Under the pieces are notes generated by a model. The model saw only the letters and a program-made list of their open reading frames with translations. It made no database searches and was not told the origin of the DNA. Positions 1 through 64,000 of a stretch of DNA of 64,000 bases are shown here, piece after piece. A program made the position numbers and the translations under genes. The stretch is from Alphaproteobacteria bacterium (lineage in GTDB: Bacteria; Pseudomonadota; Alphaproteobacteria; Rs-D84). Position 1 is the stretch's first letter; each line of letters starts with the position of its first letter. The stretch is from NCBI GenBank assembly GCA_017629245.1, contig JAGBXO010000003.1, positions 1,897 to 65,896 of the forward strand, given 5' to 3'.

Positions 1-8843: not shown

Positions 8844-9521
8844 ATGGCGCGTATTATTTGTTTTGACATTGAAACCACTGGATTTGAATACATGCGTGGT
8901 GATCGTGTAATTGAAATCGGCGCGGTAGAGGTGGTTGATGGTAAAATTACCGATAACACTTTCCACGAATATATCAATCCCGAAGGCAAGATTATTCCGC
9001 CTGATACCTATGCGGTTCATAAAATCTCAAATGCGTTTTTGGAAGACAAACCAAAAATGTCAGAAATCGCACCAAAATTTCTGGCGTTCATTGGCGACAG
9101 CCCGATTGTCGCGCACAACGGTCTGGACTTTGACTTTCCTTTTGTAAATCATGAATTGGCAATGTTAAATCTGCCACAGATTCCACGCAGTCAACAGATG
9201 GATTCGCTGGTAATTGCGCGTAATCGTGTTTTTGGGCCAAAAAGTTATACATTGGATGCGCTGGCGAAATGGTATGGGATCTCGTTAACTGCACGTGCAG
9301 ATGCACACGGGGCGTTAATCGACTCGGAAATCTTAGCCAAGGTTTATATTGAACTGGATAACACAGCACCTGCACCTGATGTGTCGGAAATTATTGCAAA
9401 GCAGCATGCAGCTATGTTGGCGCATCCCAAGGTTGGTGGAAATTTTCCGTATCGGAAATTTGAACCGCATCCCGAAGAGTTGGAAAATCATGAAAAGTTT
9501 ATTGCAGAAATAAACAAATAA
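8844..9521 (+). CDS. dnaQ: DNA polymerase III epsilon subunit (3'-5' proofreading exonuclease)
   Basis: 'ICFDIETTGF' (Exo I), 'VAHNGLDFDFPFV' (Exo II) and 'HGALIDSEILAKVY' (Exo III). Confidence 0.85.
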   Translation: MARIICFDIETTGFEYMRGDRVIEIGAVEVVDGKITDNTFHEYINPEGKIIPPDTYAVHKISNAFLEDKPKMSEIAPKFLAFIGDSPIVAHNGLDFDFPFVNHELAMLNLPQIPRSQQMDSLVIARNRVFGPKSYTLDALAKWYGISLTARADAHGALIDSEILAKVYIELDNTAPAPDVSEIIAKQHAAMLAHPKVGGNFPYRKFEPHPEELENHEKFIAEINK

Positions 9522-9550
9522 AAAACGGCATTATGCCGTTTTTATTTTTT
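9520..9550. terminator. bidirectional intrinsic terminator (acggca-ttat-gccgtt + T-run)
   Basis: Hairpin at 9525-9540 between convergent dnaQ(+) and the VirB6-like gene(-). Confidence 0.6.
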
Positions 9551-10831
9551 GCCACCGCTTTTAATAATCTTAAACCATTTAGTTGCGGTTGCCTTGGTTT
9601 TTTTAAACAGCGTTTTTGTGTCGTTTTCTAATGTGTCACCCATCGCTGTATTAATTGCCCCACCAAATTCTGTGGCGATTTTCATTGCGTTGCTGGCCAG
9701 ATACCATGTCAGTGCCGCCATCAAAACAGAAACCCAAAATTCAGAAGAGTTAAAGTTGGGTAAACTGGCGCCTGTGTTCATATCTATCAACCCCGACAAC
9801 AAGCCTGTGCATACCGCAATAACAACTGCCAATACGATAAAATGCAGTGCAGCATTAACAAATCGCATAATTTGTGTCTGCAATGATTCTGCCTTGAATA
9901 ACCCCATAAATGTGTTAAAGATATCTCCTGCAATTCCCTTGTAAGTTGTCTTGCTGATTGTTTCGGCAATTGCTGTAAATGGCAACATTATAATACCTAA
10001 GAATAAATCAGCAACCACGCCAAATGCGATAAAGGCAAATCGCCATGCCAGATATAAAAATCCTGCAACGAATGCCCCACCACACAGGAACGTAAATGCA
10101 CTGCTGCCAATGCCGCCTGACATCCATTTCCAACCAACCGCAATCGCGGTATAGCAAAACGCAGACAATCGCGTTGGCAGGCACAAGATATCGGCCGCAG
10201 CATCTGGTTTTAATAAATTTGTTTTTGATATATGGTCGGCTGCGTATTCATGTATGGCGGCGCATGTGTCTGGCAGGCTTGTCCCCACGACGCCCGATAC
10301 CATATCCAAAATGCCGTTGGCGGTATATGATGCCACGCTTAGAATTGGTGACATAACCATCATAAATGTCTCGGCCGGTCCAATGGACAAGATGCCAGTC
10401 CATATTGCAACCAATCCACCCTTTTTTAAGATTTCTATCACGTTCTTTTTTACTTCGTTTTTTCCAACAATAATCGTATATGATTCGAATGTTACCCAGA
10501 ACGCATACGCCAATAAAATAAAGATAATAACAAATCGTACCAGTGACGAATCTAACACTTCTGCAACATATGAAAAACCGTTCATAAATGCCAGGCCTGC
10601 CTTGGCCTCTATCGGTACATAGTTATCAATAACTTGCTTTTGAAAGTTCCCTTGGAACGCGGCGATATCGCCCGACAATTCTGTAGTAAACAATTCACGA
10701 TTATTTTCTGTTGCCCATGTTCCATAGTCGCCAACATCCGGCATTGCCAGATTGGATGACGCACCCCACGCCCCCCCACCCAGGCAGACGACCATCAAAA
10801 TAACAGATAAAAATTTGCGTATCATATTCAT
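9542..10831 (-). CDS. VirB6/TrbL-like polytopic inner-membrane protein (T4SS, paralogue 4 of the minus-strand array)
   Basis: Signal peptide, at least 6 TM segments and a Lys-rich C-terminal tail (KWFKIIKSGGKK). It is one of five similarly built paralogues in tandem. Family assignment rests on architecture and context, not alignment. Confidence 0.45.
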   Translation of the reverse strand: MNMIRKFLSVILMVVCLGGGAWGASSNLAMPDVGDYGTWATENNRELFTTELSGDIAAFQGNFQKQVIDNYVPIEAKAGLAFMNGFSYVAEVLDSSLVRFVIIFILLAYAFWVTFESYTIIVGKNEVKKNVIEILKKGGLVAIWTGILSIGPAETFMMVMSPILSVASYTANGILDMVSGVVGTSLPDTCAAIHEYAADHISKTNLLKPDAAADILCLPTRLSAFCYTAIAVGWKWMSGGIGSSAFTFLCGGAFVAGFLYLAWRFAFIAFGVVADLFLGIIMLPFTAIAETISKTTYKGIAGDIFNTFMGLFKAESLQTQIMRFVNAALHFIVLAVVIAVCTGLLSGLIDMNTGASLPNFNSSEFWVSVLMAALTWYLASNAMKIATEFGGAINTAMGDTLENDTKTLFKKTKATATKWFKIIKSGGKK

Positions 10832-10836
10832 CTGCT

Positions 10837-12333
10837 TTATGAACCTTTTTTACCCATTTTGGCAGTGGCTTTTTTTGCGATTTGTTCTGGCACATGCCAA
10901 ATCTTTTGTCCCAAATCATGTATCCATGCGCCATAGTCAAATTCTTCCTTGCCACTCAGGCTAACATCTTCGCCTGGTATTGGCATCTTGACAGACCCTG
11001 CTGGCAATAATTTATCAACTTTGGGGCTGATTGCATAATAATATAAAAAGAACAGGCACATCATCATTAGCAGAAAATCAAACCCATCTCCCAGGAAATC
11101 GAATGCGCCTGGATATTTTCTTTCAACCTCGGCCTTGCGTGCGGTAAAGCAGGTTGTGAATTTATCTTTATCCATTTCACCGCCACTTAATGCCACGCGT
11201 TCACAGTCTGAGAAAACATTCATGACAGATTGTGTTTTTGCATCTGGATTTTCTGGTGCGCCAGACAACAATGGTGGGAATATCGCACTGTATCCATCAG
11301 CGGGTCCTGGCATAAATGTATCTGCAGTATATGAAACAGTTGCAAACACAATAAGAACTTTCAACGTAATTGCAACCAGCCTGACCGCTGACGCGGCCAG
11401 CATTCCAACCGCCTTGCCCATTAATCCGCTGGCTTTTGCCCATACTGGTTCAAACGCGTATGCTGCCAGCAACAGCGGCAAAAATATAATCAAGAATACC
11501 AGTTTAAATACCACAGATAATATCTGGAAAAACAAATCAAATCCAATAATCAAGAACATTAATACTAATGTTAATCCGGCCAGCCATGTAAATGCGCCTC
11601 CACCCATCCCCAGCCATGCATAGTTCATCATTGCAAAACCACCCGCAGCCCCCGCCAGCATAACTGAGTTTATATTTCCCATCACACACATAAAGGGCTG
11701 CAAAATCGGATTTAATACATCTGATTGGCCATCTTGTTTTTTTGATGGTGTCAGTGCGCCACATTGTGCAGCATTGCTGACACCTGTTGCGGCCATCCCC
11801 AGTTCTGCGCCAACATACAGCACAGGCGTAATTGTAATTTGTGAAACAGTCTTCATTGCTGTTACGCCACCCAGCCCCAGCATTCCCATAACGGCACCAA
11901 CCACCATCAGTCGCAGTACTTGTTTGCTGATTGGTTCAAACCAAGATTTAAAATCAATACCTGTTTCTTTGCCGTCCAGATTTGCTGTTTGCTTTGCAGC
12001 GTTAAAAATATGTTTAACACTGTGTATAAGAATATACAGCCCCAGTCCCAACACCATAATTATCCACAGGCTGTCAACCATGACACCCCAAAATCTTTCG
12101 GCTGCATCCCCAATAACTGAAAACAAGTCTGCGATATATCCGCACATAAAGCATCCATTCGCAGTCGCGAGATCGCCATTTTCCACGCCAATCGCGTTCA
12201 TGAAATTATCTGCGCTGGTATATGTTAATGCTGCGCCACCGATTGAAGAAGACAAATACCATATCCCCAAACCCAATGCGATCAGGCACATTATAACCCG
12301 AACTGCTATCAAAATCAGTTGTGCCTTCCACAT
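10837..12333 (-). CDS. VirB6/TrbL-like polytopic membrane protein (paralogue 3)
   Basis: N-terminal TM/signal, multiple TM segments, a Gly-rich 'GMGGGAFTWLAG' segment and a basic C-terminal tail. Start overlaps the upstream gene's stop by 1 nt (TAATG). Confidence 0.45.
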   Translation of the reverse strand: MWKAQLILIAVRVIMCLIALGLGIWYLSSSIGGAALTYTSADNFMNAIGVENGDLATANGCFMCGYIADLFSVIGDAAERFWGVMVDSLWIIMVLGLGLYILIHSVKHIFNAAKQTANLDGKETGIDFKSWFEPISKQVLRLMVVGAVMGMLGLGGVTAMKTVSQITITPVLYVGAELGMAATGVSNAAQCGALTPSKKQDGQSDVLNPILQPFMCVMGNINSVMLAGAAGGFAMMNYAWLGMGGGAFTWLAGLTLVLMFLIIGFDLFFQILSVVFKLVFLIIFLPLLLAAYAFEPVWAKASGLMGKAVGMLAASAVRLVAITLKVLIVFATVSYTADTFMPGPADGYSAIFPPLLSGAPENPDAKTQSVMNVFSDCERVALSGGEMDKDKFTTCFTARKAEVERKYPGAFDFLGDGFDFLLMMMCLFFLYYYAISPKVDKLLPAGSVKMPIPGEDVSLSGKEEFDYGAWIHDLGQKIWHVPEQIAKKATAKMGKKGS

Positions 12334-13532
12334 TATTTAGATCCCTCTTTTTTTTCTTCTTTTCCGCCATTTAGGATTATTTTACCAACATTAACGGTTG
12401 TATCATACACATTTTTTGTCAGGCTCATCAAATCATCAGCAATCTTTTCACCGTATTCTTTCTTTTCTTCTACTTCAAATGCACCCAATATCATTTTTGT
12501 AATTTGTGGAATTTGTTTGTAAACATAATTCAACACATACATCAGTGCGATACAGCTTGTCAGTGTCAGTGCCTCTAGATTTTCTGCGCTTAAATCTTTT
12601 TCAAATATATCGCCACTGGTAATTGCGTTCATCAGTTCAACATTGCTAACATCCGTTGCCGAAAAGAACTTTGCAATAATCGCCATAATAACAGTATATG
12701 TTATAATCACAGACCCCAGTGTGACGATTGAACTGATTAAGTTTTTAATTTGGTTAACGCCGACACCTTTGCCAATCTTTTTTATTACATCGGGTACACT
12801 GTCTGCGCCATTAAATGCGAATGTTGCCAAAGACAACGGGAAAAAGAATGCAAAAAACGCCATTGCCACAATCGCATCTGCGAAATAGCAGCAATACCTG
12901 AAAAATAATTTAAAAAATCCCCATGCTAAATACAGACCGATAAAGAACAGAACGATATGTTTTATCAATGCGCCGATGCCGAACAGTGCGCTCCATGAAA
13001 ATGCGCTATCCATCACTGCGATTCCCAGTTTTATATAACTTTGGAATTGTGTAATGGTTGTTTTCATAATGTTTATAATTGTGTCACGCAGTTCTGGACG
13101 ATAAAATCCATCATCTTTAATTTTAACAGGTTGATATGTGACGCGTTCATCAACGTCTGCCTGGGTTTGATTAATCATCGCCTGGGAATAGGTCAGGGTC
13201 ATTTGTGCAATTGGTTCAAATGTAATCATTGTGATAAATCGTGGTACGATAACCCCTGCGCCCATCAAAGAGATGGCAACAATAGAATTAATAAAAACTT
13301 TTTGAACAGATTTTTTATAAAATGTATCTTCAAAATTATTTTTTGCATTCTGCCAGATAGCGTTAATAACATACACTGTAAACATAGCCATCAGCAATAT
13401 CAGGCATAAATCGCTGAAATAATCATAAAATCCTGCTGCTGCAGTGGATATAATCTGGAACAGTCTGTCAAACACCGGACAGCCCCAACACTGAACCGTA
13501 TCTCCTACCAAAGCCATCATTGTGTTTGTCAT
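12333..13532 (-). CDS. VirB6/TrbL-like polytopic membrane protein (paralogue 2)
   Basis: Multi-TM with a K/E-rich C-terminal tail (GGKEEKKEGSK). ATGA overlap with the upstream gene. Confidence 0.45.
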   Translation of the reverse strand: MTNTMMALVGDTVQCWGCPVFDRLFQIISTAAAGFYDYFSDLCLILLMAMFTVYVINAIWQNAKNNFEDTFYKKSVQKVFINSIVAISLMGAGVIVPRFITMITFEPIAQMTLTYSQAMINQTQADVDERVTYQPVKIKDDGFYRPELRDTIINIMKTTITQFQSYIKLGIAVMDSAFSWSALFGIGALIKHIVLFFIGLYLAWGFFKLFFRYCCYFADAIVAMAFFAFFFPLSLATFAFNGADSVPDVIKKIGKGVGVNQIKNLISSIVTLGSVIITYTVIMAIIAKFFSATDVSNVELMNAITSGDIFEKDLSAENLEALTLTSCIALMYVLNYVYKQIPQITKMILGAFEVEEKKEYGEKIADDLMSLTKNVYDTTVNVGKIILNGGKEEKKEGSK

Positions 13533-14800
13533 TTTTTCTTAATCCATCCTGCGGCTTTGCCGATTGTTTTACCTAAACTCTTTACGCCACCGGTAAATGT
13601 TTTTGCGTCGCCTTTGACCTGGTTATACAGTCCATCCATACCACTGCCGATATATTTCTTTAACTGTGCCTGGGTTAAATCAAATATTTTGAACATCAAA
13701 TAAAATGTCAGTATCGAAGAAATCCACATCACAGAATGTCCGCCAAATCCCATTGCTGCATTTGCCGATGTTGGAACATTGCTGTATGCGCTGCCCCCGG
13801 CGGCAACAACAAAGACAGATGAATTCCAATTAAATAACGCTTTGATTACCGCAATGTTGATACATAATATAAACGAACATGCAATCATCGTTACGATTAA
13901 CTGTTGCAGTGCCTTAGTTATACCATTAAAGGCCGGCCAAACATCAAACCATTTATCGCTTTTTTTAAATACATATGTTAATACATAAAAAGGGTACAAT
14001 ATCAGTTGGATTCCAAAATTAAATATACCTTGTATTATCAACAGTGCCATGAACAAATTACTGGCCACGAATGTTGAAATTAATATAATTCCAGTCACAA
14101 TATTCAAAAAATCTTCCCCACCATGTGGAATTAATGTCAGTAAACCACGCAGTCCATTGAACAAAGAATCAAACCCGCGTTTAATCATTTGATTGTTCGC
14201 TGTTGACAGGTCAAATACAGGTTGAACCAAGAATTTACATGAATCTTCAGAAATCCAATCTTTCTCCAGTATTTCAGGCGGACATTGCACAGGTTGTGCA
14301 TTTGCACCAACTTCGTTAATTGTTTCGGTAATTCCGTGTGTGTACGCCGCCCCCAGTTGCAGGAACGGATTAACCAGCCATTGTGTCAAGAATACTGGTT
14401 TTAATTGCAACAGCACCAGTGTTGCAATCACGGCACGAATACACGGTTTCAGTGTGTCTTCTGCGATTTTGTATCCTGTCATTTTCCCGTCTGCCATTTC
14501 GCCACCACCCGACATTCCCAGGAAAGACAACCAGTTTTTTGGGAAATACATTTTTACCAGACTTAATGTCAATGTTATCCCCAAGAAAGTCCAAACAAGT
14601 ATGTTTATAATCCCAATGTGATTGCCGTCGCCAACAAAATATTCATATATTCCTGTTGCGGTCATCATCAGCGCATCCAGCACCATTGGCACAAACGGTG
14701 CCAGATTCAGCGTATCAACAACACTGGCCTGTGCCATACAGGGTATCAGCGCAAATACGCAGAAATATAAGATTTTTAACAATTTTTTTCTGTAAAACAT
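13529..14800 (-). CDS. VirB6/TrbL-like polytopic membrane protein (paralogue 1, first gene of the minus-strand operon)
   Basis: Signal peptide 'MFYRKKLLKILYFCVFALIPCMAQA', multi-TM, basic tail 'AAGWIKKK'. Confidence 0.45.
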   Translation of the reverse strand: MFYRKKLLKILYFCVFALIPCMAQASVVDTLNLAPFVPMVLDALMMTATGIYEYFVGDGNHIGIINILVWTFLGITLTLSLVKMYFPKNWLSFLGMSGGGEMADGKMTGYKIAEDTLKPCIRAVIATLVLLQLKPVFLTQWLVNPFLQLGAAYTHGITETINEVGANAQPVQCPPEILEKDWISEDSCKFLVQPVFDLSTANNQMIKRGFDSLFNGLRGLLTLIPHGGEDFLNIVTGIILISTFVASNLFMALLIIQGIFNFGIQLILYPFYVLTYVFKKSDKWFDVWPAFNGITKALQQLIVTMIACSFILCINIAVIKALFNWNSSVFVVAAGGSAYSNVPTSANAAMGFGGHSVMWISSILTFYLMFKIFDLTQAQLKKYIGSGMDGLYNQVKGDAKTFTGGVKSLGKTIGKAAGWIKKK

Positions 14801-14850
14801 TCTCTACTTTAATATTTATCTTTTCAATTATATCACATTTAGGGCAAAAT

Positions 14851-16167
14851 ATGATATACTTAAAAACAATGAACCGGTTAAAAAAATTTTGGATTATGTT
14901 TTTATCGTTCTTGCCATTTACGGCCGGGGCGGCATCGCCATTGATTATTGGTGGTATTGCGGGTGCTGGTGTAATCGCAGGTTTTTCAATATATCGGTCA
15001 TTTTCCCCAGTGAATATGGCAGATGCATACAAGTTTTTTTCCAGTTGTTGGTCCTGTCAAATGTTTTCGGACATAATGTTATCCATGTCGCGAATTTTGC
15101 CGAATATTTACACGGCTTTGGGCAAGACTATTATTCCATTTGCAATTATCCTGACGGCCATATTTTTTGCCTGGCGTCTGACCAGTAATTTTTTAAACTC
15201 TAAGGTTGAGGCCCCCTGGTCAATTGTCAGTACTTTTACCAATCATTGTGTCAAACTGGGTTTTGTTTGCATCATATTGTTGGCGCCGTTGCCACGTTTA
15301 GTATCTGAGATTGCGATTCAACCAATATTTAATGTTGGACTGTCGTTGAATCGTGCTGTTGTTCATGACGATTCGTTTGATGCGTGTGTTATCGCAACTG
15401 CAATTGCGGACCCAACATCGATTGATATCAAAGCTGCCAACCAAGGGGCGTATTCACCGCGTCTTCGTCATAATTTGGCCTGTGAGTTGGCAGGTGTACA
15501 TCAGATGACTGGGCTGGGGATGACTGTTGGATGGACAATGTTAAATATGTCGTTTAATTCAGACTATATGCATAAGATTTTGTGGGGGATTCCGATTTTT
15601 CCAAATGTTCCTATATTATTTGCAGGATTGTTAATATTGGTCTTGTTTTTTATGGCGTTAATACCTGTGCCACTATATTTTCTGGAAATTTTTATAAAAC
15701 TGTCTATGGATTTGGTGATGTTGCCATTGATGTTTTTAGCTTGGTTATTCAATGGTTGGCAGATATCTTTGCCTGGGGCGGGAAAAACGATTCGCGGAAT
15801 AATTGATGATGTAATAAATGGTACGCTTGGATTGGCGATGACAGGGATATTTGTATCCTTTGCAATAATGTTTTTGAACGCGATATTTGGTGATTGGGGC
15901 GGAGCAACCGTATTAGAGACTGCTTTAAATTCCAGCGAATCGGCCGGCTCTAAAATCTTGATGGATGCGCTAATGATGCGCAACGACAGCATGATAACAA
16001 TCATATTAATGGGTATTTTTGTTACTATGTTTATGAATATGATTCCAGCCCTGTCCAAGACATTGTTTAATGTTCAGATATCAGATGATTTCTATAGTAC
16101 AACGAAAAAGAATGCGGATATTATTTGGAAAAACCTGAAAAAATGGTACGAAGTTATGAAAAAATAA
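14851..16167 (+). CDS. VirB6/TrbL-like polytopic membrane protein (divergently transcribed fifth paralogue)
   Basis: Start ATG at 14851 (alternative 14869, 'MNRLKKFW...'). The upstream part of ORF 14656 overlaps the minus-strand gene and was rejected. Signal peptide, Gly-rich 'IIGGIAGAGVIAG', multi-TM, basic tail 'KNLKKWYEVMKK'. Confidence 0.45.
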   Translation: MIYLKTMNRLKKFWIMFLSFLPFTAGAASPLIIGGIAGAGVIAGFSIYRSFSPVNMADAYKFFSSCWSCQMFSDIMLSMSRILPNIYTALGKTIIPFAIILTAIFFAWRLTSNFLNSKVEAPWSIVSTFTNHCVKLGFVCIILLAPLPRLVSEIAIQPIFNVGLSLNRAVVHDDSFDACVIATAIADPTSIDIKAANQGAYSPRLRHNLACELAGVHQMTGLGMTVGWTMLNMSFNSDYMHKILWGIPIFPNVPILFAGLLILVLFFMALIPVPLYFLEIFIKLSMDLVMLPLMFLAWLFNGWQISLPGAGKTIRGIIDDVINGTLGLAMTGIFVSFAIMFLNAIFGDWGGATVLETALNSSESAGSKILMDALMMRNDSMITIILMGIFVTMFMNMIPALSKTLFNVQISDDFYSTTKKNADIIWKNLKKWYEVMKK

Positions 16168-16235
16168 AAAATCAAGCCCTTTATTTAACATGCCCCCCTT
16201 TTTTGTATAATCCGAATCTGATATAATTCATAGCA

Positions 16236-16745
16236 ATGACGAAGTTTCCGATTCTTTATTGGCCACGCAAGACAACTGGTGACAATGAATACCAGTTGGC
16301 GCGCAAGGTTATAAACAGTACAACCGGTGTAATGCCTGAAGTTTATGCAGATGATATTGATATTGCATCTGTATTGGCTGCGAACCCAAATGCAACCATC
16401 TACTATCCAGTGTTTTGTGAATCGACTGGCTGGTGGGGTGAATTATTGGGTGGTGATGCGGTTGTTTGTGACAAATTAATAATTTCCCCTGAATGTCAGT
16501 TAATGGTTATTGGGACAAAAAAGTCATGCAAATCCCATGGAAAAACACAACTGTTGGCGGCAGAGATTTATCCGGCCAGCGGTTTTTTTAAGAAAATGAA
16601 TTCTGGTATTGCGACCGTTGCGGATATGTTGGCGACCAATACCGGTACTATATTGGCACTGTTTTCTGGTCATAATCAGTCTCAGTTTATAAATGTGCTG
16701 GAATCGACGGGAAATTCATATTTGGGCTGTATTGGTCGATATTAA
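16236..16745 (+). CDS. hypothetical protein (169 aa)
   Basis: Clean ORF downstream of the VirB6-like gene; no recognisable motif. Confidence 0.45.
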   Translation: MTKFPILYWPRKTTGDNEYQLARKVINSTTGVMPEVYADDIDIASVLAANPNATIYYPVFCESTGWWGELLGGDAVVCDKLIISPECQLMVIGTKKSCKSHGKTQLLAAEIYPASGFFKKMNSGIATVADMLATNTGTILALFSGHNQSQFINVLESTGNSYLGCIGRY

Positions 16746-16819
16746 AATGCTATTATTGCTTGATTTCTGTAAAAAAGCATGTATAATTCACGGGCTAAAA
16801 TTTAAAAAAGGGTAATACA

Positions 16820-17032
16820 ATGAAACAAGGCATTCATCCTGAATATCATGAAATTAACGTCACCAGAACTGACGGCAAAACAATTAAAATGTATTCTTCT
16901 GTCAAGAAAGACTTATTGTTGTCTACTGACAATTTGAACCATTCTGCCTGGACGGGGCAGCGTTCAAATTCTGGTGAAAAAGGTGCACGCGCCGCCGAAT
17001 TCAAAAGCAAGTTTGCTGGCTTTAATTTCTAA
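16820..17032 (+). CDS. rpmE: 50S ribosomal protein L31
   Basis: 'MKQGIHPEYHEINVT...' gives a typical L31 N-terminus. 70 aa. Confidence 0.8.
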   Translation: MKQGIHPEYHEINVTRTDGKTIKMYSSVKKDLLLSTDNLNHSAWTGQRSNSGEKGARAAEFKSKFAGFNF

Positions 17033-17061
17033 GATTAACATATATTTGCGGGGGGTGTCAC

Positions 17062-17766
17062 ATGGAACTGTTGATTAAGGGGTCAACCGAATTAAACAAG
17101 ATGTTTATGGCGTTGCAACGTACAGCGTCTGGTCTGCGTCGTGACTTTGGTGAAGTTGAAAACCTGCAGCAGTCTTTGCGTGGTGCGCGTGACTTTGTGC
17201 AAAAGGCCGCAAATCGTATCGAAGAAAGTATTTTAAATGACCTGCTGTTGGTTCGTCCATCGGCGGGTCTTTTGACACCAAATGTGTCGCGTGCTGGTGA
17301 TGGTCGCGATGAATTTGTGTTATCGTTGTCTGGTGCTTCAAACTTTGTGCGTGGTAATCCGCATTTTGCAATATCTTTGGCGTTGCGTTCCAACGATGAA
17401 ACCAAAATCGCATTAATATATTCGCCAATTGATGAAAGATTGTATTACGCAGAATCTGAACGTGGCGCATATGTTTTTTCGGCATATCATTCTGCGCGTA
17501 TCAAGGTTTCGAATTTGTCAGAACCATCTGAACTAACAATTGCATATAATACATCAGATGCGCGCCCGATGATTGGTGATGTTCGTCGTACAGGGTGTCC
17601 TGCGCTGGATTTGGCGTGGGTTGCTGCGGGTAAATTGGATGCGTTTGTGTCAGATCCATTGGATTATGCAGAAATTGCCGCTGGCGACCTGATTGTACGC
17701 GAAGCTGGCGGTCAGATTGAAATGATGGCGGACTTGGTTGCCACAAATGGCAAGGTTGAATTATAA
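17062..17766 (+). CDS. inositol monophosphatase (SuhB/IMPase) family homologue with a degenerate metal-binding motif
   Basis: 'SGASNFVRGNPHFAISLA' aligns with IMPase 'DGTTNFxxGxPxFAVSIA', but the preceding DPxDGT is replaced by 'LSLSGA'. 'RRTGCPALDLAWVAAGKLDAF' and 'DPLDYAEIAAGDLIVREAGG' are conserved. Confidence 0.6.
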   Translation: MELLIKGSTELNKMFMALQRTASGLRRDFGEVENLQQSLRGARDFVQKAANRIEESILNDLLLVRPSAGLLTPNVSRAGDGRDEFVLSLSGASNFVRGNPHFAISLALRSNDETKIALIYSPIDERLYYAESERGAYVFSAYHSARIKVSNLSEPSELTIAYNTSDARPMIGDVRRTGCPALDLAWVAAGKLDAFVSDPLDYAEIAAGDLIVREAGGQIEMMADLVATNGKVEL

Positions 17767-17769
17767 GAT

Positions 17770-17795
17770 TCCCCGCCGCATGGCGGGATTTTTAT
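17770..17795 (+). terminator. intrinsic terminator (cccgcc-gcat-ggcggg + T-run)
   Basis: Hairpin at 17772-17787 followed by attttt. Confidence 0.55.
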
Positions 17796-17845
17796 TTGTT
17801 AAAATATTTGCAAATATGGTGTTTTTGTCGTAAAATTTACCTGTT

Positions 17846-19885
17846 ATGAAATTTAAAAAATATTTACGCATTTTATTGAATGTATTTTTTTGGTGTTTTG
17901 TCGCTGGTATCGCCAGTTTGGCGGTATTGGTGTTAATATATGGTAATGATTTACCTGATTACAAGAAATTGGCGACCTATGCGCCACCTGTTGCAACGCG
18001 TCTGTACGCGTCGGATGGTGCATTGTTGATTGAATATGCCGAAGAACGCCGTGTCTTTATTGACTATGCTGATATGCCGCCCCAGTTGGTAAACGCATTT
18101 ATTGCCGCCGAAGACCAAAATTTCTGGACTCATCCCGGGATTGATGTTCAGGGTATAATTCGTGCAGTGGTAAACAACGGTATGCGATTGGTAGGGTATA
18201 ACACAACATTATCCGGTGCGTCAACAATTACACAACAGGTGGCAAAAAATTTCTTTCTAACATCTGATCGCACAATTTCACGAAAAATAAAAGAGGCTAT
18301 ATTGGCCCTGCGCCTGGAACGTGCTTTTTCTAAGGAGCATATTTTGACTTTATACCTGAACCAGATATTCTTGGGCGCGCGTGCATATGGTGTTGGGTCT
18401 GCTGCATTGATGTATTTTAACAAGCCTGTAAATGAACTGTCCTTGGCTGAATGTGCGTTTCTGGCATCCTTGCCCAAGGCGCCAAATAATCGCACCCGCG
18501 CGGTCGAACGTCGCAACTATGTTCTGCGTCGTATGGTCGAAGAAGGTTTTATTACCCAGGCTCAGGCCGACGTTGCTGCTGCCGAAGAATTAAATATCAA
18601 CAGCGGGTTTACCGCCCAAATGGAAGAAGATTTTCAGTATTTTGCCGAAGATGTTCGCCGTCAATTATTGAACAGCCTTGGGCGCGAAGTTTTGTATAAC
18701 CAGGGCCTGTATATCAAAACAACAATTGTTCCTGAATTACAGCGTGCGGCATCCGCCGCCCTGGCGCGTGAATTGGATGCGTATAATGCGGGACGCGATG
18801 AAAAATTACAGGGCGCAATCATCGCAATGAATCCACATACGGGGCGTATTTTGGCAATGGCGGGGGGGCGTTCTTTTCGTGACAGTTCGTTTAATCGTGC
18901 AACCCAGGCGTATCGTCAGATTGGTTCTACGATAAAGCCTTTTGTATATCTGGCGGCATTGGAACGTGGTTATACGCCGCAAACTATGATACTGGATGCA
19001 CCGATTGTTGGTTGGCGTGAAAATGATACATTGTGGAAGCCTGAAAATTACGACAAAAAATTCTTGGGCGATGTGCCGTTGCGCCTGTCGTTGGAAACAT
19101 CGCGCAATGTGCCGACGGTGCGTCTGGTTGAACAGATTGGAACCGAAAACGCAATTGCAGCCGCTCAGCGATTCGGTGTCTATCCATCAGATATGACAAA
19201 TATGAATCTGTCCATGGCACTGGGGTCTGGCGAAACGACATTGGAAAAGTTAGTGCTGGGTTATTCTGCATTTATCAATGGGGGGCGCGTGATTCAGCCA
19301 AAGTTGGTCGATTATGTCGAAGACAGATATGGGCGTGTTATCGGTGGAGCACCGTCTGAAATTGTTGAATGGTCGGATGATTTAATGCCGCCTGAAATGA
19401 ATGCTACATCAGAACCTTTGTCTGACCCACAAAGTTTGTATCAAATGGTATCTATCCTGCAGGGCGCGGTTGAACGCGGTACAGGTAAACAAGCACGTGT
19501 TTCTGGCCATACAATTGCAGGCAAAACAGGTACAACCAACGATGTCAAAGATGTTTGGTTTATAGGTTTTTCCAAGAATCTGATTGCGGGTGTATACCTG
19601 GGGTTTGATACGCCAAAACCGTTGGGTCGTGGCGCGGGTTCTCACATGGCAGCACGCGTGTTTGCGGACTTTATGCGGGTTGCATTGGCGGACGAAAAGA
19701 ATCAGCCGTTTGCCGTCCCTGATGGTCTGACGTTTATGCGTGTAAACCGTCGCAGTGGTGCATCTGCCGCAACTGACCCAGACGGCACGATAATCCAAGA
19801 AGCCTTTAAACCTGGTCAATCTCCAAATCCTGCTCCACGCAAATCTGTTGCGGGATTTGTTCCGGTTGTTGGCGGTGTATTTTAA
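17846..19885 (+). CDS. mrcA: penicillin-binding protein 1A (bifunctional transglycosylase/transpeptidase)
   Basis: N-terminal TM. Glycosyltransferase motifs 'FIAAEDQNFWTHPGID' and 'GASTITQQVAKN'. Transpeptidase 'STIKP'. Confidence 0.85.
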   Translation: MKFKKYLRILLNVFFWCFVAGIASLAVLVLIYGNDLPDYKKLATYAPPVATRLYASDGALLIEYAEERRVFIDYADMPPQLVNAFIAAEDQNFWTHPGIDVQGIIRAVVNNGMRLVGYNTTLSGASTITQQVAKNFFLTSDRTISRKIKEAILALRLERAFSKEHILTLYLNQIFLGARAYGVGSAALMYFNKPVNELSLAECAFLASLPKAPNNRTRAVERRNYVLRRMVEEGFITQAQADVAAAEELNINSGFTAQMEEDFQYFAEDVRRQLLNSLGREVLYNQGLYIKTTIVPELQRAASAALARELDAYNAGRDEKLQGAIIAMNPHTGRILAMAGGRSFRDSSFNRATQAYRQIGSTIKPFVYLAALERGYTPQTMILDAPIVGWRENDTLWKPENYDKKFLGDVPLRLSLETSRNVPTVRLVEQIGTENAIAAAQRFGVYPSDMTNMNLSMALGSGETTLEKLVLGYSAFINGGRVIQPKLVDYVEDRYGRVIGGAPSEIVEWSDDLMPPEMNATSEPLSDPQSLYQMVSILQGAVERGTGKQARVSGHTIAGKTGTTNDVKDVWFIGFSKNLIAGVYLGFDTPKPLGRGAGSHMAARVFADFMRVALADEKNQPFAVPDGLTFMRVNRRSGASAATDPDGTIIQEAFKPGQSPNPAPRKSVAGFVPVVGGVF

Positions 19886-19954
19886 TTCTTAGATTCCATT
19901 TGTATATAAAATCTTTTGTGATAGAATGTCAGCATAAGGGAAAAAGGATTTTTT

Positions 19955-21043
19955 ATGCTGACAGATTATTTCTTTAGTTATGGCTATTCATTTTTTGCCA
20001 GTGGTTGGACACAATTTGCAGGGGCGTTTTTTGTATCTTTTATGATAATGTTGCTGTTTGGTCGTCCATTTATTCGTGCTATGCGTGCATTGCAAAAGCA
20101 GGGTCAGCCAATCAGTGAAAATGTCCCAGATGCCCATTTGAAAAAGGCGGGAACCCCAACAATGGGTGGTATATTAATTATTATTGCGATTTTGGTGGGC
20201 GCTTTGCTGTTTATGCCGTATTCAAATCCAACGGGTTGGATTGCGCTGGCGGCATTGGTGATGTTCGGTGCGTTGGGTTTTGTTGATGATTATAAAAAGG
20301 TTAAATCCCAGTCGTCCAAGGCTGCTAATGGTCTGTCGCCATTGACGCGTCTGGTTGTCGAAGGGATTTTTGTCGTCATACTGGCATATTTTATAAATCA
20401 AACAATGCCGCCATATATACCTGAATATTCCCTGTCAATTGGTGCGGGAATAATCTTGCCACTGGGGTTGCTGTATTATGTCTTTGCATATTTTGTAATT
20501 TGTGGCAGTGCCAATGCCACCAATATCACAGATGGGCTGGATGGAATGCTGGCTAAATTGTATATGCCTGTACTTGTTGTGTTGGTTGTGGCGTTATATG
20601 GTGCAACCCGAATTGGTTTTATGGACACGGTTATGTTCTTGCCAACTGCCAGTGGTCTGTATGCGGTCTTGGGCGCAGCCTTTGGTGCGGTCTTGGGGTT
20701 CTTGTGGTATAATGCGCGGCCTGCATCAATATTTATGGGCGATGTTGGTTCCTTGGCGCTGGGTGGCTTTATGGGTACGGTTGCCATGTTGTTAAAGTCT
20801 GAAATTATAATGGGTATTGCTGCCGGCATGATGGTTTTGATATTACTGTCATCCTTTATACAAACGACATGCTTTAAAATAACGCGCAAGATTTCTGGCA
20901 CTGGTCGTCGTGTATTTTTGCGTGCGCCACTGCATCATCATTTCGAAGAATTGGGGTGGCCTGAAACAAAAATCGTAGAACGGTTCTTTATTCTGTCAAT
21001 TTTGTTTTCAGGACTGGCATTGGTATTGTTGAAATTTGCATAA
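19955..21043 (+). CDS. mraY: phospho-N-acetylmuramoyl-pentapeptide transferase
   Basis: 'KAGTPTMGG' and 'NATNITDGLDGM' are MraY signature motifs. 10 TM segments. Confidence 0.85.
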   Translation: MLTDYFFSYGYSFFASGWTQFAGAFFVSFMIMLLFGRPFIRAMRALQKQGQPISENVPDAHLKKAGTPTMGGILIIIAILVGALLFMPYSNPTGWIALAALVMFGALGFVDDYKKVKSQSSKAANGLSPLTRLVVEGIFVVILAYFINQTMPPYIPEYSLSIGAGIILPLGLLYYVFAYFVICGSANATNITDGLDGMLAKLYMPVLVVLVVALYGATRIGFMDTVMFLPTASGLYAVLGAAFGAVLGFLWYNARPASIFMGDVGSLALGGFMGTVAMLLKSEIIMGIAAGMMVLILLSSFIQTTCFKITRKISGTGRRVFLRAPLHHHFEELGWPETKIVERFFILSILFSGLALVLLKFA

Positions 21044-21058
21044 CAGATAAAGGCAGAC

Positions 21059-22201
21059 ATGTTAAAGCGCAGCGAAGAAAGTAAATTAACCAGTTGGTAT
21101 TTTGAAACAGACCGTCGCCTGTTAGGGTGCGTTCTTGTGATGATATTGCTGTCTGTGATATTTGTTGTGTCTGCAGGCTCGATTAAGGCCGAACATATGG
21201 GCGAACCTTGGTATTATTTTTTAGTCAAGGCTACGCCGTTTTATATTGCTGGATTAATCGCTTTATTCGGGGCCAGTTTCCTGAACAAGAAATGGGTGTT
21301 AGTATTTGCTGGCTTAAATTTGGTGGCAGGGTTGGCGCTGTTACCGCTGACAGTTGTTGCGCCACACATGATTAATAATTCTGCGCGTTTTGTGTCGTTG
21401 GGATTTTTTAATGTTATGCCATCGGATATTATGAAGCCAGGCTTTATAATCATGACGGCATATTTTTTATCGCTGATGAAGCAACATTATGGTGATAATA
21501 TTTTCTTTAACAAAGAAGCGTGGCGTTTTAATACTTGGCTCAGTTGGGCGTATTATCTGCCTGCGTTTATCTTGTTTATTTTGATTGTGTTTAATCATCC
21601 TGATTTTGGGACTTCAATTCTTTATCTGGGTGTGTTTACAGCAATGATTTTTATTGCGGGTATGCCACTGGTATTGATACCGGTTTTGGGGGTTGCAGGC
21701 TTTTTAATGTTAGTTGCAGCGTTCTTTACATTGGGGCATGTGCAGCGTCGTATTCTGGCATTCTTTACAGGTGCAGGTGACACATATCAGGTTGACAGTT
21801 CCGTTGATTCGATCCGTCATGGGGGATTGTTGGGGTCTGGTGATGATGCGTTTGTAAAACAATATTTGCCCGACGTTCATACAGACTTTATATTTGCTGC
21901 CATTGCCGAAGATATGGGCGCGATAATGGCGTGTGGATTGCTGGTGCTGTTGTTCTATGTGTTTCGTCGCCTGATAACAAACGCAACAAATGCGCGTGAT
22001 TTATTTGTTGTCTATGCAACGGGTGGCACGGCGGCATTGTTTGGTACCCAAATATGCTTTAACATGTTAACGACATTAAACCTATTCGCGCCCAAGGGTA
22101 TGACATTGCCATTCATTTCATACGGGGGCAGTTCGCTGTTGGCGTATTGTCTGCTGTTTGGTATGATATTGGCATTGGTTCGCGAAGATAAATGGAAATA
22201 G
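21059..22201 (+). CDS. ftsW: cell division/peptidoglycan polymerase FtsW (SEDS family)
   Basis: SEDS-type polytopic protein directly between mraY and murG (murD absent). C-terminal 'KGMTLPFISYGGSSLLA' motif. Confidence 0.75.
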   Translation: MLKRSEESKLTSWYFETDRRLLGCVLVMILLSVIFVVSAGSIKAEHMGEPWYYFLVKATPFYIAGLIALFGASFLNKKWVLVFAGLNLVAGLALLPLTVVAPHMINNSARFVSLGFFNVMPSDIMKPGFIIMTAYFLSLMKQHYGDNIFFNKEAWRFNTWLSWAYYLPAFILFILIVFNHPDFGTSILYLGVFTAMIFIAGMPLVLIPVLGVAGFLMLVAAFFTLGHVQRRILAFFTGAGDTYQVDSSVDSIRHGGLLGSGDDAFVKQYLPDVHTDFIFAAIAEDMGAIMACGLLVLLFYVFRRLITNATNARDLFVVYATGGTAALFGTQICFNMLTTLNLFAPKGMTLPFISYGGSSLLAYCLLFGMILALVREDKWK

Positions 22202-22218
22202 TATAACGGGGGTGTGTT

Positions 22219-23265
22219 ATGAAAATATGGATTGCAACAGGTGGTACAGGCGGGCATGTCTTTCCGGCATTAAGTGTTGCCACAGAATTGGCATCGCGTG
22301 GGCATAAAATCACAATATCGTGCGATGGTCGTGTGCGCGAAATGGTTCGTCGTGGCGCGCCCAAGGGTGCAAAAATTGTTCATGTTTGGGCGTCTGGTGT
22401 TGGCGCAAAAAGTCGCCTGAAACAGATGTATGCATTGTTTAAAATTGGCGTGTCTGCGGTCGCGCTGATATTGCGTTTTGCCTTTTTGCGTCCAAATCGT
22501 GTTGTTGCGTTTGGGGGGTATGCATCTGTGCCTGCTGTATTTGCGGCGCATGTTTGGCATGTTCCAACATTCCTGCACGAACAGAATGCGGCAATTGGCC
22601 GTGCAAATCGCTTCGCGATGCGCTGGGTAAAAACCTTGATGACCAGTTTCCCAACCGTGTCTGGCATACCCGAAACTGGTGCACGCGTTGTTTATACTGG
22701 CTTGCCAGTGCGCGGTGATTTCTTGTCTGCGTCTGCCGCACCATTGACGGGTGCTGGACGACTGTTGGTGACGGGTGGGTCACTGGGGGCGCAAATCCTG
22801 GATGATGTAGTTCCATCTGCAATCGCTGCTATGAAGAATAATAAAAAGATTTTTGTAACTCATCAAACGCGCCCCGAAAATGTAGAGCGTTTGCAGCGTT
22901 TTTATGCAGAAAATAAAATTCGTGCAAATGTTTTGTCTTTTATTCACGATATGGCGGGTGCAATTGTTGGGGCGGACTTAGTTATCGGTCGCAGTGGTGC
23001 CAGCACTGTTGTTGAATTACAGACTATTGGTCGTCCGGCAATATTGGTGCCCTTAAACATAAATCCTGACCAAGCTGCCAATGCCGCGTCATTCGCCAAA
23101 ACTGGTGGTGGCTTTGCGATTGAGCAATCCAAGTTTACGCCGCGTTGGTTGTCATCTACCCTGGCAGAATTATTTGATAATCCATCGCGTCTGGAAAAAA
23201 TGGCGCAAAAGGCGTATGTTGAAAATAATGCTGTTACGACAATCGCAGATGTTGTAACGAAATAA
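22219..23265 (+). CDS. murG: UDP-N-acetylglucosamine--N-acetylmuramyl-(pentapeptide) pyrophosphoryl-undecaprenol GlcNAc transferase
   Basis: 'IATGGTGGHVFPAL' N-terminal motif and GT-B architecture. Confidence 0.85.
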   Translation: MKIWIATGGTGGHVFPALSVATELASRGHKITISCDGRVREMVRRGAPKGAKIVHVWASGVGAKSRLKQMYALFKIGVSAVALILRFAFLRPNRVVAFGGYASVPAVFAAHVWHVPTFLHEQNAAIGRANRFAMRWVKTLMTSFPTVSGIPETGARVVYTGLPVRGDFLSASAAPLTGAGRLLVTGGSLGAQILDDVVPSAIAAMKNNKKIFVTHQTRPENVERLQRFYAENKIRANVLSFIHDMAGAIVGADLVIGRSGASTVVELQTIGRPAILVPLNINPDQAANAASFAKTGGGFAIEQSKFTPRWLSSTLAELFDNPSRLEKMAQKAYVENNAVTTIADVVTK

Positions 23266-23298
23266 AAAAAATCCCACCGAATGGTGGGATTTTTTTTG
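23264..23298 (+). terminator. intrinsic terminator (atcccacc-gaat-ggtgggat + T8)
   Basis: 8-bp stem at 23271-23278/23283-23290 flanked by A8/T8. Confidence 0.7.
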
Positions 23299-23365
23299 TA
23301 AAAACATTTTTCTACTTGCGCACGATTCGTCTTTTGTTCTATGATAAAACCAGAAGGGAAGAAAG

Positions 23366-24673
23366 ATGCGTCGTATTACAATCAGTGTATTGTCGGTATT
23401 TGTTGTGTTGCCTGCGATTGCGGGTGGTCGTTTGCCTGTGGTAAATATTGCCTCGGGTGGTGTTTCTGCGCGGGCCGCATTTGGCGAAGCGGATACCAAA
23501 CCCGTTACGGTTGCGGTCACCACACAAAAAAAACAGGCGTCGCCCACACGGACCAGACGCGTTGTTTCGCGCAGTGCCACGCCGGTCCAGGCGGTTGATG
23601 TGGGTGAAAAAATTGTTGCATCAAATGATGTTTTATCGCCACGTCGCCCCAGCAATGATTTATGGGCAAAAAGTGACAACGCGTTGCGTATGCCAATGCC
23701 CAGTGAATTTTCTGTGATACGCACCGATTCTGTTTTACCAGAAGAAAGTTTGGATAAAACCTTTGCGGTGGCACCTGTGACCAAATCGGTCGCCCCCGCG
23801 CCACGCATGGCCAAAACGCAGGTTGCGCCAACGACTGCGCCGGCCACATCGGAATCTGACCTAGATACACAAATTGCGCGACTGGCCCAATTGCAAAAAC
23901 GCGCCGATGACAGTGTGCGTACCGTTTCGCGTCGTGTCATTTCTGCGCCAATTGCTGAAATGCAAACACATTCAGAACCGCGCACGGTTGCATCTGCCGC
24001 GCCTGTGAAAAGCGAATCTGTATCTTTACATCGTATGGTTGTTCCAATGGAAACAGACAATGTTGTAATGCGTGCCGTTGAAAAAACGAAATCTCCGCGC
24101 ATTGCAGCGGTTCGCGATGATATGACAAAAATGAATCCGAATGAATTGCGTCGTGCGTTTCGTAAAACATTTTTAGAAGAAAATAAGCATCTGTCCACAT
24201 TTTCAATAGACTCGCGCTTTGACACAGCCAGTGATATGTCCGCATCAATCGAAGGGTTCACTGCAAATCACGACCTGTCCGAAGGTACTGGGATACGTCC
24301 GCTGGAAATCAAGATTAAATTCCGCAATGCAGATTCTGCCCTGTCGCGCGACAATTATACATTATTAACCGAATATGCTGGTATCGTTGTAAACAAACCG
24401 ACACGCGCAATTCAGGTTGCAATACCGTCATACATGACAATGAAATCTGACGAACGCAAATTGGCGGCACGTCGTCTGGCAATTATTGAACAGGCCCTGA
24501 CTGATAATGGTGTTTCAAAACAGCGAATTGTACCTGTTCTATCTAACCGTGATGAGCCTAGTTTTGTTCTGCGTATTATCTCGGGCGATGAATATGAAAC
24601 ATTAACGCAACAGTCACGAAATATGTTTGGTGATACTGTGTCTAAAAAGACTTATAAAAGTATGTCGTGGTAA
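23366..24673 (+). CDS. secreted T/A/P/S-rich protein of unknown function (possible OmpA-like C-terminal segment)
   Basis: RBS aGGGAAGAAAG + ATG. Signal peptide 'MRRITISVLSVFVVLPAIAGG'. The antisense 363-aa ORF (23170-24261) was judged an artefact. C-terminal 'RRLAIIEQALTDNGVSKQRI' is weakly OmpA-like. Confidence 0.5.
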   Translation: MRRITISVLSVFVVLPAIAGGRLPVVNIASGGVSARAAFGEADTKPVTVAVTTQKKQASPTRTRRVVSRSATPVQAVDVGEKIVASNDVLSPRRPSNDLWAKSDNALRMPMPSEFSVIRTDSVLPEESLDKTFAVAPVTKSVAPAPRMAKTQVAPTTAPATSESDLDTQIARLAQLQKRADDSVRTVSRRVISAPIAEMQTHSEPRTVASAAPVKSESVSLHRMVVPMETDNVVMRAVEKTKSPRIAAVRDDMTKMNPNELRRAFRKTFLEENKHLSTFSIDSRFDTASDMSASIEGFTANHDLSEGTGIRPLEIKIKFRNADSALSRDNYTLLTEYAGIVVNKPTRAIQVAIPSYMTMKSDERKLAARRLAIIEQALTDNGVSKQRIVPVLSNRDEPSFVLRIISGDEYETLTQQSRNMFGDTVSKKTYKSMSW

Positions 24674-25389
24674 AGTTCTTTAATAGTGTTATTGGCTTTT
24701 TATTTCCGCCGGCGTGTCCGCTTTGTGATACGCCGGTATCTATTCATGGCGAATTGTGCGCCGAATGTTGGGCCGCAATTGATTGGATTACATGGCCTTA
24801 TTGTGTGCGGTGTGGTTATCCATTCCCGGCGGATTTAGACCTGGGTGGCACGCCACTTTGTCCAATATGTGCGTCGGGAAAAACTGAACTGGATTGGATT
24901 CGCTGTGCATGTGTATATGATGCGGCGTCGCGTTCTGCAATGTTGCCGTTCAAGCATGGTGGGCGAATAAAATATGCACGCTTTATGTCGCGTGCAATGA
25001 TGTGGGCGTTGCGTGATATTAATGTTGATGCTGATATTGTAATGCCTGTGCCGCTGGCGAACCGCCGACTGTTTTCGCGTGGCTATAACCAGGCGACCCT
25101 ATTGGCGCGTCCTATTGCACGCACATTGGATGTGTGTCTGGATGTTGATTCTGTTCGTCGCAAATTCAGGCCAGACATGGGGCACAAAAACGCGCGTCAG
25201 CGTCTGGAAAATATTCATGGTGTATTTTCGGTTGTGCGGCCTGATAAAATCCGTGGTAGAAAAATTTTGTTGGTTGATGATGTTATGACGACTGGCGCAA
25301 CATTTTCAGAATTGTGTCGTGTATTAATGCGTGCTGGTGCATCAGCGGTTTATGGTGTGACATTTTGTCGTGTTGTGCGCACGATTTAA
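24667..25389 (+). CDS. comF: ComF/GntX family phosphoribosyltransferase-domain protein
   Basis: N-terminal Cys4 'CPLCDT...CAECW' and a C-terminal PRTase motif 'ILLVDDVMTTGAT'. Confidence 0.75.
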   Translation: MVKFFNSVIGFLFPPACPLCDTPVSIHGELCAECWAAIDWITWPYCVRCGYPFPADLDLGGTPLCPICASGKTELDWIRCACVYDAASRSAMLPFKHGGRIKYARFMSRAMMWALRDINVDADIVMPVPLANRRLFSRGYNQATLLARPIARTLDVCLDVDSVRRKFRPDMGHKNARQRLENIHGVFSVVRPDKIRGRKILLVDDVMTTGATFSELCRVLMRAGASAVYGVTFCRVVRTI

Positions 25390-25769
25390 TTTAGTATTTT
25401 ATATTTGTTTGGGGTTTGTATATTATGAATCGCGCTTTGCATTTCTTGATAGATTAGTTTTGTTGAACACATCTGGAACAGTTTTAAAACGCACAGGGCA
25501 GGTTGGGCCATTGTCTTTTTTTTGTCCGAGATTATTGTGTTGGCGACCTTGTATCCATCAACATAAATGCTGTATTTGTAAATGGTTGCATCTTTGTTTT
25601 TATACAGCATTAATTGCTCAAAGTCATATGCTGTGCCATCCTTGCCGACAAGACTGTAATCTGTGGATTCCAAGGAATCGCCATTTGTGATTCTGTATAC
25701 AGACACATATCCGTCAATAATTGCTTGACGGATTTTTTCTTGCAATAATGTGTCCGCTGCAAACTGCAT
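25386..25769 (-). CDS. hypothetical protein (127 aa), second gene of a two-gene minus-strand unit
   Basis: Start overlaps the upstream stop by 1 nt (TAATG). No motif recognised. Confidence 0.4.
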   Translation of the reverse strand: MQFAADTLLQEKIRQAIIDGYVSVYRITNGDSLESTDYSLVGKDGTAYDFEQLMLYKNKDATIYKYSIYVDGYKVANTIISDKKKTMAQPALCVLKLFQMCSTKLIYQEMQSAIHNIQTPNKYKILN

Positions 25770-26140
25770 TATTTCGCTTTCTCAATTCTTTTACCATTCA
25801 AGAAATCGATTAATATTTGTTCTTTGGCTGTCAAGTGCTTTGCGGCGTTGCGTGCGCGTTCTAATTCTGCATAGCGATTACTGATTGTGTGCAGTATATC
25901 AAACATGTCGCGTTGTTCTTGTGTCATCGCCTTGTTTGCATTTTCATACCATTCAATCTTAAATGTTGTGCCGTGAATGGTCAGTGTGTACAGGCCGTAA
26001 TCCCATCCGTTTGTATATTCCATCAAGATATTTCCGTTTACGTCCTTGACGATATATTCGTCAATGCCAGGGTGACGGGTCAAGACAACATTGTTGCGAT
26101 TTGCTGTATCGATAATAGTTTGTTTTAATAGGTTGTTCAT
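25769..26140 (-). CDS. hypothetical protein (123 aa), first gene of a two-gene unit
   Basis: Clean ORF with an AT-rich upstream region; no motif recognised. Confidence 0.4.
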   Translation of the reverse strand: MNNLLKQTIIDTANRNNVVLTRHPGIDEYIVKDVNGNILMEYTNGWDYGLYTLTIHGTTFKIEWYENANKAMTQEQRDMFDILHTISNRYAELERARNAAKHLTAKEQILIDFLNGKRIEKAK

Positions 26141-26284
26141 TCTTGTATCCTTTAAAAGTAGTTATACTTACTCTTAAATATAACACAAAAGAAAAGTTTG
26201 TCAAGTGCTAACTTTGTTGCAAAGTTGAAATTATTTGTCTAAACTTTTTGTGTCCTGTATATGTGAAAATAAAAAGGAGAAAAT

Positions 26285-26809
26285 ATGAATTTTAAATTTT
26301 TGTCTGTTCTTGCCGGCTTGTTGTTGCCTGTTGTGGCAAATGGGGCAATGCCGCATGTTGGTTTTTATCAGACGATTGATGATGAAACAAAGTCGCCTAA
26401 ATCGATAGTTGCGTTGTATGAATATACGGATGGTGATGATGTAGAATTAGCTGGTCGGATTATTGCGTTGTATGGTACAGACGGCGCAGTTTCTGAAACT
26501 TTGTCTAATCCTGTTCGTGTTGCAGATTCTGTGTCTGGTGCACCAAAGATGGTTGGACTGGATATTATTTGGAATATGGAATGGGATGCGGATGATTCCA
26601 GGTACGAAGATGGAAAAATCATGGATCCAAAGTCTGGCAAGATTTATTCCAGTCTTATGTGGCAGGAAACGCCTGGTGTTCTGAATGTTCGTGGAAAAAT
26701 CGGACCGTTTGGTCGCACGCAATATTGGAATGTTATGTCTGTATCTGATTTGCCATTGGATTTGCAAAATCTGGATATGTCCAAATGGGCGCCAAAGGTT
26801 ATAAAATAA
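26285..26809 (+). CDS. secreted DUF2147-like protein
   Basis: RBS AAGGAGA + ATG and a signal peptide. 'DPKSGKIYSSLMW...LNVRGKIGPFGRTQYW' resembles the DUF2147 signature. This is from memory and was not aligned. Confidence 0.4.
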   Translation: MNFKFLSVLAGLLLPVVANGAMPHVGFYQTIDDETKSPKSIVALYEYTDGDDVELAGRIIALYGTDGAVSETLSNPVRVADSVSGAPKMVGLDIIWNMEWDADDSRYEDGKIMDPKSGKIYSSLMWQETPGVLNVRGKIGPFGRTQYWNVMSVSDLPLDLQNLDMSKWAPKVIK

Positions 26810-26838
26810 AAATACCGCCCGTTTGGGCGGTTGTTTAT
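26808..26838. terminator. bidirectional intrinsic terminator (ccgccc-gttt-gggcgg)
   Basis: Hairpin at 26815-26830 between convergent genes. It overlaps the MerR stop codon. Confidence 0.55.
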
Positions 26839-27212
26839 TGCAAAATATTTTTTGCGTTTTCTAATAATGTTATTGCTGTATCTATTTCGTCGGCCGAATA
26901 GGATGTCGTGACTGTCTGTGTTATTGTTGCCGATTGTGATGTGTTGGCGTCTGACAAATTAGCAGGTAAATTTCCGTCGCGTAACAATTTTTTTACCCCT
27001 GCAATTGTCATGCCGTGTGTATACAGCAAATCTTTTATTTGAATTAATTTCTGTACAGTTTCCGTGCGGTAATATCTGCGCCCACCGGCCCCTGTTGTTG
27101 GGCGAATTGCAACTGGGAATTGTTTTTCCCAGTATCGCAGGGTGTGTGCCGGCACGGCCAGTCGTTTTGAAACTTCGTTTATAGATGCAAAGTATTCATT
27201 ATTATTTTCCAT
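26835..27212 (-). CDS. MerR-family transcriptional regulator
   Basis: 'INEVSKRLAVPAHTLRYWEKQF...GRRYY' is a MerR-type HTH. 125 aa, immediately downstream of gyrA. Confidence 0.75.
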   Translation of the reverse strand: MENNNEYFASINEVSKRLAVPAHTLRYWEKQFPVAIRPTTGAGGRRYYRTETVQKLIQIKDLLYTHGMTIAGVKKLLRDGNLPANLSDANTSQSATITQTVTTSYSADEIDTAITLLENAKNILQ

Positions 27213-27230
27213 GCCGGCATTCCTCTTTCT

Positions 27231-29969
27231 TTATTCTGCGACTGTTGCTTCTGCGTTTGTGGCATTTTCTGTTTCTTCTTCGCCTGCGCCTTCAATTGAA
27301 ATTGCTGATACAACCTTTTCATTGTCGGCTGTGCGGAACAGCGTGACCCCTGCCGTACTGCGGCCTGCAATACGAACATCTGCGACCGGTGTGCGAATAA
27401 TTTTGCCACCATCTGTCACCATGATAATATCATGATCGTCTGCAACCGGGAAGGAACCTGCCACCGCAGTATTTTTTCCACCAAGTTTAATGTTTGCAAA
27501 TCCACCGCCACCACGATGGGTCAGACGGTATTCGTATGAACTGGTGCGTTTGCCAAATCCGTTTTCAGAAATGGTCAAGATGAATTCTTCGCGTTCTGCC
27601 ATTTCGGCCATTTTTTCATCGCTCAGAACAATTGTTGTTTCTTCTTCATCTGTGTCTGCTTCTTCTTCGATTCCGGTTTCTGCACGACGTGCTGCGCGTG
27701 ATTGTTTGATGTACGCCGCGCGGATTGCAGAATCGGATTCGCCGCGGTTCAGCATTGCCATGTCGATAATACGGTCATCCGCCCCCAGTGTTATACCGCG
27801 CACGCCGGTTGAATTGCGTCCTGCAAAGATGCGGATTTCTGTTACAGGGAATCGGATTGCACGACCGCGATATGTTGCCAAGAAAACATCCTGGTCTTCA
27901 TTGCATGGCAGAACAGAAATCAAACTGTCGCCTTCGTCCAATTTCATTGCAATTTTACCGTTTGCGCGAATTGAGTCAAAGTCACTCATGCGATTACGGC
28001 GCACAGTGCCTGATGCTGTTGCAAACATCAAGAAGTGTTCTTTGCCTGATTCTGCAACGCGTGCCACATCTTCTTCTGGAACTGGCAAAATAGCAGTAAT
28101 TGTTTCGTCTTTTTCCAGTGGTAACAGATTTACCAATGGGCGTCCCTTGGCTGCGGCGGCCGCTTCGGGTAATTTGTATGTTTTTAATTTATAGCACAGG
28201 CCCTTAGAGCTAAAGAACAGCAGTGGTGTGTGTGTGTTTGCAACAAATACCTGAACAACATAGTCGTCGTCTTTTGTTGCCATGGCATTGCGTCCTTTGC
28301 CACCGCGTTTCTGCGCGCGATATGTATCCAATGCAACGCGTTTGATGTATCCTGTGTTTGAAACAGTAATAACCATATCTTCGCGTGCAATCAAATCTTC
28401 GATGTCAATATCGATTTCTGCGTCTGAAATTTCTGTTCGGCGCGGTGATGCCCAGTTGTCACGAACAGATTCTGTTTCTTCGCGAATGATTTGAACAATG
28501 CGTTCCTGGCTGCCCAAGATTTCTAATAAGTCACGGATGGTTGCCCCCAGGGTTGTTAAATCGTTGTGAATCTTGTCGCGTTCCAGACCTGTCAGGCGGT
28601 GTAATTGCAATTCCAAGATTGCGCGTGCCTGGTCTTCGGACATATAGAACATGCCGTCTTTATATTCTGTGTTCGGATCGTCAATCAGCTGGATGTATGA
28701 TTCAATATCTGATGCCTTCCACCCGCGTGAAATCAGTGCTTCGCGTGCGGTGTCTGGGTTTGGGCTGGATTTAATTAATTCAATTACTTCGTCCAGGTTT
28801 CCAACCGCAACCGACAGTCCTAACAAAGTATGTGCGCGATTGCGTGCCTTGTTCAAATCAAAGATTGTACGACGACGAATAACCTCGGCACGGAACTCGA
28901 TAAATGCATCCAGTACCCCGCGAACATTAAACAGCATTGGGCGACCGCGATTTAACGCCATCATATTAACAGGAAAACTGGTCTGCATTTCTGTGTATTG
29001 GAACAAGTGATTCAATACGACATCTGCAATTGCATCGCGTTTTAATTCAATAACGATTCGCAGGCCTTCTTTGGACGATTCGTCACGAATTTCAGAAATG
29101 CCTTCTATGCGTTTATCTTTAATCAGTTCAGCGATTTTGATAATCAGTTGCGCTTTGTTTACCTGATATGGAATTTCATCAACGATAATTGCCTGGTGGT
29201 CGCGGAAATCTTCGATGTGCGTTTTTGAACGAACGATAATTGAACCGCGGCCTGTTGTGTGTGCTTTGTACGCGCCGGCGTGTCCCATAATCATCGCGCC
29301 TGTTGGAAAATCAGGGCCTGGGATAATGCCGAACAATTCATCGTCCGTCAGGTTTTTATTTTCCAAAATTGCCAAAATGCCATTACAGATTTCGCCCAGG
29401 TTGTATGTTGGAACATTTGTTGCCATACCAACCGCAATACCAGAACCTCCATTTACCAAGAAGTTTGGAAACTTGGTTGGCAACACAACTGGTTCTTGTA
29501 AACTGCCGTCAAAGTTTGGCATCCAATCCACAGTGTCTTTTTCCATGTCGTCCATCAGCGATGCGCCCAGTTTTGACAGGCGTGCCTCAGTATAACGCAT
29601 GGCGGCTGCCTTGTCTCCATCTCGTGAACCAAAGTTACCCTGACCCTGGACCAGCATTTCGCCCATTGAAAAGTCTTGTCCCATACGAACCATGGCTTCA
29701 TAAATAGAACTATCACCATGCGGGTGGTATTTACCCATAACATCACCGACAATACGCGCAGACTTAACAGTTGGCTTGGTCGCTGGCGCAACATCATTCA
29801 TAACATACAGAATTCTGCGATGTACCGGCTTGCACCCGTCGCGTACATCTGGCAATGCGCGGTCGACAATAACCGACATTGCATAGTCCAAGAAACTGGT
29901 TCGCATTTCGTGTTCCAACGAAGACTGTGGAACGCGTATTTCATTTACTTCATTAATATTTTCTGACAT
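27231..29969 (-). CDS. gyrA: DNA gyrase subunit A
   Basis: '...[20 protein letters not shown]', '[15 protein letters not shown]' and an active-site Tyr region '[10 protein letters not shown]'. Start chosen at MSENINE (cat at 29967-29969) with RBS AGGAAAGG. The longer ORF extension lacks an RBS. Confidence 0.9.
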
Positions 29970-30097
29970 ACTGCCTTTCCTATTGTTAATAACACACAAA
30001 ACATAGCAGATTTTTGGGCTTTTGGTCAAGAAATAAAGGTTAAAATTTTGTTTGACAAATTGTTGCTTTGTGGTAGCCTGTGGGGGGTTAAAATATA

Positions 30098-30286
30098 ATG
30101 ATGCAACAAATGAAACAGGATTTATTAGAAGTACGCGAAATCGTAAAAGACATGCGTGATGCCCCAGATACAGATGGATTCGCGCGTGCGTGTTATTCGT
30201 GTCAGGTATGGGGTTTAAACCGAATGATTGGTGCGATTGATGTTGCGCGGTATGTTAAACATTTGTTGCAACAAAAACAAAAGTAA
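30098..30286 (+). CDS. small hypothetical protein (62 aa)
   Basis: ORF with a GGGGG stretch 9 nt upstream, in the gyrA divergent region. Weak. Confidence 0.25.
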
Positions 30287-30530
30287 CAAGGGAACGCGAC
30301 ATGTTTTTACCGTTTTACAGATTGCTTACCGCAATATTTGTGTACTATCTGTTTTTAGAAGGTCTAAAAAAGATGGGGCTGGTAAAGTCAAAATAATTTA
30401 AAGAAAACAGTTGCGTTTTATAAAATCGTATGATTAAATAGACGCACAAACAGATTTTTTTCTGGGTGCTTATGATGCTGCTCGGGCACGCAGAATGAAA
30501 AAGAAAAGAAAAACACAAGGGAATTAAGTC

Positions 30531-30683
30531 ATGGCAACAAAACGTACATATCAGCCTTCTAAGACACGTCGTATCCGTACACACGGGTTCCGTGCCAGAA
30601 TGGAAACCAAGGGCGGCCGCGAAGTATTAAATCGTCGTCGCGCAGCAGGTCGCAAAAGAATTGCTGTATCTGCAGTCAGATAA
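30531..30683 (+). CDS. rpmH: 50S ribosomal protein L34
   Basis: Translation '[50 protein letters not shown]' is canonical L34. It is absent from the ORF track (under 60 aa). A terminator follows. Confidence 0.85.
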
Positions 30684-30685
30684 TA

Positions 30686-30713
30686 AAGAAACGCCCAACT
30701 GGGCGTTTTTTTA
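30686..30713. terminator. intrinsic terminator (acgccc-aact-gggcgt + T7)
   Basis: Hairpin at 30691-30706 followed by ttttttt. Bidirectional with the minus-strand gene ending at 30714. Confidence 0.65.
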
Positions 30714-31547
30714 TTATCTGGACTTCTGTTGCATGTGCATGACTAAATCTATTGAAGTGCCAGTCATATTTGATTTTACGGTATATATATCCATCTTGTG
30801 ATGTTTTTGTATTTTTTGATTTATAGCGATTAAAAAAGATTTCCAAAAATTTAAAAATAGGTCTGTTGGAGTGTCGTCAGGTATCCACATATAATCCATG
30901 AATATTGTTCCTTTGTTGTTCAGATTTTTTGACAGTGGATTTAGGATGTAGTTATAGTAATCAGTCATTGCGTCAATTCCGTTGTTTTTGTTTGTTGGCA
31001 TTGACTCATAAATGTTTGACAGCATTATTATATCGTATTTCTGATTTAGTGTATGTGGTAAATATCTTATGTCTACGTGTTTGAAATCAAATTTATATGG
31101 CAATTTGCTTTGTAGATCCTGGTATTTATTATTGCTGTGTAAATAAGATGTGTTTTCAATTGTGGGTTCGGGTTCAAAAACGCGGAAGTTTCCGCTTTTT
31201 AAATCTAACAGTAACATAATTTCGGCTGGGGTTATGTTTTGTTCAATGTTGCTCAGCAATTCCAATTTAAATTGCATGCGTTTTGAAAAAAAGAAATCCA
31301 TAAATTTATTATAGTCCAAATATCGTATCATTTTTGTTTTTAAGTCAATGACCGTCTTTTGCAGGATGTTTATGTCAAATGTATCAACGTGTTTTGCGCC
31401 TGCTAATAATGCTTCAAAAGCATGGTCTCCAGAACTGGCAACGGTTAAAACATTTTTGTTCTTTGCGCCACCGGATTTCGCAATGTATTCTTGTACATTT
31501 TCATTTGTGAATAAAAATACAGGGGAATTATCGTCGTATTTTACCAT
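30714..31547 (-). CDS. DUF3419/BtaA-like SAM-dependent enzyme family protein (class I MTase-like fold), unknown substrate
   Basis: 'VLTVASSGDHAFEALLAGAKHVDTFDINILQ' matches the DUF3419 'vLtiaSaGcN...vDlNp.Q' N-terminal motif. 'KYDIIMLSNIYE' resembles the family's second motif. Very AT-rich. Confidence 0.4.
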   Translation of the reverse strand: MVKYDDNSPVFLFTNENVQEYIAKSGGAKNKNVLTVASSGDHAFEALLAGAKHVDTFDINILQKTVIDLKTKMIRYLDYNKFMDFFFSKRMQFKLELLSNIEQNITPAEIMLLLDLKSGNFRVFEPEPTIENTSYLHSNNKYQDLQSKLPYKFDFKHVDIRYLPHTLNQKYDIIMLSNIYESMPTNKNNGIDAMTDYYNYILNPLSKNLNNKGTIFMDYMWIPDDTPTDLFLNFWKSFLIAINQKIQKHHKMDIYTVKSNMTGTSIDLVMHMQQKSR

Positions 31548-31601
31548 TGTTTAACCTTTTGTGACAAATATAAACAATGTTTTTTGTTTGTCAATGGTGG
31601 A

Positions 31602-32264
31602 TTATTTTTGTTTTTCAGAAATGGCGCTGTCTTTTTCCTGCAGTAATTGCTCAATCTTAATCAATCTGTTCATTATCTGTGCATTAGATAAGCTGTCAAA
31701 ATACTGTGTTATATTTTGTTTTGTTGCGGTGTTTGATGGCAGTGTTCGTCTGGCTGTGCTCAGTCTTTCGATTAATCGCTGATTTTTATTGTATGCGTTT
31801 TGTGCTTTCCTGACCTCTGGAACATGAAAGAATGTATAAAATGTTTCTTCATTGCACGGAATGTCTGTTATGTACGATGGACTTTCTATTGCGGCGCGTT
31901 GTGCGCGCTTTAATTGTATTTTATTATTAAGTCTCAGACTGTCTAATTGTTTGTTGATTCTTTGTCTTGCGATATAATTTTCATTGTTGTGCAATGAATC
32001 TGTTGTGTTTTTATCTTTGTTTTTTGCTATGCTGTCGACTTCGTTAAACAGTTGTTTTATTGTATGGTCTTTTGTTGCAATAATCTTGTTCAGTCTTGCT
32101 TGCTTTACAGAATCGGAATATGCTGAATATTTTTGCGTTGCCTGTGGTTCTGATGATTCTGTTTCTTTGCTTGTGATGCATGCCAATGCGATTGCGCAAA
32201 TCATCATGCCGCATGCGCATACAAAATCAATCTTTTTAGAATTAAATAAATCACGAATGTTCAT
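31602..32264 (-). CDS. probable lipoprotein / coiled-coil protein of unknown function
   Basis: Start taken at the internal Met (MNIRDLF...) to avoid overlap with tRNA-Glu. Lipobox-like 'IALAC' after a hydrophobic segment. Q/K/N-rich. Confidence 0.4.
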   Translation of the reverse strand: MNIRDLFNSKKIDFVCACGMMICAIALACITSKETESSEPQATQKYSAYSDSVKQARLNKIIATKDHTIKQLFNEVDSIAKNKDKNTTDSLHNNENYIARQRINKQLDSLRLNNKIQLKRAQRAAIESPSYITDIPCNEETFYTFFHVPEVRKAQNAYNKNQRLIERLSTARRTLPSNTATKQNITQYFDSLSNAQIMNRLIKIEQLLQEKDSAISEKQK

Positions 32265-32285
32265 AATAAAAACTGCAAATAAAAA

Positions 32286-32360
32286 TGGCAGTCCCAACGG
32301 GAATCGAACCCGTGTTACCAGAATGAGAATCTGATGTCCTAACCGCTAGACGATGGGACC
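32286..32360 (-). tRNA. tRNA-Glu (anticodon CUC)
   Basis: Hand fold on the minus strand. Acceptor GGTCCCA/TGGGACT, D-arm GTCT/GGAC, anticodon stem TCAGA/TCTGG, loop TTCTCAT, T-arm ACGGG-TTCGATT-CCCGT, encoded CCA. Closely resembles E. coli tRNA-Glu apart from the anticodon. Confidence 0.8.
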
Positions 32361-32443
32361 ACTGACGGATATGTTACACGTATTTAATAAATTTTTCAAA
32401 TGAAACTTTTCCTTGCGCCCAATATTTTTTTGACCTAGGATAC

Positions 32444-33190
32444 GTGTATATTATGGCGGGTAGAATAAGACGTTTTTTTACAAATATTATATGCGGTTGT
32501 GTTTATAACAAGGATAAACGCAAACATCTGCGCGTTCTTCTAAATTCACCTGTGTCGTCCTATGTTCGATTTGTGCGCAAAAATACCGGATGTCCAATAA
32601 AGAAGTTGCGAACTTTCATTGGATATCAGGCGCGAAATTTATTAATCAGCGTGAATGACGAATATATATATAAGTTTCCGTTGCGCCGTTCTAATTCGGA
32701 TGAGTTGGCACTGCGTGAAAAAAGAATAGTTGATGCATTGATTCCTGTGTCGCCAATCGGTATCCCGCCGGTTGAAATATACGAATATCATGGTGTGTTG
32801 GTTCGTCGTTATCCGTTTGTTCGTGGTGTGCGCTTGCGTGAAATTCCATTAGATGTTGTGTTAAAAAATGTAAAGATTTTAGCGCCGCAAATCGCAGTCT
32901 TTTTGCATGCCATTGGTGTTTGTGATCCAGATGAAATCCGTGACTTAAAGCCAGATGTTAATTCTAAGCCGGGATATATGTATGGTTGGTTTCATGGTGA
33001 TATTGGTGATAATTTCTTTGTAGATATTGATACTATGCAGATTACTGCTTTTATTGATTGGGAAGATTGCTATTTTGGTGATTTTTCTGCGACTTTTACT
33101 GGGGATAAACGTTCGCCAAATCGTGAATTGATGCGTGCTGCATCACAAGAATACAAGAAATTGTATAATGGGGGATGTTATGGGGTTTAG
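32444..33190 (+). CDS. aminoglycoside-phosphotransferase/choline-kinase-like (PKL-fold) phosphotransferase, copy 1
   Basis: 'WFHGDIGDNFFVD' (Brenner-type H-G-D...N catalytic motif) and a downstream 'IDWED'. N-terminus 'RRFFTNIICGCVYNKDKRKHLRVLLN'. Paralogue of the next gene. Confidence 0.55.
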   Translation: MYIMAGRIRRFFTNIICGCVYNKDKRKHLRVLLNSPVSSYVRFVRKNTGCPIKKLRTFIGYQARNLLISVNDEYIYKFPLRRSNSDELALREKRIVDALIPVSPIGIPPVEIYEYHGVLVRRYPFVRGVRLREIPLDVVLKNVKILAPQIAVFLHAIGVCDPDEIRDLKPDVNSKPGYMYGWFHGDIGDNFFVDIDTMQITAFIDWEDCYFGDFSATFTGDKRSPNRELMRAASQEYKKLYNGGCYGV

Positions 33191-33926
33191 GCGTGTGTTA
33201 TCAAACGTTATTTGTGGTTTTATACCGAATAAAAAGGTTCGCAGCAAGGTTCGTATTGTTTTGAATAATCCGTCAGTTCGTCGTTATATTAAGTTTGTGC
33301 GTCGATGGGCAGATGAAAATTGTGGTGGGGTGAAAAAACTTTCGATAGAATTCGGCGTTGGGTGTCACAATATGGTTGTTTTGTTGAACAATATGCATGT
33401 CTTTAAGTTTTCTTTGTTGCCTGGACGAGAAGCACGCGCATATCACGAAGAACGTGTTGTGAATGCATTTAGAAAAATTTCACCGATACATTTTCCCGAA
33501 ATGGAATTGATTAAGATAGAAGATACAGTGGTTCGTCGTTACGAATATGTTGCTGGTAAAATGTTAACTGATTTTTCTCCGTCATACATAAATAAAAACA
33601 GAGTCAAGATAGCAAAGCAATTGGCAGGCTTTTTGTACTGTATTGGTTGTTCGGATCCTGTAGAGTTGCGCGATTTAAAGCCTGATTTGCGCACAAAGCC
33701 AGGTTTTTTATATGGTTGGTTTCATGATGATATAGGTAATAATTTTATGCTGGATGACAATTTAAATATTATTGCATTTATTGATTGTGAAAATATGAAG
33801 TTTTGCGATTTTAAAGAATCTTTAGCGAACTCAGAGCATTTCTGGGATAAAAACGGAATTCGTGGGTTGATGATAGAATTGCTGTCGGAATATACAAAAT
33901 TATATTATTCAAAACAGAAAAAATAG
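33180..33926 (+). CDS. aminoglycoside-phosphotransferase/choline-kinase-like phosphotransferase, copy 2 (tandem paralogue)
   Basis: 'WFHDDIGNNFMLD...IDCEN'. N-terminus 'MGFRRVLSNVICGFIPNKKVRSKVRIVLN' is collinear with copy 1. Start at ATG 33180 overlaps the copy-1 stop by 11 nt. Confidence 0.55.
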   Translation: MGFRRVLSNVICGFIPNKKVRSKVRIVLNNPSVRRYIKFVRRWADENCGGVKKLSIEFGVGCHNMVVLLNNMHVFKFSLLPGREARAYHEERVVNAFRKISPIHFPEMELIKIEDTVVRRYEYVAGKMLTDFSPSYINKNRVKIAKQLAGFLYCIGCSDPVELRDLKPDLRTKPGFLYGWFHDDIGNNFMLDDNLNIIAFIDCENMKFCDFKESLANSEHFWDKNGIRGLMIELLSEYTKLYYSKQKK

Positions 33927-33993
33927 AAATCAATATTTCTCTTCTGTTTGTGTTATATTATTTATCTTTATGTGTGGATTCAATGTAGTGTTA

Positions 33994-35085
33994 TTATAGG
34001 TGGTTTTTGTTAATTGTGTTAATTATGTCAATCAGTGTTTTGGTGTAGTTAAAAATGTCTTTTATTTCTATGTGTTCATTTGTTGTGTGTGCGTGCTGAA
34101 TACTGCCTGCGCCATAAACAACGGTGTCAATTCCGTATTTTTGAAAAAATCCAGCCTCGGTCGCAATGGGGGATGTTATATTTGGTGTGTTTATAATATT
34201 TGTAATCTGGCTGTTATTGTTTTTTGACAGTGCATATATCTCTTCTGCGATATTATTTTTTATGTCTAATCCTGGTGTTTGGCGCATTAATTTGTTTTGA
34301 AATTCAGTCACAGACTGAATTATGTTTCTATGTTCTTTATCTGATGTATATCGAATCTCCCAATCAAAAGTTGTTGTGTCGGCAACAGTGTTTCTTTGTG
34401 TGCCACCGTAAATACGTCCAACATTAATTGTTGTTCCCGTTTCTAAGTATTGCTTGGCTAATATTTGCAGGTGTGAAATTAATTCTGTGGCGAAATAGAT
34501 GGCGTTTACTCCGTTTTTTATCTGACTGGCGTGCGCAGATCTGCCATATACAGTTGTTGAATATCCGCAATATCCATTATGAGAAACGATAGTATTCATG
34601 CTTGTTGGTTCTCCAACAATTGCCATGTGTGGATGTATGTTATTTGTCTGCATAAAATCGCATATGTGCTTTATGCCTGTAACATCTGTTTCTTCGTCGC
34701 CTGTCAGTGTTAATATAATCGGAAATTTTTGTTTTTTAAATTCTGGTATCAGTGCTAATAAAATTGCGATAAAATATTTCATGTCGACAGCGCCGCGCCC
34801 AAAAATTTTGTCGTTTGTGCGTGTTGGTAAAAATTGTTCTGTGTTTCCTGGGACGGTGTCCATATGTCCCGACAGTAATAAGCCAGAATTTATATCATGT
34901 AAAGCATTTGTATTGATTCCGGCAATAATGCTTTCTGCTTGGTTTTTTGTGTGTTTGATTCGGGTGTAAATAATATTGTGTTTGTCTAATATATTGCAAA
35001 CATAGTCTGAGATGTTTTTTATTTTATCGTGTGTATCAGATTGTACAGAAATTAGATTGTCTAAAATTCCTAGAATATCGTTCAT
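33994..35085 (-). CDS. M20-family metallopeptidase/deacylase (ArgE/DapE-like)
   Basis: 'SGHMDTVP', 'GRGAVDMK' and 'GDEE' metal-binding motifs. 363 aa. Extremely N/I-rich. Confidence 0.7.
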   Translation of the reverse strand: MNDILGILDNLISVQSDTHDKIKNISDYVCNILDKHNIIYTRIKHTKNQAESIIAGINTNALHDINSGLLLSGHMDTVPGNTEQFLPTRTNDKIFGRGAVDMKYFIAILLALIPEFKKQKFPIILTLTGDEETDVTGIKHICDFMQTNNIHPHMAIVGEPTSMNTIVSHNGYCGYSTTVYGRSAHASQIKNGVNAIYFATELISHLQILAKQYLETGTTINVGRIYGGTQRNTVADTTTFDWEIRYTSDKEHRNIIQSVTEFQNKLMRQTPGLDIKNNIAEEIYALSKNNNSQITNIINTPNITSPIATEAGFFQKYGIDTVVYGAGSIQHAHTTNEHIEIKDIFNYTKTLIDIINTINKNHL

Positions 35086-35141
35086 GTGAATGCCTTTTGA
35101 TTAATTTTATATATGTTGCAAACAAACGCAATAAAAAGTTA

Positions 35142-35170
35142 TAAAAAACCGCCTGGTTTGGGCGGTTTTA
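35142..35170. terminator. bidirectional intrinsic terminator (aaccgcc-tggtttg-ggcggtt)
   Basis: Hairpin at 35147-35167 with flanking A/T runs. It overlaps the stop of gene 35168-35902. Confidence 0.55.
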
Positions 35171-35902
35171 ATTTCTTGGTTTTATATGATATCGTTCCAT
35201 GAATTTGCTGATTTGGGAATTTTTGCTTGGGCTGATTGTGTTTGGCATGTTTTCTATTTTCGTAATTTTCGTAATTTTTTGTTTTTCTTTTGTTTTGACA
35301 GCGTACAAATTTTGGTTGTCTCCTAATCCCAAAAATGCCTCGTTCAGCAATTTGTTGTATCTGTGTTTAAAATCTGTGTCATGTTCATACAGATAATGGG
35401 TGACCTTTTCGATTAATCCTGAATGATTATTTGCGCAAAAGTTTTTAATTCGTGAAAACTTCCCGTCCGTAACGATTTCCAGCCCCTTTTTATCCAGGGC
35501 TTTAATTTCTATTCTGTCGAATTTGATTGGTGTTTTGGTTGCAGAATCATAAATCATATCAAACATAAAATCTTGCATGGCTTCGTAATCCAGCATCCAT
35601 TTAGGGTATTGAATGTCTGTTGGGTTGATTTCGCATTCTGCGATATATGCGCTTTTGCCAGGGGTGCTTTCCCATCCGTCTTTCATTGTTTTTATGTGAT
35701 TTTGTGCCCCCTGATATGTTGTAAAGAAATAATATCCGTTGCTTTGTCCGCCCAGTGCGCTGCGCGATGGGTTAAAGTATCCTGATTGTTTTATTTTTTG
35801 AAAGTCTGATTCGTTAATTGGGGTAATTATATGATACAGGATAATTTTGTCTGATTTTAATTGCTTGCTTCCTTGGTGGAATTGTGTTGCTTTCTCGTTC
35901 AT
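35168..35902 (-). CDS. hypothetical protein (244 aa)
   Basis: Clean ORF. RBS AGGAGGTTACATATG on the minus strand. No motif recognised. Confidence 0.5.
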   Translation of the reverse strand: MNEKATQFHQGSKQLKSDKIILYHIITPINESDFQKIKQSGYFNPSRSALGGQSNGYYFFTTYQGAQNHIKTMKDGWESTPGKSAYIAECEINPTDIQYPKWMLDYEAMQDFMFDMIYDSATKTPIKFDRIEIKALDKKGLEIVTDGKFSRIKNFCANNHSGLIEKVTHYLYEHDTDFKHRYNKLLNEAFLGLGDNQNLYAVKTKEKQKITKITKIENMPNTISPSKNSQISKFMERYHIKPRN

Positions 35903-35943
35903 ATGTAACCTCTTTCTTCTGTGATTATATCACAAAGATTTAA

Positions 35944-35972
35944 GAAAACCGCCATAAAAAGGCGGTTTTTTG
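35944..35972. terminator. bidirectional intrinsic terminator (ccgcc-ataaaaa-ggcgg + T6)
   Basis: Hairpin at 35949-35965. Confidence 0.55.
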
Positions 35973-35991
35973 CTTTCGAAGTATTTTAAAA

Positions 35992-36243
35992 TTAACGTTG
36001 CTTTTCTGTTAAAAACAATCCTGCGCATCCCCCGGCCAGTGCCAGCAGTGCCGCGCCGCTTAATAGAGTTTCTGTTTGTTGGCTAATAATTCTCTTTTCA
36101 TGGTAATTGCGCGTTTCTTCGTCTGCATATTGCAATTCGTCGCGGAAGTCGGATGTTCCTGCGACTGCTAATGCCAAAACAAAGCCTGTGCCTGCAGATG
36201 CCATGGATAAAGTTCTTAATAATTTGCGTTTCTTTTCGTTCAT
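35992..36243 (-). CDS. small two-TM membrane protein, hypothetical
   Basis: Start at the internal MNEKKRK. Two hydrophobic segments: 'GFVLALAVAG' and 'GAALLALAGGCAGLFL'. Confidence 0.35.
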   Translation of the reverse strand: MNEKKRKLLRTLSMASAGTGFVLALAVAGTSDFRDELQYADEETRNYHEKRIISQQTETLLSGAALLALAGGCAGLFLTEKQR

Positions 36244-36480
36244 TTTAAATCCTTTGTGTTTATTACTCATCACTATATAGTACAAATATAATAGTTGTCA
36301 AGTGTTTTGTGAAAATAAATAGTCCCAGGGAAAATAACAAAACGGCCTTCCTTTAATCAATAGGTCTTGAATTTTTTTGGGGGGCGCGCGTGGGGAAGGG
36401 GGAACTCGAACAAAATATTGACATTGTTTTATGTTGCAATCACTGAAACTGATTGCTCAAACGCATGAAGCCTTGCAAAC

Positions 36481-36507
36481 AAAAAAATGCCCCAGCGGGC
36501 ATTTTGT
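36481..36507. terminator. intrinsic terminator downstream of tRNA-Gln (atgccc-cagc-gggcat)
   Basis: A7 + hairpin at 36487-36502 + T4. Lies 3' of the minus-strand tRNA. Confidence 0.5.
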
Positions 36508-36513
36508 TAACTG

Positions 36514-36587
36514 TGGTTGGGGCGCACGGATTCGAACCATGATAAAGAGAACCAAAATCTCTTGTCCTACCATTAGACGACACCCCA
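36514..36587 (-). tRNA. tRNA-Gln (anticodon UUG)
   Basis: Hand fold. U1-A72 acceptor TGGGGTG/CGCCCCA (as in E. coli tRNA-Gln), anticodon stem AGAGA/TCTCT, loop TTTTGGT, T-arm CATGG-TTCGAAT-CCGTG, encoded CCA. Confidence 0.75.
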
Positions 36588-36641
36588 ATTGCGTTTACGC
36601 ATTATAAATATATTTTATATTTTTGCAATAACAAATTTTTG

Positions 36642-37307
36642 TTATCTGGTTTTAAATCTAGTGTGCTCAATTATTTTGTCAAAATCGCGATCGTCCTGGA
36701 TTTCCTTGGCGGTTCGAATTTTATTGTTAATCAAGAAGTTGTCTTGTTTAATCATATACTTTTTTTGTTCTGTTTGTGACATACTGGCAATCTGTTTCCC
36801 GCGTGCGGTATTGAAAAATTTTGGTTTATATCCCCATTCCCACGACAGGCGGATTCTGTCGCCGTCCCACAGACATGCCGAAACCCCATCTGGGGCATAG
36901 CGACCGGTTGTGTGATTTTCAATCGCGTAAAGAATTTTATTTGTGTCTGCCACAGAAATATGGGGATAATGCGTGGCCAAAAATTCACGTGCAATTGGTA
37001 CAGCGTGCGGTCCATGCTCTGTGCACCATTCATCATTTGTTCGTGCGCAATCGTGCAGTCCTGCCGCTAACAGCACGGGCAGGGGCTCTTGATTAATTGT
37101 ATATGCTATATCCAGTCCGAACATTGCGACCTGGGTGGTGTGTGTCAGGCCATGATATCCATATCTGTCCTGGTTTGAAATCTGGGCAATTTGTGGCAAA
37201 ATTTGCTCAAAGAATAATTTTGCATAATATTCAGCCCCGTGTGCAGTTTGTATTGTGTTTTTATTTTTCTGGGTTATAAATTGAATTAATAAATCTTTAG
37301 GTTTCAT
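36642..37307 (-). CDS. HD-domain phosphohydrolase superfamily protein
   Basis: 'HGLTHTTQVA' ... 'AAGLHDCAR' (H...HD metal-binding motif). 221 aa. Confidence 0.6.
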   Translation of the reverse strand: MKPKDLLIQFITQKNKNTIQTAHGAEYYAKLFFEQILPQIAQISNQDRYGYHGLTHTTQVAMFGLDIAYTINQEPLPVLLAAGLHDCARTNDEWCTEHGPHAVPIAREFLATHYPHISVADTNKILYAIENHTTGRYAPDGVSACLWDGDRIRLSWEWGYKPKFFNTARGKQIASMSQTEQKKYMIKQDNFLINNKIRTAKEIQDDRDFDKIIEHTRFKTR

Positions 37308-37475
37308 TTTATTTTCTTAGGCCTATGTTTTTTTTGTGTATAAACTGTCGCATATTTTTTTATAAAATCAAATAAAAAAAGAAAATTTTATACTTGAAAC
37401 AAAAAACATTAAATTATATAATGATTAAACTTTATAACAAATCTTCAAATCAAGCCTATTATATAGGAGTTTAAA

Positions 37476-37925
37476 ATGGCGCGCAAGGAATTTGTTCGTT
37501 TAATGGAAGAAAATATTTGGACATTGGATAAAATTGCCGATAAGTTGCGATTGGATCGTGTAGATACAACCGGTTATCCGCGCCAATTGATGTCTATTTT
37601 GGTGCGTCTGCACAATGGTGGGCGTGCGCGTCTAAAGGATATTGCGCGTCGCGAACATGTGTCCGCACCGAATTTGTGTGCGGCTTTTAGAAAACTGGAA
37701 TCGGATGGTTTGGTTATACGCACGATTGATGAAGATGATCGTCGCAATACGTGGTATTGTGTGTCTGAATCTGGTGCCGAATTGGCGCGTGTTGCAATGG
37801 ATTTGTTTCGCGGTGGTATTGAACGCATTTTTGCCAATGTTTCGCGCGAAGATGAAGTGCGTCTGACCCAGGCATTGCGTACCATGCATGAAGTTTTAAA
37901 AAAGGTGGAGTTAGGTAATGAATAG
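37476..37925 (+). CDS. MarR-family transcriptional regulator
   Basis: Winged-HTH 'RLKDIARREHVSAPNLCAAFRKLESDGLVIRTIDEDDRRNTWYCVSESG'. It is the first gene of the efflux operon. Confidence 0.75.
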   Translation: MARKEFVRLMEENIWTLDKIADKLRLDRVDTTGYPRQLMSILVRLHNGGRARLKDIARREHVSAPNLCAAFRKLESDGLVIRTIDEDDRRNTWYCVSESGAELARVAMDLFRGGIERIFANVSREDEVRLTQALRTMHEVLKKVELGNE

Positions 37926-39249
37926 TTTTAAGTGTGCCTCGATGGGGGGTGTTTTTTGCGCTTTGTTGGTTGTGTCGCCATCATTCGCAATAGATTTGTC
38001 ATTAAATGATGCGGTTGAAAAAATAATGCACGAATCGCACGATTTGAAAAAGGCATCAGCTAATTTATCGCGGGCCGAAGCGTCATTAGATGCCGCGAAT
38101 GCTAATCGTTGGTTTAAATTGGATGGTTCTGCATCATATATGAACATGGTAAATGTTGAAAATCCATCGGAATCCCAGAAAATTGAATTGCCACCGTCTT
38201 TAGGCGGTTTGATTCATGAAACCTTAAAAGATACATCAATTGCGTTTGAAATTCCTGATAATATTTTCCAGGCGGGTTTGACATTGACTCAGCCGCTGTA
38301 TACATTCGGCAAAATCGGCAACGCGGTAAAGTCTGTGCGTGCGGCGGTCAAAATGGCCGAAAAATCCCAGGAATTAACCCGTCGTTCTGTACGTTATGCT
38401 GCAATTGACCTGTATTGGACAGCCAAGATGACAGATGAAATTGTAAAGTTGGCAGAAAACGATTTAAAAAACGCTCGCGCTGCAAAACGTAATTTAACAT
38501 CTGCCGGTCGCGCAAATCGCAGTAATTTGTTAAAAATTGAATCTGATATCGCAACCAAAGAAATCAATGTTTCTGATGCAAAATTTGACCGTGATACTGC
38601 GCACAGAATGTTAAAAATTTTGGCGGGAATTGATATCGCCGAACCATTGGTTTTGACGGATAATTTTCCATCTGATTTTGGCGAATTAAATGCAGGAAAT
38701 TTAAAGACTACACCCCAATGGGAAATTCTGGAACAACAGGCCAACATGTATGAACGCCTGGCACGTTCACAACGCGCAAACGGATATCCAACATTGGCGG
38801 CAACTGCATCGTATACATATTCATCAATGTCGGGTGATATTGGACACTTGTTTGATAAAAAAGGTGGCCAGTCTGCATCATGGGGTGTTGCGCTTCAAAT
38901 GCCGATATTCAGCGGTGGTCTGAATCGCGCCAATGCCACGATAGAGGCAATGAATGCCGAAGCCGCCCGTCAGGACCTGGCCCAGGCAAAAAAAATAACA
39001 ACCGAAGAATATGATAACGCGGTGCGTCAATATAACCATTTGCGTGATAATTTATCCACATTGGAAAATGCGCGTAACCTGGCGGCCAAGACATATACAC
39101 TGTCGCAAAATCGTTTTGCATCTGGCCAGACATCTGCGGTTGAACTGGCAGATGTATCGGCGGGGCTGTATCAATTGGATTTGGCGTTATTAAGTACCAA
39201 GTACAAGATTTTAATGTCTGCGGAAACTATCAAGAAATTGGGTGAATAA
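37918..39249 (+). CDS. TolC-family outer membrane efflux protein (OMF)
   Basis: Signal peptide. Duplicated helical/beta architecture typical of OMF proteins. 8-nt overlap with marR. Confidence 0.7.
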   Translation: MNSFKCASMGGVFCALLVVSPSFAIDLSLNDAVEKIMHESHDLKKASANLSRAEASLDAANANRWFKLDGSASYMNMVNVENPSESQKIELPPSLGGLIHETLKDTSIAFEIPDNIFQAGLTLTQPLYTFGKIGNAVKSVRAAVKMAEKSQELTRRSVRYAAIDLYWTAKMTDEIVKLAENDLKNARAAKRNLTSAGRANRSNLLKIESDIATKEINVSDAKFDRDTAHRMLKILAGIDIAEPLVLTDNFPSDFGELNAGNLKTTPQWEILEQQANMYERLARSQRANGYPTLAATASYTYSSMSGDIGHLFDKKGGQSASWGVALQMPIFSGGLNRANATIEAMNAEAARQDLAQAKKITTEEYDNAVRQYNHLRDNLSTLENARNLAAKTYTLSQNRFASGQTSAVELADVSAGLYQLDLALLSTKYKILMSAETIKKLGE

Positions 39250-39252
39250 GAA

Positions 39253-39867
39253 ATGGAAAAAATACACGATACAATACATTCTAAACGGTTCAAGCATATT
39301 ATGCATGCGACCCTGGCCTTGTTAATGATTGGCTGGGTTATATTTCGCTTTGGTGCGGTCGCGTCTGAAAATGCGCGCCAGGTATTTAATGCATCACGTG
39401 TTGCGGCAGATGTTGGCGCGCCTGTTAATACAATACGTGCAGAATATAAAACCGGTGTTTTATATGAACCATTATCTGTCCAGAATAATCGTGCCTATGT
39501 GACTGGTGCGCGCGCAAAAAAATTGCGCATCGGCGGTCGTGTTGGGGCGGGCGAAATCGTGTCTGTATCGCGTAACCTGGATTTGGAAACAGGTATGTTT
39601 GTTGTGCGTACACGTGGTGTTGCAGATGGTCTGCATTATGCAGAATTTTCTGCTGATGGATTCTTTGTTCCGTTGTATGCGGTTCGTGATAATACGGTCT
39701 TGGTTGCGGTCGATGGTGTTGCAACATCACGCACAGTGACCGTTGCAAGCCAAGATTCAGAAACCGCATACATAACATCTGGTCTGCGGTCTGGTGATAT
39801 TGTTATTTTATCCAGTGTTAATTCAGGTGACAAAGTCCAATTAAAATCAAATCAGGGGGAAATATAA
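39253..39867 (+). CDS. short periplasmic adaptor (HlyD/RND membrane-fusion-protein-like), 204 aa
   Basis: N-terminal TM anchor followed by beta-rich segments. Located between the OMF and the RND pump. Roughly half the usual MFP length. Confidence 0.55.
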   Translation: MEKIHDTIHSKRFKHIMHATLALLMIGWVIFRFGAVASENARQVFNASRVAADVGAPVNTIRAEYKTGVLYEPLSVQNNRAYVTGARAKKLRIGGRVGAGEIVSVSRNLDLETGMFVVRTRGVADGLHYAEFSADGFFVPLYAVRDNTVLVAVDGVATSRTVTVASQDSETAYITSGLRSGDIVILSSVNSGDKVQLKSNQGEI

Positions 39868-39870
39868 GCC

Positions 39871-42800
39871 ATGTTAAAGTTTTTTGTTCGTCGTCCAATA
39901 ACGACATTAATGTTTGTTCTGGTATGGGTTGTTTTGGGATTGGTATCTTTCCCAAAAATGAACATTGAACGCACCCCATCGGTTGATTTTCCAATGGTGA
40001 CAGCAACTTTTGTCTATCCTGGTGCTGCCCCCGAAGAAATTGAATCCCAGGTTGTAAAGCGCGCCGAAGATGCAATTTCCGAAGTGTCCGAATTAAAAAA
40101 TATTATTTCATACGCCTATGAAAACAGTGCCTTTGTTATGGCAGAATTTAATCTGGGCGTAAATGTTAATGACAAGGCCACAGAAATAAAAACAAAACTG
40201 GATTCCTTGATATCGGAATTCCCCGACAATATGGACCAGCCTGTTGTTGAAAAGTTAAATCCATTACAAGAATCTGTTGTTGATATTGTTCTGCACGGTG
40301 CTGATGCACGTGACCTGGAAGAATACATAGACAATATCTTATCTACAAAAATAACTGCAATCAGTGGTGTGGCCAGTGTATCAACCTTTGGTGGTCGTGA
40401 ACGTGCAATTCGTGTTGCGATGAATCCTGATCAAATGGTTGCTCGCGGTGTTACCATTATGGATATTGTTGCGGCGTTGGGGGCACATAATTTGAATGTG
40501 CCTGGTGGAAAGATTGAACGTACCGTTGATTCTTCAAATGTTCGTTTTATTGGTGAATTTGCATCGGTTGATGAAATTGCAAATCTGCGCCTGACGACCG
40601 TCGAAGGCAATAATTTTAAATTATCAGACATTGCAACAATTACCGATGCCGCGCGTGATATTGAAACCGGCGCGCGCTATAATGGTAAATCAGTTGTTGT
40701 TGCATCTGTCGTAAAATCATCAGACGGAAACGCAATAAATATTTCTCGCGCATTGCGCGACCGCATGCCCGAACTTCAGACGGATTTATCCAATCGTTTT
40801 CCCGGTGCGGAAATGTTAATTGCATCAGATTCGTCAGTTGCCGTATCAGACGAAACAGACAGTACAATCAATGGTATTGTTTTAGGTGTTTTGTTAACTG
40901 TGCTGGTGTTGCTGGTGTTTACCAAAAATTGGCGTTCAACTGTTATTGCAGGTGTCGTTATTCCTGCATCCTTATTTGCTGGATTCTTCTTTATGGATGG
41001 ATCTGGATTTACAGTAAATGCAATGACCTTGTTGGCGTATTCGTCTGCGCTGGGTACATTGGTTTCAAATGCGATTATTTTGATTGAATCTGCCCTGCAA
41101 GAATTACACGCCGGCAAAAAACCAGAAGACGCTGCCATTGATGGTACGAAAAAGGTTGCGGTATCCGTTCTGGCGGGTGTTGGAACAAATGTTGTTGTGT
41201 TTTTACCATTGGCGTTTATGGGGGGTATTGTTGGTCAGTTCATGGTCCAGTTTGGATTAACAGTTGTATATTTAACATTATTGTCTTTGATGTTCTCGTT
41301 TACATTAACACCAATGATGATTGCGCGCTTTTTGCGTTTAACGAACAAGAACAAAGAACCTAAAAAAACAGGTTCCCTGAAACAAGATGTTCAAGATGTA
41401 ACCCGTACAGGTATGCAGCGCTGGTATGAATATCAGTATGCGCATCCATGGCGTGTTGTTGGCTTGGCGGCGGCGATATTTGTTGCCTCTACTATGCTGA
41501 TGCGATTTGTTGGTAATGAATTTTCGCCATCAACTGATGCGAATGAAATTACAATCAGTGCGCGTGCGCCAATGGGTGCAACCTTTGAACGGTCAGAATC
41601 TATCGCAAAACAGATAGAGCAGGGGTTAACCCAATTCCCCGAAGTAAAATCAACAACCGTTAAAATTGGTGAACGCGGTCTGCAGAATATCAATGTGACG
41701 GTTGAACTGGTGGATGCGTCTGAGCGTGATATTTCTGACAAGAAATTGGCACAACAAATTTTGCCTGCAATATCAAATATTGCCGATGCTGAAATTCAGA
41801 TTCGTGCTGGTGAAGCAATGTCATCGGGTGTTTCGTCTGACCTGGTGCTAAATATTTTTGGCCCAGATGACACAACCCGCGAAGATTATGCCACGCGTAT
41901 CATTGATATTGTAAATCAAATCCCCGAAGTTCAATCGGCGGTTCGTGCGCAACAGTTGCCGGCCATGGAAACCCAGTTCACTCCAGACCAAGAAAAAATG
42001 AATTTCTGGGGCATTCAAAATTCTTATGCAGCCCAGACATTGCGTACCGCGCTGTTTGGAAATGACGATTATAAATACAAAGAAAACGGCGAAGAATATC
42101 CAATAATTTTGGAATTTGCAAAACCATTTAAGAACACCGCCTTGTTTGACAATGTGTATGTAAATTCACAAAAAGGTATGGTTGCGTTATCGTCACTGGG
42201 TACGGTCCAGACTGCACGCGCCACCCCAGAAATTCGTCGTGAAAATAAAAACAGGTACACCGAAATAGATATTAATATTGGTAAGTCAACCATGGGCCCT
42301 GTTCAGCAAAAGATTCAGGCAGAACTGAATAAAATAGACTGGACACCGGGGTATTATGCGGAATTTGGTGGTATGTCTGACACCCAGGCTGAATCCGCCA
42401 GTGAAATTGGTATGGCGTTTATGTTGGCGACGATATTAACATTTATGTTGCTGGCGGCGATATTAAATTCCTTGGCGCATCCGTTTACAATTGCGACATC
42501 TATTTTGACCAGTTTTACCGGCGTATTTATCATGATGTTCTTGTCTGGTGCGACAATGAATGTTGGTGCAATGTTGGCGTTTGTTATGTTGGTGGGGCTG
42601 GTGGTTAATAATAACATTTTGGTGTTGGAACCTACGATTAATCGTGTTGCCACCGGTGAACAGCCATTTGCCGCCCTGTGGGCAGAACTGCGTGATAAAA
42701 AGAACATGGTGCTAATGACATCTATTGCTGTTGTTGCGGGTATGGTGCCACAGTTATGGTCTGTTGACGGTATGAAGGTCGCAATGGGTGCAGTTATGAT

Positions 42801-42903
42801 TGGTGGTATGTTGGCCAGTTTGGTCTTTACATTTACGCTGACTCCTGCACTATTCTTCCTGGTTGAACGCGCCCGCAAATGGCGACCAAAATGGAAACGA
42901 TAG
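39871..42903 (+). CDS. RND-family multidrug efflux transporter (AcrB/HAE1-like)
   Basis: 1010 aa with 12 TM segments and two large periplasmic loops. 4-nt gap to the adaptor gene. Confidence 0.85.
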   Translation: MLKFFVRRPITTLMFVLVWVVLGLVSFPKMNIERTPSVDFPMVTATFVYPGAAPEEIESQVVKRAEDAISEVSELKNIISYAYENSAFVMAEFNLGVNVNDKATEIKTKLDSLISEFPDNMDQPVVEKLNPLQESVVDIVLHGADARDLEEYIDNILSTKITAISGVASVSTFGGRERAIRVAMNPDQMVARGVTIMDIVAALGAHNLNVPGGKIERTVDSSNVRFIGEFASVDEIANLRLTTVEGNNFKLSDIATITDAARDIETGARYNGKSVVVASVVKSSDGNAINISRALRDRMPELQTDLSNRFPGAEMLIASDSSVAVSDETDSTINGIVLGVLLTVLVLLVFTKNWRSTVIAGVVIPASLFAGFFFMDGSGFTVNAMTLLAYSSALGTLVSNAIILIESALQELHAGKKPEDAAIDGTKKVAVSVLAGVGTNVVVFLPLAFMGGIVGQFMVQFGLTVVYLTLLSLMFSFTLTPMMIARFLRLTNKNKEPKKTGSLKQDVQDVTRTGMQRWYEYQYAHPWRVVGLAAAIFVASTMLMRFVGNEFSPSTDANEITISARAPMGATFERSESIAKQIEQGLTQFPEVKSTTVKIGERGLQNINVTVELVDASERDISDKKLAQQILPAISNIADAEIQIRAGEAMSSGVSSDLVLNIFGPDDTTREDYATRIIDIVNQIPEVQSAVRAQQLPAMETQFTPDQEKMNFWGIQNSYAAQTLRTALFGNDDYKYKENGEEYPIILEFAKPFKNTALFDNVYVNSQKGMVALSSLGTVQTARATPEIRRENKNRYTEIDINIGKSTMGPVQQKIQAELNKIDWTPGYYAEFGGMSDTQAESASEIGMAFMLATILTFMLLAAILNSLAHPFTIATSILTSFTGVFIMMFLSGATMNVGAMLAFVMLVGLVVNNNILVLEPTINRVATGEQPFAALWAELRDKKNMVLMTSIAVVAGMVPQLWSVDGMKVAMGAVMIGGMLASLVFTFTLTPALFFLVERARKWRPKWKR

Positions 42904-42904
42904 A

Positions 42905-42932
42905 ACAAAACCGCCTTTGGGCGGTTTTTTGT
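42905..42932 (+). terminator. intrinsic terminator (ccgcc-tttg-ggcgg + T6)
   Basis: Hairpin at 42911-42924 followed by tttttt. Confidence 0.65.
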
Positions 42933-42983
42933 TGCGGTCAACGTCCAAAATATCCTATGCTGTACCACAAAGGGAAAGTAAAT

Positions 42984-43877
42984 ATGACATCAAATTTTTA
43001 TGAAATGATTTTATCAATGCGGCCACAAAAAATGCGAACTGTTGCATTGGCGGGTGCGACTGATCCAAACGCAATTGCTGCGATTGTAGCGGCACATGAA
43101 ATGGGCTTTGTAAATGCGATTTTGTGTGGGGTAAAATCTGAAATTCAAAATATCGCAGATAAAAACAATATTGATATATCCGATTTTGAAATTATTGATT
43201 GCACCGATGACGTGTCGATTGCGCAAACTGCTGTTTCATTGGTGCGCGATGGCCGTGCAGATATTTTAATGAAGGGGCTAATTCATACCGCAGATATTTT
43301 GCGTGCAGTTTTAAATCGTGAAACAGGCATCCGTGGCGATGGAATTTTATCACATGTATCTGTATTGTATTCGCCATCACGGAACAGACGCATATTTTTA
43401 ACAGATATTGCAATGGTTATGTATCCCGATTTAGAAAAGAAAATCGGACTGGTAAAAAATGCGGTATCTTTTGCGCATCACATGGGTGTAGAATGCCCAC
43501 GTGTTGCGCCCCTGTGCGCGGTTGAAACATTAAACCCTGCGATGCAGGCAACCCTTGATGCGGCAGCACTACATGAAAAGAATGCATCTGGCGAAATAGG
43601 CGGGTGCATAATATCTGGGCCAATATCATTTGATATTGCGGTGTCGGCATCTGCCGCCATGGCCAAGGGGTATATGGGCCCAATTCAGGGTGATGCAGAC
43701 ATCTTGTTATTTGATAATATCGAGGCCGGCAATAATACCATCAAGGCAATGGTACAATTTGGCGATTGGTTATTTGGTGGTGTGGTCATTGGCGCACGTG
43801 CACCAATTGTATTAAATTCACGTTCAGATTCTGATTTGTCTAAATTATTTTCAATTTGTTGTGCCTGTACGATGTAA
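42984..43877 (+). CDS. phosphate acetyl/butyryl-transferase family protein (Pta/Ptb, short form)
   Basis: 'ADILMKGLIHTADILRAVLN' and 'ISGPISFDIAVSA' are typical of the PTA_PTB fold. Start at ATG 42984. The upstream ORF extension overlaps the RND terminator and was rejected. Confidence 0.65.
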   Translation: MTSNFYEMILSMRPQKMRTVALAGATDPNAIAAIVAAHEMGFVNAILCGVKSEIQNIADKNNIDISDFEIIDCTDDVSIAQTAVSLVRDGRADILMKGLIHTADILRAVLNRETGIRGDGILSHVSVLYSPSRNRRIFLTDIAMVMYPDLEKKIGLVKNAVSFAHHMGVECPRVAPLCAVETLNPAMQATLDAAALHEKNASGEIGGCIISGPISFDIAVSASAAMAKGYMGPIQGDADILLFDNIEAGNNTIKAMVQFGDWLFGGVVIGARAPIVLNSRSDSDLSKLFSICCACTM

Positions 43878-43937
43878 AAAAAGTATGCGCCATTTAATAA
43901 TTCTATGATATAATCCCCTTGCAAAAAGGGGATTGTT

Positions 43938-45311
43938 ATGTCAGAGGCTTTATTTAATCTTGCCAGTCAAAATTTTAATAGATATCTGAAAGAGTTTCAG
44001 GAAAAAGGCATCGCATATATGTTGCCTGCAGGTCGTTTGACAGATGAACAATGGCGCGAATTAAATGCGGCTTTGGTTCAGTATGGTGTTCGTATGGTGC
44101 CCGCGAAAAAAGATGGTGTTGCATATATGTTGTTTTCCAAATTGCCTGGCCGCCAGGCCGAACCAGTTAAACCTGCCCAGGCAGATAATGATTTGGGTGC
44201 ACAGTTAAAAAGATATACCGGTATGGAATGGGAACATAAAAAGGCCCAGGAATCAGGTCTGGGGTATGAACATTACAGGATAAAAATCGATGATTTGCCC
44301 CAATCTCAGGTTAGTGCTGTGCTGGATGCATTGGATAAAAATGCCATTTATAAAGTGAATTCAGTTTATACAAACAAAGGGCAATTTTTAATTGTTGATG
44401 TGGCTGACGCTGGGCTGGATAACATATTGGATTATTATGGAACAGTAAATTATAATGGCGTTCCCGGATACGTATATGTTCGCGATGATATGGGCGGGGG
44501 TGTTGCCAGGGGATATGCCGAACGCATTATGCAACAGGGAACGCATTATGCAGTGGCATTAAATCGTGACGGTCATACTGGTGGCAATTACATTGTTGTT
44601 TCAATGCGCAAGGAGGATGCTGAAAAAATAGGCGCAAAATATCAAGGTGGCATTCTTTCCACATCGCGCGATAATTCTGCACAAATGCAAAAACTAAGAA
44701 ATATTATTGGAAAGCCGTTGACCCAGATAAATGGTGTTCCTGCGACAATAGAATCTATGTCTGATTTTGGTGTTTACAGTGGTCGCGTAATTTTATTGGT
44801 ATCGGTTGGTGAAAAAAAATTACCATTTTATATTTCTACGGGCAGTGCAGGAAAAACAGATGTTCCGACCGGCAAATGGGAATTCTTTGGTGGTATTGAC
44901 CAACACGATTGGTTCCGCAAAGGTGGCCTAGAAGACATATTGTCGCATTATCATTCGCCCGAATTAAAACAGATTGCAGATGCGCTGGACCACCATGTTG
45001 GCGATTTGCGTGACACGACCGATGTTCTAAAAACAATTGGTCGTCAGTATCTTGGTGGTCGTGGTGATGTTATGTATATAATAAATGCCCCAACAATCAA
45101 CCGTAATCATATAAATCAATCTGTTTTCAATCCGCAAAACGATGGGATTTTCGCATTGGATTTGCGTGATGTCAAAGAATATCTGCATGATTTGCAAGCA
45201 ACACAAAATAAAAACATAGCTCCAGATTTAAATCAGGGCATGCAAAGTATCAAAGATAAGATATTTTCTCGCTTTAAAGCAATGTTCAAAGACGGCAACG
45301 AAAATGATTAG
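43938..45311 (+). CDS. hypothetical cytoplasmic protein (457 aa)
   Basis: RBS AAAGGGGA + ATG. No signal peptide and no recognised motif. Confidence 0.55.
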   Translation: MSEALFNLASQNFNRYLKEFQEKGIAYMLPAGRLTDEQWRELNAALVQYGVRMVPAKKDGVAYMLFSKLPGRQAEPVKPAQADNDLGAQLKRYTGMEWEHKKAQESGLGYEHYRIKIDDLPQSQVSAVLDALDKNAIYKVNSVYTNKGQFLIVDVADAGLDNILDYYGTVNYNGVPGYVYVRDDMGGGVARGYAERIMQQGTHYAVALNRDGHTGGNYIVVSMRKEDAEKIGAKYQGGILSTSRDNSAQMQKLRNIIGKPLTQINGVPATIESMSDFGVYSGRVILLVSVGEKKLPFYISTGSAGKTDVPTGKWEFFGGIDQHDWFRKGGLEDILSHYHSPELKQIADALDHHVGDLRDTTDVLKTIGRQYLGGRGDVMYIINAPTINRNHINQSVFNPQNDGIFALDLRDVKEYLHDLQATQNKNIAPDLNQGMQSIKDKIFSRFKAMFKDGNEND

Positions 45312-45408
45312 CAGAAAAATCGGCTTTTATGCCGATTTTTTTCTTGCAATTGTGAATTTCATGCCCCACAATCGGTGGGCATTTTTATTTCTACACAAAG
45401 GAGAACTA

Positions 45409-48069
45409 ATGAGCAATAAATGGGTATATACCTTTGGTAATGGCCAAGCCGAAGGTCAGGCAGATATGAAAAATCTGTTGGGTGGCAAAGGTGCAAATTT
45501 GGCTGAAATGAACTTGGTTGGGCTGCCTGTTCCTGCGGGCTTTACTGTAACAACTGATGTTTGTACATATTACTATGAAAATAATCAAACATATCCATCG
45601 GATTTAATGGACCAGGTACGCAGTGGTATCGCGCATGTTGAATCTATTATGGGTAAAAAATTTGCAGACCTGGAAAATCCATTGTTGGTTTCTGTACGTT
45701 CAGGCGCGCGTGTATCAATGCCAGGCATGATGGATACAGTTTTGAATTTGGGTTTGAATGACGAAACGGTCAAGGCTTTGGCTAAAATTTCTGGCAACGA
45801 ACGTTTTGCATATGATTCATATCGTCGCTTTATCATGATGTTCAGCGAAGTTGTTATGGGCGCAGACATTGATTTGTTTGAACATACCTTGGAACGCATG
45901 AAAGAAGACAAAGGCTATAAACTGGATACAGAATTGACAGCCGATGATTTGAAAGATTTGGTTGAAAAGTTCAAAGAAATTGGCGTTAAAATCGGCAAAG
46001 TATTCCCGCAGGATCCATGGAAACAGTTGGAAATGGGTATCGGTGCTGTGTTTGGCTCTTGGATGAGCAAAAAGGCCATCACATATCGTAAATTGAATAA
46101 TATCCCTGCTGATTGGGGTACCGCAGTTAACGTCCAGGCAATGGTATTCGGTAATTCTGGCGAAGATTCTGCGACCGGCGTATGCTTCAGCCGCGACCCT
46201 GCAACAGGTGAAAACAAATATTATGGTGAATACCTGATTAACGCCCAGGGCGAAGACGTTGTGGCGGGTATCCGTACCCCACAGCCAATGAGCAAAGATG
46301 ACTCAGGTCGTTTATCTTTGGAAGAAGCAATGCCAGCAGTCTATCAGGAACTGTGTGATGTACGTGAAAAATTGGAAAAGCACTACAAAGACATGCAGGA
46401 CATGGAATTCACAATTGAACATGGTAAATTGTGGATGTTGCAGTGCCGTAATGGTAAACGCACGGCTGCCGCTGCGGTTCGTATGGCTGTTGAAATGGTA
46501 GAAGAAGGCCTGTTAACCAAAGAAGAAGCAATCTTGCGTGTTGGTGCAGATCAGTTAGACCACTTGTTGCACCCAATGTTGGACCCACACGCAGAAAAAC
46601 GTGTTATCGCAACAGGTTTGCCTGCATCCCCAGGTGCTGCGGTTGGTCAGGCTGTATTTAACGCCGAAGATGCAGAAAAGTGGGCTGCCGAAGGTAAAAA
46701 GGTAATGTTAATCCGTATCGAAACATCCCCAGAAGATATTGCGGGTATGAATGCAGCTCAGGGTGTTATCACTGCACGCGGTGGTATGACATCGCACGCA
46801 GCGGTTGTGGCACGTGGTATGGGAACGCCATGCGTATCGGGCTCGCCTGATATCAAAATTGATTATGAATCCAAGACATTGAAAACAACATCTGGTGTTG
46901 TTATCAATGAAGGCGATTGGATTTCGATTGATGGTGCTAAAGGTCAGATTATCGAAGGTAAAATCCCAACAGTATCTGTTGAATTAACAGGTAACTTTGG
47001 TACATTGATGGAATGGGTTGACCAGATTAAAACATTAACGGTCAAGGCAAACGCCGAAACACCAAAAGATGCAAAACAGGCGCGTGATTTCGGTGCCGAA
47101 GGTATCGGTCTGGCACGTACAGAACACATGTTCTTTGATCCATCACGTATCCAGGATATGCGCGAAATGATTTTGGCCGAAGACGAAGCTGGTCGTCGCG
47201 CTGCATTGGCAAAACTGTTGCCATATCAGAAAGCAGACTTCATCGAATTGTTCAAAATTATGGATGGTCTGCCTGTGACGGTTCGTTTGATTGATCCGCC
47301 ACTACATGAATTCTTGCCACACACAGATGCAGAAATCGAAGAATTGGCTGCACATATTGGCAAATCTGTAGAATTCATTAAACAACGTGCAGAACAATTG
47401 CATGAACAGAATCCAATGTTGGGGCATCGTGGTTGCCGTCTGGCGATTACATACCCAGAAATCTGCGAAATGCAGACACGCGCGATTCTGTCTGCCGCAT
47501 TAGAAGTTAAAAAGGCTGGCATCCAGGTGTTCCCAGAAATCGAAGTGCCATTGGTTGGCTCTAAGAAAGAAGTGGATATTGTCAAGGCAGTTATTGATGC
47601 CACAGCCCAGTCATTGTTTGCAGAAACAGGCGAATCTGTTGAATACACAGTTGGTTCAATGATTGAATTGCCACGCGCAGCGGTTTTGGCAAATGAAATC
47701 GCAGAATCTTGTGAATTCTTTGAATTTGGAACAAACGACTTGACCCAGACAACATTGGGTATGTCGCGTGATGATACAGCCAAAATCTTGGATGAATATC
47801 GTGCCCGTGGCGTATATGTCGCAGATCCATTCGCGTCTGTTGACCAATTGGGCGTTGGTTTGTTAATCAAAGATGCTGTTAAGAAAGCCCGCGATACCAA
47901 GGGTGAACATATCCACCTGGGTGTATGCGGTGAACATGGTGGTGATCCAGAATCAATCGCATTCTTCCATCAGTGTGGCTTTAACTCAGTCTCTTGTTCT
48001 CCGTTCCGCGTGCCAATCGCGCGTCTGGCTGCTGCCCAGGCTGCGGTTAAGTTCCCGCGTCAGAACTAA
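45409..48069 (+). CDS. ppdK: pyruvate, phosphate dikinase
   Basis: 'GGKGANLAEM' ATP-grasp N-terminus, phosphohistidine region 'GGMTSHAAVVARGMG', PEP-utilising C-terminus. Start at 45409 with RBS AAAGGAGA. Confidence 0.9.
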   Translation: MSNKWVYTFGNGQAEGQADMKNLLGGKGANLAEMNLVGLPVPAGFTVTTDVCTYYYENNQTYPSDLMDQVRSGIAHVESIMGKKFADLENPLLVSVRSGARVSMPGMMDTVLNLGLNDETVKALAKISGNERFAYDSYRRFIMMFSEVVMGADIDLFEHTLERMKEDKGYKLDTELTADDLKDLVEKFKEIGVKIGKVFPQDPWKQLEMGIGAVFGSWMSKKAITYRKLNNIPADWGTAVNVQAMVFGNSGEDSATGVCFSRDPATGENKYYGEYLINAQGEDVVAGIRTPQPMSKDDSGRLSLEEAMPAVYQELCDVREKLEKHYKDMQDMEFTIEHGKLWMLQCRNGKRTAAAAVRMAVEMVEEGLLTKEEAILRVGADQLDHLLHPMLDPHAEKRVIATGLPASPGAAVGQAVFNAEDAEKWAAEGKKVMLIRIETSPEDIAGMNAAQGVITARGGMTSHAAVVARGMGTPCVSGSPDIKIDYESKTLKTTSGVVINEGDWISIDGAKGQIIEGKIPTVSVELTGNFGTLMEWVDQIKTLTVKANAETPKDAKQARDFGAEGIGLARTEHMFFDPSRIQDMREMILAEDEAGRRAALAKLLPYQKADFIELFKIMDGLPVTVRLIDPPLHEFLPHTDAEIEELAAHIGKSVEFIKQRAEQLHEQNPMLGHRGCRLAITYPEICEMQTRAILSAALEVKKAGIQVFPEIEVPLVGSKKEVDIVKAVIDATAQSLFAETGESVEYTVGSMIELPRAAVLANEIAESCEFFEFGTNDLTQTTLGMSRDDTAKILDEYRARGVYVADPFASVDQLGVGLLIKDAVKKARDTKGEHIHLGVCGEHGGDPESIAFFHQCGFNSVSCSPFRVPIARLAAAQAAVKFPRQN

Positions 48070-48100
48070 AAACAAATCCCCACATTCGTGGGGATTTTTA
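48070..48100 (+). terminator. intrinsic terminator (atcccca-cattcg-tggggat + T5)
   Basis: 7-bp stem at 48076-48082/48089-48095. Confidence 0.7.
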
Positions 48101-48149
48101 ATTTTTTAATTATTGACCGCCTTGTCCTTTTTTTACTAAGATTATCTCT

Positions 48150-49355
48150 ATGAGAAGAATGTTCCCATTTTTTTTCACGTGCCTGTTATCCCTGAATGCG
48201 TATGCTGCACAGTATCGTGCGGCCTTGGTTGCAGATATGGATACAGGTCGTGTTCTGTATCAAGAAAACGCAACCGCGCTGAATTATCCGGCCAGTCTGA
48301 CAAAAATAATGACTCTGTATTTGACTTTTGATGCGTTGGAACATGGGCGCCTGGCGTTAGATGATTATTTAATTGTGTCAAAATCCGCCGCCAATGCAGA
48401 ACCTGTAAAATTGGGACTGTCAGCTGGGTCTAAAATCCGTGTCGAAGATGCGATTAAGGCGTTGGCAGTATACAGTGCAAACGATGTTGCGCGTGTTTTA
48501 GCTGAAAACCTAAAAGGTGGCCAGGAAGAATCTTTTGCTGACTTAATGACACGTGTTGCGCGTGAAATTGGTCTGACCAACACTAATTTTGAAAATTCAT
48601 CTGGTCTGCCAAATGATGATCACCTGTCAACTGCGCGCGATATTGCATTGCTGTCAATGGCCGTGTACAAGCATTTTCCGCAATACTGGCATTTCTTTGG
48701 TATTAAGTCTTGGACATATAATGGTAAAACATACACTAATGGAAATCGCCTGTTGTCATCGTTTAATGGCTGTGATGGTATGAAAACCGGGTACACAAAA
48801 AAGTCCAAGTATTCACTGGTTGCAACCGCACATCGTGGGGACAATCATCTGATGTCTGTTGTTTTAGGGGCAGAAAATAAAGATGTTCGCGCCAATATTG
48901 CTGCGCAAATGTTAAACCGTGGTTTTGCGATGTTGGCAAATAACAGCGCGCCAATTGTGAAAAATACATATGTGCCACCGGTCGTGGAAACTGCGCCCGC
49001 ACCCACAGCCACACCGACACCTGCGCCCACACCGGCGGTAAACGCAACCGCCTCAGCAACATTTGCAGGTGCTTATAATGCGGCAACTGCAAATGCAATG
49101 CCAAAATATACGGGCGCATCTGTTGCAAAAAAAACACATGGCGGTACCGGTGTTCAGTTTGGTGCATTTTCATCTGAATCTGCGGCCCAATCCCAGGTTG
49201 CAAATGTAAAAAACAAACTGGGGGCAAATGCGATTGTTGAACCAACGGGTACGGGTTTGTATCGTGTGCGTGTGTATGGGCTGGGTGAAGCAGAAGCGCA
49301 AAAATTAAAATCGTCTGCCACTGCAAACGGTATTGACAGTTATGTTTTTCACTAG
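48150..49355 (+). CDS. D-alanyl-D-alanine carboxypeptidase (PBP5/6, DacC-type) with C-terminal SPOR domain
   Basis: Signal peptide. 'ASLTKIMT' (SxxK) and 'YSANDVA' (SxN). C-terminal 'GVQFGAFSSESAAQ...LYRVRVYGL' is a SPOR domain. Confidence 0.75.
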   Translation: MRRMFPFFFTCLLSLNAYAAQYRAALVADMDTGRVLYQENATALNYPASLTKIMTLYLTFDALEHGRLALDDYLIVSKSAANAEPVKLGLSAGSKIRVEDAIKALAVYSANDVARVLAENLKGGQEESFADLMTRVAREIGLTNTNFENSSGLPNDDHLSTARDIALLSMAVYKHFPQYWHFFGIKSWTYNGKTYTNGNRLLSSFNGCDGMKTGYTKKSKYSLVATAHRGDNHLMSVVLGAENKDVRANIAAQMLNRGFAMLANNSAPIVKNTYVPPVVETAPAPTATPTPAPTPAVNATASATFAGAYNAATANAMPKYTGASVAKKTHGGTGVQFGAFSSESAAQSQVANVKNKLGANAIVEPTGTGLYRVRVYGLGEAEAQKLKSSATANGIDSYVFH

Positions 49356-49371
49356 TATTTTATAATTCACA

Positions 49372-49971
49372 ATGAATCCAAAAATAGAAAAGTTAATTAA
49401 ATTATTTGCACGGCTGCCTCGTGTTGGCAATCGTGGTGGTCAGCGTATCGCCTTGGCGTTATTACAGGATAAAACAGGTCGTGGTAATGCCCTGGCATCT
49501 GCAATTATTGATGCAATGGAAAATATTGCACCTTGTCCAAATTGTGGTGTGTTAACAGACCGTGGTGGTGGTGTGTGTGAATTTTGTCGTGATGCATCGC
49601 GACAAAACGGTGGGCTGTGTATTGTGCGCGACCTGTCCGATGTTTGGACATTGGAAAAGTCTTCTGTGTTTCATGGTCGGTATCATATTATTGGCGGATT
49701 GCTATCTGGCGCATCTGGCGTTCTGCCCCAGGATTTAAATATTCAAAATCTGGCATCGCGTATCGCAGCAGAAAAGATAACCGAAATTATTTTTGCCCTG
49801 CCAAACACAGTAGAAGGTAAAACAACCCAGCATTACATAATGTCTGTTTTATCAGATTGTTCTGAAGTTGCATTTACAGAACTTGCATCTGGGGTACCGT
49901 TGGGTGGTGAATTAGATTATATTGACGATGGAACTTTGTCGTTGGCGTTTGGGGGGCGTAAATCATTATGA
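49372..49971 (+). CDS. recR: recombination protein RecR
   Basis: C4 zinc finger 'CPNCGVLTDRGGGVCEFC' and a Toprim domain. Confidence 0.85.
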   Translation: MNPKIEKLIKLFARLPRVGNRGGQRIALALLQDKTGRGNALASAIIDAMENIAPCPNCGVLTDRGGGVCEFCRDASRQNGGLCIVRDLSDVWTLEKSSVFHGRYHIIGGLLSGASGVLPQDLNIQNLASRIAAEKITEIIFALPNTVEGKTTQHYIMSVLSDCSEVAFTELASGVPLGGELDYIDDGTLSLAFGGRKSL

Positions 49972-50792
49972 TGGATAAAATTGCAAACCTGCCACCTGTA
50001 TCAGAAATGATGCGTGATTGCGGACTGGAACCCAAAAAACAATTTGGACAAAATTTCTTGTTTGATTTGAATCTGACCGGTCGCATTGCGCGCAGTGTTC
50101 CCGATATTACGCACACCCCAGTGATAGAGGTTGGCCCCGGTCCAGCCGGACTTACCCGTGCGATTCTGATGGCGGGCGCACCGCGCCTGATTGCAATTGA
50201 GAAAGATAAAACAACTGCGCCAATTTTATCGCAAATTATTGATGCATCAGATGGTCGTTTAAGTGTTATTTATGATGATGCGCTGCGCGTTGATTTTTCT
50301 GCATTGGGTGTCACAGAATACGCGATTTGCGCAAATTTGCCATATAATGTTGGCACAGAATTATTGATTGGTTGGTTGCAAAAAATCGCCCACGGCGAAT
50401 CTATTAAATCATTAACATTAATGTTCCAACGCGAAGTGGCACTGCGTATCACTGCACATCCCGGCGACGAACATTATGGTCGTCTGGCGGTTTTGACATC
50501 TTTGATTTCAGACAGCAAAATTTTATTTGATGTCCCAAATACTGCATTTGTTCCACGCCCACGGGTACAAAGCGCGGTTGTGCAAATTATTCCAAACGCA
50601 GATAAAATTTCCAAGATAACCGATTTATCAAAAATAGAACAAATAACCGCCAAATTATTTGGTATGCGTCGCAAGATGATTCGTGGTATCATGCCAAATG
50701 TTGATTGGGAACGCTTTGGTTTGACTGGAACCGAACGCGCAGAAAATTTATCGCCAGAAATGTTTGCAACATTGGCAGAAAATTTGTTATAA
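49968..50792 (+). CDS. rsmA: 16S rRNA (adenine1518/1519-N6)-dimethyltransferase
   Basis: 'KKQFGQNFLFD' and 'VIEVGPGPAGLT' SAM motif. ATGA overlap with recR. Confidence 0.85.
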   Translation: MMDKIANLPPVSEMMRDCGLEPKKQFGQNFLFDLNLTGRIARSVPDITHTPVIEVGPGPAGLTRAILMAGAPRLIAIEKDKTTAPILSQIIDASDGRLSVIYDDALRVDFSALGVTEYAICANLPYNVGTELLIGWLQKIAHGESIKSLTLMFQREVALRITAHPGDEHYGRLAVLTSLISDSKILFDVPNTAFVPRPRVQSAVVQIIPNADKISKITDLSKIEQITAKLFGMRRKMIRGIMPNVDWERFGLTGTERAENLSPEMFATLAENLL

Positions 50793-50823
50793 TTTTTCTA
50801 TCAGGGAAAAAACGGAGAGAATA

Positions 50824-52533
50824 TTGTCACTGTCACTTCTTGCATTTTTTGCAGTCGCGTTTGGTCTGGTTTATTTCTTTCGTCTGGGGCGTATCAGTTC
50901 GCTGGCGGCATTTTTGTTGGTTGGTGTTTTGTCTGGGCCGCATGTTTTTAATTTGTTTGAATTATCTGAAACATGGACTTTTCTGGGCGAACTGGGGATA
51001 ATGTTTTTATGGTTTAATATCGGTCTGGAAATAAACATTCGTCGCCTATGGCGCATGCGCAGAACGATTTTTGGTTTCGGCGCAGCCCAGGTTATGATGG
51101 TTGCCGTTATGTTATTCCCGTTGTTATTTGGTGTGACCCAGTGGTCAATAATGGGCTGTATCATGGTGTCACTGATGCTGGCCATGTCCAGTACATCTGC
51201 CGACATGCAGGTTTTAAATGAACGTAATCAGTTCAATACAGATATGGGGCGCCAAACATTTTCTATATTATTGTTCCAAGATTTGTTATCAATTCCGCTG
51301 TTGGCGATGTTGCCGATTTTTGCCGGTAAAACATTTAGTCTGGGTGCGGCGGCAATTGATGTTTTTGTCACATCTGTTGCGTTAATTTTGGCGGTTATAT
51401 TGATTGGTCGTTTTATAATGAATCCAATCTTTCGCCAGATTGGAAAGTTAAAATCCAAAGAGGCATTTTTGCTGGCCATAATGCTAAACATTGTTATCTG
51501 GGCGGTTGTGATTGATTGGTTGGGGTTGCCATCTGGTTTGGGGGCATTTATGGCGGGGATGTTAATGTCTGAAACAATTTATCGCCACCAGATAACCGCA
51601 GAAATAACCCCATACGCAACACTGTTTCTGGCGCTGTTCTTTATATCGCTGGGAATGGGATTGAATTTACCATTCTTGGGGGCGAATTGGTACATGGTAT
51701 TGGGTGGACTAGTTGTGTTTGTTGCTTTAAAGTTCTATGCGATATTCATGGTTGCACGTGTTCGTGGTGTGAATGTTATGGATTCTACAATGATTGCATT
51801 AATCTTGGCCCAGGGGGGGGAGTTTGCATTGCTGATGTTGCAGACGATGAAGACATCGGGCATTCGCGCAATACCTGCCGGCCACGAAGAAATCATAACT
51901 GCAATAATCGTAGTTTCTATTATGCTGACACCATTATTGTTGTGTCTGCACGATTATTTACAACGCCGTGGTAAATTGTTGCCACAACGTCACCCACGCG
52001 CACTGGATGATGCAGACAAAAATGTTAACCCTGATGTTATTGTTTGTGGCTTTGGTCGCGTTGGTCAAATTGTATGCCAGATGTTGGATGCCCAGGGTAT
52101 ACCATATATTGCCATTGATTTAGATGTCAGTTCTGTCATGATGGGGCGCGAAATGGGCTTTAATGTTGTCTATGGCGATACGACAAATCGCGCAGTATTG
52201 ACCGAGTTTGGCCTGCGACCACGTGCGGTGCGTGCGGTTGTTGTTGCGCTGGATAATGCATCCACGGCACGCAAAACGGTGTTGACCGTAAAATCAATTG
52301 CCCCCCGGGTCAAGATTTTTGCCCGTGCACGCAACCTGGCCGACACCCAAATGTTAATGCGCGAAGGTGTTGTATCCGCATTGCCCGAAACGATTGAGTC
52401 TTCATTCATGCTGGGGCAGGGGGTATTAAACCATATTGGGATACCTGATGCACAAATCAATGAACTGTTATCAGAAATGCGACACAATAATTATTCTGCA
52501 TTATCTACGGTTATTTCGGATAAAAACGATTAA
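50824..52533 (+). CDS. CPA2-family monovalent cation:proton antiporter with C-terminal RCK/TrkA-N domain (KefB-like)
   Basis: Polytopic N-terminal domain plus Rossmann 'VIVCGFGRVGQIVCQML'. Start proposed at TTG 50824 (RBS GGAGAG 8 nt upstream). An ATG at 50764 overlapping rsmA is the alternative. Confidence 0.7.
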   Translation: MSLSLLAFFAVAFGLVYFFRLGRISSLAAFLLVGVLSGPHVFNLFELSETWTFLGELGIMFLWFNIGLEINIRRLWRMRRTIFGFGAAQVMMVAVMLFPLLFGVTQWSIMGCIMVSLMLAMSSTSADMQVLNERNQFNTDMGRQTFSILLFQDLLSIPLLAMLPIFAGKTFSLGAAAIDVFVTSVALILAVILIGRFIMNPIFRQIGKLKSKEAFLLAIMLNIVIWAVVIDWLGLPSGLGAFMAGMLMSETIYRHQITAEITPYATLFLALFFISLGMGLNLPFLGANWYMVLGGLVVFVALKFYAIFMVARVRGVNVMDSTMIALILAQGGEFALLMLQTMKTSGIRAIPAGHEEIITAIIVVSIMLTPLLLCLHDYLQRRGKLLPQRHPRALDDADKNVNPDVIVCGFGRVGQIVCQMLDAQGIPYIAIDLDVSSVMMGREMGFNVVYGDTTNRAVLTEFGLRPRAVRAVVVALDNASTARKTVLTVKSIAPRVKIFARARNLADTQMLMREGVVSALPETIESSFMLGQGVLNHIGIPDAQINELLSEMRHNNYSALSTVISDKND

Positions 52534-52620
52534 TATCTTGTCCCCAAATTGGGGACATTTTATTTGCATTTGTATATATATATTGCTATATTTACAACCT
52601 GAAAAATGGAAAGGTTGCAG

Positions 52621-53157
52621 ATGAAAAAAATAACATTAATTCTGTCAGTGATTTTTGGTGCAATTATCCTTGATCAATTGTCCAAGGGGATATTGCTGTA
52701 CCTAATAACGGGCACGGTTCCACTGTATGGACCTGCGTGGGAAATTGTACCGGTGCCATACCTGATGGCGCATGTGTGCGATATCTTTAATTTTGTGTTT
52801 ACATGGAATCCGGGTACATCCTTTTCATTGTTTCGCGCATTGGGTGAATCTGCGCCAATCGTACTGGTTATCGCAACTGCATTTGTAATTGGATTTATTT
52901 TGCGCTATTTGTTTGTCCGTGCCCAATCGTATGAACGTGTGCCCCTGGCATTAATCGCAGGTGGTGCGATTGGTAATTTAATTGACCGCATTCGCTTTGG
53001 CGCGGTGGTTGATTTTTTGGACTTTCATATTGGCGGTTGGCATTGGCCGGCATTTAATATCGCAGACATTTGCATCTGTGTTGGTGTGGGTTTATACTTG
53101 CTAAATATGTATTTGGCGCGTCGTAAATGTTTAAAAACAATAAAGGATGGTAAATAA
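52621..53157 (+). CDS. lspA: lipoprotein signal peptidase II
   Basis: 'FNFVFTWNPGTSFSL' and 'GGAIGNLIDRIRFGAVVDFLDF...NIAD' are LspA motifs. Confidence 0.85.
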   Translation: MKKITLILSVIFGAIILDQLSKGILLYLITGTVPLYGPAWEIVPVPYLMAHVCDIFNFVFTWNPGTSFSLFRALGESAPIVLVIATAFVIGFILRYLFVRAQSYERVPLALIAGGAIGNLIDRIRFGAVVDFLDFHIGGWHWPAFNIADICICVGVGLYLLNMYLARRKCLKTIKDGK

Positions 53158-53159
53158 TC

Positions 53160-54728
53160 ATGGTTCAGTATATGGATAATAAAAATTCAGGTTTTAATAT
53201 GTGGAACGCGAACAAGAATGCTGCCACCACGACCAAGCGGTCACCATTTTCTGGCTTCTTGTGGTGGACGATGATTTTCATCGCGTCATGGTGGTTAATC
53301 GGTGTGCTTATGGGCCCGAAACAGGTTGCACAACCCGACGCAGACACCACCGTTGTTGAAGATTTAACGGCGGTGCCGACCTATGAAATCAAGTCAGATA
53401 ATATCACCGCATCTGTTCAAGGGTTGCGCATATCGGATGTATCGCTGACCGATTTTGCACGCACATCTGACGACCCAACACCTGTGTCATTGTTGGGGGG
53501 TGATAATGATTATGTCGAAGTTGGACTATTGGCCACCGGCACAACCGCACCTGTTTCAACAACCGTTTGGAAAGCGGGCGATAACAAATACACATGGCGT
53601 AATTCTGATGGTGTAAATTTCACGCGCACTATTGATACAGATGGCTATACAATAACCATTACAGATACAATGCAGAACAATTCTGGTCACGATGTTGCGT
53701 TTGCGCCATACGCGCGCATTGTACGTGAAAATAATATGAAATCTGCATCGGGGGTTTCTAATGGTGCAATTGCATATGTAAATTCAGACACAGAATCTGT
53801 CGCATGGCAGAAACTGGATAAGCAGTCCTATGCCTATTCTACAACAAATGGTTTTGCAGGCTTTGCGGACCAGTATTGGGAAACAGTCGCCGCAATTTCA
53901 TCCCCTGACCAAACAATCCGCATGAAAAAAAGTGGCGACAAATACATTGCCGACACGGCGGCATCTGCGGTACCTGTGGCAAATGGTGCGACCGCGACGA
54001 TTACAACAAATATCTTTGTCGGCCCCCGCGACCAAAGTATCCTGGATACTGTTGAATCGAAAATCCCTGGCATCGCAGAAACAATTGATTATGGATGGTT
54101 CTGGTTCTTGGCGCGTCCAATGTTGTGGGTATTGAATGGCATACATCATGTTGTTATGAATTATGGTGTTGCAATTATTATCATGACAATATTGCTGCGC
54201 ATGTTGATGTGGCCATTGACGCGTAAATCCTATGTGTCCATGGCAGCCATGCAGAAAATGCAGCCTGAAATGCAACGCATCCAGAAATTGTACGCCAACG
54301 ATAAAATGCGTCTGCAGATGGAAATGATGAAACTGTATCAAACACACAAGACATCACCCATGTCAGGCTGTCTGCCAATGCTGATTCAGATTCCAATCTT
54401 TTTCGCATTGTACAAGGCCCTGTTGATATCTGTTGCGATGCGCAATGCCCACTTTTTGTGGATATCAGATTTATCTGCAATGGATCCATACTTTATTTTG
54501 CCGATATTGATGGGCGCAACCATGTGGTTGCAGCAACGGTTGCAGTCAGCCAAAACAAACAATTCTGGCAATGATGCCGTTGCCCAGACCCAGCGAATGA
54601 TGCGTTGGATGCCGATATTATTTACCATAATGTTTGCATGGATGCCGGCGGGTCTGGTACTGTATTGGACAGTATCAAATATCTTTGGCATAATCCAAAT
54701 GCAGATAATCAAGCGTCAGTCAAAATAA
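53160..54728 (+). CDS. yidC: membrane protein insertase YidC
   Basis: Large periplasmic N-domain plus a 5-TM C-terminal core ('...MQKMQPEMQRIQKLY...'). Confidence 0.85.
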   Translation: MVQYMDNKNSGFNMWNANKNAATTTKRSPFSGFLWWTMIFIASWWLIGVLMGPKQVAQPDADTTVVEDLTAVPTYEIKSDNITASVQGLRISDVSLTDFARTSDDPTPVSLLGGDNDYVEVGLLATGTTAPVSTTVWKAGDNKYTWRNSDGVNFTRTIDTDGYTITITDTMQNNSGHDVAFAPYARIVRENNMKSASGVSNGAIAYVNSDTESVAWQKLDKQSYAYSTTNGFAGFADQYWETVAAISSPDQTIRMKKSGDKYIADTAASAVPVANGATATITTNIFVGPRDQSILDTVESKIPGIAETIDYGWFWFLARPMLWVLNGIHHVVMNYGVAIIIMTILLRMLMWPLTRKSYVSMAAMQKMQPEMQRIQKLYANDKMRLQMEMMKLYQTHKTSPMSGCLPMLIQIPIFFALYKALLISVAMRNAHFLWISDLSAMDPYFILPILMGATMWLQQRLQSAKTNNSGNDAVAQTQRMMRWMPILFTIMFAWMPAGLVLYWTVSNIFGIIQMQIIKRQSK

Positions 54729-54729
54729 A

Positions 54730-54760
54730 ACAAAATCCCGCCAAACGGCGGGTTTTATTT
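54730..54760. terminator. bidirectional intrinsic terminator (cccgcc-aaac-ggcggg)
   Basis: Hairpin at 54737-54752 with A/T runs on both sides. Confidence 0.65.
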
Positions 54761-54761
54761 A

Positions 54762-55458
54762 TCACAATTCAAAGCAAGATTTTTTTGGAAATTTTTTGCC
54801 TAAAAAGTCTTGATTTTGTTTTCGGATTTCGTCATTGGTTCTGACAGTATCGTTTATACAAAACAAAGGCGGATTGATGTTTTTCAGCGCAGTTTTTGCA
54901 TCTTCGCAATATACGGGCGCATTCAAACATTTTTTTCTGTGTATCAGGTTGTAAATAAAATGTTTGCGGTGTTTAAAATGTCGTGCACGCTTAAAGATTG
55001 CGCGACCATGAACCAAATCATACAAATTGAAAATCCAACGTTGCAGTTCCCAATCGGTTCTAAATTTATTTTTGATTTGCGAATCGATATCTCGTTTCAG
55101 CATAGGATGATTTCTGCATTGTATCACAGAAGATTTTATACAACGCATCTGGTGTTTGAACGCGTAAATTCCGCATTCCAATCGCAATTTTTGCCAACTG
55201 CACACATGTCCACGCCTGATATTTATCAAGATTTTGCCCCTGCACACCCGGCAGACATACAAACACCCATCCATGTTGTGTCAGTATTTTAATATCGCGC
55301 CACCTTAATTTTATTTTTACGATTTTGTTGCGATGCACAAATTGATACATTGTTAAACATGCACCCGTTGAATAAATTACCGCGACATGCCTAAAATCCC
55401 GACAAAAGATTCGTGGCAAAACCTTGGATGTTTTATGTGTAAAGCCAATAATAATCAT
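54762..55458 (-). pseudogene. probable frameshifted pseudogene of unknown function
   Basis: Two same-strand ORFs (55066-55458 and 54762-55274) overlap by about 200 nt in different frames. There is no RBS for the downstream one. Consistent with a single decayed gene. Confidence 0.3.
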
Positions 55459-55469
55459 ATTTTTATCCT

Positions 55470-55495
55470 TTGATAACGCCCCATATGGGGCGTGG
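55470..55495 (-). terminator. possible terminator (acgcccc-atat-ggggcgt)
   Basis: 7-bp GC stem just downstream of the stop of 55500-55844. Weak T-run. Confidence 0.3.
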
Positions 55496-55499
55496 TTAT

Positions 55500-55844
55500 T
55501 TATTCAATCCATCCGCGTGCACGCGCAGTTGTTTCAATAATATTCATCGCACGGTCCCATAGTCCTGCGTCGCGATTTTCGTTCCAAATATATTGGTGTG
55601 GCGCGCGCCGACGATCACCATATTTTTTCATAACAGATAATTGTTCATCGCTCAGTCGTCCCGACAAATACAGTTTTGTAATCATTGATTCCACATCCAG
55701 TATTTCACATGGCCGTCGTGTTGCGGCCGCGCGCATACGACCAAAATTATTTGCGCGCACTTGCTTTGAATACAGAAACCAGAACCACAGTTGTTCCCCC
55801 GATTGAAATTTTTCTGCATTAATGTTTACCTGTGTTTGTGTCAT
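55500..55844 (-). CDS. hypothetical protein (114 aa)
   Basis: Clean ORF with RBS (AAAGGAGAAAGAAAGTATG on the minus strand). No motif recognised. Confidence 0.45.
   Translation of the reverse strand: MTQTQVNINAEKFQSGEQLWFWFLYSKQVRANNFGRMRAAATRRPCEILDVESMITKLYLSGRLSDEQLSVMKKYGDRRRAPHQYIWNENRDAGLWDRAMNIIETTARARGWIE

Positions 55845-64000: not shown

What the first reader, a model, noticed from the sequence alone, without database searches (positions are those of the whole stretch)
9542..16167. Five tandem VirB6/TrbL-like paralogues with no adjacent virB3/virB4; four translationally coupled and one divergent
All five share signal peptide, polytopic core and Lys-rich cytoplasmic tail. Gene junctions are TAATG or ATGA overlaps, indicating coupling. 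Expanded VirB6 arrays are a hallmark of Rickettsiales rvh T4SSs, but there they follow virB3-virB4. Here the array is flanked by dnaQ/uvrD and rpmE, and the fifth copy is on the opposite strand.
Basis: partly seen in the sequence, partly recalled or inferred. Interest (0 to 1): 0.6.

Follow-up and report, generated by a model that had tools for sequence, protein, structure and literature searches.

The report
Five divergent VirB6-like membrane protein genes
A tiny-genome, uncultured gut bacterium (Candidatus Enterousia) keeps a strictly conserved set of five very different copies of VirB6, the inner-membrane piece of a type IV secretion machine; other parts of that machine lie 40 kb away, so the usual ring of five identical subunits may here be built from five different ones.

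Summary
The five ORFs are real. They lie in fixed order in about 80 species-level Candidatus Enterousia genomes (order Rs-D84, Alphaproteobacteria, under 1 Mb). None of the five matches Pfam TrbL/VirB6 directly, and pairwise similarity is near noise, except C with E.

Profile methods nevertheless join all five into one superfamily. Two remote members of it pass Pfam's TrbL cut-off. AlphaFold models of the two least similar paralogues (A and C) each have R388 TrwI/VirB6 as best PDB match, though weakly (E about 0.03, TM at most 0.47). Topology also fits VirB6.

A VirD4-like coupling protein lies 1.7-7 kb from the array in three other Enterousia species. No VirB4 was found in the sequence I could reach.

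Three AT-rich relatives also carry exactly five tandem paralogues, with positional orthology for two positions.

Best reading (about 0.65): these are divergent VirB6 subunits of a scattered chromosomal type IV secretion system. They may form a heteropentamer that mirrors the VirB6 homopentamer. This is a new variant of a known kind, of moderate interest.

The parts
9542..10831 (-). Paralogue A (429 aa): last gene of the D-C-B-A operon. It has a signal peptide, a periplasmic loop with 4 Cys, a TM hairpin ending in the 'MLPF' motif, and a Lys-rich tail.
   Evidence: ORF; hydropathy. hhalign links it to D (95%), E (85%), B (84%) and C (74%). AF2 pLDDT is 67.8, and the Foldseek top hits are TrwI/VirB6.
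10837..12333 (-). Paralogue B (498 aa): N-terminal anchor, GCFMC (CxxC) helix, periplasmic Cys pair, and a TM hairpin with 'FLPL'. It is the best-conserved positional orthologue (position 4) across lineages.
   Evidence: Reciprocal best hits with L085_p4, L086_p4 and L087_p4. Its HMM aligns onto the Pfam-TrbL region of P0339 and P0316.
12333..13532 (-). Paralogue C (399 aa): no signal peptide. It starts with an invariant QCWGC helix. Its start overlaps D's stop (ATGA) and its stop overlaps B's start (TAATG).
   Evidence: AF2 pLDDT is 63.7 and the Foldseek top hits are TrwI/VirB6. Its family profile finds TrbL-positive relatives.
13529..14800 (-). Paralogue D (423 aa from the ATG at 14800): first gene of the operon. 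The signal peptide with an AxA site is conserved across species, so the long start is preferred over the 402-aa gene call.
   Evidence: hhalign links it to A at 95% and to E at 58%. It is recruited by jackhmmer.
14801..14868 (.). 68-bp divergent intergenic region between D and E; presumed bidirectional promoter region.
   Evidence: Start-codon analysis and conservation. Promoter-like hexamers are present here, but across the region as a whole they are no more frequent than in shuffled sequence, so function is inferred.
14869..16167 (+). Paralogue E (432 aa from the conserved ATG at 14869; the mechanical ORF starts at 14656). It is the divergently transcribed copy, closest to C, and has an SCWSC helix.
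   Evidence: It corresponds to the first or second gene of the same-strand five-gene arrays in L086 and L087.
9521..9543 (.). 10-bp-stem hairpin flanked by T-runs on both strands. It is a bidirectional terminator-like site shared by the array (after A) and dnaQ.
60138..60902 (-). virB8 homologue (up to 254 aa; true start uncertain). First gene of a T4SS core module about 40 kb from the array.
   Evidence: Pfam PF04335, 30.9 bits against a cut-off of 23.2.
58590..60116 (-). virB9/CagX homologue (508 aa, with a signal peptide and a long C-terminal extension).
   Evidence: Pfam PF03524, 84.8 bits against 34.2. NCBIfam VirB9, E 6e-15. PDB hit to Xanthomonas VirB9 6gyb.
56141..58573 (-). virB10/TrbI homologue (about 810 aa from the ATG at 58573, with a Cys-rich C-terminal extension).
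   Evidence: Pfam PF03743, 66.8 bits against 35. NCBIfam T4SS_VirB10 at 4e-17 and ComB10 at 2.5e-14. PDB hits to CagY and ComB10.
16236..16745 (+). Gene F (169 aa): always next to E and extremely conserved, with no family match. Whether it belongs to the system is unknown.
   Evidence: It is unrelated to A-E by hhalign. It is absent beside the arrays of L085-L087.

Best explanation
**What it is.** The five genes encode extremely divergent members of the VirB6/TrbL superfamily. These are polytopic inner-membrane subunits of a chromosomal VirB/VirD4-type type IV secretion system (T4SS). In Candidatus Enterousia its genes are scattered around the small genome.

**Shown.**
- The five form one ancient paralogous superfamily.
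- Order and number are fixed across about 80 species.
- D-C-B-A is a tightly packed operon (two overlapping junctions and one 5-nt gap) that ends at a hairpin. E is read from a 68-bp divergent region.
- virB8-virB9-virB10 lie 40 kb away in the same window.

**Inferred.**
- Each protein has its N-terminus in the periplasm.
- A CxxC helix and a Cys-paired central loop sit in the periplasm, probably disulfide-stabilised.
- About five membrane helices include a conserved hairpin ending in 'LPf'.
- The Lys-rich tail lies in the cytoplasm.

**Proposed mechanism.** The five different subunits assemble one of each into the five-membered VirB6 platform that forms the base of the T4SS stalk. That platform would sit under a VirB8/VirB9/VirB10 scaffold. 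It would serve this partner-dependent, transporter-poor bacterium in exchanging macromolecules with another cell.
For: **One superfamily.**
- hhalign probabilities between the families are 40-97%, except B-D (0.2%) and C-D (2.9%). Against unrelated membrane families they are at most 0.5%.
- Shared motifs line up colinearly.

**Link to VirB6/TrbL.**
- P0316 and P0339 pass Pfam's PF04610 gathering score. P0324 reaches 21 bits.
- In those proteins the B, D and E HMMs align onto the TrbL-matched hairpin region.
- Foldseek against 350,542 PDB chains puts TrwI/VirB6 chains first for model C (ranks 1-3, prob 0.99-1.00, TM normalised to target length (TMt) 0.42-0.47).
- It also puts them first for the most dissimilar paralogue A (ranks 1-3, 5, 6 and 8, prob 0.72-0.98 for the first five of these).
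- Hydropathy and charge give a periplasmic N-terminus, a large central Cys-containing loop and a K/R-rich C-tail. This matches the published VirB6 topology, which I cite from my own knowledge of Jakubowski et al. 2004.

**A T4SS is present.**
- VirB8, VirB9 and VirB10 are in the window, all above Pfam cut-offs.
- A divergent coupling protein with Walker A and B motifs lies 1.7-7 kb from the array in L024, L044 and L036. Its best PDB profile hits are Cag5 and TrwB.
- virB10 lies about 6 kb from A in L019.
- A relative, P0332, fuses the VirB6-like part to a Peptidase_M23 cell-wall hydrolase.

**The number five.**
- VirB6 is a pentamer in the R388 T4SS (PMC9259494).
- Exactly five paralogues occur in Enterousia and in three AT-rich lineages.
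- Positions 3 and 4 are reciprocal orthologues in all four lineages.
Against: - No direct Pfam or NCBIfam match for the five window proteins.
- Profile-profile comparison with a 120-sequence TrwI subfamily is at noise level: at most 2.7% for the families and 3.6% for the superfamily core. That narrow profile also fails to detect the Pfam-positive P0316 and P0339.
- Sequence profiles of A, C and the whole superfamily find no VirB6 in the PDB.
- Foldseek E-values are only 0.03-0.04, with TM 0.31-0.47 and rmsd 9-15 A. The models are of medium confidence (pLDDT 64-68).
- In P0316 and P0339 the strong match to families C and E covers the N-terminal 200 residues. Pfam TrbL covers the following region, so part of the link is colinear architecture rather than one continuous alignment.
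- VirB4, VirB11, VirB2, VirB3 and VirB5 were not found in the 64-kb window or the 1.7 Mb of related loci. That search used single R388 queries, which also missed the window's own VirB9 and VirB10.
- The heteropentamer is pure inference.
Confidence: 0.65

Rival explanations
1. The five proteins are VirB6-like T4SS subunits, but they are alternatives rather than partners. Each would form its own homo-oligomer, or swap in under different conditions, substrates or partners. This resembles the specialised duplications proposed to regulate the Rickettsiales rvh system, or the amplified surface components of the Bartonella Trw system.
For: - Multicopy VirB6 in rvh is described as a 'specialised duplication' hypothesised to autoregulate secretion (PMC11077975).
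- E has its own promoter region, separate from D-C-B-A.
- Conservation differs between paralogues: 22% of positions are at least 90% conserved in A, against 35-38% in B, D and E.
Against: - All five are retained, in fixed order, in every one of about 80 species of a lineage with genomes under 1 Mb. The number five recurs in three other lineages.
- Overlapping stop/start junctions favour equimolar co-expression.
- The paralogues are anciently diverged (at most 22% identity), each with its own conserved motifs. This is unlike recent variant copies.
Confidence: 0.2
2. The family descends from VirB6 but no longer works in a T4SS. It would have been taken over as an independent inner-membrane channel or uptake device in an organism that lacks standard transporters.
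For: - Rs-D84 genomes lack standard sugar, amino-acid and peptide transporters. They encode many hypothetical membrane proteins that may serve transport (PMC12306168).
- The array is not next to any T4SS ATPase in Enterousia or in L085-L087.
- No VirB4 was found in the sequence available.
Against: - A VirB8-VirB9-VirB10 module is kept in the same genome, and a coupling protein in related species. Keeping these in a genome under 1 Mb implies a working T4SS, which needs a VirB6.
- No other VirB6 candidate was seen.
Confidence: 0.1
3. The proteins are not VirB6 homologues at all. They would be a lineage-specific family of polytopic envelope proteins (a transporter or an envelope-biogenesis factor). 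The TrbL and TrwI signals would be artefacts of hydrophobic, long-helix composition.
For: - No direct Pfam hit.
- hhalign against TrwI is at noise level.
- Foldseek E-values are above 0.01.
- Spurious hits to FAM70, a eukaryotic membrane family, occur in 12 of the 102 orthologues scanned (best E 3.5e-6); the precomputed Pfam marks place some of them in family A. This shows that composition-driven matches do happen.
Against: - Two superfamily members exceed Pfam's curated TrbL cut-off by 8 bits.
- Two separately modelled paralogues both pick TrwI first among 350,542 chains, with Foldseek probability 0.94-1.0. The other helical membrane proteins score below 0.4; only a designed soluble helical-repeat protein (7udn_B) reaches 0.51-0.94.
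- Topology, the Lys/Arg-rich tail and the 'LPf...f' hairpin motif align with TrwI 'GPLFILALIW'.
- T4SS genes are in the same genome.
Confidence: 0.15

Closest known systems
VirB6/TrbL family (Pfam PF04610), e.g. TrwI of plasmid R388 (PDB 7O3V, 8RT9, 8RTD) and Agrobacterium VirB6
   Same: - All-helical polytopic inner-membrane protein with a periplasmic N-terminus, a large central periplasmic loop and a basic cytoplasmic tail.
- Best structural match for models of A and C.
- Remote relatives pass the Pfam cut-off.
- The genome encodes VirB8/9/10.
- The pentameric stoichiometry of VirB6 (PMC9259494) equals the number of paralogues.
   Different: - No direct profile match.
- An extra N-terminal CxxC helix and a Cys-paired loop.
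- Five distinct genes instead of one.
- Not embedded in a virB operon.
Rickettsiales vir homologue (rvh) T4SS with tandem RvhB6 paralogues
   Same: - Tandem multicopy VirB6-like genes; Rickettsia has five (my own knowledge, and PMC2653234 in the list).
- T4SS genes scattered in separate islands.
- Reduced-genome, host- or partner-dependent alphaproteobacteria.
- 'Multicopy RvhB6' is listed as an rvh hallmark (PMC11077975).
   Different: - The array does not follow virB3-virB4.
- One copy is inverted.
- The proteins are smaller (399-498 aa) and do not match PF04610.
- The organism belongs to order Rs-D84, not Rickettsiales (PMC12306168).
- Duplication of VirB4/8/9 was not seen or could not be tested.
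- Homology of the arrays to each other was not tested.
Bartonella Trw T4SS amplification (repeated trwJ-trwI-trwH units)
   Same: Several VirB6 (TrwI) copies occur in one chromosome. Multiple Bartonella TrwI clusters appear.
   Different: Those are recent, similar copies (51-63% identical to R388 TrwI) and clear PF04610 members. From my own knowledge, they are amplified together with VirB5 and VirB7. Here the copies are ancient (at most 22% identity) and only the VirB6-like gene is multiplied.
Helicobacter ComB DNA-uptake T4SS (ComB6, ComB8-10)
   Same: A chromosomal T4SS split into separate gene groups. The window's VirB10 scores nearly as well on ComB10 as on VirB10 and hits the ComB10 structure 2bhv. 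A ComFC-like gene is in the window.
   Different: ComB has a single ComB6. A VirD4-like coupling protein exists in Enterousia relatives, and from my own knowledge ComB lacks one. The direction of transport is unknown here.

Membership tests
VirB6/TrbL (PF04610) | Significant match of the protein itself to the TrbL/VirB6 profile | tested here: not met
   No hit at E<=1 for any of the five. One of 102 orthologues reaches E 7e-4. hhalign against a TrwI-subfamily profile gives at most 3.7%. PDB sequence-profile searches find no VirB6.
VirB6/TrbL (PF04610) | Homology to bona fide family members through intermediate sequences | tested here: met
   The family-C profile finds P0316 and P0339 (E 2e-8 and 5e-4 in 1.84e9 proteins). 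Both pass the PF04610 gathering score. jackhmmer from them recruits all of A-E and no controls.
VirB6/TrbL (PF04610) | Fold like solved VirB6 (long helices, TrwI of R388) | tested here: inconclusive
VirB6/TrbL (PF04610) | Polytopic inner-membrane topology: periplasmic N-terminus, large central periplasmic loop, cytoplasmic C-terminus | tested here: met
   Family-averaged hydropathy and charge distribution fit. This was a crude predictor, and orientation was inferred from the positive-inside rule and Cys content.
VirB6/TrbL (PF04610) | Occurs in a genome or locus with other T4SS components (VirB4, VirB8-10, coupling protein) | tested here: inconclusive
   VirB8/9/10 are found 40 kb away in the window. 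A T4CP-like gene lies near the array in 3 related species. VirB4, VirB11, VirB2 and VirB3 were not found in the sequence available. The whole genome could not be searched.
VirB6/TrbL (PF04610) | Assembles as a five-membered ring at the base of the T4SS stalk | not testable with these tools
   No multimer prediction or experiment was possible. The pentamer is known for R388 (PMC9259494).
Rickettsiales rvh T4SS | Multicopy tandem VirB6-like genes | tested here: met
   Five paralogues: four in tandem plus one divergent.
Rickettsiales rvh T4SS | VirB6 array directly downstream of virB3-virB4 | tested here: not met
   The flanks are uvrD/dnaQ and F/rpmE. No VirB4-like ORF occurs in 83 loci of +-10 kb.
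Rickettsiales rvh T4SS | Duplicated VirB4, VirB8 and VirB9; no VirB5 (hallmarks listed in PMC11077975) | not testable with these tools
   Only one VirB8 and one VirB9 were seen in 64 kb.
Rickettsiales rvh T4SS | Host lineage is Rickettsiales | tested here: not met
   The window matches Candidatus Enterousia MAGs. These are assigned to order Rs-D84 (PMC12306168). NCBI lists the genus as Alphaproteobacteria incertae sedis.
Bartonella Trw-type amplification | Recent, similar copies of a trwJ-trwI-trwH unit | tested here: not met
   The paralogues share at most 22% identity. No VirB5- or VirB7-like genes are interleaved.

The most novel reading that the evidence does not exclude
The five anciently diverged VirB6-like proteins are obligate partners. 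They would form a heteropentameric, and therefore asymmetric, base of a T4SS stalk. This five-gene design would be a conserved solution in several reduced-genome alphaproteobacterial lineages (Rs-D84 and AT-rich relatives), and possibly homologous to the five RvhB6 genes of Rickettsia. If so, it would explain why intracellular and partner-dependent alphaproteobacteria keep multiple VirB6 genes.
Probability: 0.25. Interest if true: 0.75.

Novelty: new variant of a known kind. Interest (0 to 1): 0.55.

Why it matters
**An open question about T4SS.** Why Rickettsiales keep four or five VirB6 paralogues has been unresolved since the rvh system was described. Here a second reduced-genome alphaproteobacterial group, outside Rickettsiales, keeps exactly five VirB6-like genes. 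They are far more diverged, fixed in order across about 80 species, and five also occur in three more lineages. Since VirB6 is now known to be a pentamer, this gives a concrete hypothesis that multimer modelling can test: one of each, forming a mixed ring.

**Annotation of Enterousia.** The result gives a first functional label to about 1,000 'hypothetical proteins' per family in gut and rumen metagenomes. It also shows that Candidatus Enterousia has type IV secretion hardware. Enterousia is so far described only as metabolically dependent, with unexplained membrane proteins. The hardware is a candidate for how it interacts with a partner cell.

**Caution.** The homology rests on transitive and medium-confidence structural evidence, and the organism is uncultured.

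Tried and rejected
- **Direct family scans.** Pfam and NCBIfam scans of the five proteins and two neighbours found nothing.
- **Pfam scan of 102 orthologues.** TrbL appeared once. FAM70 appeared 12 times, some of them in family A. I judge this a compositional artefact: FAM70 is a eukaryotic family and the hits are not shared by the other paralogues.
- **PDB sequence-profile searches.** Searches with families C, A and a 34-sequence superfamily alignment gave no VirB6, only noise.
- **Comparison with TrwI.** HMMs of A-E and hhalign against R388 TrwI alone, and against a 120-sequence TrwI subfamily, stayed at noise level. The core alignment does pair the 'LPf' hairpin with TrwI 'GPLF'. The TrwI profile also misses the Pfam-positive P0316 and P0339, so this negative is weak.
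- **Other T4SS parts.**
  - Single R388 proteins found only the coupling-protein fragment.
  - They missed the window's own VirB9 and VirB10, so absence of VirB4 by this test means little.
- **Metagenome scan.** A scan with the coupling protein gave 9 loci, but none had A-E or VirB8-10 nearby.
- **Small protein before the arrays.**
  - The 78-88 aa protein preceding the arrays in L085-L087 was tested as VirB2 or VirB3.
  - There was no significant match.
- **Accessory genes of L085-L087.** They have no homologues near the Enterousia arrays.
- **Gene F as a sixth paralogue.** Rejected (hhalign 0.1-0.2%).
- **Promoter and terminator scan.** Promoter-like sites are no more frequent than in shuffles. 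Only the hairpin at 9521-9543 is notable.
- **Literature.** There is no report of secretion systems in Enterousia or Rs-D84. The 2023 Enterousia paper and the supplements are not held.

Full report
**What is there.** The coordinates hold five real ORFs:
- A 9542-10831(-), 429 aa
- B 10837-12333(-), 498 aa
- C 12333-13532(-), 399 aa
- D 13529-14800(-), 423 aa
- E on the + strand

The mechanical ORF of E starts at 14656. Conservation across species begins at the ATG at 14869, which gives 432 aa. For D the long start at 14800 is preferred, because the signal peptide and its AxA site are conserved.

Read in coding orientation:
- D/C overlap as ATGA.
- C/B overlap as TAATG.
- B/A are separated by 5 nt.

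A 10-bp-stem hairpin with T-runs on both strands (9521-9543) closes both the operon and the convergent dnaQ. D and E are separated by 68 bp.

The flanks are uvrD and a dnaQ-like exonuclease on one side. On the other side lie a 169-aa gene (F), rpmE at 16820-17032 and an inositol monophosphatase.

**Where it comes from.**
- Protein C is 100% identical to a hypothetical protein of a 'MAG: Alphaproteobacteria bacterium'.
- A scan of one genome per species returned 80 loci, many titled Candidatus Enterousia, from ruminant, horse, chicken and human gut.
- Enterousia belongs to the uncultured order Rs-D84. Its genomes are under 1 Mb and have no TCA cycle, respiratory chain or standard transporters. 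A partner-dependent lifestyle has been proposed (PMC12306168).
- In about 78 of 83 loci the order is F-E | D-C-B-A. The arrangement is therefore strongly constrained, not a chance run of hydrophobic ORFs.

**Are the five paralogues?**
- Pairwise, only C-E (22% identity, phmmer 1e-10) and weakly B-C are detectable.
- With alignments of about 80 orthologues each, hhalign gives C-E 97%, A-D 95%, A-E 85%, A-B 84%, A-C 74%, B-C 72%, D-E 58% and B-E 40%. These are near full-length, colinear alignments. B-D and C-D are not detected, and F is unrelated.
- The same test against MraY and FtsW families, built from the same loci, gives at most 0.5%.
- jackhmmer from three remote relatives, with a conservative database size, recruits every member of all five families and no control.

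The resulting alignment shows:
- a shared CWxC helix, present in B, C and E and absent in A and D;
- a 'P...(E)P' motif;
- a Cys pair in the central loop, present in A, B, D and E;
- a hydrophobic hairpin ending in an invariant Pro ('LPf').

Hydropathy and charge indicate a periplasmic N-terminal part, a short basic cytoplasmic loop, a Cys-containing loop of 85-110 residues, further membrane helices and a Lys-rich C-terminal tail. C lacks the N-terminal signal or anchor that the other four have.

**Are they VirB6/TrbL?**

Direct tests fail:
- No Pfam or NCBIfam hit for the five.
- TrbL appears in only 1 of 102 orthologues (E 7e-4).
- No PDB hit by sequence profile.
- hhalign against a 120-sequence TrwI subfamily is at noise level.

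That last negative is weak, because the TrwI profile also fails to see proteins that Pfam accepts as TrbL.

Three indirect lines agree.
1. *Bridging sequences.*
   - A profile of family C, searched against 1.84 billion representatives, finds only 100 proteins, so the family is narrow.
   - Among the remote hits, P0316 and P0339 exceed Pfam's TrbL gathering score (34.2 and 33.6 bits against 25.9). P0324 reaches 21 bits.
   - In these proteins the C/E-like part covers the N-terminal 200 residues or so, and TrbL covers the following hairpin core. The B, D and E HMMs also align onto that core.
2. *Structure.*
   - The AlphaFold model of C (pLDDT 63.7) has TrwI/VirB6 chains of the R388 T4SS as its three best PDB matches (prob 0.99-1.00, TM normalised to target length (TMt) 0.42-0.47, E about 0.04).
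   - The model of A, the most dissimilar paralogue (pLDDT 67.8), again has TrwI chains at ranks 1-3, 5, 6 and 8.
   - No match reaches E 1e-3, so this is suggestive, not conclusive.
3. *Topology.* It fits the VirB6 model (and my own knowledge of the Agrobacterium VirB6 topology).

I put the VirB6-superfamily assignment at about 0.8.

- The window carries virB8 (60138-60902), virB9/CagX (58590-60116) and virB10/TrbI (56141-58573) on the minus strand.
- All three are above Pfam cut-offs and are backed by NCBIfam and PDB hits to VirB9, CagY and ComB10.
- No virB11 or virD4 follows this module.
- In three other Enterousia species a divergent coupling protein lies 1.7-7 kb from the array. It has the motifs APPGxGK and FVLDEMP, and its best PDB profile hits are Cag5 and TrwB, though weak.
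- In another species virB10 lies about 6 kb from A.
- VirB4, VirB11, VirB2 and VirB3 were not found in the window or in 1.7 Mb of related loci. The single-sequence queries used were insensitive, and the rest of the genome could not be searched.

The picture is a scattered chromosomal T4SS, as in Rickettsiales.

**Beyond Enterousia.** The contexts of three remote relatives (28-34% GC) each show the following:
- a 78-88 aa two-helix protein;
- exactly five tandem paralogues on one strand, flanked by housekeeping genes;
- no recognisable T4SS ATPase within 10 kb.

Reciprocal best hits identify position 4 with B and position 3 with C in all four lineages. Positions 1 and 2 correspond partly, and position 5 (A) is too diverged to place. 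The five-gene array therefore predates these lineages, and E was inverted in Enterousia.

**How it probably works.**
- VirB6 forms the pentameric, membrane-inserted base of the T4SS stalk in R388 (PMC9259494).
- Five is also the number of distinct, individually conserved, co-transcribed and partly translationally coupled paralogues here.
- This suggests a one-of-each heteropentamer replacing the homopentamer, sitting beneath the VirB8/9/10 scaffold.
- The step from 'five genes' to 'mixed ring' is inference.
- Rival readings are listed with their tests: alternative homo-oligomers, a VirB6-derived channel working without a T4SS, and no VirB6 homology at all.
- The direction and cargo of transport are unknown. 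Options are effector or DNA export, or ComB-like DNA uptake. The VirB10 match to ComB10 and a ComFC-like gene keep uptake open.

**Verdict.**
C has no signal peptide, one junction is not an overlap, and paralogy needs profile methods.
- It is not a member of the rvh system as defined.
- It is a new, unannotated variant of the multicopy-VirB6 theme in a different order of reduced-genome alphaproteobacteria.

Noticed in passing
window 56141-60902 (-): A virB8-virB9-virB10 module lies between yidC/lspA and tRNA-Trp/secE/nusG. It has no virB11 or virD4 after it. VirB10 carries a Cys-rich C-terminal extension of about 200 aa, and VirB9 a long C-terminal extension.
   Followed up: partly
window 16236-16745 (+): Gene F (169 aa, 6 Cys, no signal peptide) has no Pfam or NCBIfam family. 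Yet 64% of its positions are at least 90% conserved across 76 species-level genomes, far more than A-E (22-38%). It is always beside E but absent beside the arrays of other lineages.
   Followed up: partly
window 4476-6686 (+): A 736-aa protein has an N-terminal membrane helix, a long Arg/Ala/Thr/Asn-rich low-complexity stretch and a Cys-rich C-terminal domain, with no family match. It is found near the array in only about 32 of 83 loci.
   Followed up: no
L024:3449-5698; L044:1-1314; L036:3-1310: A divergent VirD4/TraG-like coupling protein (Walker A APPGxGK, Walker B FVLDEMP) lies 1.7-7 kb from the array in three Enterousia species. Its relatives in metagenome loci L088-L091 (50-53% GC for L089-L091) have no A-E or VirB8-10 genes nearby.
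   Followed up: partly
L019:20120-21172: In this species the virB10 gene lies only about 6 kb beyond paralogue A. The distance between the two T4SS gene groups therefore varies between species.
   Followed up: no
P0332 (653 aa; contigs up to 190 kb): This relative has a VirB6-like N-terminal part (B and C HMMs about 1e-13) fused to a Peptidase_M23 domain at residues 429-524. That is a membrane platform joined to a cell-wall hydrolase.
   Followed up: no
L085:5811-19851; L086:1567-17535; L087:1488-14079: AT-rich relatives carry a 78-88 aa two-helix Lys-tailed protein followed by five tandem paralogues of 437-858 aa. These face a conserved 336-420 aa membrane protein and a 504-921 aa protein. 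L085 and L087 also have SUKH-like 147/148-aa proteins, 180/188-aa proteins and an RHH_4 gene. None has a known family.
   Followed up: partly
window 24667-25389 (+): A ComFC-like protein (double zinc ribbon plus phosphoribosyltransferase domain) follows a 435-aa ORF with no family match (23366-24673).
   Followed up: no
window 37918-42903 (+): An outer-membrane efflux protein (OEP) and an AcrB-type pump are separated by a 204-aa ORF (39253-39867) with no family match. A membrane-fusion adaptor would be expected at that position.
   Followed up: no

Follow-up and report, generated by a model that had tools for sequence, protein, structure and literature searches.

An AT-rich tRNA-Glu/tRNA-Gln interval in Candidatus Enterousia, probably a lineage-wide gene-turnover hotspot without mobile elements

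The DNA analysed here belongs to Candidatus Enterousia of the order Rs-D84, a group of reduced-genome gut Alphaproteobacteria. Within the window, meaning the whole 64-kb stretch of DNA that was analysed, a block at positions 30,714-36,300 has the rpmH terminator on one side and tRNA-Gln on the other, with tRNA-Glu inside it (Table 1). Its coding content includes a short DUF3419-type enzyme, two tandem APH-fold kinases, an ArgE-like M20 hydrolase and three orphans. Pfam hits and the identity between the two kinases agree with the gene content listed in a first-pass annotation, and both tRNA genes were also found where it had placed them, one as a border and one within the block.

Table 1. Features of the block and its borders in the 64-kb window.
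Feature	Position	Strand	Evidence or remark
merR-gyrA-orf62-rpmH segment, oriented opposite to that of most relatives	26835..30720	.	Alignment to relatives
rpmH (ribosomal protein L34), left boundary	30531..30683	+	Translation; Pfam Ribosomal_L34 on identical contig
Bidirectional intrinsic terminator of the convergent rpmH and DUF3419-like genes	30677..30720	.	20-pair (20-bp) stem, T runs on both strands
Short DUF3419-family SAM-dependent transferase, 277 aa	30714..31547	-	Pfam DUF3419 38.2 bits (cutoff 28.2)
unk220, orphan	31602..32264	-	Hydrophobic N-terminus; coiled-coil-like, Q/N/K-rich body
tRNA-Glu(CTC), conserved anchor within region	32286..32360	-	ARAGORN, Rfam; position kept across relatives
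APH-fold kinase 1, 245 aa, resident gene of the locus	32453..33190	+	Pfam APH 26.6 bits (cutoff 23.2)
APH-fold kinase 2, 248 aa, tandem paralogue	33180..33926	+	Overlaps kinase 1 by 11 nt
M20 metallohydrolase, ArgE/DapE type, 363 aa	33994..35085	-	Pfam M20 and M20_dimer
Whole-gene indel site and terminator hairpin	35138..35169 (hairpin 35,145-35,169)	.	AAAACCGCCTGGTTTGGGCGGTTTT
unk244, near-orphan	35168..35902	-	Without family match
Terminator hairpin downstream of tm83	35945..35971	.	AAAACCGCCATAAAAAGGCGGTTTTTT
tm83, small protein with two hydrophobic segments	35992..36243	-	Gene call on identical contig
Terminator after tRNA-Gln	36484..36505	-	Hairpin fold
tRNA-Gln(TTG), right boundary anchor	36514..36587	-	ARAGORN, Rfam

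BtaA, the SAM:diacylglycerol 3-amino-3-carboxypropyltransferase, belongs to the Pfam family DUF3419, and the DUF3419-type protein of the block resembles it in scoring above the gathering threshold and in its SAM-binding Rossmann N-terminus. However, the match covers only positions 30-100 (70 of 385) of the profile, the protein is ~100 aa shorter than the 385-position model, the block has no BtaB partner gene, and the AF2 model (pLDDT 93) has a class-I methyltransferase fold resembling generic small-molecule and rRNA methyltransferases; the earlier label of BtaA-like is therefore not established. All 69 homologues are short DUF3419 proteins from Alphaproteobacteria MAGs. Among the relatives, whose loci carry L-numbers, the gene occupies the same slot in L030, L088 and L092 and is absent in L008.

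The two kinases are 39% identical, with the same catalytic residues, and the DNA repeats D1, D2 and D5 run across the pair at a spacing of 727-730 nt. The AF2 model of kinase 1 (pLDDT 90.6; invariant residues K74, E89, D183, N187 and D202) had APH(2'') as its top PDB matches in Foldseek (E 6e-9, TM 0.64). Like APH(2'') and the eukaryotic-like small-molecule kinases, the block kinases have this fold, the catalytic Lys, Glu and Asp/Asn and the Mg-binding Asp; unlike APH(2''), to which they are 15-19% identical, they are ~50 aa shorter and bear a strongly basic, family-specific N-terminal extension of three helices. They also score far under the resistance-gene models (15.5 bits for APH(7'')-Ia, against a cutoff of 640), and could act as membrane-proximal small-molecule kinases. 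Every one of the 194 homologues of kinase 1 comes from the same lineage.

As in the ArgE/DapE deacylases, the M20 protein has a catalytic and a dimerisation domain, and its metal-ligand motifs (GH.DTVP, DMK, DEET, GEPT and AH) are conserved in the alignment to E. coli ArgE 7rsf (E 8e-28). Its homologues grade into alphaproteobacterial ArgE, with 30-33% identity to the named enzymes; unlike these, it falls below the NCBIfam acetylornithine deacetylase equivalog cutoffs (239.5 against 412, and 217.5 against 297.7), and its gene is patchily distributed and located in a variable region, not in an arg or dap context. The protein could act as an N-acyl-amino-acid deacylase. For the orphans, unk220 had no above-cutoff Pfam family; it has a homologue at 61% identity in L030, weak ones (25-34%) beside tRNA-Glu in L022, L024, L033, L044, L045 and L052, and none in L008 or L088. 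No family in Pfam, NCBIfam, PADLOC or PHROG was assigned to unk244, which is carried by L036, L037, L092 and L094 and has 14 cluster representatives as homologues among 1.84 billion proteins. Homologues of tm83 (47-61%) occur in L008, L019, L030, L043 and L088.

By strand, the genes are ordered - - (tRNA-) + + - - - (tRNA-), with only two switches, so that the strand alternation described in the first-pass annotation does not hold. Neither do its CCGCC/GGCGG terminators between almost all gene pairs, since the block has four strong G+C hairpins (Table 1), two of that type, and the DUF3419/unk220 and kinase 2/M20 junctions have weak AT-rich stems only. The CCGCC...GGCGG motif occurs eight times at gene ends across the window and is therefore the generic terminator of this genome. 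For the most part, the block genes are monocistronic, with their own promoters and terminators.

The reported AT-richness was confirmed by a composition scan of the window: GC is 35.5% in the block, the lowest of all 5.6-kb sliding windows, against 42.8% in the remainder, so composition is not uniform. Mean gene GC is 36.9% in the block and 42.8 +/- 3.2% for the other genes (Mann-Whitney p=0.0015), and the deficit is concentrated at the first and second codon positions; at the third the difference is modest (GC3 of 0.347 against 0.389, p=0.008). A few equally AT-rich genes are found elsewhere in the window (463-1981, 3134-4458 and 12333-13532).

Across 80 species-level relatives, the tRNA-Glu/tRNA-Gln interval (0.4-6.7 kb) has the same orientation in 27 of the 27 in which both tRNAs were captured, and in each its GC is below that of the flanks (mean 0.367 against 0.413). 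The anchors, tRNA-Glu(CTC) and tRNA-Gln(TTG), and the AT-rich nature of the interval are thus conserved lineage-wide, and the cargo is not: the interval ORFs fall into 50 families, 39 of them singletons, with APH-like proteins and a long HD protein, at 11 loci each, as the recurrent ones. In the relatives, tRNA-Gln(TTG) is a conserved neighbour of HD/MarR/OEP/RND. The kinase family, with one or both paralogues, was found at 25 of the 80 species loci, and is the sole block family that recurs next to tRNA-Glu. One or two tandem copies of the kinase, mostly divergent from this tRNA, form a small resident core, with a membrane or coiled-coil orphan often on the opposite side; the two paralogue types are retained differentially among relatives.

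Between the window and its sister genomes the differences are clean indels of whole genes, which are gained or lost one by one. L092 is collinear at 93% nucleotide identity, its only difference being a 3.14-kb autotransporter gene at ~35,138, and L094 has similar content plus an autotransporter. L008 lacks 30,731-32,285 and 33,167-36,075, and L088 lacks 31,544-32,280 and 33,937-36,072; most relatives are fragmented MAGs, in which a gene missing from the 10-kb flank may still lie elsewhere and repeats may have been misassembled. These differences bear out the earlier description of the block as accessory, its synteny not being conserved in all relatives. The genes are intact, lineage-specific and under purifying selection: dN/dS is 0.10-0.15 for the two kinases, DUF3419 and unk220, similar to the 0.09-0.18 of p435, comF and DUF2147, these values being rough because dS is saturated (about 1-2).

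The rpmH, gyrA and merR genes are present in all relatives, with varying neighbours. Aligned to L045, L044, L037, L024 and L047, positions 26,965-30,716 run opposite to both flanks, and L008, L030, L088 and L092 have the same arrangement as the window; rpmH adjoins the variable interval because this segment is inverted. Each breakpoint has a palindromic terminator (26,815-26,830 and 30,689-30,708), and a local inversion between the two may have brought rpmH beside the hotspot in the window's clade.

Low GC, a position at the 3' ends of two tRNA genes, and absence or different content in many relatives would also fit a genomic island integrated at tRNA-Gln or tRNA-Glu, with a module imported from another lineage, and the M20 homologue of another genome does adjoin an integrase/HipA/Fic island. 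This origin, close to the single horizontally acquired unit proposed in the first-pass annotation, is already largely refuted and is considered highly improbable. Pfam profile searches found no integrase or recombinase in the block, the att-like repeat search returned no tRNA-derived direct repeats (best matches of 10-12 nt, E >= 0.2), no TSD was found at the indel junctions, the block gave no PADLOC or PHROG signal, and its similarity to phage or plasmid DNA was limited to the tRNA-Glu gene. Furthermore, the discordant best hits that were expected did not appear, as those of the kinase, DUF3419 and M20 proteins either come from this one lineage of gut Alphaproteobacteria or merge gradually into alphaproteobacterial ArgE. 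The interval is also old and AT-rich in all 27 relatives, and GC3 of the block genes differs only modestly from that of the other genes in the window. The AT-richness would instead stem from lineage-specific proteins under weak constraint in a small genome with an AT bias; it is not general to the cargo, as the autotransporter of a relative has 43.7% GC.

A single pathway is very unlikely. In it, a lipid head-group, LPS component or small metabolite would undergo SAM-dependent transfer, phosphorylation and deacylation, and selection would hold the genes together despite their separate transcription. The three enzyme types are plausibly directed at small molecules, the basic extension of the kinases could bind membranes, a distant DUF3419 homologue adjoins FabH, PlsX and a PLD-type enzyme, and DUF3419, the kinases and M20 are found together in the closest clade, where the window, L092, L094 and L030 share DUF3419 and/or M20 plus kinases. 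Such co-occurrence is expected from common ancestry, although this alone does not exclude a functional link. Against a coherent module, which had also been suggested earlier, the genes are separately transcribed on mixed strands and come and go independently: L088 has DUF3419 and both kinases without M20, L008 has kinase 1 alone, and about 20 further species hold only the kinase family at the locus. In addition, 57%-identical homologues lie in unrelated contexts, that of DUF3419 next to NrdDG and AMP-binding genes, with neither kinase nor M20, and that of M20 elsewhere without DUF3419 or kinases. Unlikely as well is a locus dedicated to diversifying the surface or secreted proteins through which a metabolically dependent bacterium with a type IV secretion system interacts with a host or partner, the block enzymes being effectors or envelope modifiers. 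The cargo of relatives includes 1,022-aa autotransporters, OM beta-barrel-like and lipoprotein-like proteins, several HExxH-motif proteins and one S8-like protease, VirB8, VirB9 and VirB10 are encoded in the window, and Enterousia genomes (0.75-1.0 Mb) are poor in transporters and rich in hypothetical membrane proteins (PMC12306168). However, most of the relatives' cargo was assigned to families by motif reading alone, no secretion signal was recognised in what was tested of the window's own cargo, M20 and DUF3419 look cytoplasmic, and dN/dS indicates purifying, not diversifying, selection.

Here it is proposed that the block is probably the local form of a gene-turnover hotspot, or plasticity interval, that is ancient, extends across the Candidatus Enterousia lineage and has no mobile elements. 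Turnover would proceed not through an integrase but through deletion and through homologous recombination within the conserved flanking DNA, and the genes would act independently and not as a pathway, the DUF3419 protein, for example, as a SAM-dependent transferase. Features of this kind are ordinary; for the Enterousia lineage the description is new. The block shares low GC, a location at tRNA 3' ends and variable presence with tRNA-targeted, integrase-mediated islands such as pathogenicity islands, but lacks their integrase, att direct repeats, mobility genes and foreign phylogenetic signal. Hotspots without mobile elements that diversify by recombination at flanking core genes have been documented (Oliveira et al. 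2017, Nat Commun 8:841; PMC5635113), and as in those, the interval is flanked in many genomes by one and the same set of conserved genes and has rapid turnover, very diverse accessory families and tRNA neighbours, without integrases and transposases. Unlike them, it is seen across species of a genus or family and not inside one species, a large part of what varies within the closest clade resembles differential loss, and the interval lies in a reduced genome of ~0.9 Mb, where few such hotspots are expected.

The AT-rich block at 30,714-36,300 is a gene-turnover hotspot without mobile elements, having two tRNA anchors and a position conserved across a lineage of reduced genomes; it is neither a recently imported island nor a demonstrated pathway. 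The tRNA-Gln and tRNA-Glu genes, rpmH with its long bidirectional hairpin and the domain assignments reported by the first-pass annotation were all found as described, the domains by profile scans. The same annotation had the genes alternating in strand, with CCGCC/GGCGG terminators between nearly every pair; however, the order is three minus, two plus and four minus (tRNAs counted), with two strand switches, and the block has only four strong G+C hairpins. The CCGCC...GGCGG motif has 8 copies across the window at the ends of ordinary genes and is therefore the terminator style of this genome; on this ground the idea that the hairpins mark the borders of cassettes, or belong to a REP-like family, was rejected. 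Rfam scans of the region, with gathering and E-value thresholds, returned the two tRNAs alone, the terminator giving sub-threshold leader-like matches. The spacer between tm83 and tRNA-Gln carries a G-rich run, TTTGGGGGGCGCGCGTGGGGAAGGGGGAACTCGAAC, which was considered as a tRNA remnant but matched neither tRNAs nor Rfam families at E <= 1.

Coordinates of the block, its surroundings and other window features, with the number of related loci that carry each block gene
Feature	Position	Strand	Loci (of 80)	Remarks
ORF with weak FTA2 match	1136-1981			
PagL-like lipid A 3-O-deacylase	3,781-4,458	-		Pfam E 1e-12
Palindromic terminator	26,815-26,830			CCGCCCGTTTGGGCGG; inversion breakpoint
gyrA	27,231-29,969	-		
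orf62	30,098-30,286	+		62 aa
rpmH	30,531-30,683	+		
Strong G+C hairpin	30,677-30,720			
Palindromic terminator	30,689-30,708			AAACGCCCAACTGGGCGTTT; inversion breakpoint
DUF3419-like	30,714-31,547	-	2	277 aa
unk220	31,602-32,264	-	7	mostly 25-34% identity
tRNA-Glu(CTC)	32,286-32,360	-		
APH-like kinase 1	32,453-33,190	+	25 (APH-like kinase)	
N-terminal extension, kinase 1	32,453-32,590			
APH-like kinase 2	33,180-33,926	+	25 (APH-like kinase)	
N-terminal extension, kinase 2	33,180-33,320			
M20	33,994-35,085	-	1	
Strong G+C hairpin	35,145-35,169			
unk244	35,168-35,902	-	2	
Strong G+C hairpin	35,945-35,971			
tm83	35,992-36,243	-	4	
tm83/tRNA-Gln spacer	36,244-36,513			271 nt
G-rich run	~36,380-36,425			
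Strong G+C hairpin	36,484-36,505			
tRNA-Gln(TTG)	36,514-36,587	-		
HD-domain protein, then MarR, then OEP/MFP/RND efflux set	beyond tRNA-Gln			
ORF with weak Stealth CR4 match	54,762-55,274	-		170 aa
VirB8-, CagX/VirB9- and TrbI/VirB10-like	56,141-60,902	-		254, 508 and 871 aa

By exact protein matches, the window belongs to a metagenome scaffold of 172 kb (ERZ28653800, scaffold_15). The relatives compared were 80 loci from a GyrA-based scan of species-representative genomes (GyrA identity 88-99%), all of them MAGs from the gut that bear the label Candidatus Enterousia or unclassified Alphaproteobacteria, which were analyzed by tblastn with the window proteins and by tRNA scanning. The rpmH-gyrA-merR group is universal among them, and the commonest order is ftsW-murG-p435-comF-DUF2147 ... 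rpmH(-) gyrA(+) merR(+) (unk220) tRNA-Glu (APH-like x1-2) ... tRNA-Gln HD MarR OEP MFP RND, so the two tRNAs bound an old interval. Both tRNAs were captured at 27 loci, where they are co-oriented, with HD/MarR/OEP/RND genes past tRNA-Gln; the interval between them measures 0.4-6.7 kb, keeps its orientation in 27/27 loci and has a GC content below that of its flanks in all 27 (mean 0.367 vs. 0.413). These shared anchors hold highly diverse content, with the interval ORFs forming 50 families, 39 of them singletons. Only the APH-like kinase and a long HD protein recur (11 loci each); among the rest of the cargo are 1,022-aa autotransporters, OM-barrel-like, lipoprotein-like and HExxH-motif proteins, an S8-like protease, a NERD-like protein and a second kinase type.

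Presence and absence in sister genomes, a check that the first-pass annotation had proposed, bore out that block content differs by whole-gene indels between flanks that are 77-93% identical. In DNA alignments, the closest species representative (L008, 87.8% identity across gyrA) lacks 30,731-32,285, with the DUF3419 gene and unk220, so that rpmH almost adjoins tRNA-Glu there, and it also lacks 33,167-36,075. A second relative, L088, is missing unk220 and 33,937-36,072 and has an autotransporter in place, and neither of these two relatives showed target-site duplications or common motifs at the indel junctions. L030 keeps the DUF3419 gene, unk220, both kinases, M20 and tm83. The 93% identical L092 is collinear with the window from 22,703 to 36,428, its sole structural difference being a clean 3.14-kb autotransporter gene (L092:1287-4355; 1,022 aa, 43.7% GC) at window position ~35,138, by the 35,145-35,169 hairpin; the window has a clean absence there, with an 83-bp spacer and the hairpin left. 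This autotransporter is also found in L008, L088 and L094, the last with the order unk244-autotransporter-M20-kinase2-kinase1. The simplest history for the clade is a richer ancestral interval, which would have held tm83, unk244, the autotransporter, M20, two kinases, tRNA-Glu, unk220 and the DUF3419 gene, with whole genes later lost differentially and some replaced. For DUF3419, unk220 and the two kinases, dN/dS against sister genomes lies at 0.10-0.15, in the range of neighboring non-essential core genes, which indicates that these genes are maintained (dS saturated); as a test for diversifying selection, the values instead show purifying selection, with the same caveat on dS.

The segment next to the interval has its own rearrangement. 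The merR-gyrA-orf62-rpmH stretch at 26,965-30,716 aligns opposite to both flanks in five relatives (L045, L044, L037, L024 and L047), and the arrangement of the window is common to L008, L030, L088 and L092. Judged from these alignments, the window orientation (26,815-30,720) is the derived state, inverted relative to most relatives, and rpmH instead of merR thus borders the interval in the window. Both breakpoints lie at palindromic terminators, and the inversion may plausibly have arisen when one palindrome recombined with the other. Within the segment, orf62 keeps its position in the relatives with identity of merely 25-52% and matches no family.

A horizontally acquired island at a tRNA, as the block was at first interpreted, has the atypical base composition in its favor. 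The block is indeed AT-rich (35.5% GC vs. 42.8% in the rest), the lowest of all 5.6-kb sliding windows, and its genes have a mean GC of 36.9% vs. 42.8 ± 3.2% for the other window genes (p = 0.0015). Codon positions 1 and 2 show a bigger deficit than position 3 does (GC3 0.347 vs. 0.389), which points to the amino-acid composition of N/K/I-rich, weakly constrained proteins as the source of the AT-richness rather than foreign codon usage. Other runs of ORFs lacking Pfam matches occur in the window (463-1,981; 3,134-3,757; 9,542-16,167), several of which match the block in AT-richness (36-39% GC), so the genome has more patches of lineage-specific genes. The remaining expectations of an island were not borne out, with no recombinase, no tRNA-derived repeat and no discordant best matches. 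Pfam and NCBIfam scans found no tyrosine or serine recombinase gene among the block ORFs, and the att-like direct repeats of the tRNA-Gln 3' end that had been suggested amounted to chance-level matches; for tRNA-Gln, tRNA-Glu and tRNA-Trp, repeat searches and blastn-short in the window turned up nothing beyond matches of 8-12 nt (E >= 0.2). None of the 27 relatives with both tRNAs has an empty, uninterrupted site, all intervals being occupied and AT-rich (the shortest 405 and 794 bp). Phage and plasmid DNA matched the block in the tRNA-Glu gene alone, and defence (PADLOC) and phage (PHROGs) profiles had no meaningful match. The BLAST check for phylogenetically discordant best hits found none: the 194 kinase homologues are all in similar gut Alphaproteobacteria MAGs and form a smooth gradient of identity, the 69 homologues of the DUF3419-like protein are all short DUF3419 proteins of gut Alphaproteobacteria MAGs, and those of M20 grade from Enterousia-like (54-98%) to named alphaproteobacterial acetylornithine deacetylases (30-33%).

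The block had also been proposed as one functional module, which was contradicted by independent retention at the locus and by the unrelated contexts of distant homologues. Its genes are present or absent independently of each other in the relatives, and co-directional, co-transcribed and co-occurring genes were not found across the block, where the strand switches twice and genes are separated by terminators; only the two kinases, with an 11-nt overlap, look co-transcribed. A DUF3419 homologue with 57% identity neighbors NrdDG and an AMP-binding enzyme, and a 39% identical one in another alphaproteobacterial MAG (L090:8001-8876) sits between a PLD-type enzyme and FabH/PlsX, the sole hint of a lipid link for this family. 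An M20 homologue with 57% identity (L091:1-9107) adjoins HipA, an HTH protein, a phage-type integrase, Fic, NUDIX and a Schlafen-like helicase, and that region, which belongs to a different genome, is by its gene content a genuine mobile or defence island.

Kinase 1 scores above the Pfam APH cutoff, and the family has a kinase fold with the catalytic residues K74, E89, D183, N187 and D202 invariant in the family alignment. The AF2 model (pLDDT 90.6) best matches APH(2'') structures in Foldseek (E 6e-9, TM 0.64, 15-19% identity). In contrast to APH(2'') enzymes, the family is ~50 aa shorter and has an N-terminal extension of ~45 aa, strongly basic, with three predicted helices and invariant N11, R23, R27 and N31, which is specific to the family and has no counterpart in APH structures. 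From sequence and models we infer that both proteins are active small-molecule kinases; the extension may serve in membrane binding or in targeting, and the kinases are possibly membrane-associated. Identity as an aminoglycoside-resistance APH was rejected (best curated model APH(7'')-Ia, 15.5 bits vs. a cutoff of 640). The window has no further kinase- or DUF3419-family paralogues, and the ORF with a weak FTA2 match is unrelated to the kinase profile.

The "BtaA-like enzyme" of the first-pass annotation keeps a DUF3419 match; however, this match is partial (profile positions 30-100 of 385) and covers only the SAM-binding N-terminus, hence BtaA function is not established. It also differs from the DGTS synthase system in that a BtaB-type second methyltransferase is absent among the block ORFs. 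The model (pLDDT 93) shows the class-I SAM-dependent methyltransferase fold in generic form; its best structure matches, at TM ~0.43, are NNMT, UbiG and rRNA methyltransferases. PDB sequence searches with this protein and with unk244 gave no significant match, and a count of 14 cluster representatives in 1.84 billion proteins makes unk244 a near-orphan. M20 has catalytic and dimerisation domains (Pfam E 6e-27 and 4e-17) and aligns to E. coli ArgE (7rsf, E 8e-28) with metal-ligand motifs kept; as an ArgE (acetylornithine deacetylase) equivalog it falls below the NCBIfam cutoffs (TIGR01892, 217.5 vs. 297.7; PRK07522, 239.5 vs. 412).

Reduced genomes are usually viewed as static. A well-bounded interval with ongoing accessory turnover marks where the remaining flexibility of such a genome concentrates, and it yields a few kinds of lineage-specific genes that are probably important in adapting to a niche or partner, namely the conserved minimal kinase family, the autotransporters and the orphans. 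The window also carries type IV secretion core genes of the VirB8, VirB9 and VirB10 types, in a lineage with ~0.9-Mb genomes. A PagL-like gene indicates, by its domain match, a capacity for LPS remodelling, and the ORF with a weak C-terminal Stealth CR4 match (25.4 bits, under the cutoff of 27.4) is possibly part of a broken capsule phosphotransferase-like gene. Two leads stand out as the most interesting, namely the conserved minimal kinase family specific to this lineage and, in a carrier of VirB8, VirB9 and VirB10 genes, the surface or secreted flavor of the cargo. It is conceivable, and in our estimate unlikely, that the interval serves the Rs-D84/Enterousia lineage as a conserved "interaction locus", dedicated to shuffling surface and secreted proteins (which would be autotransporters, OM proteins and HExxH proteases) and envelope-modifying enzymes, in which case the resident, lineage-specific minimal kinases with their basic three-helix extension would represent a novel functional class, such as effector kinases, either secreted or associated with the membrane, for dealing with a partner organism.

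As a methodological caution, low GC beside a tRNA is insufficient evidence of a recent island, and adjacent enzymes need not form a pathway. Candidatus Enterousia is uncultured and widespread in the gut, with a dependent lifestyle and genomes of ~0.75-1.0 Mb, and the order Rs-D84 lineage has reduced genomes without the TCA cycle or respiration (PMC12306168). The turnover hotspot described here, conserved across that lineage, is of an already known kind, the mobile-element-free hotspots of Oliveira et al. 2017 (PMC5635113), of which it is a previously undescribed instance.
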